Below, piece after piece: positions 1 through 64,000 of a stretch of 64,000 bases of DNA. The notes beneath the pieces were generated by a model, which did not search any database, was not told the DNA's origin, and saw only the letters and a program-made list of their open reading frames with translations. Source of the DNA: Eledone cirrhosa (taxonomy: Eukaryota); assembly GCA_964016885.1 (NCBI GenBank), contig OZ024743.1, positions 303,862,001 through 303,926,000 of the forward strand. Direction: 5' to 3'. How positions within the stretch are numbered: the stretch's first letter is position 1; every line of letters begins with the position of its first letter. A program made the translations under genes and the position numbers.

Positions 1-1275
1 ATTGTAGCGAATTCACTTCAGACATACCTTACTATTAGACATAAATTACCCGAGACGATATTACTCTTAAAATGCGGCAGCTTAACATATGGAATCGTTT
101 ATATACTAGGGTTATTTGTTCAATTTTCACACAGCGAAACACACATATATTATGGTGAGATGGGTTTTATCCTAGGTAATGTTGATATATGTTCAGATAA
201 TATAATTAGCAAATATAGACATAAATTTGTCCTGGTATTGGGAAAAACTATTATTTCAGGCAGAAATTTTCTTCCGAAATAAAACTCAAATCGGACGCGG
301 TCGTACGAAATAAAATCAATGTTTTTCGTACGATATACTTTACACATATATTAAGAATTGTATTTCACTATTTATGTTGACGCAGATAACTTTATTAAGA
401 TCAACTATACAAATAGAGATATTGAAATGGAATAGAGTTCTTAGTATTCCACACAGCAAAATTGCTTGATGCTCGGTTGCAAATATAGTGGTAAATATAG
501 TTGCAAATTTGGGTAACTGCTTGAAGACATTTCTCTATATATTCACCGTTAATGCCTTTCGGGGAAGACATACATAGTGCAGTCATTTATGTTCCTCTCA
601 TTGAAAGAATATAGTCGTACTTGCAAGTCAAAGAGAAAATGATATTATATTAGACTGTATCGGATTCGACTGCAGTAGAATCATATGTATGCTATAAGTG
701 AATTGCATAAATATATGAGAGAGCGTTCATAGTTGAAAACGTTTCATATTAATTCGCACACAAATTGCTTACCAAATTGTACAGACATCAGACACTTTCC
801 ATAATTGCTTGATATTAGAAACAATAAACAGTATTCATATCATTCAAATCCTGAAGCCAGATTAAGATTATTTGTAGGAAATATATTATTTCGTATAGGA
901 CGTTAAAAATGTAAACAGAACATCAGGTATAAATTCAAGCTATGCACTACTACGTCACTGGTGGAAAATCGTTGGAATTGACTACGCAATCAAGTCTATT
1001 CAACGCGGGCATGAAACTAATATAATATTATATACATCTCTTTAAATGTCATATATTAAGCCTAATAATTGAATAAACAAAAAAGACTCTTTACGTCGAG
1101 AAGTTTACATAGATTAAATAATTTGTTTTAACTGTTTTACATAGGGTGTTCCAACTAGTGCCGATACTTCTGCGAATTGAGAGATCGCAGCTCCAATTCT
1201 ATGGACATAGGTTTAGAATGTCTCAAGAATGAATCGCTGTACAGCTCTTACGGCAAAACCAACCAGCAGGAAACC

Positions 1276-1340
1276 AAGAAGAAGAAGAAGAAGAAGAAGA
1301 AGAAGAAGAAGAAAAAGAAAAAAAGAAAAAGAAGAAGAAG
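1276..1340. repeat. (GAA)n microsatellite
   Basis: Direct AGA/GAA run; explains the spurious poly-R ORF at 1229-1429. Confidence 0.95.
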
Positions 1341-2460
1341 ATTATTCATTTATTAAATGTACCAAAGTGAGAAATGGTGAGCGGTTAACTTTAATTCGAC
1401 ATTTATATATAAACATGTTCTACACATGAACACTTTCTAGTGTTTATTGTGCAAAATAAAAGATTGTATATTCATTTGTGTGTTTATTGGTACAACAACA
1501 TTCATGTTGGCATTTTCTATATTATTGCATATTTAGGGATCGGATCTTTATACATCTTCGAGATTCCTCTTTAAAGCAATTTCATACGTTTAATTCAAAT
1601 TTGAACACTCCGTTTAATCGCTATCAGGTATTAAGCAGTATATATTTAAACAGTCACTTTCTCGATTAAATCTACCTTTCAAGTATAATAGCAATATTTT
1701 AAAATCCTCTTGTATCTGTAAATGTAGATTGTAAATATCTGCAAATATTCTCGCGTAATCTGTTTCTGAACATATTCCTCCCTTTATGTTCAGCCTTCTT
1801 ACAGTTTTATATAATTTACATATAGTTATATAGAGTGTCTGATACTACTGTCAATACTCACAAACACCTGCTTCTTTAATACATTTCGCCACACATAATA
1901 AAATAACTATGAGTTTCTCAATTTCCTATTTTATCATTGTCATATGTGGGAGATAGTATTCGTGTTCCGAATTTCAGGGTAAATGTACATATATTATTTT
2001 GTTTGAAATTTCATATGAAATATTCGATATCATTTGCTCCAAGCTACTTATTTTGACATGCTTTTCATTAAGTATTTTTCTGCATGCCTCTTTTTTCATA
2101 CGGTTTCAGAATGAAACTTCATAATTCATCTCTGTATTGAAAGACTACACAATGGTTTGCCACATGGGAAACGTTTCCTCCGCCCACCTCTATAGCAAAT
2201 ATTTAAAAACATAAATACGAGATGGGTATATTTTATGATAGCATCTTTTTCCAACAATAAAATATACATAACGGGTCAGTTTCAGAACAAATGACAAAAA
2301 GTTGCCAAAACCTTAACCCTTACAAAACAATATAAATGAACAAATTCTTCATTAGAAGCTTGCTTTGAATATTTGAGCGCACAGATACTATTTTTATATA
2401 TCATGAATGCAACTTCTGACCTGTGGTGCAACGCAGCTAGTGCAAACACATTGGTTGTAA

Positions 2461-2723
2461 AATTATTCATCTTTAGACGCAAGTCAATTCGCATGGATAT
2501 ATCCAGCAAAAGTGAACTGTCGTTGAAAAAGCAAACGAAACAGAGCCTAGCGAAATCGAAAGACACTAGGTAGAGAACGGTCAACCAATGCATCTTCTTT
2601 CTAACTTCTTTTTCTGATGTGTGTTTTCAGTGTGTTGTTTGCTTTGTCAACGACCGTTCCCACTCGGGCATATTTTGCTGGATATATCCATGCGAATTGA
2701 CTTGCGTCTGAAGCTGAAGCATT
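2461..2723. mobile_element. Small fold-back / MITE-like element
   Basis: agacgcaagtcaattcgcatggatatatccagcaaaa (about 2475-2510) is the reverse complement of ttttgctggatatatccatgcgaattgacttgcgtct (about 2673-2709); a second, weaker inverted segment lies inside. Confidence 0.6.
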
Positions 2724-4456
2724 AGGTGGGATTTACACATTACGTCCATGACAGCAGGAATGTGTCCATTTGAGGATAATGCTTAACGATGATAGAGGCA
2801 TTCAAGCCTTTGATGAACTGAAAATAATTTGCGTTCCTGCATACGGAGCGGTCTGTTGGAAGACGACAACCAATAGGATGCAAGTCTTGCACAGTTGTCT
2901 CTGTCTCGGACTACTAAAAGTATTCTAAATGTGTTCGCAATTATAGAATAACAGTTTGTCATAGCCAAACCATATTACACGTACACTTTGAATCAAGTGA
3001 CAATTGATCAGTCAACAGTATCTCACAAAGATGCATTCATTCATCAAAAAATAAAACATATACCATCATCATGCATTGACTTTCCACAACTGCTAAAATA
3101 CACAGAAAATAGTAGGAATAATAGATAATGTTTTCTTCCTAAACGTTATATTGTTACTTGTAATCCGCTTTGAATGCTGATCAACACCTTAAATTTGTCT
3201 GTCTGTTTTTATGAGAATGCGCATTGATTTGTGTACATTCTCTTATTTTGTCTGGCACTGCCGCCTCCACCTCTTTGTCTACGACATGTCTTAATTCTTA
3301 AAGTTCATCGATTGTTGTCAAATTTATATGTGAACTCTCGGTGCTGGCGCCATTTGTTAGTTTATCCTGAGGTCACTTCTTAATTTTACTTCTACTAGCA
3401 ATGTTGTTTTTGGTTTCAAACATCTAATTTATATCTTCCAACATGGTATTTGGTCCAAAGAACTATTTGGATGTTAATGACCCTTCTCGAAACTAAAGAA
3501 AATATTTCAGTGTTCCTTGTTTGTGGAAATCATTATTTATTATCTAGGAATGTGACGTAGTAATGCACGTTTCAGCTTCATTTTTTATACATGTTATTTA
3601 CATATACCATTCGGGCAGCACATGTTGTAATACCTACTTAATATTCAGAATTCTATATCGTCCAGCAACATTTCCACTTACCCACTATTTTCTTTTCAAT
3701 TGCTCATCACCAAAACAACAGTTGAAATCGCCTACCGGTGGTCGATAACGCTGGGGAGCTCATCATTTGACTTCATTTAGCAGTTTATGCTTGTTAATGA
3801 TTGCTCCGTTTCTGAAGATTCAAGTTCCCATGTCTAGATACGATCTAGTATGTTAGCCTATATAGTCATAATAGCTACGATTGATGAAGTTGACTTTAAT
3901 TATTCTGTAGTCGTTGGTATTTTTCATTACGGTTATCGTAATAAATATGATGTGTTTATTTCTCTTAATAAAATTGTCAAAATTACTTGAATTCTCATCA
4001 TTCGTGTACAACATATTAATGTTATAAATAATATACGATAGAGTTGCGATTCATTTGATGAACAATTAGACTTTCCACATTCACACTTTAATGCTCCCAT
4101 TCATTCTTTTATAGTTGCTAACTGAAAAACATGGATTGGGTTGTCAGCGTATAGTAATTGAACATCAAAACTCATAAATAAAGAGGCAATATTAAAAAGA
4201 AACTCAGACATCGATTGCTAAATATATACGATGTAGTGTGGTATTGAATATATCTACGGATTTTTAGCCAACACTATGTATACATATATGCAAACCACAT
4301 GTCCGTACCTAAAATACTTTCGGGGGTAGAAAGAAAAGAGATCATCAGATATACTCGGAGAATGCTGTTTATGAATATAAATTAGTAGTAGCTTAAATAA
4401 AATGGATACAGGCACACACATAAACACACACGCGCAAATGTATATATATATATATA

Positions 4457-4772
4457 GTAATAATAATAAATGTCAAAACTAAAATCCAAAGAGGGCTCGA
4501 TAAGGATAAATATATATCAAATAAATAAGAACCGTAGAGCAAATATTTATTAAAATAACAGATTAAAGTTTAAGCAATGAATCGCTGCTTTCACCCTTAA
4601 CGGGATCTTCTGAAACTAACAAAGTCAATCTGTAAACGCAGAAGTGGATATTTCAAAAAACGTTGCAACCGGAAGAAGACAGGAAAGCGATACTTTGGTT
4701 CGTGGAAACGTTCGCTGGCAAAGAACGGGAAAAAACGAATAAGATACGTCATTAATAGGAGCGGTAAAAAAC
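4457..4772 (-). mobile_element. Penelope-like element 3' end (pLTR) fragment, same family as 55651-57132
   Basis: Near-identical to 55651-55960; starts at a (TA)n tract; contains an HHR fold. Confidence 0.8.
4567..4617 (-). ncRNA. Type I hammerhead-like ribozyme with variant CAGAAGA core
   Basis: Minus strand AGUUU-CAGAAGA-UCCC GUUAA GGGU-GAAA-GCA GCGAUUCAU UGC-UU-AAACU; stems I, II and III all pair. Confidence 0.65.
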
Positions 4773-4775
4773 AAG

Positions 4776-5443
4776 ACATGTCCGAGATGCGCGCAGGGCG
4801 ACAAAACCATCCTGCACGCACTCGTCCAGTGTCCGAGCATTGCTGACTTGTGGGTTTATGTCGAACACCTGCTGTCGGGTGTAGGACGGATCCGGCTATC
4901 ATCTGAGTCCATCGTGAGGATTGCCCCGCCCTCTTCCTTTAGCCGGGAAGGGCAGGCATTTTTTATCCGTCTGGTTGCCATGGCGAAACAGATAGTATGG
5001 TGGACACGTTTGAAAGGGCTGAAGACGAGCACTTACCTCTTCGGTGATGCCCTGATTGACTTTTTCAAATTTCATTTGAAAAGGAAAATCAGAGTAGAGA
5101 GGGAAGTGCTCTCTTCCCAGCATTTTGTTGAAAGATGGGTGAGAGAAGCATGAATGGCCCGAGTGAATGCGCCTAATCTGAGTATATATCTGTAAAATAA
5201 AGGTGGAAAACTGGGAGAGGGCACTTGCCTTGGTGGTCAGGGTCACTGTGGCCTTTTACTGGGCTTCTCCACAAATGTCCCTCCGAAGTCTCTCCCCTAT
5301 TGGGGGATTTGTCATTGTTATTTTTTTGTTACATCCTCTGTTTTTGTTTTTTACACGTAGAAATGCCCATTTGTACCGTCCTGTATTGTCCTGCACTGTC
5401 CTTAATGTCTACTTTATGTAAACCCTTGTGGTTAATAAAGAAA

Positions 5444-5444
<1 letters not shown>
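4776..5444 (+). mobile_element. 5'-truncated Tx1-clade LINE (ORF2 C-terminus and 3'UTR)
   Basis: CPRC..HALVQC zinc finger and WWTRLKGL...ERWV matching the ORF2 ends at 15.3, 21.2 and 26.5 kb; ends ccttgtggttAATAAAgaaa. Confidence 0.9.
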
Positions 5445-5445
<1 letters not shown>

Positions 5446-5497
<52 letters not shown>

Positions 5498-5526
5498 TTA
5501 TTATTTTTATTATTATTAATATTATT
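5446..5526. repeat. (TTA)n microsatellite joining two Tx1 copies
   Basis: Direct repeat run. Confidence 0.95.
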
Positions 5527-8500
5527 GGCAGTCAGACAGTGTAGACGTGTTTTTGGAGTTCAGCAAAAGTAGGAAATGTTCTGTTTATTTTCTTTGAAAG
5601 TGCCATACGACTTCCGTCTTTGTCCTGTGAAGGGGTACCTGTATAATAGTTGGGCCTTTTGGCCCAAATCTTTGAACATTTTGTATTTTTTTTAAATTCT
5701 CGGAAACAATAAAAACATGACTAGGCCATGAGCCCCAACATTAGGTCTGCTGGCGTGTGACAGCAACCTAAACGTTGAGAGGATGGAAGCTGCAAAGACA
5801 TTTAGCTGCACCACTAAAAACAGCATGAACAGCTGCAGCAGCAACACCAATAGTGACAATAATAACCTTTAATAAATAAACAAGGAGAACACGAACCACA
5901 TCAGTAACAGCGACAACCAAAAGACAGACAACATAAATAATGACAACAAAAACAACAGCAAAATTAAAACCATTAACAGAAACATAAACAGTGACATCCC
6001 AACAGCAACAATACCAACTGCACCGAGAACAACAACAGTGGGACCAACGATAAAACCAACTGCAACAGTGATAACAGCGACAACAACAACGACAACGACA
6101 ACAAACCAACAACAACCACAAGAACCCCTCGAATAAAGATGAGCAATTGGACCTGCCTGGAAACTCATCAAGCAAGTGCAAATCTGGTCCAACTCAACTG
6201 TCCCGGTAGAAGCTAATAGAGCAGTGGAGTGCAGAACAATGCATTACAGATGCATCAGCAGAAACAAGGTGGGCTGCTTTAATTGCACAGGCAGATGGCA
6301 CTGAACACATAGGTAGAGGCAGATAATACGACACCATTTCAGTGCTGTTTAAATCAGAAGCCCTCGCTATGAAACGTGCAATGACCCCTTGCAAAATGTA
6401 CCCCTCCAACATGGGAAAGAGAACAGCTCCTCTCCGCATTCCCCGGATCCCACCAGGACTTGTCATGGGGTGGCGTCTGGGATGCGTGAGTGTGAAGAGG
6501 ACGGTTACTGTCCTGATAGAGGTTACAAGGACTGCTAGAGAGGACTGGTCCGAGGTTGAATTGGAGAAACTTCTCCACATCAGGCCGGATAATATAAAAA
6601 CAATGCCGGACCGCATCCGTCTTCAGAACAGGCGGTTAATACATAATATGACTGAGGGAAAAGGCGCATTGTTTCGTTTGCGGAGAAAAAAAAACGTTTG
6701 TGAGCATTCTACACTCAACTGCTGAAAGATGCAAGGGATCGAAGGGCTCCACTACTGCCGACGCTGGGGCGAGGATCATCACCAACACCAGCACCGGAAA
6801 AGCCACCGGTAACATCACCAATATAAGCACGACCACCGACATTAAACATCCAAGTGAAAACGAGGAGATATTTCAAATTCCCCCCAAATAATTCCCACAT
6901 GGATAAAAACATAAACACACACACACAGACAAAGACACTTCATCTTCCAAAAAAAAAAAAAAAGAGAACATACAAAGAAAAAGATTCCACAAAGCACAAA
7001 AACACCCCCAATGAAATATGCTGATACCACCCACGCAAACATCTCCCAACAACACCAACATCAACACCAACTACAGCTTCACCATCACCAGATCCCCCAA
7101 ACACAAACAACCTAAACAGACACAAGAACAAATACACACACAAACATCTGAAACCACAGACACCGCACTCACAACAAACTGACACAACCGAAACAACACC
7201 AACAGAACCATCACCACCAAAGTCACGCAAGCAAATAAAATCGCACCGACAAAACATACAAAACTTCGTGCTGGTCACAAGGGCCAACACATAATTGATG
7301 GCCCTCATAGCACGAAGTAAAGAAATACAAGCAGATGGAGATTTTAAAATCGCTCACTTTCGCCGTGCCGGAAGATTAGTTTCTGGTGCGAATGTCGCTC
7401 GATTTCTACTAAGAGATTCGAGACAGCTTTGCTCGGGACGTGAGAACCCCAAACGTAAAACCCACATCCAGACTTTTACAAGGGTTCCCAATGAAACCTC
7501 ATCCGAACTTCACAACAGCCTTGGAGGTAACTAAACCTTTCCTCTGTCTTTTAGCCTGCCAACATGGACATATTAAGAGATGGAAGTTTAAATGTTCGAG
7601 GCCTGGGGTCGCGCTGGAAGCAAGGTCACCTGCTCAACGACCTCAGATTTCTAGAAATCGATGCAATAGCCGTCAGCAAGATTAGGATTTCCAACGTGCG
7701 CGCACTAGCCCCCATTTTCGACGACTATCAGATCTTCACAGGAATGGGATGTGGGGTGACAGTGCTGTTTAGGAAAGGCCTGGAAAGTCGGTTGTCCTGG
7801 ACGTGAACAATAGCGAAGGTGGTGACATTAGACTGGTGGCCGTCTACGTCCATACCGGGGCAGGGCGGCCCAACTTCTATAGACGACTGGAAGCCTTTCT
7901 GCGTACGTCTCGCCCTGTACTGTTAGCGTGGGACTGGAAAGGCATCTTAGACGCACGCTGTGACTGTGTGGGAGTATCCGATAGGAATAGGGAGTGAAAA
8001 ACCTCAACTACATGATCCGCCAGTTCACACTGTCTGACAGGTGCCGACTAGATTTCCCTAATGCGCAAGTGTGGACATGGACCAACCGCATAGGGCAATC
8101 TAGATCGTATATAGACAGGATATTCATTAGGAAAAGAGATAGAAATAGTGTAAGCTGTCCACGTTTTAAAACGGTCGCATACTCAGATCACAAGTCTGTA
8201 TGTTCGACGTAGATAAGACGCGTGGGTTACGGCCTGGTTACTGGAAGCTCAACATATTATTTCCGGCACCTAAGGCTTACGGGGACCGGATCAACAATTC
8301 AGTTAATAAAAGGTGGATGAGGGGGGTGGGTCAACAACTGATAGTGGGGTGCTCTCAAAAGAGAGATTAGAGTAATGTCGATAGTTTTAGGCAAAGTTGT
8401 AGCTTAGACAAAACTAGAAAGGAGGTGGGGTAGTAGATAAGTTAGACGAGGCTATTGGTAGTGGCATTGCAACTGAGGTGATAGTGGCGAAAATGGCATT

Positions 8501-10530
8501 AGACCATTTCTTCAATGCGAAACACAAAGGTTGCATTGTCAGAGCTAAAGCACATGCTCTGAGAAACGAGGGAAACAAAATTGTTCGATGCACCCGCGTG
8601 GCAAGGGCACAGCGTGGTAATAAAACCACAATTCGGTCTTTGACGGACCGAGACGGACACGAACTGAGTGATTCCAGGCGGATGTTTGAGGCCTTTCGCC
8701 AGCACTTTGCTCGGTTGTTCGGAGGAGGTGGTGGTCAGAGACGGTGCAGGAATCCAATCCCTACCTCGATGGCTTGCCGCAACTCTCGACAGCCGAGGGC
8801 TGAGCGCTGCGAAAGGCCGATAACGTCAACCTAAATTCAGGGTGTTCTTGTCTGCTGCAAGAGGCGCAAGTCACTTCGTTTGGAAGCGCTCTACTGCAGA
8901 GTTTAAGATTATAGCCAAGGTGTGAGTGAAGAGGTTGGCGCTTGTTGTCCTGGATTTTGTTGGGGTGGCGCAACTTGCGCAATACCGACCAGGTCCATAC
9001 ACCACAACCTACACCTCATGCGATACATATTAGAGAGGGTAGCGTCTAAAACTGTGTTCGATGGGGCTCTGATCAATTTAGATCAATCGAAGGCATTTTA
9101 TAGGGTCGACCATCGGTACATGGAGGCTGCTGGCTTCGGCGCCGCCTTCAGAAGCTGGATCGCTGCAATGCACAGCTGCATAGGCTCGTTAGTCAAAGTT
9201 AATGGTCACCTCTCGCAACCGTTTCAGATCTCCCGAATTGTCCGTCAGGGTTGCGCTATCCCCTCCCTTCTGTACGTATTGACTCTCGTGCCTTTACTGC
9301 AGAAGCTGAAGCTGTTGCAGGGCATCCCGATCGAACCGGCATGCGGAAAGGCTGTGTCGGCTTATGCGGATGACATCACCTTGATGGTGTCGGATACCTC
9401 GGAAATCGAGTTGTTCGGCAACTTATTGAAAGAATATTAAAGGTTGACGGGAGCAGAACTCAATCCGAAAAAGTCGATGGGCAACTCGGCACATGGAGAG
9501 GCAAGTCCATGCCGTCCAACAGCATCGTTTGGCGCTGGACGGAGAACCAGCCGGTAAAGTGGTTTGGGCCAGATCTCCAGTTGGAGGAGAATAGGGAGAA
9601 GGTGACGGGCAGGGTAGTTGTCTCACCTAGAAATCGGCTGCGAGGAAGCTATCACTGAAAGGGCGCGCGGAGGTGGTGAACGCGAACATTGCGTCCGTCA
9701 TCTACTAGTTCCTGAGTCGTGCCTTGCCCCCGTCCGCGCCTCGACAAATTGGAACGGCTATTCTTCAAATTTTTGTGGAGAGGACAGGTTCCGTTGATGA
9801 GGCGGTCCATCTGCTGCCAGCACCCTCTACGTGGAGGACTGAGCATGCCGTACCTAATGATGCGGAGACATACGCAGAGGCTATGTACAGGTGTGGTCGC
9901 CGTTTCCCTAACAGGCCTTTCCGGAGTTCGTCTCTTTGACTGATCTGCAGTCCTGGTTCAATAACAGGCCAAGACTGAGTGACAGACATCTGGAATTTTA
10001 CCAGGCTCTCACTGGCCTCTACCAGGTGGGCAATGCTGTTAGTGGAACCTACACTCTCGAGTTCTATAGAGGATTAGTCGCGGCAAGTGCGACGAAGCTC
10101 TCGGAGAGACTTTGGGCGTCGACGAAGTCGAACTAAAACCGTCTGTTCCGGAGAACCTTCGAGCCTGGGACCGTGGATAACTTCCAAAATCCCTCGCTTG
10201 TCAGTGCTACAGGGGGCACTGCTGGTTCAAGATAAAATCTACAGGCACGTAAGTGCTGTCAGACGTACCTGCCTGTGATGTGCGCAGAGCAACGAAACCG
10301 TTCTGCACGGACTCGTCCAGAGTTCATGCATTACTGACCTGTGGCATTATGTCGAAAAGCTGTTGTTGCGTGTAAAAAGGATCCGGCCGAATCCATAATG
10401 AAGATGGACCCGCCACCTTCCTCTGGCCAGGAAGGGCAAGCAATTTTCCTGTCTGGTGGCATTAGTGAAAGAGGTTTTATGGTGGACTAGGTTGAAATGA
10501 CTGAAGGCAGAAACTTTCTCTATCACCATA
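5527..10530 (+). mobile_element. Degenerate near-full-length Tx1-clade LINE (ORF1 about 5760-7530, ORF2 7564-10530, many frameshifts and stops, 3' end missing)
   Basis: APE start MDILRDGSLNVRGLG, SRSYIDRI, SDHK; RT motifs LDQSKAF, RQGC, AYADD; ORF1 YPSNMGK motif shared with the younger copies. Confidence 0.9.
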
Positions 10531-10891
10531 TGACTAACCCTACCTCCTCCATAATACCTACCAGCCATCTAGTGTCATTTAGTGTCATTTTGGGACAGAC
10601 GACTATCGATATAACACCAAATGTGCTGGCTATCAAGAGATTGAATTTTCTATTTCTATATGCTAACATTTGGTTCTGTCTCTTATAATTCATATTATGG
10701 TTGGTTTCAACGAAATCTTGTTATATAATTTTGCAAATAACATGTTATATAATTGCCTCCTCTTGCATCATAATGTAACTCAAGAGAAAAATGCTCATTA
10801 TTTAGTTTCAATCAAATGAATATATATTATACATATATAAGCGAAGATGCTGAAGGTTAGCGTGAATATATATGCAGTATTAGCATATAAT

Positions 10892-11079
10892 TGTTTCTAC
10901 TTTTGGCACAAGGCCAGAAAATACCCAAATACATTACTGGTACTTTATTTTATCGACCCCGTAAGGATGAAATGCAAAGTTAACCTCGACGGGATTTGAA
11001 CTCAGACCGTAAAGGGATGTAACTATGCTGGAAAGCATGGCGTCCGACTCTCTACCGATACTGCCAATCCACCGCCCTT
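10892..11079 (-). mobile_element. tRNA-derived SINE with 16-bp TSD
   Basis: Minus-strand A-box-like tggcagtatcgg and B box gttcaaatcc; TSD agtattagcatataat at 10876-10891 and 11080-11095; further copies in window. Confidence 0.9.
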
Positions 11080-11688
11080 AGTATTAGCATATAATACACA
11101 CGAGAACGGAAGAGGACATTTGCATTTCAAACTTGCCAGTTACGTTGATGGTGATGCAGTTTGAGCAACAGATTAACTGACAAGTTTGTAGGGGAAATGA
11201 TGCGAGACAATAAAATAAGAAAAAAACCCAATAAAATAAGAAAAAAAATGAATAAAATAAGGAAACAAATAAAGAGATAAATAAAATGAAATGGTAAAGG
11301 CTAGAAGTAATTAAACAGACAATGAATGTGTGCATCAAGTAGGACGGAATTGCCTTTTTTTAATGAGAGTTGAATAAACAAGCATGATAGACAATAAACG
11401 AGATGATTAGTCTACAAGACCAAATGGATGGCGTCTAATTTTGGAAAGGCAAACTGGCGAAGTTTGGTGGGTAATTTAAACAAACGTGAAGGAGAATATG
11501 GATGAGAGGGAAGGGGGGGGGGTATGTGAGAGAGAGAATACGTGTTAGAAGAAAATATAGGAATAGAATCATGTGAGAATTAAAAAAATAGAGCTTCATC
11601 AAAGATACTTATTAATGTATATATATATACACATATATATATGTATATATATATATATATATATGACCCTCCCTAAATATAACAATAT

Positions 11689-11748
<60 letters not shown>

Positions 11749-12097
11749 CAGAAGTGGATATATATATATATATATATACGCAAGACGAATGTTGCACTTA
11801 TATAAGTGCATCGGTGTCTGATAGGTCGGTCTGCATCTGACATTTAACAGCTAAAATACATTATATATCATTCTCAGTCTCTGTGTGTCGCTGCAAGATA
11901 TATGTAGCGTTAGATGTACAACAATAGGAACGTAAATCACCATTGAAAAACAAAGAATATATCTATTTCTTTACATGTGTTTGTCTTAGTCTCTATCTCT
12001 CTATCTATCTCTCTATCTATCTATATATCTATCTATTTATCCCTCTCTCGCCACTCTCTCTCAAAGAGAGAGAGAGAAAATGGGGTAGTGTATATTG

Positions 12098-12296
12098 GTT
12101 TCTTATATAGGCACAATGCCAGAAATTTTGGTGGGAGGGGAAAATCGACCCCAGTGCGTGACTGGTACTTTATTTTATCGATCCCGTAAGGATGAATGGC
12201 AAAGTTAACCTCGGCGGGATTTGAACTCAGATCATAAAGGCCGTAACTCTATTCTGCACAGCATGGCGTCCAACCCTCTACCGATCCACCGCCCTT
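12098..12296 (-). mobile_element. tRNA-derived SINE (same family) with TSD of about 19 bp
   Basis: Homologous to 10892-11079; TSD aatggggtagtgtatattg / aatgaggtaatgtatattg. Confidence 0.88.
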
Positions 12297-12606
12297 AATG
12301 AGGTAATGTATATTGAGCGTGAAATAAGTTAGAATACAGCAGCTGAGTCAAATAAGGATTATGTTACTATTTAGATTTTCATCTTATAGAGTAGAGTCAT
12401 GCGACATAAAATCATGTAAAACATAATGCTATATATATAAATACAGATTTTCTTTCTATTAGTTACGTTAACAAAACATGGTTTTATTAAATTATGTTGT
12501 TATATTTTCAAACAGGAAATACATTCGACCTATTTTATTTAATCAATAAAACAAAATGCAGTCTTCATCATAGACATTTAGCGTAAATATCACTTGAAGC
12601 CGAGCA

Positions 12607-12668
<62 letters not shown>

Positions 12669-13986
12669 CCTTTCTTTATTTTTCAGTTGTAACATGCTTC
12701 ATTGTAGACGAAGTAAAAAATATTAATGATTCTCATTAACGCAAAACATTCAGTGTAGCGGAAAAACTGAAAATATTAAATTTAGACAAGCAAAGTTTTG
12801 TCTCACAAGAAATGAAAGTATCTGATTCTAATAATTGTAATATTCCTGAATGAGGCCGGGTTTATGATGAAATATTTTGATGCTGAAACATTTATTAAAG
12901 GACGATCTAAAATATATAACTATCGTTTAAAGGTTAATTTAGTTTTATTTTTCCTTGCAGTGGGCAGCATTTAATAAACGTACTTGGGTTTGAATAGGTT
13001 AATTCACGTGTTTCCATGGTAGAAAATAAATAAAGTATACTCTCACGTAGATTCTCGGTAGGACTCGGTAACTAATATGCGAAAACCTATCTTCAATGAC
13101 ATATTACATTTCCTTTATTTGGTCACCATATGTTTCAGAATCATTTTCATTTAAATAATTTCCATAAGTTTTTTTCCCCAGGAACTTTTGAAATTTAGCT
13201 ACTAAGTTTACGTAATTTTATTAAACTCAACTTCATATCCTCCATCTTAAAAAATGTTGGTAAGCAAAACACAATTGATACTCATCCTTGTTATATTCAG
13301 GAGCCTCATGACTATTAACAAATTTGTAAAGTACGAATTCAAATCTGCAGGAGAACAAATATTTGAATTCATCGTTTGGATAAGCACTTACATAGCAATT
13401 CTGCAACATTCAAACCATCTAGATCAACATGGAGCAACACATAATAACTGTTAATTTTTATCTGCACTGCTCGGAGAGAATAGGTTTGTATGCGAAGAAA
13501 TAGAAGCATGTAATCTACCGTGTCTGTTATCCTAACCGAATGTATCATATATGTTTTTTCAAACAAAATTCCCATACAAAAATAAGTAATTTAACTGGAA
13601 ATTTTAATTTAGCTCATAGATGTTTAATAATGGTTATTTTTCATTAATGCAATTCATTGTTCTTTATCCGATGTATAATAAGTTAAAGAAGAAACATGAA
13701 CATAACATATTGAGGAAAATGCAACACATTGAGAAAATGTTGATTTTATATTTAGATGGTACATAAGATTTGGGCTTACGCCACCTATCAAAACGCTTTA
13801 GTCGATATTGTTTATGAGCAATCTACTTACCATGTAGCTTCAAATAGATGCATGGCTTGTATTTTGGTGCATATGTGAACGAAGATAATAATTATTTTAC
13901 TGTATAACTCCTATCTAAATGTAATTTAATGTGCTATAATTTGTCAAATCTAAGATGGCTTGAACTGAAATAGATTTGTATTTTAG

Positions 13987-14051
<65 letters not shown>

Positions 14052-14139
14052 ATACCTATCTATCTATCTATATATCTATCTATCTATATATCTATCTGTC
14101 TATATATTTATCTATCTATCTATCTATCTATCTATATAT

Positions 14140-14189
<50 letters not shown>

Positions 14190-14192
14190 CTC
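13987..14192. repeat. (TCTA)n / (GATA)n microsatellite, the Tx1 array target
   Basis: Direct repeat run; explains the LSIY N-terminus of ORF 13976-15307. Confidence 0.95.
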
Positions 14193-15570
14193 TTTGCACT
14201 GACCCAGAAGTGGGCCAGTTTCAAACTATCCCTGAAAGGTCGGGCGGAGGTGGCGAACACTTATATAGCGTCCGTCATCTACTACCGCCTGACCGTAGTG
14301 CCCTGCCCAAGGAAACCCTCACCAAGATGGAGCGCGCGCTCTTCCAATTCCTTTGGAAGGGGCGGGCTCCTATGGTGAGGAGATCCATCTGCTGTCAACA
14401 CCCTTCGAAAGGAGGGCTGGGGATGCCGTGGCTAATGATGCGTAAACACGCATTAAGGCTACGGCACCTCTACGTATTCCTCACCGGACAACCGGTGTGG
14501 GCCTCGTTTGTGAGACGAACCTTTCCCAGACTCGTCTCACTCACCGAGCTGCAATCCTGGGTCAAGCAAAGACCGAGAAAACTGGGCGCCTGGCACACTG
14601 AGTGTGCCCAGGCGCTCACCGCCCTCTGGCAGGCGGATCCGGTTATCAGTGGAGACTCCACCGCAACATTCTATAGAGGGCTGGTACGCAGCAGGTGCGA
14701 CGACGCCCTCGGAGAAGCCCTAGACATGGAGGAGGACGAACTGGCCGGCCTGTTCGGTAGGACATTCAGCCCGGGACCTATGGACAACTTCCAGAAGTCC
14801 CTGGCCTGGCAGTGCTACCGAGGGGCTTTACCCGTTCGAGAAAGGCTCTACAGACACGGGCGCCCGGGTAGGGACCCCGCCAAAAAGATCTGTCCCAGAT
14901 GCGTGTGCGACGAGGAAACCGTTGCACACGCATTGGTACACTGCTCGGGCGTAGCCGATCTGTGGGGCTATGTCGAACAACTGCTGTCAAGGGTGGGACC
15001 GATCCGGTTGACCACCGAGTCTATTGTAATGATCAAGCCGCCTCCCCCCTTCAAAGATGAAGCAGAGGCGGTGTTTCTGTGCGTAATAGCCATGGCGAAA
15101 GAGGTTGTATGGTGGACGCGTCTGAAAGGACTGAGGTCAGGCACCTTTCTCTCTGGCCAACAACTGGTCCGTTTCTTCCGATATCATTTCGGAAGAAGGA
15201 TCAGGATGGAGAGAGAGGTGCTGCACCCCAGTCGTTTTTATGAAAGGTGGGTGAAAGTGGCGAGAATGGCCCGTGTGAATGGGCCTTCTCTTTACATAAG
15301 CCTGTAGGTGGAAAAGAGGAAGGAACGAGGGAGCACCCCCTCTCTGTGCTCCTGAGGAAAAGGGTTGCACACTTTTTTCGGGGGTGTGTGCGACCCCCCA
15401 AGGCGCCTCCTCTCTATTGAGGATTTTGTTAAAAATTTTATTTTTTGTTATATCTTATTTTATTTTTATATTTTGTTATTGCCTCCTCCTTATTGAGGAC
15501 GCCTTTTTGTGTAAACTCCCCCCTTTGTACTTGTCCCACTTTTGATGCCCTAGTGGCAAATAAAAGAAAC
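14193..15570 (+). mobile_element. Tx1 array unit A: 5'-truncated Tx1-clade LINE
   Basis: Begins inside ORF2 (tttgcactgacccagaag); CPRCVCDEETVAHALVHC zinc finger; stop at 15307; 3'UTR ends gccctagtggcaAATAAAagaaa. Confidence 0.93.
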
Positions 15571-15803
15571 TTATCTATCTCTCTATCAATCGTGTGAGTG
15601 TGGATGTCATTCACTTCGCACAGAAGTTTTGTTCAAATTTATTGAGGAAATTTTGTGAGTTCAAACTTAATTTTGATACAATTGTGTAGCTTGACCCTCC
15701 GTCTGAACTGTCAGGCGGTGGGTCAGCGCATCTTTACCCCTCCTAGAGGTGAAAAACCTGTTTTAAAAATTTTTGTGTAAAAAATTTCAATCGTCTAACA
15801 GAA

Positions 15804-17702
15804 ATGTTAAACGCAGCGAACGAAAATAGTGGTGGAGGGACAGCGGTAAGAGTTGTAAGCTCGCACGCTTTAGTCCCCCTTCCTTCCCAACTAACGTCAT
15901 AGAGAAGGAAGGAAAAATTAAAATAAAAACAGACGAATCTGCGGAGAAAAAAAATGACGAAAACACAAATCTGGACATGGATTCCAACAACGAAAAAAAA
16001 AAATATGAAAAATTGCATGACAATACTAATAACACAAACAAAGACACAACAAACACAAAAATAACATTTGAAAATAACACCATAACAGAAAGCAAAGCAG
16101 ACGACAAGATTTCATTTGCACAGAAAACAAAGAAATCTTTGACTCATATAGCGGAAAATATTTCAGATGTGGCACGAAGGATCACAGACGCCAAACAATA
16201 CATAAGTGAAGGAGAGAATGGTATTTTATCGGTAAAAATGCCTCAAGAATTTGCCAAAGACATTGAAAGCCGAACGGTCAAGTTTCGGACCATCAACAAC
16301 AGTACAAAAAAACCTGAACAGCCTTCTCAAGCAGATATCAAAACAGTACTCACAGAAGTACTTAATGAAACCACTTTCATAAGAAAAGACAGACTGTATG
16401 GAAGCCTAGCAATTATCATGAAGAACGAATCGGCGGCAAAAAAATGTGCTTTGTCACCGATTCGTTCAAAAAATTTCACCTTTTATCCATCTTATATGGG
16501 GAAAAGTACTCAACGCATATGGCTGGATGCAATGATGCCAGATGTGGACTACTGCTGGCTCATAGCTGGCTTCATCGATCCAGTGAATGACAACGTGATT
16601 TCCCTTGGGAAAACCACAGGCAATGCGTTCAGTGGAACAGGTATAGAGCTGGTAGTGCAAATGAAGCCTGAAGGCATCGCCCAAATACCCGACAGAATCC
16701 TATTAGAGGACCATGGGTATATAAACATTAGCGTGGAGGGGAGAAGGCCGTCCTGCCATATCTGTGCAGGCAGAGGGCACCTGAAGGCAGCTTGTCCCCA
16801 ACTCAACAAAAAGAAAACCCTGCTACCCACACCAGCTCCACCACCACCACCACAACAGATAAACAAACAACAACACTCAGTCCCACCCAACCCGTCCCTC
16901 AGTAAAACTACAACACCACCACAACACAAACAGTCACAACACATTACCCCAAAACAAAATACAGGCCCACCCAACCTCTCACTCAATAAAACAACACAAC
17001 CACCGCAGACACAACACACAAAAACAGTCTAACAAAGTGACATCCATCTCCCCCACAAAGAAAACCAACACGGAAACATTACCAGCAAACATACCTCTTC
17101 CCTCCAACACTGAAGATAACCCAACGAATTCGGAGGAAGAAACGGAGTCCTTCAGACAGATTAAAAGGAAAAAAAGAAAACATGTGCAAAACACACAAGG
17201 CCAAACAACCCCCACCCAAATCTCAACACAATCCAACAAAACAGGAAACACCCCTCCAGCAACAAACAAAACCAAACCTGCCCCTCCCCTCTTCGAAACA
17301 CTCACACCATCCGAAAAAAAGACATTACACTATACTTACATCAACAGAAACAATAATAAATTAAATGAACTCATATACAATAATCCTTCGGTACAAACCG
17401 AAGGTGTAAACTTTGTTTCGTCAGAAAACTACCCACATTTAAAATTAATAAAGATCCCAATGAACCTCTACCAAAAACTAAAAAAGGATTTTAAGGAGGA
17501 CGTAGGACCACCCTCTGTCAAACCCATAAACCGCGTCCTACTAAAAAGCTTTCCCCCTCCCCTTCCCCTCCCCACCACAACTCCAAACACCCCAACCCCA
17601 CCACACACTGACGACCCCACACCACCACAAGACACCCCTTCACCCAACACCTCCGACCCCATGGAAGTCGTGCAACCCGAACCCCGGGAAGCGGAAAGGT
17701 AG
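15804..17702 (+). pseudogene. Tx1 ORF1 (gag-like nucleic-acid-binding protein with CCHC knuckle), disrupted near 15900-15977 and 17035
   Basis: CHICAGRGHLKAAC zinc knuckle; N-terminus MLNAANENSGGGTAVR aligns with unit C MNAASNDNGGGEAVR. Confidence 0.85.
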
Positions 17703-17735
17703 GTCTCTACACTATCCTTTGGCTCTGCCGCCCAC

Positions 17736-20700
17736 ATGGATGTGTTAAGAGTAGGATGTTTGAATGCACGTGGCCTGGGCTCAACTTGGAAGCAAGCAAA
17801 GCTTCTAAATGACCTCAGGTCATGTAGTATAAATGTAATGGTTATCTGTGAGACTCGAATCAGCGTCGTGCGGCAGCTGGCCCCCACCTTCGATGACTTT
17901 GAGGTGCATGCATCTCTCTGTCAACCTGGAGGTGGGGGTGGGGTTGTCGTACTGCTGCAAAAACACCTGGGTCTTGCCGTACAGGTTGTGCACTCGGACC
18001 CGGAGGGTCGTTTGTTGGTGCTAGACGTTGGCAGTAGTGAAAGTGCGGCCTTGAGACTGGTCGCCGTCTACTCCCCTTTCGGAGCTGAACGGCCCGACTT
18101 CTTCCAGCGTTTGGAGACTTTTCTGGGAACGTCGCGCTCCCTGCTTCTAGCGGGGGATTCTAATGACATCCTGGATGCACGTTGGGACTATGCAGGAGCA
18201 TGTCCTAATAGAGGGGGGTGTAACAGCCTCAAGGGGTTACTCGACCGTTTTAACTTGGTCGATAGATATCGACTAGATTTTCCAACTGTGCCTACCTGGA
18301 CTTGGAGAAACCACAGTGGTCAATCTAGATCGTACTTAGATAGATTCTTAGTTAGAAGAAAGGATAGGGACATATTAAGCTGTCCAAAAATGCGCACGTT
18401 TGGCTACACGGATCACAAATTAGTGACCTGCGTGGTCAATCTCGAGAAAACACATAGACAGGGTCCCGGTTACTGGAAACTTAATTTGTCTTTACCGGCA
18501 AAAGAGACTTACAGAAACCGGATTTGCAGATTAGTTAAGGAGAGGTTGACGGGTGCAATCGTCAACAACCGATGGTGGGCACCTCTCAAAAGAGAGATTA
18601 GAACAGAATCAATAAGTTATAGCAAGATGTTAGCTGCCGATAGGAATAGAAACGAGAAAGAATTAACAGGTAAATTAGAAGAGGCAATCAAGAGCGAAGA
18701 TGTGGCCAGAGTGCTGGCATCGAGGACGGCCTTTAACCAGTTTTTCGATGCAAAGCACGAAGGCTGCGTCATTCGAAGTAAAATACGTGCTCTTGGTAAT
18801 GAGGGGGCCAAATCCGTTGGATGGGCCCGCGTGACAGAAGCTAAGAGTGGAAATCGATCCACCACCCGGTCGTTGCAAGACGAAGATGGACGGGTGATCC
18901 GGGAGCCTAAGCAGATGTGCGAGGCCTTTCAAAGGCACTTTGCCCGATTGTTCGGGGGAGGAGGCGAGGGTCCGGGCGGGGGCGTGGATTTCGGTCCATA
19001 CCTCGACGGCCTGCCGCGTCTCTCGAGCGAAGAGGCAGAGTCCTGCGAGGGACCAATCCCGGCTGATGAGATCGGAGATGCGCTGAGCCAATGCAGCAGA
19101 CGCAAATCTCCAGGTCTCGATGGTATACCTTACGAACTTTATTTAGCAATGCCGGTCTTCTTCTCCGAACTCCTCAAAGCGGTCTACTACAATTGGCAGC
19201 AGAACGGGAGAATTCCTTGTTCTGTAGCCAAGGGCGTAGTCACGCTGGTGAGGAAGGACGAGAACAAGGGGGATAGTATAAATAATTTTCGGCCCATAAC
19301 CCTGCTAAACACAGAGTTAAAGATTTTGGCCAAGGTGTTAGCAAAGAGGTTGGTGCTTGTCGTGGGTGGCCTGGTGGGAGATGCGCAGACATGTGCTATC
19401 CCATCCAGGTCCATTCACGATAACCTCCACCTCATGCGATACATCATAGATAGGGTTGGCAACAAACCCGGCTTCGGTGGGGCCCTGATCAACTTGGATC
19501 AGTCTAAGGCCTTCGATAGGGTCGACCATGGTTACCTGGATGCGGTGCTAGCGGCGGCTGGGTTCGGTCCTGTTTTCAGAGGCTGGATAACTGCCTTACA
19601 TAGCAACCACATCTGTTCTAGGATCAAGGTGAACGGCTACCTTTCGAAGCCGTTCGAAATCACACGATCCATTCGACAGGGGTGCCCTCTCTCCTCCCTT
19701 CTGTACGTATTGACTCTCGAGCCTTGACTGAGGAAGTTGGAGTTGTTGCAGGGTATCCCCCTGGAACCAGGATTGAGCAAAGCGGTGTCGGCCTACGCCG
19801 ATGACGTAACAGTAATGGTATCGACCGACTCGGAGATCGAGGCGATCGGTACCTTTCTGGAGGAATACGAAAGGTTGTCAGGAGCGAAACTGAACCGGGT
19901 AAAATCCATCGGGCTGCAACTCGGAGCGTGGAGAGGCAGACCGATGCCTCCTGACGGTGTCGTCGGACACTGGACGGAGGGCCCGGTAAAGTTGCTTGGG
20001 GTCTGGTTTGGACCGGACCTCCAGGTGGAAAAGAACTGGAACGAGGTTACGAACAAGGTGTTTGCACTAACCCAGAAATGGGCCAAGTGTAAGCTGTCCC
20101 TAAAAGGCCGGGCGGAGGTGGCGAACATTTACATAGCGTCCGTCACTTACTACCGCCTGACTGTCGTGCCTTGCCCTAAGGAAACACTCACCACCATGGA
20201 ACGCATGCTCTTCCAATTTCTTTGGAAGAAGTGCCCTCCTATGGTGAGAAGATCCATCTGCTGCCAACAACCTTCGAAAGGAGGGCTGGGGATGCCGTGG
20301 TTGATGATGCGTAGGCACGCATTAAGGCAACGGCACCTACAGGTATTCCTCACTGGTCAACCGGTATGGGCTCCGTTCGTGAAACGAGCCTTTCCGAGAC
20401 TCGTCTCGCTCACCGAGCTACAGTCCTGGGTCAAGCAAAGATCCGGAAAACTGGGAGACTGGCACACTGAGTGTGCTCAGGCGCTCAGGGCTCTCTGGCA
20501 AGCGGACCAGGCCATCGGTGGAGAATCCACCTCATCATTCTATAGAGGGCTGGTGGCTAGCAGGGGCGATGACACCCTCGGAGAGTCGCTGGACATGGAA
20601 GAAGACGAACTGGCCAGCCTGTTCGGTAGGACTTTCGGCCCAGGACCAATGGACAACTTCCAGAAGTCACTGGCCTGGCAGTGCTACAGGGGGGCTCTAC

Positions 20701-21176
20701 CCGTTCGAGAGAGGCTCTACAGACACGGGCGCCCGGTCAGGGATCCCTCAAAAAAGATTTGCCCTAGATGCGTGCGTCACGAAGAAACCGTTGCGCACGC
20801 ATTGGTGCAATGTCCAGGCGTGGCTGATCTGTGGGGCTACGCCGAACGACTGCTGTCGCGTGTGGCGCCGATTAAATTGACCGCCGAGTCCGTGATGACA
20901 ATCAAACCGCCTCCCCTCTTCACAAAGGAAGCAAAGGCGGTTTTTCTGTGCCTAATAGCCATGTTGAAAGAGGTTGTTTGGTGGACACGATTGAAAGGTC
21001 TGAGGTCAGGCAACTTCCTTTCTGGCCATAGCCTGGTCTACTTCTTCCGATATCACTTCGGCAGAAGGATAAGAATGGAGAGAGAGGTGCTTGGCCACAG
21101 GCACTTTTATGAAAGGTGGGTGATAGTGGCGAGAATGGCTCGTGTAAATGGGCCTTCTCTGTATACCACCCTGTAG
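17736..21176 (+). pseudogene. Tx1 ORF2 (APE endonuclease, reverse transcriptase, CCHC finger) with a single in-frame TGA at 19725-19727
   Basis: LNARGL, GDSN, SYLDR, TDH (APE); KSPGLDG, FRPITLLN, DQSKAFD, RQGCPLS, YADD (RT); ORFs 17736-19727 and 19737-21176 are in the same frame. Confidence 0.95.
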
Positions 21177-21622
21177 GTAAAGAAGTAAAGGAGAGGGGAG
21201 CATCTTCTCCATGTGCTCCCCGGGCAAAGGATTGCACACCTTTTCGGGGGTGTGTGCAACCCCCATCACGTCCCCTCCCTTTTGAGGTTATTTTCGATTA
21301 TTTTCATGTTACACCCTTTTTACTCGATTATATGTAAACTCCCCCTTTGTATTTGTCCCTTCTTTTTATGCCTTTATGGTAAATAAAGAAATCTATCTCT
21401 CTATCAGTCGTGTGTCACTTCGCGGAGAAGTTTCCGTTAATTTATGTAAGAAAAAAACGTGAGTTTTTAGTTCAATTTTATATCATTGTGTAACTTGACC
21501 TCCTGTCTGGACCTTTAGCTGGTGGGTCAACTCATTTTCGCCCCTTCAGGGGCGGAATATCCATTTAAAAAATGTTTCTCCATCGAATCTTGGAAAAAAT
21601 ATTGTAACATTTTGATTACGTT

Positions 21623-23529
21623 ATGAACGCTGCGTCCAACGATAATGGTGGTGGAGAGGCGGTAAGACTACAAAGCTCGCAGTCAACAACGTCTTCTTCA
21701 CTAGATACTATAGAGATGGAAAGACAAAATGAAAATAAAAAAACGAATTCACATCCAAACAACACAAATGACACCAAACAGCTCAATGACAACAAAAATA
21801 ACAGCAAAACCAATAATGATGATAAAAGCAACAATGATAACAACAACAAAGAAAAAAATAAAGACAACGCCAATAACACCAGCATCAAAGACAACAACAA
21901 CACCAAGGAAAATACGGATGATACCAACATCGGTGACAACAAGAATAACAACAACAATAACAACAATAATGACAACACCACCAATACGGATTCCACAAAG
22001 AAACCAAAAATCTCCTTTGCGGAGAAAGTTCAAAAGAAAGAACAATTGATATATCTCGACATAACAAATGCTGAACACCTGTTAAAGGACGTTAAGAGAT
22101 ATGTCACCTTCGAAAAAAATGGTGCTTTCAGCATCAATTCTCCGGTAGAAATTCGCAAGGAAACTGCTCTCAAAACGATAGTTTTTAGAACGGTTTCCAA
22201 TTCTACCCGAAAACCAGTCCAATTGTCACAGAAAGATATTGAACTGGTTTTCAAAGATTCAATGAATGATATTGCATTCATTCAAAGAAGCAAACTTTTT
22301 GGGAGTATTTCGGTACTCATGAAGGATCAATTGACGGCCCAAAATTACTCTGTGTCGCCAATTGTATCCAACCTGTACACCTTTTTCCCTACATACATGG
22401 GAAAAAGGACACAAAAGATCAGAATCACAAGTGTCACACCAAAGGTGAACATATTGTGGATATTGTGTGGCTTCATCAATTTTGATGAAGACAGAATACT
22501 GTCAGTAGGAAAGTCCCCCAGAGATGTATTCAATGGGACTAGCATTGAAGTTCTGGTGTAAATGAGCCCAGAGCGAATAGCTATGATCCCACAGCGTGTA
22601 CTCCTGGACGGACTCGCCTACATAAACCTTTCGGTTGAGGGTAGGCGGCCTTCATGTTACCATTGCTTTAGCAGGGGTCACCTGAGGGCTTCCTGTCCTA
22701 AACTAATGAACCAAAAAAAGGCTCTTCTGCCGACACCCATCAAAACAACACAACCACCAACACCACCACAACAACAACACCAACACACAAAAATAACCAC
22801 AACAAACACAGTCCCACCCAACCCCACTCCACCTAAAACCACTGCAAAATCACATACAGACACAACAGCTCCCCAAGACATACCCCTCCCCAATCACACA
22901 GACGATACAACAGATGAGGCTATCTCGCCATCACCCAGTGAAGACGAGGGAGAACCCCATCGCTCGAAAAGAAAGAAAAGACATCACAAAAACAAAAAAC
23001 CAGCAAACACTACCACAAACATACAACCACTAACACAAACAACAAAAATATCACAAACAAAACCCCCACCTCCTGAAAACAAAATACCTACAACAAAACG
23101 AAAGCACACACAAGAACTACAGACAAAAACAAACACAACACAAGAAAATTACACTTACACTTACATAAACACTGAAAACAAAACACTAATGGAGACCACA
23201 CGAACGACCCTTCGGTTTTCACCAAAGGGAAAATTTTCGCCCACTCTATAAAAAAAAACAAAAAACTGAACCTAAAACTGATTAGGGTCCCTATACAAAC
23301 TTATAGGTCCCTAAAAGAAATATTTGAGAAGGATGTGGGGAATTCCTGCGTGAAACCACTCAACCTCGTCCTTCTCAAATGCCTCCCCACCCCAGACCCC
23401 CATCCCACCAGAACCCACCCCACCAAACATCTGCGTCCCCACCCCGCCGGAAACCACCACCCATCCAGACAACCCCTCCAACACCCCCATGGAAATCGTG
23501 CGGCCTGGTCCCCAGGAGGCGAAGGGTGA
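21623..23529 (+). pseudogene. Tx1 ORF1 with Asn-rich N-terminus and CCHC knuckle; nonsense codon at 22559-22561 and later frameshifts
   Basis: FPTYMGK and SVEGRRPSCYHCFSRGHLRASC align with unit B ORF1. Confidence 0.85.
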
Positions 23530-23566
23530 GTGATCTCTTTTCCTCTTTTAACTTTTCAGCACCAAC

Positions 23567-26534
23567 ATGGCCAATATAAGAGTTGGATGTGTGAACGTAC
23601 GCGGCCTGGGGATGCCCTGGAAACAGGGCAAACTCTTAAACGACCTCAGGTCGCACAGTTTGGATGTGGTAGCCATTTGCGAGTCCAGGATCCACGGCGA
23701 GCGACAGCTGGCCCCTATCTTCGATGACTTTGAGATCCACGCATCTCTCTGTCAACCGGGGGGTGGGGGCGGAGTTGCCGTTTTGCTGCGGAAACACCTG
23801 GGCCTCGTAACACAGACGGTACATCTGGACCCGGGGGGTCGACTGGTGGTCCTAGACGTTGACGGTAGTGAAGGTGGAGCGTTCAGGCTGGTGGCCGCAT
23901 ATGCCCCTTCCGGGACACCGCGGCCAGACTTCTTCAAACGTCTAGAGACTTTTCTGGGAACGTCCCGCTCCTTGCTTTTAGTGGGGGACTGGAATGGAAT
24001 CCTAGATGCACGTTGGGACTATGTGGGAGCATGTCCCGATAAAGGGGGGTGTAACAGCCTCAAACAGTTAATCGACCGATTTGACCTGGCCGATGAACCA
24101 GTTCTTCGACGCAAAGCACGAGGGCTGCGTTGTCAGAAGCAAAATACGTGCTCTGGGAAACGAGGGAGCCAAAGCTGTTAGCTGGGCCCGAGTGACGGAG
24201 GCAAAAAGTGGCAACAAGTCCACGATTCGGTCTTTGAAGGACCAAAGCGGACGCGTGATACGTGAGCCGAAGCAGATGTGTGCGGCTTTTCAGCGGCACT
24301 TTGCTCGGCTGTTCGGGGGGAGCGGCGCGCCGGGAGAGGCTATGGATTTCGGTCCATACCTCGACGGCCTACCGCGACTCTCGGACAGCGAGGCGAAGTT
24401 CTGCGAAAAGCCGATTTCAGCCACTGAGATAGGGGACGCGCTGAGCCAATGCGGCAAACGCAAATCTCCAGGTCTCGACGGTCTACCCTACGAATTTTAC
24501 GTAGCAATGCCGGACTTATTCTCCGGTCTCCTGGAAGCGGTCTACTGCAACTGGCAACAGAACGGGAGAATTCCCAGTTCTGTAACCGGGGGCGTGGTCA
24601 CACTAATCAGGAAGGACGAGAATAAGGGGGATGACATAAGCAACTTCCGGCCCATAACTCTGCTAAACACAGAGTTACAGATTTTGGCCAAGGTGTTGGC
24701 AAAGAGGCTGGCGCTGGTCGTCGAGAACCTGGTGGGAGAAGCGCAGACATGCGCGATCCCGACCAGGTCCATACACGACAACCTCCACCTCATGCGATAC
24801 ATCATAGAGAGGGTAGGGTGTAAACCCGGCTTCGGTGGGGCCCTGATCAACTTGGATCAGTCTAAGGCTTTCGATAGGGTTGACCATCGTTACCTGGATG
24901 CGGTGCTCGAGGCGGCAGGCTTCGGATCCGTGTTCAGGGGCTGGATTGCTGCAATGCACAACAACAACATCTGCTCAAGGGTCAAGGTGAACGGTTACCT
25001 CTCGGAGCCGTTCCATATTACGCGATCCATTCGACAGGGATGCCCTCTCTCCTCCCTTCTGTACGTACTGACTCTCGAGCCACTACTGCGGAAGCTGGAG
25101 CTATTGCAGGGCATCCCTCTGGAACCGGGACTGCGGAAAGCGGCGTCGGCCTACGCCGACGACGTGACAGTAATGGTGTCGAGCGCCTCGCAAATCGAGA
25201 AAGTCGGCACCTTACTAAAGGAATACGAAAGTCTCACAGGAGCGAAGCTGAACCGGGACAAGTCCATCGGTTTGCAACTCGGATCGTGGAGATGCAGACC
25301 GATGCCTTCCGATGGCGTCGTCGGACGCTGGACGGAAGGACCGGTAAAGCTGCTCGGGGTCTGGTTTGGTCCGGATCTCCAGGTGGAGAAGAACTGGAAC
25401 GAAGTGACGGCCAAGGTGTTTGCACTCACCCAGAAGTGGGCCGAGTGCAAACTATCCTTGAAAGGTCGAGCGGAGGTGGCGAACACTTTTATAGCGTCCG
25501 ACATCTACTACCGCTTGACCGTCGTGCCTTGTCCAGCCAAAACGCTCGCCAAAATGGAGCGCGCCCTCTTCCGATTCCTTTGGAAGAGGCGGGCTCCTTT
25601 GGTAAGAAGATCCATCTGCTGCCAACACCCTTCTAACGGAGGGCTGGGGATGCCGTGGTTGACGATGCGCAAACACGCGCTCAGGCTGCGGCATCTCTAC
25701 GTATTCCTCACCGGACAACCGGTGTGGGCCCCGTTCGTGAGGCGAACCTTCCCACGACTCGTCTCACTGGCCGAGCTGCAGTCCTGGGTCAAGCAGAGAC
25801 CGAGGAAAATGGGCGACTGGCACATCGAATGTGCTCAGGCGCTCACAGCCCTCTGGCAGGCGGACCCGGCGATCAGTGGAGACTCCACTTCGTCATTCTA
25901 TAGAGGGTTGGTCCGCAGCAAGTGCGACAACGCGCTCGGTGAAACTCTAGGCGTGGAGGAAGATGAACTGGCCAGTCTGTTCGGTAGGACCTTCCGCCCG
26001 GGACCGATGGACAACTTCCAAAAGTCCCTGGCCTGGCAGTGCTACCGAGGAGCTCTACCAGTTCGAGACAAGCTCTACAGACATGAGCGCCCGGGCAGGG
26101 ACCCTGCAAAAAAGATCTGTCCGAGGTGCGTGCGAGACGAAGAAACCGTCGCGCACGCATTCATACACTGCCCGGGCGTCACTGACCTGTGGGGATATGT
26201 AGAACGACTATTGTCGCGGGTGGGACCAATCCAGTTGACCACCGAGTCCATTGTCATGATCAAACCGCCACCCTCCTTCAAAAACGAAGGAGAGGCGGTT
26301 TTCCTTTGTGTGATAGCTATGGCGAAAGAGGTTGTATGGTGGACAAGGTTGAAAGGGCTGAGGTCAGACACCTTTCTCTCCGGCCAACAACTGATTCTTT
26401 TTTTCAAATACCACTTTGGAAGAAGAATCAGGATGGAGAGAGAGGTGCTGTACCGCAGCAAGTTTTATGAAAGGTGGGTGAAAGTGGCGAGAATGGCCCG
26501 AGTGAATTGGCCTTCTCTCTATATCAGCCTGTAG
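23567..26534 (+). pseudogene. Tx1 ORF2: APE part broken by a deletion/frameshift, RT and CCHC part open (817 aa)
   Basis: VNVRGL, GDWN; RT motifs DQSKAFD, RQGCPLS, YADD; CPRCVRDEETVAHAFIHC. Confidence 0.93.
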
Positions 26535-27154
26535 ATTGAGGAAAAGGAGGAGGAGAGGAAAGGAGTACAAGCTCTTCGTACTCCTGGAGATGAGGGTTGC
26601 ACATTTTTTCGGGGGTATGTGTTACCCATATAAACTGTCTCCCTCTATTGGGGAAAATCGACTAACTTTTAAATTCCATCTGTGATAACATTTTACACGT
26701 TTTTATTGTATGTAAACTTCCCCCTTTGTATTTGTCCCCTTCTTTTGTGCCCCTGTGGCTAATAAAGAAATATATCTATCTATCTCTCTCTTTGAAACTT
26801 CGTTACTCTCTCTCTGTCTCTCTCTCAATCTCTGTCACTCTCTCGTTTGTCCATATAACCTTTCTTTTTTATCTGTTATTTAAAACTCCAGTTATGTAAT
26901 TGTAATTCAAAATGAATTAGAAAGTAGACTATAGTAGAAAGTAAAGAAGCTCGCATCCAGTCATAAAGGAATGCCAATAAAATCATGCTAAACACTTAAT
27001 TTTCAGGCTGTAACTAACCAGCGTTAATCTGAACGACTTAATGTATAGGACAGATGGTTATGTATTAAATGCATTGCAGCATTTATTATGGTCGACTACA
27101 AAAACATATCTACTGTAGTGATAATATTTATTCAAAGGTATTCATATCATTAAT

Positions 27155-27337
27155 TGTTTCTACTTTTGGCACAAGGCCAGCAATTATACCAGTGGTACTT
27201 TATGTTATCGACCCCATAAGGATGAAAAGCATAGTTAACCACACCTGGATTTGAACTCAGATCGCAAAGGCCCGTAACTCCATGCTGTAAAGCATGGCGT
27301 CCAACTCTCTAACGATACTGCCAATCCACTGCCCTAT
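27155..27337 (-). mobile_element. tRNA-derived SINE with TSD of about 18 bp
   Basis: Homologous to 10892-11079; TSD ggtattcatatcattaat / ggtagtcatatcattaat. Confidence 0.88.
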
Positions 27338-27355
27338 GGTAGTCATATCATTAAT

Positions 27356-27419
27356 TGTTTCTACTTTTGGCTCAAGGCCAGCAAATACCCAGTGCATTAC
27401 TGGTACTTTATTTTATCGA
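27356..27419 (-). mobile_element. 5'-truncated SINE copy adjacent to the previous one
   Basis: SINE 3' part only; flanked by atatcattaat on both sides. Confidence 0.8.
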
Positions 27420-27443
27420 ATATCATTAATGATAAAATATTAT

Positions 27444-27525
27444 ATACGTGTAATTTATCATAATTGCTCTACATCACTTGACAGTGGACAAGTGATGTAG
27501 AGCAATTATGATAATTTACACGTAT
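27444..27525. repeat. Near-perfect inverted repeat with 37-bp arms and 8-nt loop
   Basis: atacgtgtaatttatcataattgctctacatcacttg-acagtgga-caagtgatgtagagcaattatgataatttacacgtat. Confidence 0.9.
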
Positions 27526-28462
27526 GCATGTACAATGACAAAGTGCATAACATCCACCTCGTATGTGATCTGTTTTATCTTAATCAATACTTTCATGAAA
27601 AGCGAAAAAAAAGAAAGATAAACCAAACAAAAAATATCTGAAATATCTTTAACTGTTTATAATTGTGCAAAAATTATATTAATAAATAAACAAACAAATT
27701 TAGCAATTATATGAAATCAATATATAAAAGAGGCTGTGTGTAGATATAAATAGCTCAGGTGAAGACCCACAGATGTGGCGAAGGATAACACATATCGACA
27801 CATAGGAGCGATTGTTTGTAATATTTCGTCTTTCTCTGTGATACCGTATATGGTATACTGGGCAATACACTGTTAATAATAGTCATTAAAGTAAAATTCA
27901 TTTGATCTTCAGTGTGAATGGAAACAAAAACAAACTATGATCAGTGATATTTGAAATGCCCTGTTTATTTCTGATTTTTTCTCACGTTAACAGGCTTCGT
28001 TTTGAGATGAGTTATTTATTTCAAATACTGGTATTGCCACTGAAGCTTTCAGTCGTATTTATGGCATCTTTGATGTTGTTAGGTTTGATTAATATCGTGT
28101 TGCAGTTATTGCATGTTATAGTCGTGTACTAAAATATACACATTTGTATACATATTTATTACATATAAAGTTAATATATGTGCCAAACACACAAATGCCC
28201 ACTTACGCATATATATATATATATATACATACATGCATAAACACACACATACACAGACACACACACACACATATATATATATATTTTATATATAAACATA
28301 TATATCTATTTTATATATACACATATATATATATTTGATATATACATACATTTTTCTCTTGACAGACTGAATGAATTGGGCCCAGGAACCAACGAAACAT
28401 GAGTGCCTGTGTATGACACTGTCGTAATTGTATATATATATATATTTAAATACACGTAAATA

Positions 28463-28565
<103 letters not shown>

Positions 28566-30249
28566 GATTCGGTGTGTATATATTGAAACGTACAAAGTTC
28601 GATTCATACACTATTATAGAATATATGTTTTCCTCTCCAATTTTTCGTAATGTGAAATTTAAATAGTTTTGTTTTTGAAATTTATATTAAGAAAATCTGC
28701 AAACGAATTTATTTTATTTATTTTAATTTGAAAATGGTTAAAAAACCGCATAAAAGCAATTAGTCAAAATTGAATATATTTCTGTCTGATCTAAATATGA
28801 CTGATGATGGTATACAGCATATTTAATGACATTAATGTCCATGAAATAAAATATTAAAAACATTCTGATTCCAACAATTACAACAATATGTGCCGTATTT
28901 TTTATTTTATTTAATTTTTTTTTTTTAAACGAATAGTGATGTGAGTCAAAGATGTAGATATACACATTTCAAAAATTTACAAGGAAATATCATATTAAAA
29001 GTTCGGAAAGTCGTAACGGATGAATTACTGGGAGCGTCAAAAACATAGATTAGGTTTCTTAGAAAATATAGATAAAATACATTTATATGTATTTAAAAGT
29101 ATAACAAATTGGATCAGGCATGGAAAAATTCGTTTTTCAAACCCTATAGATTATTTCAAATTGCTGACCTAATTTTTCGGTAACATACGTCGGAAAAATC
29201 TTGGTGCCAAGACTTTGGTTAGGATCTGTTAGATAGAAGAATTCTCAGTAAAAAAAAAACAATATCGAGTTATCCCGTGTCCTCATTCCCCGAAATGTTA
29301 TTTTCGCTCACGACATCTGGAAAAGTGTATGTGTTTTAAGGAAGGAGTTCCATGGCTGATGTGTCTGAGGTAGCATGCCTTGTTGGCAGGTCTTTACGGC
29401 CATATTTCTGCCATCTTTCCCGCATGGTGGAGTGGATATGTAACATTTAGCCAAAGCTGAATAGGTTGTGGCATTTTGTCATTAAAAGTAATAACTCCAC
29501 ATGATATATAATTGTTTCTCCCTGATATTATCTGTTTAAATACAAATATGTAATGAAGGAGAGGGGTGGTGGATGAGGGAGAGAGAGTTGGAAACTGACA
29601 GATACATGAGGAAGATAGTGCATATGTGAGAAAGTATCATTTGGGCTAGAGAAATATAAAAGGGGAAAAACCAAAGAAAAGGGACCATTCTTTTTGTTCT
29701 TAAGTTAAAACCTAACATAATAGATCGATGATGAAATGTGTTGTAATTGTGAACATTCTATCTTCTATTCAGAAGCAATTTATAACGGAATACATAATCA
29801 AATATGCCCATTCTAATTCTTATTATTATAGATTTTAAAGTATATTCAATTGGTCAAATTGACCCAAGAAACCTGAGTCGTGAATTTACTGGCTCGAATG
29901 TTAATTCGGAGTAATTTTTTGCGTTTCTATAGTATCGGTTAACCTGATATAAAAAACAGAAAATTAGTCATTTAATTCTACCGAAACATGTACAATGTCT
30001 TTTCAACTTCGTAGGCTCTATTTAAAAGGAAACTGAGTGCAGTGATATATTGCTAATTCGATAACATTCGCACAGGAGCGGGATTTGTGCCAAGATATAT
30101 AAAACATATTACGCGATCAGTGAACTAACGCGTCACTTCTGAAGCTGCTTTATGATCGACATTGCATTTATAAATCGATAAAGTCTCTCCAGCTACCCCT
30201 CTGCAAAGCATCCGCCTGTATCAATCTCTTTCCTTACAGATCTTATTTT

Positions 30250-31480
30250 AAGATATCGTTCCAAATGTTATGGGACTTGGAAAACGTCTTCGGCTATTTA
30301 TCACCATTTAACATGCTTGCTTGACAGGGCTTTTTTTCAATAATACTGACAACGTCCTCTAACCACCTTAACCACATCGCTCGAATCCTTTCGATTTTCG
30401 GGTCTACAAAGACAATTTTTTCTGATATCTTCATCTCTAGTATGATCCAGCTAGAAAACTCATTTTATACACCGAAACATTCTCATATCGGTGTTTTCTA
30501 AGATATTTTCTTGTTCTGTTATCAAAGCCCATATTTCAAATCCGTAGGTCTTAAAAATGATTTTGGCAACTTTTGACAAAAATAAATCCATTCATTTCTT
30601 TCCATTTCAACAATACTGCATTTACACAATCCCTCACCGGAATTCCTTATCTTCCATTTTATTTTAACACCACTGCAAGGTATTTGAAACCTTCAGACCA
30701 TGTTAATGTGATGTTATTTCTGTAACCTATATTCATTATTTTTGTTGTTTTTTTCTACTGGTCATCACTTTTGTTTTTCTTGTGTTAGCGTGCAGTCAAT
30801 GAGATGCTAGTATTTTTTACCATTTCAAGCGCATGTGCTGCAATACAGTTCTTCCCATAATTACAAAGTCGTCCGCCAAAAGGAATTCAACTTTTGCATG
30901 CTTCGGATATCGTATCCAGAACCATAACAATCAGATTCGGGATTTATGCAGATCATGTTGCAGCACTACATATATTTTGAAATTATCTGTTTTGCCGTGT
31001 AGTGCTATGGCAACTTTCTAGACATTGCTTAGGAGGCTTTGACGAGATTGATGAAACGGCCTGTAATATTTCTTTTCCTCAGGCAACAGTATAATAGCTC
31101 TCAAGAGATACTATCATACGTTTTTTTCAAGATCGACAAAGGTGAAATACAAATCCTGAACCTAAACTTTCTTGGCATCCATTTTAAAACAAAGTTTCTA
31201 TATGTTCTACCCTTTTTTATATGGAAAACCACAGTGCATATCATTAACATTTATTAATTTTCTCAATCTTTGGTACACGCTCCATCACCTTTAGATATTC
31301 CGTGAGCTCTATTCCCCTGCATTTGACATATTCAAGAGGTTTTTCCCTTCGCCATGTAGATTGGGATTGTCTCATTTATTTTCCAGTCTATATTTTTCTT
31401 CAAAGAGTGCTTGCTTCCAAAGTCATCCAATGCTTTGCAAATGTCAATACTGATCTCTGTGCACCAGGAGGCTTTACGGG
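30250..31480 (-). pseudogene. Highly decayed LINE reverse transcriptase fragment
   Basis: Minus-strand translation gives LLADD (about 30870-30885) followed by YGFEIW (about 30530-30547), the order expected in non-LTR RTs; no long ORF. Confidence 0.5.
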
Positions 31481-31797
31481 ATTTCATTGACGTGATTACG
31501 CTACATACCAAACCATCGTATACTAGGGTTTCACGTCTGGATTCCACAACACACAGATACATACACACGCTTAAACACACTTGCATACACAAAATAGCAA
31601 CCACCTAAACTCACACGAACACACACAGAAAACATCTATAAACATACCTTGATATCGACATAAACATACATACACAGAGGTTTAAACAAGCACACAAAAG
31701 TGCTATAAAATTTCACAGACACACGTATATATATACATACGCACACTTTTATCAATAATAATCAACACACACAAACAAATCGTATATATATATATAT

Positions 31798-31931
31798 AAC
31801 GAAGGAAATGTGGTAAGGAACCGGGTGGACCATAACGCACCAAAGTACTCAATACTTAGGGTAGTAGAGTGGGTAATAGGAACAAGTAAGAACCCGACGG
31901 CTTGAGCTCAGCTGTCGGGGTCTTACTTGTT

Positions 31932-31936
<5 letters not shown>
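31798..31936 (-). mobile_element. Short PLE 3'-end insert in (TA)n with terminal fold-back; same family as 46800-48621
   Basis: Aligns with 46801-46917; hairpin at 31876-31936. Confidence 0.75.
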
Positions 31937-32007
<71 letters not shown>

Positions 32008-32025
32008 TATATATATATATACATG

Positions 32026-32067
<42 letters not shown>

Positions 32068-32113
32068 CACAGACACACACACACACGCACACGCACACAA
32101 ACAAACAAACAAA

Positions 32114-32196
<83 letters not shown>

Positions 32197-32581
32197 ACCT
32201 CACTCGTACATAGATATGTATAAATATGAGAGTTGATACGTCAAATTATTCGTGGGGCACTAGAAGCACAGTCATTTGTGTTAATTAACCTGGCTCATTG
32301 ATGTATCACAGTAGTAAATCGCAATTTAACCATGCGAATATTAGACACTTGAAATTAATAGATGTATATTGAGAATATATATCACAAAATATTTCTATCT
32401 TAATTCATATAGGATCAAATAGTCTTTAATGAGTCTAGTACAAAGATTTAGTGACCATTAATAATGCACCCAAAACACAATTTTTCATTTTAAGATGTGT
32501 TCATTGAGCACGTCTGTTCGTCTAGCTATGCGTTATTCAAAGATAATCTAATTAATCTCTTTATTCATGCATATATACATG

Positions 32582-36048
<3,467 letters not shown>

Positions 36049-36049
36049 T

Positions 36050-36460
36050 ATATAAAATAAAGTTAAATAAAAGTCAAATGATTAAAATTTAGCTTCGTTT
36101 ATTACTGGTATATATATTTTAGTGACAGCCATCTTTGGCTGTGACCTCTTCAGGCAGTTTGAATTAGTATGGTATAGACAAGTACATATGTTGTTTAGGT
36201 GTATAATATTGTCAATACTCTGATATGCCCAGTTCCTTGTTGGGTTGCTATTTCACTGAGGAACTGGAGTCACAAGATGGCTGTCACTGAAATATATATA
36301 GCAGTAATAAACGAAGCTAAATTTTACTCATTTGACTTTTATTTAACTTTATTTTACACTACTCCGGAGTAACCAAACCAACCTGCTCACTTCGTCGAGT
36401 GCTCCAGCCTGCATACTGAGGTTTTGGTATACAACCAACATAAACTCAAAATCTATAAAT
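36050..36460. mobile_element. Non-coding PLE pLTR-type insert with inverted arms and a split HHR
   Basis: 36053-36136 is the reverse complement of about 36273-36357; the two arms together reconstruct ACUGC-CUGAAGA-stem II-GAAA-UAUAUA-UA-GCAGU; TA flanks. Confidence 0.7.
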
Positions 36461-37700
36461 ATATATATATATATATATATGCATGAATAAAGCATAATTT
36501 GTACAGTGTGTATATGATAAAATATATTTGCTCTTCATTTCTGATATGAAATATTCTATTCTGGATACTGTGTTGGCAATGGAGGAATAATTAATGTCAT
36601 GCACTGAATCTACATTTGTCCTTAAATTTTTGAACGTCTGGCGCACAAATATACTTATTCATTCAGTATCATGCTTTGATTTAGTAATGTATTCATCTAT
36701 GTATAATATATGAAAGGATAAACGACGTGGAATTATTGTATTACAATTTAAAGAAGAATTTCTGAAATATTATCTCCTAACAGATCTCATCGTACTGTTA
36801 ACTCCTTCGATATTTGAAGACCTTGATCATCTGTATACCTCCTCCCTCACACACATAAACATACTAACACGCACACGCACATACACGCAGATACACATAC
36901 ATCCATGAACAAAAACCACTTGGAATTCAATATTTTGTTTATTTCATGGTAGAAGTTTATTAAACTGTTTGCAATGTCGAGCACCTTTATTAGGGTATAT
37001 TTTTCAATCAAGAGGTAGACATTGTATTAAATGGAATAAATTGAGCCAAACATTGACAGATGTGCACATGTTTCATTGAATTAATTTGCAAATATATGCG
37101 TTTGATTTAACTTTATGTTTCAGCTCTAATAAATGTGTCACAGCTAATTTAAAGTGTTTATATATGTTTGTGTGATGGCTCTACATTTTTCTGCCTTCTA
37201 ACTGAAAAGCTTAGGATAGATGTTGTAATTATTTAGTATTATACGGTTAAGTTATATTTTATGGTGAAACATATTCAACGATAATTTCCGTAATATTTAC
37301 GAGTTTTGTGCGTTGCATACAAGTGATACATTTGAAATGCAAATGTGATAATATTTATTGATATGGAATCTGAAAAATGTCTGAGCGTTAATTCGTTCGG
37401 AAGCTGGTTTTTAAATGTTACTGTCTTAACTCTGTCTTCATCTGACATGTTGCTAAATTATACTTCAAGTTGAAACAGGAGTTTTGAAATTATACTAAGT
37501 TGAAACAGGAGTTTTGAAGCCGTGACTTAATGTTTTATTATTTTTTTTCAGTCAAATATTTTCAACGAAGTTATATTAAAATATCGTTCTGTATTTGAAG
37601 CTAAATATTTTATGGATTGCTTTGTTATGGACATGCTGAATACACTCACACACAGTCGCACTCATGTGCACACACACATGTACATATATATATATATATA

Positions 37701-37992
37701 AATGGAATAGAATGAAACGAAATTTCATTTCTCACTCTTAGTACGGCACTTACTTAAATGTAAGTATGTATGTATACGTACATACATATATGTATACAGA
37801 CGTACAGTAGCATGTATATATATATATACATGCTACTGTATATATATGTGTCAGTGTTGAACAAAAATGTGACGTGGTTGCCTAAACACTGTACGGCGTA
37901 AATCAGGCTGTTCGTTTGTTTACAAACGAACAAAGCGAACATTATAATAAATGTTCGGTAAATTGATACGTGCATATATATATGTGTGCCTG

Positions 37993-38047
<55 letters not shown>

Positions 38048-38099
38048 GCTGCTGTACGTCTGTATACATATATGTATGTACGTATACATACATACTTAC

Positions 38100-38105
<6 letters not shown>
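37701..38105. mobile_element. Inverted-arm insert of the repeat family also found at 63181-63757
   Basis: 37701-37830 is the reverse complement of about 63630-63757; 37936-38105 matches 63183-63290; embedded in (TA)n. Confidence 0.7.
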
Positions 38106-38149
<44 letters not shown>

Positions 38150-38164
38150 GTGTATATACATATA

Positions 38165-38270
<106 letters not shown>

Positions 38271-38359
38271 ATTTAACTCGTCCCATGCACTGAGTGATCT
38301 ACCACTATGGATGTTACCTTGCAGTGTGTTCTAGCACTATATATATATATATAATATAT

Positions 38360-38468
<109 letters not shown>

Positions 38469-38625
38469 ATACTTTGGGAGGGTCAGGTTGCCAATAAGAA
38501 ACACACGCACCAGTAGCTTTCACTTCAATTCATTATAAATTAAAATTATAAATTTAGGAATTTAGGACTTTCCGGTTGGTTGGTTCGTTGGTTCCACAAC
38601 CAGACGATTGTTCGTATATTGTCAA

Positions 38626-40557
38626 CTTCCAGGCCTGGAACTATGACGAGCTAACGTTGTATGGGCCTCGAAAAGACCATAAAACGAGCAGTGACCCTGT
38701 CACAGGACCACCAACACTGCAAGTCTGTGGAGCTAACATTGCTAGTAATAACATACTTCCCTACTTCCTCTCCCTGATCATACGCCCCATCATTGAGATG
38801 TCCCCAGATATATGTGACAGCACGGAGGACCTCCTCAGCAGAATCAGCGAGAGTTACCGATCTAGGGACCTAACAAACTGCATTATAGGTAGTATGGATG
38901 TTGTGTCCCTATATCCATCTATTGACGTAGATTTTGCTGTGGAGAAATGCGTAGAAATCATCAGTGAGAGCAATGTTGAATTCCGTGGAATTGATACCGG
39001 TGACCTGGGACTCCTACTTAAACTTACCTATAGTAATGATTATCTAGATATATATTACCTTAGCGACCTGTGCCCTACAAGACCAGCAAGAGGCAGACCA
39101 GCTACCATTACCTCAATGGCCAAGAAAACGCACACAGATAGATGGAACGTGTGGACCAGAGCCATCTGGACCCCCGAAAACCACGATGAACTAAAGAAAA
39201 TGATTGCACATGTGGTGGGGCCAGTTTAAAATTAACCCTTAAGGAACATATGTTCAAATTTAATAGATAAACATATGCCCAAGAGGAGGGAGCAGCCATT
39301 GGTGTTAGCATTGCAGGTGGCATAGCTATCTTATTCATGGTATGGTGGGACAATAGACTTAAACTTAAACTTAAAGAACAATTAGAAGACAGCAACCCCC
39401 ATAACCCTGATAATGTACTCCCGCTATGTTGATGATATAAAGATCGTAGTAAAAACAACCCCACTAGAGAACAGTCAGGAATTAGAGAAAAACAACATGG
39501 AAAGCATCCAGCAAATAGCTAACTCCATCCACCAGAGTATTAGAGTTACTATAGACTACCCAAGCAAACACCCCAAGCATCAATTAGCTGTACTAGACAC
39601 AGAGCTCTGGTTAGATACCATTAATAACAAAAAACAAATACTCCATTCCCATTATGCCAAACCCAATACTTCCAAATATCTGATGCACCGAAACTCAGCT
39701 GTTTCGGACCATACCAAAATCAACATACTGATTGCGGATTTGGTACGGGTGATGAGAAACGTGTCCCGCATGTGCAACACCAAACAATTAGAGAGACACA
39801 TACAACACTTCATTCACCGTATGCAGTTCTCTGGTTACAATCAGAGAGATAAAATCAGAGTGTATAGAGGAGCCAGAACCAAATGAGAAAAAAAGTGGTA
39901 AATAATGATACAAATGGGACCGGCCCCTTGTATAGGAGCACATTTTGGAATAGAATAGAAAGAACTAGGAATAATGTTAATAGAATAAACTCATGGTATG
40001 ATAGCATTAAATACCAAAGTGTAATGTTCATCGATACAACCCCTATATGTGAATTAGCTTACACATTTAGAAGGACCCTAGATAAACATAAACTCAATAT
40101 TAAGATAGTAGAAAGATCAGGTACCTCCATAAAAACACTTATTAGCAATACATACCCTTTTCGAAGACCTCCCTGTATACATAAGAAATGTATAATCTGT
40201 AAACTAAGCCCCCATATTAACTGTAAAAGTAGAAATGTAGTATATAGCATAAGATGTACTGAAGGACAATCTAGAGATAAGAATATAGTGTACATAGGTG
40301 AGACAGCTCGTAGTATAGGTGAACGGATAAATGAACACTGGCGAGACCTTCAAGATAGTAAAGAATCATCTGTACTCCACCAACATGCTAAAATAGAACA
40401 TAAGGGTAAATTAGAGAACATAGAAATAAAGATAGAATCAACACACAGAACAGACGCAATGTTTAGACAAATCACAGAGGCAATAAACATAAATGAACTC
40501 CAACCAAAATTAAATAGAAAACATCAGTGGAACAGCAACATCACAACTTACAATTAA
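38626..40557 (+). pseudogene. PLE RT and GIY-YIG ORF, frameshifted
   Basis: GSMDVVSLYPSI, GAAIGVSIAG, SRYVDDI, LAVLDT, CIHKKCIIC, VVYSIRC...YIGET. Confidence 0.9.
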
Positions 40558-40756
40558 GGACAAAATGAAAACACACACGCACATAGAACAAACAACCAGC
40601 CAGTAACATGTAAATAAACAAATAAATAAACAAATATAAACACTCATAGACGCCCGGATGTAACACATGCGCAAACTAAGCACACAGAACACACACACAC
40701 AAGATGGCATAAGACAGAACAAAGGACAGGCACAAAAACAAAGAAAAGAATCATCA

Positions 40757-40799
40757 GTCACTGAAGAGGTCACATATTGTGTGACGAAAGAACTTTGAC
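40757..40799 (+). ncRNA. Minimal type I hammerhead ribozyme in the PLE pLTR
   Basis: GUCA-CUGAAGA-G GUCACA UAUUG UGUGAC-GAAA-GAAC-UU-UGAC; predicted cleavage after 40795. Confidence 0.8.
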
Positions 40800-41012
40800 A
40801 ATATATGAACAATCGTCTGGTTGTGGAACCAACGAACCAACCAACCGGAAATTTATAAATTCCTAAATTTATAAATTTTATTTATAATAAATTGAAGTGT
40901 AACAACTGGTGCGTGTGTTTCTTATTGGCAACATGACCCTCCCAAAGCATAACAATATCGGTTTCAACACACGTTTTCAGATAAATAATCTTGCTAAACA
41001 AATTCAGAAACG

Positions 41013-41136
<124 letters not shown>

Positions 41137-41334
41137 GAGGTGTGTGTGGTTGTGTAACTTGAATCCTAAAATTGAACAACAATATGAATGCTGAATGAAA
41201 CTATACATGTAGCAATATAATCTTGAAAATCCAAATACCAGAGAGGTCAAGAAAAAGGAGAAGGACCACGAGAACGAGGGGGGATATATCATAGTGGGAG
41301 AGAAAGAAGGAAAAGAAAGAGGAGGAGGAGCAGA

Positions 41335-41416
41335 AAAGAAGAAGAAGAAGAAGAAGAAGAAGAAGAAGAAGAAGAAGAAGAAGAAGAAGAAGAAGAAGAA
41401 GAAGAAGAAGAAGAAG
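41335..41416. repeat. (GAA)n microsatellite
   Basis: Direct repeat run. Confidence 0.95.
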
Positions 41417-41892
41417 ACAACCATATTGTTTGTTATATGTGCACATATTTAATTTCTTTTCCTGTTCAAAATAAATGACAATAAATAACCATCTCAAATA
41501 TTGCAAACTGTCATATCAAGATAAAACATTTTATGTACCGGTACGTGCTTATTACTGAAGTGCAGTATGTTTAAGAGAGAAAGTATCGTTGTTTTATGTT
41601 ATTACTACGGATGAGAAAGGAACAAAATAAATGCAATCGAAAGAGTGATTGCATACATCCGTTTCAATATAATTATCATTTTTAGAATCTGTCAAAACAA
41701 TCCTGGTACAATATCCACAATGCGAATGACACCATCCATATATTGTTACAGGTCTGTGTTATTAAAATGTTTTATGAACTAAAGAGCATATGATATGTAT
41801 GTATGTATGCATGTATGTTAATATGTGTATATGTATGTTTATATGTGTCTATTAATGTATATATGTATGTATGTATGTATGTTTGTGTGTGT

Positions 41893-41920
<28 letters not shown>

Positions 41921-41925
<5 letters not shown>

Positions 41926-42237
41926 GATAATTTAATATATCAGCTAACATAGGCGCACAGATGCACGTCCATGCCAGCAAATGCACAGGTTATGTCATAA
42001 TACCTAGGTGGTTCAATGCAGGAGGGTGCAGAACAATAATATAAAAGACGTAAGATAAGAAAATATTTTTTTTAAAAAATTTTTAAAAAATTTTTTTACT
42101 TACTTACTTAAATTTTCACTCCAACTAATTAGTTTCTGCAATGGGATAAAGACAGTTACGTAATCCAACTGTCGAGAATTCATTGCGTCATCAGGGAGTC
42201 TATTCTCAGCTGAGTCTCCAGGCAATGCGCGGACACT
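41921..42237 (-). repeat. 317-bp inverted copy of part of the 558-bp unit (reverse complement of 42424-42740), including an HHR at 42118-42199
   Basis: Base-by-base complementarity; coordinates of paired landmarks sum to 84661. Confidence 0.95.
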
Positions 42238-42461
42238 TTTTTGGGGTGTTAGTAGGCGTCAGTCATCTTACCATCCCATTCCTTCTAACTAGCCTCTGTG
42301 TCACGTGATTGATTCTTTAGAATCGGCCATTTGACTAGAAGCAGTGAGAATTTCAGTACATAGAATCCAGTCCTCGCAAGCTATTCTTTCTACTGAATTA
42401 TTATTATTTTTATATGAGCCGCCAGTGTCCGCGCATTGCCTGGAGACTCAGCTGAGAATAG

Positions 42462-42543
42462 ACTCCCTGATGACGCAATGAATTCTCGACAGTTGGATTA
42501 CGTAACTGTCTTTATCCCATTGCAGAAACTAATTAGTTGGAGT
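42462..42543 (+). ncRNA. Type I hammerhead ribozyme, unit 1
   Basis: ACUCC-CUGAUGA-C GCAAUG..GACAGUU/AACUGUC..CAUUGC A-GAAA-CUAAUUAG-UU-GGAGU; palindromic stem III; GUU site, cleavage after 42538. Confidence 0.85.
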
Positions 42544-43019
42544 GAAAATTTAAGTAAGTAAGTAAAAAAATTTTTTAAAAATTTTTTTAAAAAAATATTT
42601 TCTTATCTTACGTCTTTTATATTATTGTTCTGCACCCTCCTGCATTGAACCACCTAGGTATTATGACATAACCTGTGCATTTGCTGGCATGGACGTGCAT
42701 CTGTGCGCCTATGTTAGCTGATATATTAAATTATCTATATTTATCTCCAAATCACTGATTTGTCGAGCAAACCTGCCAAAACCACTTCTAAATTTTTTTT
42801 GGGGTGTTAGTAGGCGTCAGTCATCTTACCATCCCATTCCTTCTAACTAGCCTCTGTGTCACGTGATTGATTCTTTAGAATCGGCCATTTGACTAGAAGC
42901 AGTGAGAATTTCAGTACATAGAATCCAGTCCTCGCAAGCTATTCTTTCTACTGAATTATTATTATTTTTATATGAGCCGCCAGTGTCCGCGCATTGCCTG
43001 GAGACTCAGCTGAGAATAG

Positions 43020-43101
43020 ACTCCCTGATGACGCAATGAATTCTCGACAGTTGGATTACGTAACTGTCTTTATCCCATTGCAGAAACTAATTAGTTGGAG
43101 T
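43020..43101 (+). ncRNA. Type I hammerhead ribozyme, unit 2
   Basis: Same sequence as 42462-42543 (offset 558). Confidence 0.85.
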
Positions 43102-43577
43102 GAAAATTTAAGTAAGTAAGTAAAAAAATTTTTTAAAAATTTTTTTAAAAAAATATTTTCTTATCTTACGTCTTTTATATTATTGTTCTGCACCCTCCTG
43201 CATTGAACCACCTAGGTATTATGACATAACCTGTGCATTTGCTGGCATGGACGTGCATCTGTGCGCCTATGTTAGCTGATATATTAAATTATCTATATTT
43301 ATCTCCAAATCACTGATTTGTCGAGCAAACCTGCCAAAACCACTTCTAAATTTTTTTTGGGGTGTTAGTAGGCGTCAGTCATCTTACCATCCCATTCCTT
43401 CTAACTAGCCTCTGTGTCACGTGATTGATTCTTTAGAATCGGCCATTTGACTAGAAGCAGTGAGAATTTCAGTACATAGAATCCAGTCCTCGCAAGCTAT
43501 TCTTTCTACTGAATTATTATTATTTTTATATGAGCCGCCAGTGTCCGCGCATTGCCTGGAGACTCAGCTGAGAATAG

Positions 43578-43659
43578 ACTCCCTGATGACGCAATGAATT
43601 CTCGACAGTTGGATTACGTAACTGTCTTTATCCCATTGCAGAAACTAATTAGTTGGAGT
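43578..43659 (+). ncRNA. Type I hammerhead ribozyme, unit 3
   Basis: Same sequence as 42462-42543 (offset 1116). Confidence 0.85.
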
Positions 43660-44135
43660 GAAAATTTAAGTAAGTAAGTAAAAAAATTTTTTAAAAATTT
43701 TTTTAAAAAAATATTTTCTTATCTTACGTCTTTTATATTATTGTTCTGCACCCTCCTGCATTGAACCACCTAGGTATTATGACATAACCTGTGCATTTGC
43801 TGGCATGGACGTGCATCTGTGCGCCTATGTTAGCTGATATATTAAATTATCTATATTTATCTCCAAATCACTGATTTGTCGAGCAAACCTGCCAAAACCA
43901 CTTCTAAATTTTTTTTGGGGTGTTAGTAGGCGTCAGTCATCTTACCATCCCATTCCTTCTAACTAGCCTCTGTGTCACGTGATTGATTCTTTAGAATCGG
44001 CCATTTGACTAGAAGCAGTGAGAATTTCAGTACATAGAATCCAGTCCTCGCAAGCTATTCTTTCTACTGAATTATTATTATTTTTATATGAGCCGCCAGT
44101 GTCCGCGCATTGCCTGGAGACTCAGCTGAGAATAG

Positions 44136-44217
44136 ACTCCCTGATGACGCAATGAATTCTCGACAGTTGGATTACGTAACTGTCTTTATCCCATTGCAGA
44201 AACTAATTAGTTGGAGT
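44136..44217 (+). ncRNA. Type I hammerhead ribozyme, unit 4
   Basis: Same sequence as 42462-42543 (offset 1674). Confidence 0.85.
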
Positions 44218-44286
44218 GAAAATTTAAGTAAGTAAGTAAAAAAATTTTTTAAAAATTTTTTTAAAAAAATATTTTCTTATCTTACG

Positions 44287-44317
<31 letters not shown>

Positions 44318-45651
44318 AGTGTGGGTGTGGGTTGGTGTGTTTATATGTATGTATGCCTGTTTCTTTTTTCAATTTTTCATGAATCCGAATTTACATTTGA
44401 CAAACCGTCTTCCAGGCGGTAGTCTGAGCAAGCAATTCACTCCCGCCTCCTTGTTCAATCTTTCATCATTTGAATGTTAACATTATTTTACAGATTTTGA
44501 TGTTTACAATTATTGTTTCATTTTGTAGTGTATCCGATAAGAAACTGAGTTCGTTCTCCAGTAATCCATGTCCAGACATACATTGGTCCACATTTGTTGA
44601 TGTATAAATTGTATTAACAGGAATAAGAGATATGAAATTGAAAGTTTATTTTGGGTACTCGGTCTGCAAAGTCCTCATCTGTGGTTCTGAAATATTCTTA
44701 CCTTGTATAAGTTTTACTTTATTAACATCGGGTATGAATCGGTGCATGCTCAATGTACAACAGGTATGGTTGAAATCCATGGCCACAAACAGTAAACTAG
44801 GGCGGTTGTATTTGGTTTGGAAGCCATTATTTCTCAGTTGGCAACAATGCGGCTACCTTCGTAGTTCTGTCTTTTCCACATCCCACATTTATTTTCAGCT
44901 GACTGGTTTGTGATTCTTTTCCCCTAGATTGCATGAAGGTATATTTCGCAGTTGAATTTTATGATTTGTCGGATCTACGTGTCAGTGTTTTGGTGTGGTT
45001 TATCACCTCAAGTACTCGTGTACAATGAAGTGGTCTATTAATTTATTTTTATTTTTTTGTTCGATCATTGTCTAGGAACACCCAGAGATTGTGAGGAAGA
45101 GATTGTTGGCAGCTTGTCTTTCATGAATCTTGTCTTGTATACTGGCTATCTTAAAGCATATTATTATGTACATGTTTACGATGGTTCTTGACAACCGGAT
45201 TTCTTGCAGTCTTAATATATATTTTAGATTACATCCGCTAGCGTAGCATATGAAATATATCTTATCCACATTTACTTCGAAAATTATATTTCAATTAAAC
45301 CGAGTATTTTTACGTTCATACATCCGTCTCGTTCATTTATTGCAATAACCATTCCATCGGGGCAAATGGTCTAAGGATGGGCAAAGGAAAGGTGATAAAA
45401 GCAATCGTATGTTGTAAGCTGAACGTTCTGTCGACCATTATACAAATGGGCATCTAATTAATATATGTATCCATCATATCTGACATTCTAATGTATATAA
45501 CAATAATTTAAGTTGCCACTAAATTACAAGTATGTATGTATTCATGTATGTTCTTATGTAAGCATTTATGTATGCATGCGTGAAAGTTTTATGTGTGTAT
45601 ATATACAAACTTTCCCGGGAACTACTGCAGACATTGAACTCAATACATAAT

Positions 45652-45836
45652 TGTTTCTACTTTAGGCACAAGGCCAGCAATTATCCCAGTGTATTACTGG
45701 TGCTTTATTTTATCGACCCCGTAAGGATGAAAGGCAAAGTTAACCTCGACAAGAATTGAACTCAGACCGTAAAGGGACATAACTATGCTGGAAAGCATGG
45801 CGTCCGACCCTCTACCGATACTGCCATCCACCGCCC
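45652..45836 (-). mobile_element. tRNA-derived SINE with 17-bp TSD
   Basis: TSD tgaactcaatacataat at 45635-45651 and 45837-45853. Confidence 0.9.
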
Positions 45837-46059
45837 TGAACTCAATACATAATGTTGCTTGATCGTGTCTTCGACAAATAATCAGGCAATGTCAGCAGGC
45901 TTGACATTTTGCGATACGAAAACCAAAATCTTCATGGAGCGCATTTAATCAGCGACCATACAGTAGTGTGTATATGCTTACGCATATATTTACATGAATA
46001 CTGCAATACACGTGGAAGAGGAATATGCTCATTTAGGAGTGTCAGGCAATCTTAATGCT

Positions 46060-46741
46060 TATTAATTTTAGTTCGTTTATATTTTAGTGTGATCGAAACA
46101 TATAGTAACTAGATGGAATCAATGATGATTATTAAGAAACATTCGTAAATGTTCCAATATTTTCTTGGGTGGAGCAATTTGAATAACAAGTTGGTTATGT
46201 TCCAGAAAGCTAAGATGATTTTTATGTAAGGAAAGTGCTGGCATAGACTTGCATGAAATAAACCAGTTAGACAAACTATGGAAGTCTAACATGGACAGAA
46301 TACTGACACATATTTTTTAGAGCATGTGTAGAAAGTATTCTGTTATTAACAGACTATCAAACTTGGAACAACACACAATCTAGAAAGAAAAGCTACAGAA
46401 AATATTTGTTATCATCAGCTGGAGATATCATATAACTAACAGAGAGCTATACCCATGCCTGCCTCGGTTATCAAATACCATTAAGCTAGGGATTTACGCT
46501 TTTCTGGCCACTGCAACAGAGCTAGGAAGTAGCCAGATTAAAAGATTTTAATTTGGTCAACATCAAGATGTTGGCATCGCAGAGGAGCTGGAATGATGAC
46601 CTTTCCAAAAATGATCTTGGAGGTTATTGGTATAAATTATGATTCTGGAATCAAAGTCTTGACTGGGAACAAATCAATTTGGAGGTAGAGGGGGTATAGC
46701 TGTTATAGCTTCGTCTGCGGTGGGCTGATGATGATGATGAC
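46060..46741 (+). mobile_element. Decayed RTE-like LINE 3' end with (TGA)n tail
   Basis: Translated pieces KLWKS...FRACVESILL typical of non-LTR RT C-terminal regions; ends gcggtgggc(tga)5. Confidence 0.55.
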
Positions 46742-46746
46742 GAATA

Positions 46747-46799
<53 letters not shown>

Positions 46800-46802
<3 letters not shown>

Positions 46803-48621
46803 CAAAGGAATTGTGGTAAGGAACCAGATGCACCATAACGCACCAGAGTACTCAATATTTAGAGTAGTAGAGTGTGAAATAGGAAAAAGTCTTACCCCAA
46901 CGGCAGAGCTCAAGCCGTTTCGACGGCTACTTCTGGACTAAATTAGAATGTTTAGCCTGGTGAATATATAGCCGAACTTGTCAAGGGGGTACTTCCTTAT
47001 ATGGGAAGATTTTAGTTGTGAAGAGGATTGGTTAAAATGTGTTGTAAACACAAATAAGTCTATCATGGCACTTGGTGGGAGGTAGGGATGGCTGAACTTG
47101 CCTGTAGAACAATAGGGGAATGAGTGGAGCAGTCAAACGTTGAAAGTGATATGTATACAGCAGATTCTAAGGATAGTGGAGATACAGCAGATTCTAAGAA
47201 GTGGAGGAGGAAGGTTATAGAATAGATAAATCGAATGAGAGTAGGAAACAATGGAAGATAATAGAAATAAATAAAAAAATATATAAAATTAGATAGTAAG
47301 AAATGAATTAAAAAAATCACAATGCTATCTTACAATTACAGGTTAATAAGTTGAGAATAGAAAAGAATTGTAGAAATTGAGTAGTAACAAAACTGAGACA
47401 AAATTAAAGGGGTCGAATACATCTGCTATAAGTAGTAAGTAAAACGTATTCGGCCAATTCTATCTCAAAATTACAGGGGTGGGGGAACTGATGCTACAGA
47501 GGCCCGATGGGGTGCATCGGGGTAGGCGAAAGGGAAAAGCAGACGAGGAAGAAAATAGGGGGTGGAAGGAAGTGATAGGATGAGACAGGGGGGAGAAGAA
47601 GACAAAGAGGAAAAGAAAAGAGATACATCTACCTATGTAAGCTGGGGTTTCCCCTAACTTATTCGGCAAGTGGGGCGGGGGGTATCAGCCCTTGTCTACC
47701 CACCCGAGTCGTTATGGAGTGTGAGGGCGAGGTAAGTCCTACGCAATTTGTGTTTGCATGCGGTTACCAGTTGTCTTTCTTGTTTAGGAGTTGAACCTTC
47801 GAAAACAGCATTTGTAATGTTTCCTCCGAGGATAAGTTACACGTACGGCGTCTTCCCGTGTAAGAGTTCGCTCTGGACAGTAAGCTCCAAGTGAGATTGT
47901 AGGTTATATTATTATATTGGAGGTCCCAGATCTGGCCCGAAAATGTAGTGGCATGTGGCCGGACCGGGTTTCGGAAAGTATGTCGGTGTTTGTAGAGCCG
48001 GGTCTTGAAGACACACCCGGTTAATCCTATATAAGCTTTGATGGAGGTGTCCGCCCTCACGTTGCACTGGTATATCAGGTTACGTTCTCGGCATTTGTTG
48101 TGAAGGGGGCACATAGATCTATCAGGGCAGTTACACCTCCTGGTCGGCTCTCCACTGATGTCTAGGTTATTTCTTCCATAGGGGTTGAGTTTTTTGTTGC
48201 TTGAGGAGACGATGTTTAGTGCGAAGTTGGGTGTGGTGCTGTAGGAGAGTTTGATGGTGTTTTTGTTGATTATATTGTGGTAGCAGTGTTGTAGTGGGAA
48301 GTGTTTTTCGAGGAGTCTAAAGAAGATTTTCCCGATAGGTGTTGCCACCTCGGCATTATGGGGAGGATGGAACCACGTTACGTTGCGTGGGCGGCGGTGT
48401 CGCCTGCTGGTTCCGCTAAGGAAAGCTGGATAAAAGGATATTTCTTCCCGGAAGCCACTCCGCGTGAGGGCCTGGTTGTAATGAGGCGCGTGTTCATCGA
48501 ATATCTGCTCATTAGGTTTCCGAAGTCATATTACGCGTCGTAGGCTATTTTAATTTTCCGTACATCGATTGTGGGGGCCCCCAGGAGCAGGTAGCCCCCT
48601 TAAGCCTCTCCCTTCGTCTTA
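46800..48621 (-). mobile_element. 5'-truncated Penelope-like element (GIY-YIG with CxCx5CPLx3C linker)
   Basis: ORF 47764-48348: KLSYS, RCNCPDRSMCPLHNKC, LIYQC...YIGLT, FKTRLYKH; 3' end abuts (TA)n. Confidence 0.85.
46894..46990 (-). ncRNA. Hammerhead-like fold with degenerate core
   Basis: ACCCC-CUUGACAA-..CGGCUA...UAGCCG..-GAAA-CGGC UUGAGCUCU GCCG-UU-GGGGU. Confidence 0.55.
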
Positions 48622-48637
48622 TCTATTGAAGTTCACA

Positions 48638-49121
48638 TTAACACTGTATTAGTACCTGATAACTTTTGAAGTTTACGTTCGATCTTCGTTTTCAGTTTAA
48701 AAACAACAATCATGATGAAATTTCAGAAATCGGATGAAATTTCAGAAATGTAAACATCTGATACATTTGAAGATAAATCACTAATATTATCTTTTGCTTC
48801 TTGTTCATTTTGAATGTAGTCGCGTGTAAAAACTTGAAAGTCGGTATCGCTACTTTCATAAGACATGTTGATACAAACAAATAATCTGTTCTACTTTCAA
48901 CGTTAAAAAAACAAGTGTTGTTTTAAGTCGTTTCACAATATTAAGTGTTAATTTTCGCGGTAAGGGCCTAATCTCGCAGTAATCTCGAATTGACAAGATT
49001 TTGATGACGGTATTGTTTATTTTTAGAACGATATTTAAGTGTGGGTGTTACGGCGGTTTTTGGACGGTTTGAACACATTAAGGGGAAATAATTTCGGCCG
49101 GTTTGAATACTAAAGGGTTAA
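48638..49121. mobile_element. Possible TTAA-flanked (piggyBac-like) MITE nested in the Helitron 5' end
   Basis: Right end ggtttgaatactaaagggTTAA; left end TTAAcactgtattagtacc is an imperfect inverted match. Confidence 0.4.
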
Positions 49122-49408
49122 AGGTGGTTTAGTTAATGTGTTTATGGTCATAAGATTCCAGTTTATCATGCTGTGATTTTTCGGCCATTTTTTGCCTGAA
49201 TCCTTTCAATGGTTAGTACTTACTTTGCGTTGCCCCTAACTTAAAACCTGAAATTTGACTGGTACACAAATTCTTGCAAAACATACCCATTTTCTCAGAC
49301 CACATAGATTTATCACATTTTTTCACAATTTATATCCGTGCTTTTTTGCTGACTTAAACGTTATTTGTCCACTATTTATCGTTCTCCCTGGTTAATTTTC
49401 TAAAAACA

Positions 49409-52400
49409 ATGCCCCCAAGAAAATAACTGTCATTGGTCGATCATCTAATAATGCAAGTAAATCTAAGTGAAGGCGTCTCACGGAAGATGCAAATGCAACT
49501 GCGATCAGGCTCTCACAGAATGCTGTGCAGACGGCAGCTGCAAGAACGGAGGAAGATGACAGTAGGCGTGAACTTCGACGGAACAAAAGTGCTGCCGCGA
49601 CTGCTGCTGCTCGCGCACGAGGGGGTGAAGGACGACGTGTCGTTCGACGTAGCAGGGACGCCTCTGCAACATTCACTGCTAGCGCACGAGATGATGAAGG
49701 ACGACGCGCTGTTCGACGAAGCAGGGACGCAGCTGCAACTTTCGCTGCTTGCACACGAGAAGATGAAGGACGACGCGCCGTTTGACGAAGCAGGGACGCC
49801 ACTGCCACGGCCGCTAAAGTTGACAGACACGACGGAGGAATCATCGAAGATTCTACGTAATATCCGCCGCTACAATTCCGCGTTTCAGATGCCATCCTTC
49901 AGAGCAAAGCTTGCCTCGTAACGTCGTTCCATGCCAACTTTCAAGGTCCAGGGGCAGATCTACCACTTGATTGATTCTATTCAGCCTCTGGCAGAAAAGG
50001 ATGCTCAATTTCTTCAGTTATACTTCGTTGGAAACTATCAGGAGCAGCTAGAGATGCGAAACTCTATTTCGTCCGAAACTAACATTGGAACCATAATAAA
50101 ACTTCAAGAAATGCTTCACGACATAAATAGCTACGTTTGCAGTTTCAAGTACGCTTTGGAATCAGCCACTGACAAAAACTTTAGTGAGGTCATACATGCT
50201 GACCGAAGGCCATCTGGAGAACACGCTGGTCGGTTCAACGCACCAACATGTAATGTGATTGCTGCGATTATGTTTGGTTAACATCACAAGAGAGATATCA
50301 TTCTAAAGCACCGATTTGCATCGTATCAATGAGATACACACTACCTATGATGTACTCCAGTATCCATTGCTATTTGTCAACGGAAAGGACGGATACCATT
50401 ACGGCATTCCTCAACATTCGGCAGGCAATGATGAGGCACATCTTAAGAAAACTGTCACCTGCATGGATTTCTACGCTTTCCGATTTGCGGTAAGGGACAA
50501 TTCATTCAAACATCTACACCGTTCTCGGGACCTTTTCCAACAATTTACTGTTGATATGGCCGTTAAAATGGAGTCCGAGAGATTATGGTTCATTAAATTA
50601 AATCAAAAAACACTTCGATCTGAATGCTACATTCATCTACGCGATGGAATTACCAACGACGTATGCCCAGACAATTTAGGGCAAGTGTGTATTTTGCCTT
50701 CAACGTTCAGAGGGGGAACCCGATACATGCACGAGAGGACTCAAGACGCCATGACCTACGTACGACACTATGGGCGCCCCAACATTTTCATAACGTTTAC
50801 ATACAATCCCAAGTGGAAGGAGATTACAAACGAACTGTTCCACAGTCAAGCGCCAACACACAGGCACGATCTCATAGCAAGAGTGTTTCGCCTGAAAGTA
50901 TCCAAATTAATGGATTTATTAAAGATAGGACAGGTTTTGGGGCCTGTCAGGTGCGACATACACGGTTGAATGGCAGAAACGAAGGCTGCCGCATACCCAT
51001 ATCTTGATTTGGTTGGTTACAAAAATCAGTTCAAACTACATCGACAAATTCATTTCTGCCGAACTAACTGATCTGTCGATTGACAAGGTGTTCTTCTCTA
51101 TAGTCACATCAAACATGGTCCATGGTCTTTGTGGACATGGACTCAATATGAAGTGCCCGTGTATACACGACAGAAAGTGTACAACACGATATCCCAGGCC
51201 GCTTTTGCAGGAAACACAAACTGGTGGTGAATGATCTCCGTTGTATAGGCGCAGGAGACCTGAAGACGGTGGGTTTACAACAAAGGTTGGTGAACGCTAA
51301 ATCGACAACAGCTGGATAGTTCCATATTTCCCCACCTTTTGAAAGCGTTCAACGCCCATATAAACGTCGAATTTTGCAACTCAGTAATATCAATTAAATA
51401 CGTTTGTAAGTACGTAAACAAGGGATCGGATGCTGCCGTCTTTGGTCTTCGTCATGAAAACAGTAGAGACGAAATATCTGACTACCAAACAGGCCGATAC
51501 ATTAGCAGCAATGAAGCCTTTTGGCGCGTTTTTGGCTTCCCACTGCACCAACGAAACCCCGTCATTAAACAACTTACCGTTCACCTTGAAAACGGTTAAC
51601 GAATGTATTTCAATGATGCAACAGCTGCTTCGCTACCGATCTCACCAAAGGAAACTACAGTCACCGCTTTTTTCAAACTTTGTCAACAAGACGACATCGC
51701 TCGAACTCTGCTGTATTCTGAAATACTGTCTTACTATACATGGAACTGGAGAAAATGGCTACGAAGGAAGGTAGGACAAGAGGTGGTTGGACATCCAGGC
51801 AACAAATTCGACAATTGCCTTGGGCGATTTTATACGGTCCACCCTACCCAACACGAATGCTTCTACCTGCGACTTCTGCTTCATGAGGTAAGAGGGCCGA
51901 CTAGCTTCACTCATCTGAGAACCGTCGATGGATACGCCTGATTGAGGCGTGGACTTTTAGAAGATGAAGCACAATGCGATGCAACAAGCGAACCAAGCTG
52001 CCATCTCACAACCATCCCGTAGTCTAAGAGCACTTTTTGCTATCCTCTTGCACGTCTTTGAATTGAGCGAGCATTACTCTTTATAGCTAGAGTTTAAAGA
52101 TGATTTCGCAGACGAATATAGGCGTCTCACACAATTGCAATCTCAAAACTTAGATGTCGGTTTTTCTGACGCTATATATAACAGAGCTCTGATCGATATT
52201 GAAGACAGAGTGGCTTCAATGGGCGGAGATGTCCTGGAGAAATTTGGGCTTCCGCAAACACTTCGAGATGTGCCATCTGACATTCCCAACAAAATTATAC
52301 GTGAAATGTCATATGATGTCGACGAACTCAAAAGGTATATTGAGAATGAACCAAAACTTCTAATGGATCAAAAACAAGCATACAACATTGTCGTTGATTC

Positions 52401-53688
52401 CATCCGAAATCGGGGAGGGGGCATATTCTTCCTGTGCGCACCTGGAGGCACGGGCAAAACATTTGTAATCAAACTTTTACTAGCTGCAGTGAGGCAACAC
52501 GGAAACATCACTTTGGCCGTGGCTTCTTCCAGCATTGCAGCAGCTTTGCTGCCTGATGGCAGGACGGCACATTCTGACTTCAGACCTCCTCTCAACGTGG
52601 CATCATATTAGATACCCACGTGCAACATCAGCAAGTCTTCCGGAATAGCGCTGGTGTCAAAGCGCTGCCTACTAATTGTTTGGGACGAATGTACAATGGC
52701 CCACAGGGCGGCTTTCGAGGCATCAGACCGGTCACTCAGAGACATCAGGGACTGTTAAGAACCAATGGGAGGTGTCACTTTCCTGTTATCTGGGGACTTC
52801 CGACAGACTCTGCCTGTAATCACAAAAGGTACGCGGGCTGATGAGGTTGGTGCATGCCTTAAGTCTTCCCCACTTTGGCGTTATGTAACACACACGAGAA
52901 CACAACTGCAAGGTGATGAGACATCAGCGGGTTTTGCTGCTGTCAATTTGTTGCTGGGAGATGGCAAAGTCCCACCCGACGGAGATGGTACAGCAGACCT
53001 CACAGGGATTTCCAGATGCGTTAAGTCAATTGCTGAGTTACAGACGTCTGTTTTTCCTAATCTGGAGGAGAACTACACAAATCAAGAGTGCTTGTGTGAA
53101 TGCGCAATATTGACTTCGAAAAACCATATAGTTGAAGCATCAATGAACAGTTCATGCTGTGCTTGCTTGGAAACATGCACGTCTACAAGTTCCTTGACTC
53201 TATGGCTGATCCGGACGAAGTTGTTAATTACCCCACATAATTCCTTAACTCCCTAGACCCTCCGGGATTGCCACCACACTTACTGCGACTTAAGAAAGGT
53301 GCCCCTGTCATGTTCCTCAGAAATTTGGAATCCCGAAGGCTTTCCAACGGCACGTGTCTGGTCATCCAAAAGGCGATGCCTCATGTTATTGAGGCAACAA
53401 TACTTATAGGATGTGGTAAGGGGGATACTGTCTTCATACCAAGGACAACCTCTCATTTCATCCGGAAAAGACATTCCTTTCACATTCAGAAGGCTGCAAT
53501 TCCCTCTCCGACTCAGTTTCGCCATGTCGATTAACAAATCACAGGGTCAGACGCTGACGTTCGTAGGGCTTTATTTAGAAGAACCGTGCTTCTACCAAGG
53601 TCAACTATATGTTGGCTGCTCTCGAGTAGGGAGCCGACATAACCTATTTGCTTTTGCAACTCTCCAGAAAACCCAAAATATAGTCTAA
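49409..53688 (+). pseudogene. Helitron RepHel (HUH endonuclease and Pif1-type SF1 helicase), many stops and frameshifts
   Basis: Rep motifs FITFTYNPKW, VEWQKRRLPHTHILIW, KYVCKYVNKG; helicase motifs [41 protein letters not shown]; N-terminal Arg/Ala repeats at 49520-49830. Confidence 0.93.
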
Positions 53689-54093
53689 GAGATATAGTCT
53701 AAGGAATGTGTGTAGGCACCTCATCCGCCAACAAGTAATCGCTGTTTTTTGTTTGTATAAGTGCTTACATTTGACTTATCCGTGTGGTATTTTTGTCTTT
53801 TTGACAATACCACGTACGCCTCTGAGGTTGCTTTTGCTATACGTTATAAATGTTCAATGTCTCCGTTTTACGCATTTATACGTTGCTATTACGCTTTGCT
53901 ATCGATGTTCCGTAGTTTTAACCTGATTAATCTACTTTTCCCTCCATCTTATATACACATTTTTTTGACATTCCAGCGTGATCTTGCCAAGACCGTTTTT
54001 GTGGCCACCGACTGTTACATGCTTTTCTAGGTTACAATCTTAAATAACAAGCAAAGCAAATACGACACACCAAAGAGTGTGAAGGATTTATTA

Positions 54094-54393
54094 AGGGTCA
54101 CCACCTCTAATCGGAGTCGTCTTTGCTGACAGCTCTGCCCCTGGAACTTTTAAGAGTGAACGATCCAAGGCCCTCCTCACGGTCACCAAGTTTAAATTGT
54201 TATCATCGGATTCATCTTTGCTGGCAGCACCGCCGCTGAGATATTTCAAAGTGAACATTAAAAGTTACTCTTCAGGGCCACCAACTATAAATTGTTATCG
54301 CTGGATTCGTCTTTGCTGGCAGCAACGCTGCAGAGATATTTCAAAGTGAATGTTCAAAAGCCCTCTTTAGGGCCAACACCTATAAATTGTTAC
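54094..54393. repeat. About 3 diverged tandem repeats of roughly 85-95 bp in the Helitron 3' subterminal region
   Basis: Recurrent ggattcgtctttgctggcagc...agtgaa...agggccacca. Confidence 0.8.
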
Positions 54394-54484
54394 TTCTATA
54401 GTCATGTTTAACGGAAGTCTTTCGGTTCATTTGAACGACTACTCCATTGAGAGTTATACCGGACAACGCGGAGTACCTCTGCTA

Positions 54485-54530
<46 letters not shown>

Positions 54531-54660
54531 AAATAAACACAGTAAATTGTGTGTCTAAAATTACGAGGGTTGAAATACCACATTGGTTTGATAAATTTAA
54601 CCTGAAGCAAACGGAAGATATACAATAAATGTACAGACCGTCTCAATAACTATTTAATCA

Positions 54661-54741
54661 CTCGGACAGATTAGAGATTTAATCTGTTTCGCCCTAAAAA
54701 TTGTGTTTGTAACAGATAATCCGTAGGCTTTCCTCAGCGAG
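54661..54741 (-). ncRNA. Type I hammerhead ribozyme with a full stem III and GUC site
   Basis: CUCG-CUGAGGA-AAGCCUA...UAGGGC-GAAA-CAGAUUA AAUCUC UAAUCUG-UC-CGAG. Confidence 0.85.
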
Positions 54742-54971
54742 AGATAACATCAAATGGAACAAACACATACAACTAAAAGCCACACGAATAAATATCTCAC
54801 TTCGTGCGCTGAACGTTAGAATTGGTGTGATATGCTAATGATAAGAGCTTTAATACACCCAACTTATAAACTCACCTAGTTACGGAGCCGAAATACAAAT
54901 ACAATACAGAATTACTAACTCATATTGATGCCATGCAATTAATAAGCTCAAAGTATAAATACTGAGCATTA

Positions 54972-55132
54972 TAGTCGGACGCCATGCTTTGACGCATAGT
55001 TACGGCCCTTGCCATTCTCAGTTCAAATCCCGCCGAGGTTAACTTAGCCTTTCATCCTTACGGGGTCGATAAAATAAAGTACCAGTAATACACTGAGTAA
55101 TTGCTGGCCTTGTGCCAAAAGTAGAAACAATT
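54972..55132 (+). mobile_element. 5'-truncated tRNA-derived SINE
   Basis: Reverse complement of the other SINE copies; B box gttcaaatcc at 55021. Confidence 0.88.
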
Positions 55133-55563
55133 ATATATTCTATATCTTCCGTTTGCTTCAGGTTAAATTTGTCAAACCAATATGGTATTTCAACCCTCGT
55201 AATTTTAGACACACAATTTACTGTGTTTATTTCTACATATATTATTATATAATGGTGGTAACTGACAATATGTTTAAACTGGTAACTCACAATATGTTTA
55301 AAGACGATGTGTATGTTTTCGGATGCACATCTATAATATATGTATGTACAAATATAATGGTCGCAAACAGATTGTTTGATATATCTAAAAATTAATATAA
55401 TAAAAATACAAGAAAACATTTCGCTCTCCATGCCTGAATACAATAAATGTAATCTGAGTTTTTCGAATGTCAATAATAACATTCAATTCGTTTGCAATTA
55501 TGCAACCCTCATTTTTAAAGTCATCCCAATGAAATGAACCCTTTATTCTTGGTCTTGTGTTGG

Positions 55564-55650
<87 letters not shown>

Positions 55651-55653
<3 letters not shown>

Positions 55654-57132
55654 ATAATAATAAATTTAAAGACTAAAATCCAAAGAGGGCTCGATAAGGA
55701 TAAATATATATCAAATATATAAGAACCGCAGAGCAGATATTTATTAAAATAACAGATTAAAGTGAAGCAAAGAATCGGTGCTTTCACCTTTAACGGGATC
55801 TTCTGAAACTAACAAAGTCAATCTGTAAACGCAGAAGTGGATATTTCAAAAAACGTTGCAACCGGAGGAAGACAGTAAGACGACACTTTGGTTCGTGGAA
55901 ACGTTCGCTGGCAAAAAACGGGAAAACACGAATAAGATACGTCATTAATAGGAGCGGTGAAAAGCAATTACGCGCAAAGACAGAACCACGTTTATGGTAT
56001 AAAAGAGGTCGTAGACAAATGTTATCTTCGGTGGTTCATAGAGACGTTCTCTGGCAATGAACGAAAAAAACGAAGATAATACGTCATAAGTGGAGCGTGA
56101 GAACAATAGCACGCAAAGACAAAACCACGTAAATGGTATAGCAGAAGTCGTAGACTAAAATTCTAACTAGGAGACCGATTGAATCTCCGCTACAGAGTTA
56201 AGAACAAAGTAAATAAATACAATACAGAAGTAATAGAAATAAATAAATACGTACACGCAAACAAATACGTACATACACAAGCATACGCAAAACACTTACC
56301 ATAGGTATACAAAACCACGCACATATAAATATGTGTGTGTGTGAATGCGTGTATACAAATTAACAAATAAATAATTATATAAACGTATATAAATAAATAA
56401 ATAAGTATATAACAAGCGCACACACATACCTACATGTAAATACACGAATGTTCGGAGACGTAACTCAACCAAAACATGAAGTACACATATACACACATCC
56501 TACATACGTACGAACATGCATACTCACACAGACGCAAAACTGCCGTATACATATAGCCAAACCATATGTACCAGAATAAAAAAAAGAAAAAAATGTTACG
56601 CCATACCATAAACAATCAAATATACGTACGAGAAGGTATACGTACTTTCACGAAACATACGGGTAATATATACTTACCTATGCAAATAAGTAATGGTATA
56701 AAGAAAACATATACTTAGCTCCCACATCAAGACGTAAAATATCCACGTATAGATCGTACTATCCATTAAAGTATAACGTGGGGCTGTAATATAGGAAAGT
56801 GTTGTGCAATTTATGTTTACAAGCCGAAATTGCCTCAGATTTTTTGTTTAAGATGTGGTTTGTGGCGTAGAGTATTTCCATGGTCTCAGAGGCACAGAGG
56901 TCACATGGTCTTTTATTTCCGTTATACGATCTAGCCCAAGCTAGGATCTCCCAGTGTAACTTATATTGGGTGTGGTTGTCTTTTAGACTCCAGATATAAG
57001 CTGAAAGTGACGTCATATTCCTTCTTAGATGGTAAACGAATGGGTATGCTTCTTAGTTTCAGAAGATCCCGTTAAGGGTGAAAGCAGCGATTCTATGCTT
57101 AAACTTTAATCTGTTATTTTAATAAATATATT
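55651..57132 (-). mobile_element. Heavily 5'-truncated PLE (GIY-YIG C-terminus 56759-57016, long 3'UTR) with inverted terminal copy at 57053-57132
   Basis: TSLSAYIW...WEIL...CDLCASE...LNKKSE aligns with ORF 47764-48348; UTR duplication of about 140 bp at 55885-56155; TA flanks. Confidence 0.85.
57055..57105 (+). ncRNA. Type I hammerhead-like ribozyme with CAGAAGA core (inverted arm; partner at 55761-55810, minus strand)
   Basis: AGUUU-CAGAAGA-UCCC GUUAA GGGU-GAAA-GCA GCGAUUCUA UGC-UU-AAACU. Confidence 0.65.
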
Positions 57133-57174
57133 ATATATATATATATATATATATAAATATCTTTCTCTCTTTCT

Positions 57175-57394
<220 letters not shown>

Positions 57395-57858
57395 GGAAAA
57401 AGCACGTGATAGTGGAACATTGACTGCTGCCATCAGTAGTAGCTTACTGCTACATTTCACACCGGTTCGCGGCACATAACGGAAACAGGTTGATAACGTG
57501 AGTCCACAGTTCGGTCAACGAATACCACAAACCTGCATATTGCGCAGGTAGGATTGTTGAAATATGGATTTCACAGAAACCTATCCGAGGTATTGCATAA
57601 TATCGTTCGTGATGATCAAGGTTTGTTGTCTAACCGGATTGGTTTTCTGGTTGCTTTGGTATTATGTGGCTAGGTTGTTTTCAATTTGTCAAGCTATCTA
57701 ACGTTTGTTATTACTCTAAGGTGACATAAACTTATCGAGTGCTTTGATGCACATTCTTAATTGTATATCGTTAGCTTGGTCACAGCCAAAACGTCGATTT
57801 TACTAAACTTCCAATTGTATATATATATATATGTGTATATGTGTGTGTGGGTGTATGT

Positions 57859-57907
<49 letters not shown>

Positions 57908-58759
57908 CGTGCGTGTGTGTGCCTGTGTCTGTGTAAAGAGATGGAGAGAGAGAGAAAGGATGCAGAGAGAAGGAGAGAGGCGCCGCTGTATAGAATGAAA
58001 TAGAGAGTAAAATGGGGGAAAGTGAGAAAGAGTTTCCATGTTTTCAAATTGTTCATACATTTTTCGCCGTCGGAAAATGTTCAAATCCATTCAATTATAG
58101 TAGGAAAGAATCCCTTTTAAGTTCCAATGATAGGATTTCCTGCAAAAGCTTCGATTTCCACTGATTAATAAAGCAAGCTATCAAACGTTTGCATGCAACT
58201 ACGAATACGTTAACACAAATGTATTCATTCATTTCCCCCAAAACGGCCTTTGCATGAATTAACCATTATAAATGCATGTGCTTATTGGATATCATATGTA
58301 CCATACTTAATTTGTTTTCAATATTTCAATTAATGTACAAAATATATATCCAAGATTATAACACTTTTTTTCAGAATATTTCATATGGATGTTAATCATC
58401 CCGTAAAGGGAAGTATTTCAATTGTTTTTTTTTTCCACTTAGAAGCTCACCACAGAGTGTTACCATTGGAAGTTTTTGATCAACAATTCTTACAGTTATG
58501 CTAGAGTATAATTACTGCCATGTTGTAAATGTTGAGTGCGTGTAAATACTACTTCTCATTCGTAATTAAAAGTTAGCTGACATTCTGAATCTCTCTAATT
58601 ATCTCTAAAGAAAGGGTGCAAAAATATTTGCATGATGATGTTAAAGAACCCATTCTTATCATGTGTATAATTAAACGATCAAGACGAGATAGATATCAAC
58701 ACGAGATAGAGATTATATTTATCTGCCGTTGTGCTGCCAAATGATGCCGAAAGCTACTG

Positions 58760-59140
58760 ACCCGCATCTTCAGGTGAAGAAGGCCATTGGAGCGTCAATC
58801 ACAGAGGCTGATATAGCAGCCAGCTTGGCAGCCGTTAAAGGTTGCACCAACGATTGTCACTACCATTAACAAGAAGAAGGCATCGACAGCAACAGAAGAA
58901 TAACAACGATATCGCATCTTCGGTGAAAGAAGGCACTCGATCCTCAGGAAACAGCCTGGCAGCCAGAATTGGTAGCAGTTTCAACTACCAACACGATTAA
59001 CAAGAGGAAGGCACCGGTAGCAACAGTTACATTAACAACAACAACAACACATATGTGTATAAATCAACATCTTACCAGCAATCACTACCGCTGCCATTAA
59101 CAAGAAGATGCCAACTCCAGCATCAGTGACAATAACAACA
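58760..59140 (+). repeat. Three diverged tandem repeats of about 100-135 bp upstream of the CRE-like ORF
   Basis: attaacaagaagaaggca..agcaaca..taacaac motif at about 58865, 58995 and 59096. Confidence 0.6.
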
Positions 59141-59454
59141 CATCTTTCAGGTTTAAATGACTCACCTTTAATCACAAGGTCCTATGAGAAACTGCTAACA
59201 TGCTGAGCTGAACATGCGAGCTGAATTCCGGGTCTTTCTGCTGGGAACAACCCCTATTTTCTTTCTTTTTTTTCTTTTGTACATTCATCCATTCATTCAT
59301 TTCCTAACATTCTACCTTCTTGTGTGTCCTCTTCCATGTACCCTCTTCTTTTCTCTCTTGTCTTCTGACGCCTCCATATCTGATATAGGTGAGTCATGAG
59401 GCCCTCTAATCAGCACTTTCCTTTCCACCCACATACGCCAGCCATTCACACCTG

Positions 59455-62420
59455 ATGGCACTCGGTGCGCCAACCCCCCCCCCCTCCTCCATCCGCACCA
59501 GTCGTAACCTGCAGTATTGCAGCGCCACGAACAGACGGAAGAGGGGCCGGAACTGTTCGGTGTGCGGCTTCTTTCACCACTTCATCTGTGTTGGTTTGAC
59601 GTGTCGAGCTTCCAGTGCCCTCGCAGCCTGGAGATGAAGAAACTGTCTCTTCTCCTCGTCTGCCCAGCCACGGCCATCTGCCACACCACCAGATGGGACA
59701 GCGGGCTTTCCTGACGCCCAAGCCTCACTGGTTAGCATCGCTCGGCTCAGGTGGCTCCGGAAGATCCCTCTCAGGATGACAAGAGCGTCCCTGGTGCCGG
59801 TAGCCGATGCCTTCGCTTCCTCTCTTAAGAGCGCCCTGGACTCCAATCGTTCTAGCGACTGGGAGCGACGCATCTATTTCGCCCCACTCACCCTCGGTAC
59901 CCCAGGTCCCCGGGCTGGCCGGTCGAGAGCAACCTTTTTCAAGGCCAATGTTTCGTCCTTTGATCAAGCGCCCAGTCCATGCGTGCCTAGTGACGCAACA
60001 CACCCTACACTCGGATACCCCCAATCTTCCACCCATGAGGTCAGCACCAAGCGTTTGCATGACAAATTAAACATGGGTGATGTCCCGCCGCAGTCAGAGT
60101 GGTTTCCTCAGAGGATACTGTCCTCCAACCAACTGAAGAGGTCCTGGCTGCCCTGCGATTCAAAGCACTCTGAGCCATCCGCTGACCTCAGGTTCATACC
60201 CCCACCCGATCCCCACGTGCTCCTTGTGTGTTCCGACGCAGATATAAGGTCCGCCATCAAAGTCCTTCCCAGCTAGCAGCAGCGGAGGTGTGATGTTCTC
60301 CAACCAGGCATCCTCAAGGAATTGCTATCCCCCTCTCCGCTGAGGTGGGGCGCCACCTGCTGAGTGCAGTTTAAGCACTCACCAATAGGCTTGTCCATGG
60401 TGCTCTGGATGCTCACACTCGAGTCTGCTTTGTTTCGTCTAGCCTCACCGTTCTCAGGAAGAAAGAGGGTGGATTACGCTGTGGGTAATGTCTTCCAGAG
60501 GCTGGCTGCCAAGGTGGTCTGCAGGTCCATAACACCCGAAATGGGTGGGGTGTTCAGTCCGGTACAACTGGGTGTCGACGTGTTCGGTGACTGTGAGGGG
60601 GCCGCACATGCAACCAGGCAGTTCTTCACAGCTGCCCACCGGAAACGGCATCCAGAGACTCCAGGCACCTCATGGTCAAGCTTGACATGAGGAATGCCAT
60701 TAACTGCTTATGCTGGGGCCACCTGCGCGATGCCTGCCTTAGCCGACCCCCCCCCGCATCTGCCTACCCGCTGGCTTACCTGTCGTATGGAGCCCCGAGC
60801 ATGCTCCTTGTTGCTGATACGGTCATACGTTCGGCCACTTGGGTCCAACAGGTATACCCTTAGTGCCCCCTCCTGTTTGCCCTTGACATTGACCACATCG
60901 ACTGGAGTATCACGACCCCTCTGAACGTTTGGTAGCTGGATGATGCTCCGTTGGATGGGCCCGTAGAATCTGTCTGACATGACATACAATCGGTGGTTCC
61001 TGACCTGGCGAGAATCGGCCTCCAGGTCAACTCGGCCAAGTCACAGGTGGTGAATGTCACCCACGATACTGAGAGCTTTGCAGCCCCCGTCTCGGACGTG
61101 CGGGCCATTCTCCAAGAGGTACAGGTGACTCACAAAAACGATGTCCTCTTCCTCGGATCTCCGATCCACACGCCCGCCATCCTCCACCATCAGCTGCAGG
61201 CTTCAACAACTCCAGACCCTCAGCTGATCGGGCTTGATCGATGGGCACCCAGCTCTCTTTCTGTTGAGGAACTGCTTCTCCATGCCGAAGCTCCTCTATA
61301 CCCTACACCCACGCATCTCTCCTCGCCGACCTCTATTCTTTTATCCGAGCAGCAGCCAAGGAGATATGCAAGGTCAGGCTTGACGACATTGGATGGCAAC
61401 AGGCCACTTTACATGTTAGGTATGGCGGCCTTGGCCTCCGGTCCGTTATCACCGGTTTTGCCGTCGTAACTTTCGTCGGTAAACTCGTGCGGCGTCCTCG
61501 TCAGCAGGGTTCTTCTAAACACAATAGAACCCTCTGTGTTCAGAGAACGTGAGACCGCCTGTGAGACATGAGACCGGCTGGGAGTTAGGCAAGTAGACGT
61601 CCCGCCTCCTTCTCCCCCTGTTGATCTCAATTCCCCCCAAAGCACTTGGGATGCCATCCTGTGCAGCCTGGCCTCAGACAGGCTCACGCGCCAGCTTTTT
61701 TCGTGCAGCCCCCAAACCTCGCAGTGGTTCCTGGCTCCATGCCCTGCCCTCCTTCTCCACTGGCACTCAAGTAAACAATAATAGCCTGCGCATCAGCGTT
61801 TCCTTGAGGCTCGGCCTCCGGATCTGCGAGCCACACCAATATCGCTGCGGATCCACCGTGGACTCTTTCGGCTTCCATCCTTTTTCCTGTTGCCACAATA
61901 CCGGCCACCTTCTACGCCATGTTGCCCTCAACGAGGTCATAAAGCATGGCTTCGACGCTGCAGGCTTCACTTCCCAGCTCGAGCCGGCGGGGCTGGACCG
62001 AGGAGACGGCAAAAGGCCAGATGGCATGACCATATTCCCGTACCGCAATGGCGAACCCCTTGTCTTGCACCGACACTTTCTGCAGCCGCAACCTTGTGCA
62101 GGCTGCGACTAACCCAGGGTTCTGCTGCATGTCGTACTGAGGAGGCAAAACTCTTCAAATACCGGTCGCTCTCCGACAGGTTGCGGTGGTACCCTTGGCA
62201 CTGGAGACTTCTGGTGTCCTCCGCCCTAAGGCTACGTCCCTACTCACCACCATAGCCGCTGAGCTGGCCAGCGGCAGGTGTAAGCCGCGCATATTGGAGT
62301 GGCTCTTCCAGGGTTTCTCCCTTGCCCTCCTCCGGGGAAACGCCTTCTTTATTCTGTCCGCGGGGCTGTGCGGAGTCAAGCCGATTATATTACGAGTTCT
62401 GTTAAATAGTCTTAAATTGC
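59455..62420 (+). mobile_element. Degenerate CRE-like non-LTR retrotransposon (PHD-like finger, RT, CCHC, restriction-like endonuclease)
   Basis: RT motifs AVGNVFQRLAAK, PVQLGV, VKLDMRNAIN, VQQ, NVW*LDD, IGLQVNSAKS; RCGSTVDSFGFHPFSC, RHVALNEVI, GKRPDG, PLALETSG, LLRGNA. Confidence 0.82.
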
Positions 62421-63111
62421 TATTTCTCTTTTAGACATTATGGTTTTTAAGCACCTGATAGCCTGGGGGACCAAAGTTGAGATATAATAGCATGCTTAGA
62501 TCTCTGTAACTGGATGCATGGAGAAAGATTTATTGAAAACGAAAGCGAAAGCTTACTAAAATTGACCACCATTGTATTAAACGGAGAAGCGGATTGCGTT
62601 AAGTAACTAATACGATAACACTGGAAAGAGCTGAAATAAACAACATATCATGTTTTCTGTAATAAATCCGGTACGTCCATCGACAGCAAAAAGAAGAAAA
62701 TCAAATGGGATTTTTTGACAAATTGAAATATTACCGCAGACAGAGAAATAGATAGCGCAAATACCAAGCCGTTAACACTTCACACCACCGCATAAATAAT
62801 CGAAATACACGCGAAGAAATGTTAAAAATTTGTGATACAAACAATTAAAACAAGGATGTGTCACACACAGAAGGGAATAAGTATCAGTCATTGTCGAGTT
62901 ATATAAAATATTCGGAATAGGACTTTAAAGAAATAACAATTCTTCATTATTATTGTCTAATATTTGAATGTACAACATCCTGGATTGTTTTGTTTCTGAT
63001 TCCATATGGAATTAGCTAAATTAGCTAAATTGATTAATTTTCATTACTGATTGTTGAACCACATTAAGTTTGAAAATTTGTTGGCATGATCTTTCAACCT
63101 TTTTGATCTTG

Positions 63112-63180
<69 letters not shown>

Positions 63181-63184
<4 letters not shown>

Positions 63185-63757
63185 GAACATTATAATAAAT
63201 GTTCGGTAAATATGTGTGCATGTACGTATATATATACATACTACTGTACGTCTGTATACATATATGTATGCACGTATACATATTTATATTTAAGTAACAG
63301 CCGTACTAAGAGTGAGAAATGAAATTTCGTTTCATTTTTTCCATTTATCGTTTTCGGTGCGCCCGGCCGATTAACTCACTCGATATGCAAATTAGGCTAC
63401 TCAGCCGTTAATATGCATAAGGAAAGTATATACTTTCAGACGTTCAATCATCTGGCAGGAAGGTATACGGTCCTGACGATAGCTAATAAGCTTGAAACTA
63501 GTACATCGTTCCTTTGTTAGTGTTGATCAAAAGGGCAACGATGGTGCGGTTTAATTCGGGATGTTTGTAAATGGTGCGGCTTAATTCGGGATGTTTGTAA
63601 ATCCATACGTACATATATATATGTATGCATGTATGTATATATATACATACTACTGTACGTCTGTATACATATATGTATGTACGTATACATACTTATATTT
63701 AAGTAACAGCAGTACTAAGAGTGAGAAATGAAATTTCGTTTCATATTTTCCATTTAT
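63181..63757 (+). mobile_element. Partial tandem (period about 409 bp) of a non-coding HHR-containing unit, in (TA)n
   Basis: tactgtacgtctgtatac...tttccattta at both 63242 and 63651; HHR between the two copies. Confidence 0.75.
63467..63509 (+). ncRNA. Minimal type I hammerhead ribozyme with palindromic CUAG stem III
   Basis: ACGGUC-CUGACGA-U AGCU AAUA AGCU U-GAAA-CUAG-UA-CAUCGU; one C/C mismatch at the base of stem I. Confidence 0.7.
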
Positions 63758-64000
63758 ATATATATATATATCAAGAGTTGATCGCCAAGATCCCAGAGCT
63801 AGAGCGAAAAATAGAATCATGAATACCAAATATAAAATAAATCATCAATATTTCACTAATTAAATAGTTTGATTATAATAAAGGCAATGAGCTGGGCGGA
63901 TACTGAAATTAATATAAGTACTATAAATGATTCCGTAAATGACTGCAACGATATCTAGTGAAATATACGAAAAGTCTAATACGAAAAGTAACAACACGAA

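Follow-up and report, generated by a model that had tools for sequence, protein, structure and literature searches.

Animal non-LTR retrozymes are described as non-coding tandem units with one type I hammerhead per unit, a GC content below 50%, no LTR layout and a predicted circle that pairs with itself, in genomes that also contain PLEs (PMC7229834; 10.64898/2026.07.22.740005). The locus reported here is like them in all of these points. Retrozyme transcripts of coral, mussel and axolotl self-cleave and accumulate as circles, and closure was obtained in vitro with RtcB. That a PLE enzyme copies such circles into tandem cDNA is a proposed model, and the case for PLEs as the mobilising agents of animal retrozymes has been built on co-occurrence and pLTR similarity (PMC7229834; PMC4209133; 10.64898/2026.07.22.740005).

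Further likenesses come from PLEs themselves. The EN+ PLEs with a CX2-5CxxC linker (Neptune/Nematis; PMC8557442) share with our locus a partial tandem flanked by an inverted copy with 5' truncation, two distinct 3' ends, a (TA)n target without discernible duplication, and a type I hammerhead with a palindromic stem III. In contrast to them the locus has no ORF, and its 3' ends are offset by 118 nt instead of 30-40 nt. The Chlamys non-autonomous PLEs, e.g. MRC1, are also non-coding and form multicopy head-to-tail insertions that are ascribed to PLE machinery; these elements, however, are algal, mostly without hammerheads, and match an autonomous partner at the 3' end (PMC8557442). With PAc, the Poseidon of Anolis (Frangieh 2024, PMC11167929), the locus has in common an AT-rich target, the extension of both strands and two internal initiation sites. 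The PAc protein cleaves and extends both strands and initiates inside the RNA; its ribozyme is dispensable, and uncut RNA is the main substrate (PMC11167929).

Compared with animal retrozymes, the locus differs in a PLE-type ribozyme with a long stem II extension, an extra A and no canonical loop 1-loop 2 layout, as well as in an inverted arm and (TA)n ends, for which the main texts were found to hold no description. We found no paper on the present 558-bp family or on inverted-arm/(TA)n retrozymes in the open-access literature, Repbase and Dfam not being part of this search; the supplements of Cervera 2020 and Li 2026 may hold cases. The original prediction had called the monomer long for an animal retrozyme. 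This is right by the size range of 150-450 bp given in Cervera 2020 (PMC7229834) but not by the 51-972 bp of Li 2026 (10.64898/2026.07.22.740005), a range that includes 558 bp. The retrozyme class, the circle-to-tandem model and a size range covering 558 nt are already published. What is new here is the presence, in the same window, of two protein-coding PLEs with the same insertion layout.

The window, i.e. the whole stretch of DNA that was analysed, is 64 kb long and contains no N. The element consists of the following parts:

41903..41920, no strand: left (TA)n target; the run extends 5 nt into the arm (41921-41925, the element's own TATAT)
41921..42237, minus strand: inverted, 5'-truncated arm of 317 nt, equal to unit positions 42424-42740
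42237..44296, plus strand: head-to-tail array of 3.69 units with period 558, internally identical
42539..43096, plus strand: first complete cut-to-cut monomer (predicted cuts)
43097-43654 and 43655-44212, plus strand: second and third complete cut-to-cut monomers (predicted cuts)
42563..42601, plus strand: A/T homopolymer block, self-folding by prediction, once per unit
44297..44317, no strand: right (TA)n target; 44292-44296 (TATAT) is common to element and target

In a self-comparison of the assembled sequence the array extends over 2060 nt, and its units showed no mismatch at 1502 compared positions. The approximately 3.7 head-to-tail units of period 558, in which no differences had been noticed at first sight, were thus recovered. 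The arm, which had also been pointed out, differs from the reverse complement of the unit at 1 of 317 positions. This sole mismatch, at 42073, lies at an A/T homopolymer boundary (T6A8 versus T7A7). Arm and array are joined head to head with one base common to both, and both outer ends run into (TA)n as had been claimed (41903-41925 and 44292-44317). The 3' end of the arm is located 202 nt past a ribozyme cut, beyond which the arm extends by 114 nt in the other direction, while the array ends 84 nt after its last predicted cut. The unit has 36.7% GC, and its longest stop-free stretch over the six frames of the repeated unit is 51 aa, in agreement with the non-coding character assigned to it before. 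An autonomous PLE with an RT and GIY-YIG ORF was accordingly discarded as identity of the unit. Neither blastn nor self-comparison detected relatives of the unit elsewhere in the 64-kb window beyond low-complexity words.

We scanned the whole window on both strands for type I hammerheads and used 20 block-shuffled windows as control. Six matches were obtained, compared to one match in total in the shuffled windows. Four of the cores belong to the array (42467, 43025, 43583 and 44141), one to the arm (42194, minus strand) and one to a neighbouring PLE (40761). The motifs of the element, together with a possible tertiary contact, are:

42462..42543, plus strand: hammerhead motif 1, predicted cut after 42538 at GUU
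43020..43101, plus strand: hammerhead motif 2, predicted cut after 43096
43578..43659, plus strand: hammerhead motif 3, predicted cut after 43654
44136..44217, plus strand: hammerhead motif 4, predicted cut after 44212
42118..42199, minus strand: hammerhead motif 5 (arm), predicted cut after 42123
42454..42487, plus strand: possible pseudoknot, repeated in every unit (prediction only)

A complete type I hammerhead in each unit with a fifth one in the arm, the GUU site and the cut after 42538 had all been proposed earlier, and our own scan arrived at the same four plus one motifs and the same cut. Each motif runs through a stem I of 5 bp, CUGAUGA, an unpaired C after A9, stem II, an unpaired A, GAAA, stem III and GUU. 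Stem II has 6 bp, of which G10.1-C11.1 is the first, and is extended by an internal loop (7x7) that leads to a hairpin of 8 bp. A minimal hammerhead, as the original prediction had implied, is therefore not what is present: A9 and G12 are separated by 51 nt, stem II is extended over a long stretch, and two bases are unpaired. The palindromic stem III, on the other hand, was correctly recognised. Together with the closing pair it forms a perfect 10-nt palindrome, for which a duplex of -9.0 kcal/mol and, for the strand alone, no stable hairpin are predicted. A plant LTR retrozyme, which would have type III hammerheads in LTRs and a 4-bp target duplication, was rejected given the type I motif and the tandem layout.

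All four marks of PLE hammerheads according to Cervera 2014 (an extra base after A9, G10.1-C11.1, a short helix I and the palindrome) are found in the motif of the 558-bp unit. The unpaired A between C11.1 and G12 is non-canonical and lies outside these marks. A decayed, unrelated motif of the window at 36153 likewise has one extra base before GAAA. In Rfam, no hammerhead match reached the gathering level in the 64 kb, and none was among the 34 weak matches in 41800-43400, which were mostly TA-repeat hairpins beside the arm. The predicted energy of the active fold is -19.0 kcal/mol compared to -24.3 kcal/mol for the lowest-energy local fold, and in the circle the active fold is predicted to cost 2.8 kcal/mol. 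A ribozyme with such an atypical extra A may be weak. The candidate pseudoknot would pair 6 bp between 42454-42459, in the 5' flank of stem I, and 42482-42487 in the internal loop of stem II, with a probability of about 2% to arise by chance.

We then compared the unit with public sequencing runs, which may derive from another individual or species than the window. From 21 listed runs 16 contain part of the unit, and 4 contain at least half of its words. Four runs (X1, X4, X5 and X19) were aligned to one unit, 42683-43240, with small-share runs left out; repeats were skipped, so that the (TA)n junctions lie outside the view of this comparison. In X1, 1143 contigs of 80-100% identity were found, a number that is not convertible to copy number. 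They divide into 264 contigs at 99% identity or more, 328 at 95-99%, 396 at 90-95% and 155 below 90%. X19 provided 7611 reads (798, 2051, 2724 and 2038 in the same classes), X5 26 contigs and X4 3 contigs. At 126 places, of which 40 were listed, at least 5% of the family differ. The joint between the end of the unit and its start at a spacing of 558 is present in all four runs, in X19 in 364 raw reads with 54 starts, and this joint has no AATT site. Since the joint is found in four out of four runs, tandem layout and 558-bp period belong to the family, which is heterogeneous and multi-copy.

Apparent molecule ends in X19 at 42729, 42791, 42910, 42954, 42957 and 43042 were considered as RNA or insertion ends and dismissed. 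All six listed ends sit at AATT words, and we therefore interpret them as restriction ends of a RAD library.

The 40 listed family differences include 3 within the 82-nt motif and none in its core, with expectations of about 6 and 1. For this set, motif and core differences are not clearly below expectation, and none of the 40 forms a compensatory pair in the motif. A contig of X5 on 42962-43103, of which part of the sequence was compared, departs from the unit by 23 letters and 6 gaps, and a loose end of X5 in the same stretch has a differing stem II. Both point to a diverged sister family as a possible source of covariation.

The sequencing runs bear on whether the unit is an independent element at all. 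It could be just the pLTR of an autonomous PLE, such that the locus were an unusual truncated product. The PLE-type features of the ribozyme would suit this, and so would the Xenopus data of Li 2026, in which 24 out of 57 retrozyme families have a Repbase match and 21 of the 22 matched elements are PLEs. However, the end of the unit joins its own start in all four runs, contigs that continue into dissimilar sequence make up a share of 0 for X1 and X4 and of 0.03 for X5, and no frame exceeds 51 aa. We consider the pLTR explanation very improbable. The independent family, in contrast, shows every testable feature of non-LTR retrozymes, namely head-to-tail repeats of a few hundred bp, consecutive type I motifs, a non-coding and multi-copy unit and PLEs alongside, and it behaves like a non-autonomous PLE. 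Its four array motifs also fall under the rule of Li 2026 by which at least two consecutive units count as 'active'. The proposal of a candidate retrozyme is hence supported by the family-wide joint, the heterogeneity of the family and a PLE-like insertion layout. We are confident that the element is a retrozyme-type non-autonomous passenger of PLEs.

At nine places, selected because most other family copies differ there, every unit of the array carries the letter of the window, and the arm has the same letter at the six of the nine that it covers. A heterogeneous family on the one side and identical units on the other indicate that the array is one variant repeated and not a sample of the family. 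All parts of the locus thus descend from one variant. The joint specific for this locus, i.e. the inversion between arm and array, was not seen in the four runs compared, and the support for the locus itself is therefore confined to the window's own sequence. A trivial origin of the identity would be an assembly artefact, in which a single unit was written repeatedly or the units were homogenised by polishing. Perfect unit identity speaks for it, and assemblers are known to struggle with tandem and inverted PLE structures (Craig 2021, PMC8557442). Against it, the joint is present in raw reads and the window has no N, the units retain minority letters, which is the opposite of consensus polishing, and both ends have PLE-like junctions. 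We regard an artefact as extremely improbable.

Identity could also result from growth in place. A shorter PLE-type insertion of about 1.7 units plus arm would have been enlarged by unequal crossing-over or slippage, giving a newborn satellite. Such a route was proposed by Li 2026 (10.64898/2026.07.22.740005); direct repeats of a few hundred bases can grow, and identity follows if the growth was recent. The starting insertion, however, must already have contained the head-to-tail joint and crossed two cut sites. Moreover, the joint is family-wide in four out of four runs, and arm and array are as similar to each other as are the units among themselves. Local expansion is thus an improbable account, and we hold with good confidence that the locus is a single insertion event.

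Insertions of the same layout are found next to the retrozyme. The window contains:

38466-41014, plus strand: 5'-truncated ORF-bearing PLE with RT and GIY-YIG pieces, hammerhead at 40761, arm 38466-38625, both ends in (TA)n
32841-35982, minus strand: ORF-bearing PLE remnant of Neptune/Nematis type, arm 35744-35982, 33-nt tail, (TA)n at both ends
36055-36360, core 36153 on the minus strand: ORF-less head-to-head pair, the third and decayed hammerhead-bearing PLE end, one end in (TA)n

The PLE at 32841-35982 has a Pfam match to GIY-YIG and one to RVT_1, of which the RVT_1 match does not reach the curated cut-off. Its 3' region spans approximately 1.1 kb, and motif scans found no hammerhead in this PLE. 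Protein searches with two endonuclease pieces of PLEs returned 16 and 5 relatives. Both ORF-bearing PLEs carry a CX4CXXC motif ahead of the endonuclease, a type of linker that is tied to Neptune, Nematis and microsatellite targeting (Craig 2021, PMC8557442). The same source counts as PLE marks a preference for (TA)n, a tail, and tandem copies next to which an inverted copy with a shortened 5' end is found. The layout of inverted arm and (TA)n seen for the retrozyme is common to both ORF-bearing PLEs, and by blastn no sequence is shared between the unit and any PLE in the 64-kb window. The two 3' ends are offset by 118 nt in the retrozyme and by 33 and about 56 nt in the two PLE neighbours. Because its layout matches that of the two neighbouring PLEs, the locus is likely a young retrozyme insertion copied by a PLE enzyme. 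Differences between arm and body amount to 1/317 for the retrozyme, 3/240 for the PLE at 32841-35982 and 11/160 for the PLE at 38466-41014. Provided that arm and body start out identical, we infer from these counts that the retrozyme is the youngest of the three insertions.

A DNA-level rolling-circle or Helitron-type origin, prompted by a Helitron-like remnant at approximately 49400-53300, was set aside, since the scar resembles that of the PLE neighbours.

The ends in (TA)n provide information about priming. The unit contains five TA words, at +84, +187, +188, +202 and +435. Both 3' ends of the retrozyme are placed on TATAT words of the unit, at +84 and +202 from the cut, and all four testable ends, including those of the PLEs, are on short TA words of the element. 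Each retrozyme end shares 5 nt with the TA target, while a random join shares at least 5 nt in 25 of 1116 cases, which gives approximately 5e-4 for both ends; for the arm ends of the two PLEs the overlap with the target is 7 and 4 nt (0.036 and 0.046). The thresholds were set with the data in view, and the comparison covers four ends. These overlaps suggest that priming occurred by annealing to the target, unlike in PAc, which starts where target homology is absent (PMC11167929). At this one locus the microsatellite was used without visible duplication, with (TA)n on both sides.

Both pieces of the retrozyme cross predicted cut sites, the array four times and the arm once. The template was therefore a circle or an uncut multimer, never a cut linear monomer. 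The PLE at 38466-41014 behaves differently: its arm starts at 40795-40796, within one base of its own predicted ribozyme cut, as expected for a cut linear template. This is a hint, from a single case, of cleavage in vivo. The arm of the hammerhead-bearing remnant at 36055-36360, however, starts upstream of its cut, such that an arm start at the cut is found in one of two cases.

The main rival explanation differs in the template, and local expansion comes next after it. In the main rival the same PLE-driven insertion would have used an uncleaved linear multimer from a homogeneous source array, with no need for a circle and with a hammerhead that cleaves slowly or not at all. Uncut RNA is used by PAc, whose ribozyme mutants insert normally. 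Metazoan PLE hammerheads are slow in vitro, cleavage occurred in just one of nine Xenopus retrozyme dimers assayed, leaving eight uncleaved (Li 2026, 10.64898/2026.07.22.740005), and the present motif has its atypical extra A. On the other hand, an uncleaved multimer presupposes four or more identical units in its source array, so that the homogeneity question is pushed one step back. In addition, the monomer is predicted to be stable as a circle, and circles have been found for other animal retrozymes. On balance we judge the uncleaved multimer unlikely, and lean slightly towards a circular rather than an uncut linear template.

The predicted 558-nt circle has a folding z-score of -4.5, and none of 60 shuffles folded equally well. 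Without the A/T block the score was -3.0, with 0 of 30 shuffles equal. Six control stretches gave circle-fold scores between +2.4 and -1.3. The folding score is not strand-specific, because the antisense unit is also well folded (z -3.2, 0 of 20 shuffles equal).

Taken together, we favour one recent PLE-mobilised insertion into (TA)n of a member of a heterogeneous non-LTR retrozyme family, likely from a 558-nt circular RNA. The original prediction of a very recent rolling-circle reverse transcript is upheld as far as a recent single origin is concerned, given the internal identity and the heterogeneity of the family; the rolling circle is an interpretation, and an uncleaved multimer or local expansion fit as well. 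The process can be pictured as follows. The family consists of many diverged copies with the 558-bp head-to-tail joint. A tandem source locus would be transcribed, and the hammerheads would cut, either as monomers or as dimers through the palindromic stem III; a host ligase would close the monomer as for the retrozymes of coral, mussel and axolotl. A PLE protein would then nick both strands of (TA)n, and the 3' ends would prime cDNA at internal UAUAU words at +84 and +202. One cDNA would reach a length of 2060 nt and pass four cut sites, and the second would reach 317 nt and pass one. Joining of the far cDNA ends would produce the head-to-head arm and array. Overall this would be a two-ended target-primed reverse transcription in (TA)n, in which one cDNA makes 3.7 rounds of the circle. 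Circular RNA, cleavage and rolling-circle reverse transcription are, for this locus, what we infer. A transcript that enters from the left would form a duplex of 317 bp between the arm and the first unit, by which the first ribozyme would be masked.

The window is repeat-rich animal sequence that contains remnants of Tx1/L1-like elements, PLEs, Helitron-like elements and others. Labels beyond Pfam matches, such as Tx1/L1-like and Helitron-like, are ones that we presume. A GIY-YIG-like remnant lies at 47764-48525 on the minus strand; it has a CxCx4CP motif, its 3' region is rich in pyrimidines, and Pfam gives no match to it. Presumably this is another PLE clade. Three related elements in tandem, 77-85% alike, with an ORF1 zinc-knuckle and ORF2 pieces, occupy 13964-26790 on the plus strand; they are presumably Tx1/L1-like non-LTR elements and have additional copies near 4700-10500. 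On the same strand, 49400-53300 is presumably a Helitron-like Rep/helicase remnant, labelled from motifs, and 59638-62255 presumably a broken non-LTR retroelement that has a restriction-like endonuclease motif at its C terminus. The short repeats of the window may resemble octopus repeats. The window also contains a SINE-like dispersed repeat of about 190 bp with at least five copies that are 80-91% alike:

10885-11078, 12140-12297, 27151-27335, 45642-45837 and 54974-55139: SINE-like repeat copies, from self-comparison of the window

For the retrozyme a tRNA-derived SINE was rejected: ARAGORN found no genes in 41800-44400, and no tRNA family was among the 34 weak Rfam matches, although a decayed head could be missed in this way. 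A hammerhead pattern scan of metagenome contigs yielded no matches. A single pattern match in viral contigs was attributed to chance, as it had neither stem I nor stem II and no similarity beyond 13 nt. A scan for bacterial promoters and terminators was at chance level and is irrelevant here.

The family is otherwise an ordinary selfish repeat. The young locus, however, shows the scar of PLE insertion itself and lies next to two PLEs that bear the same scar. As the scar is clean, the question of a circular template becomes testable: if circles are templates, the identical units predict the outcome of a genome-wide survey. The locus is also a ready substrate for an in vitro PLE assay. In the boldest version, which we put forward tentatively and would rather doubt, the locus preserves the trace of a PLE RT that went 3.7 times round a ribozyme-made 558-nt circle, with both nicked strands primed telomerase-like at UAUAU, the neighbouring PLE serving as linear control and the motif being a new ribozyme variant of pseudoknot type. 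If true, a Watson-Crick pseudoknot would replace the loop 1-loop 2 contact in this variant, and the insertion scars of young families would reveal if circles serve as templates and if the hammerheads of PLEs cleave in vivo.
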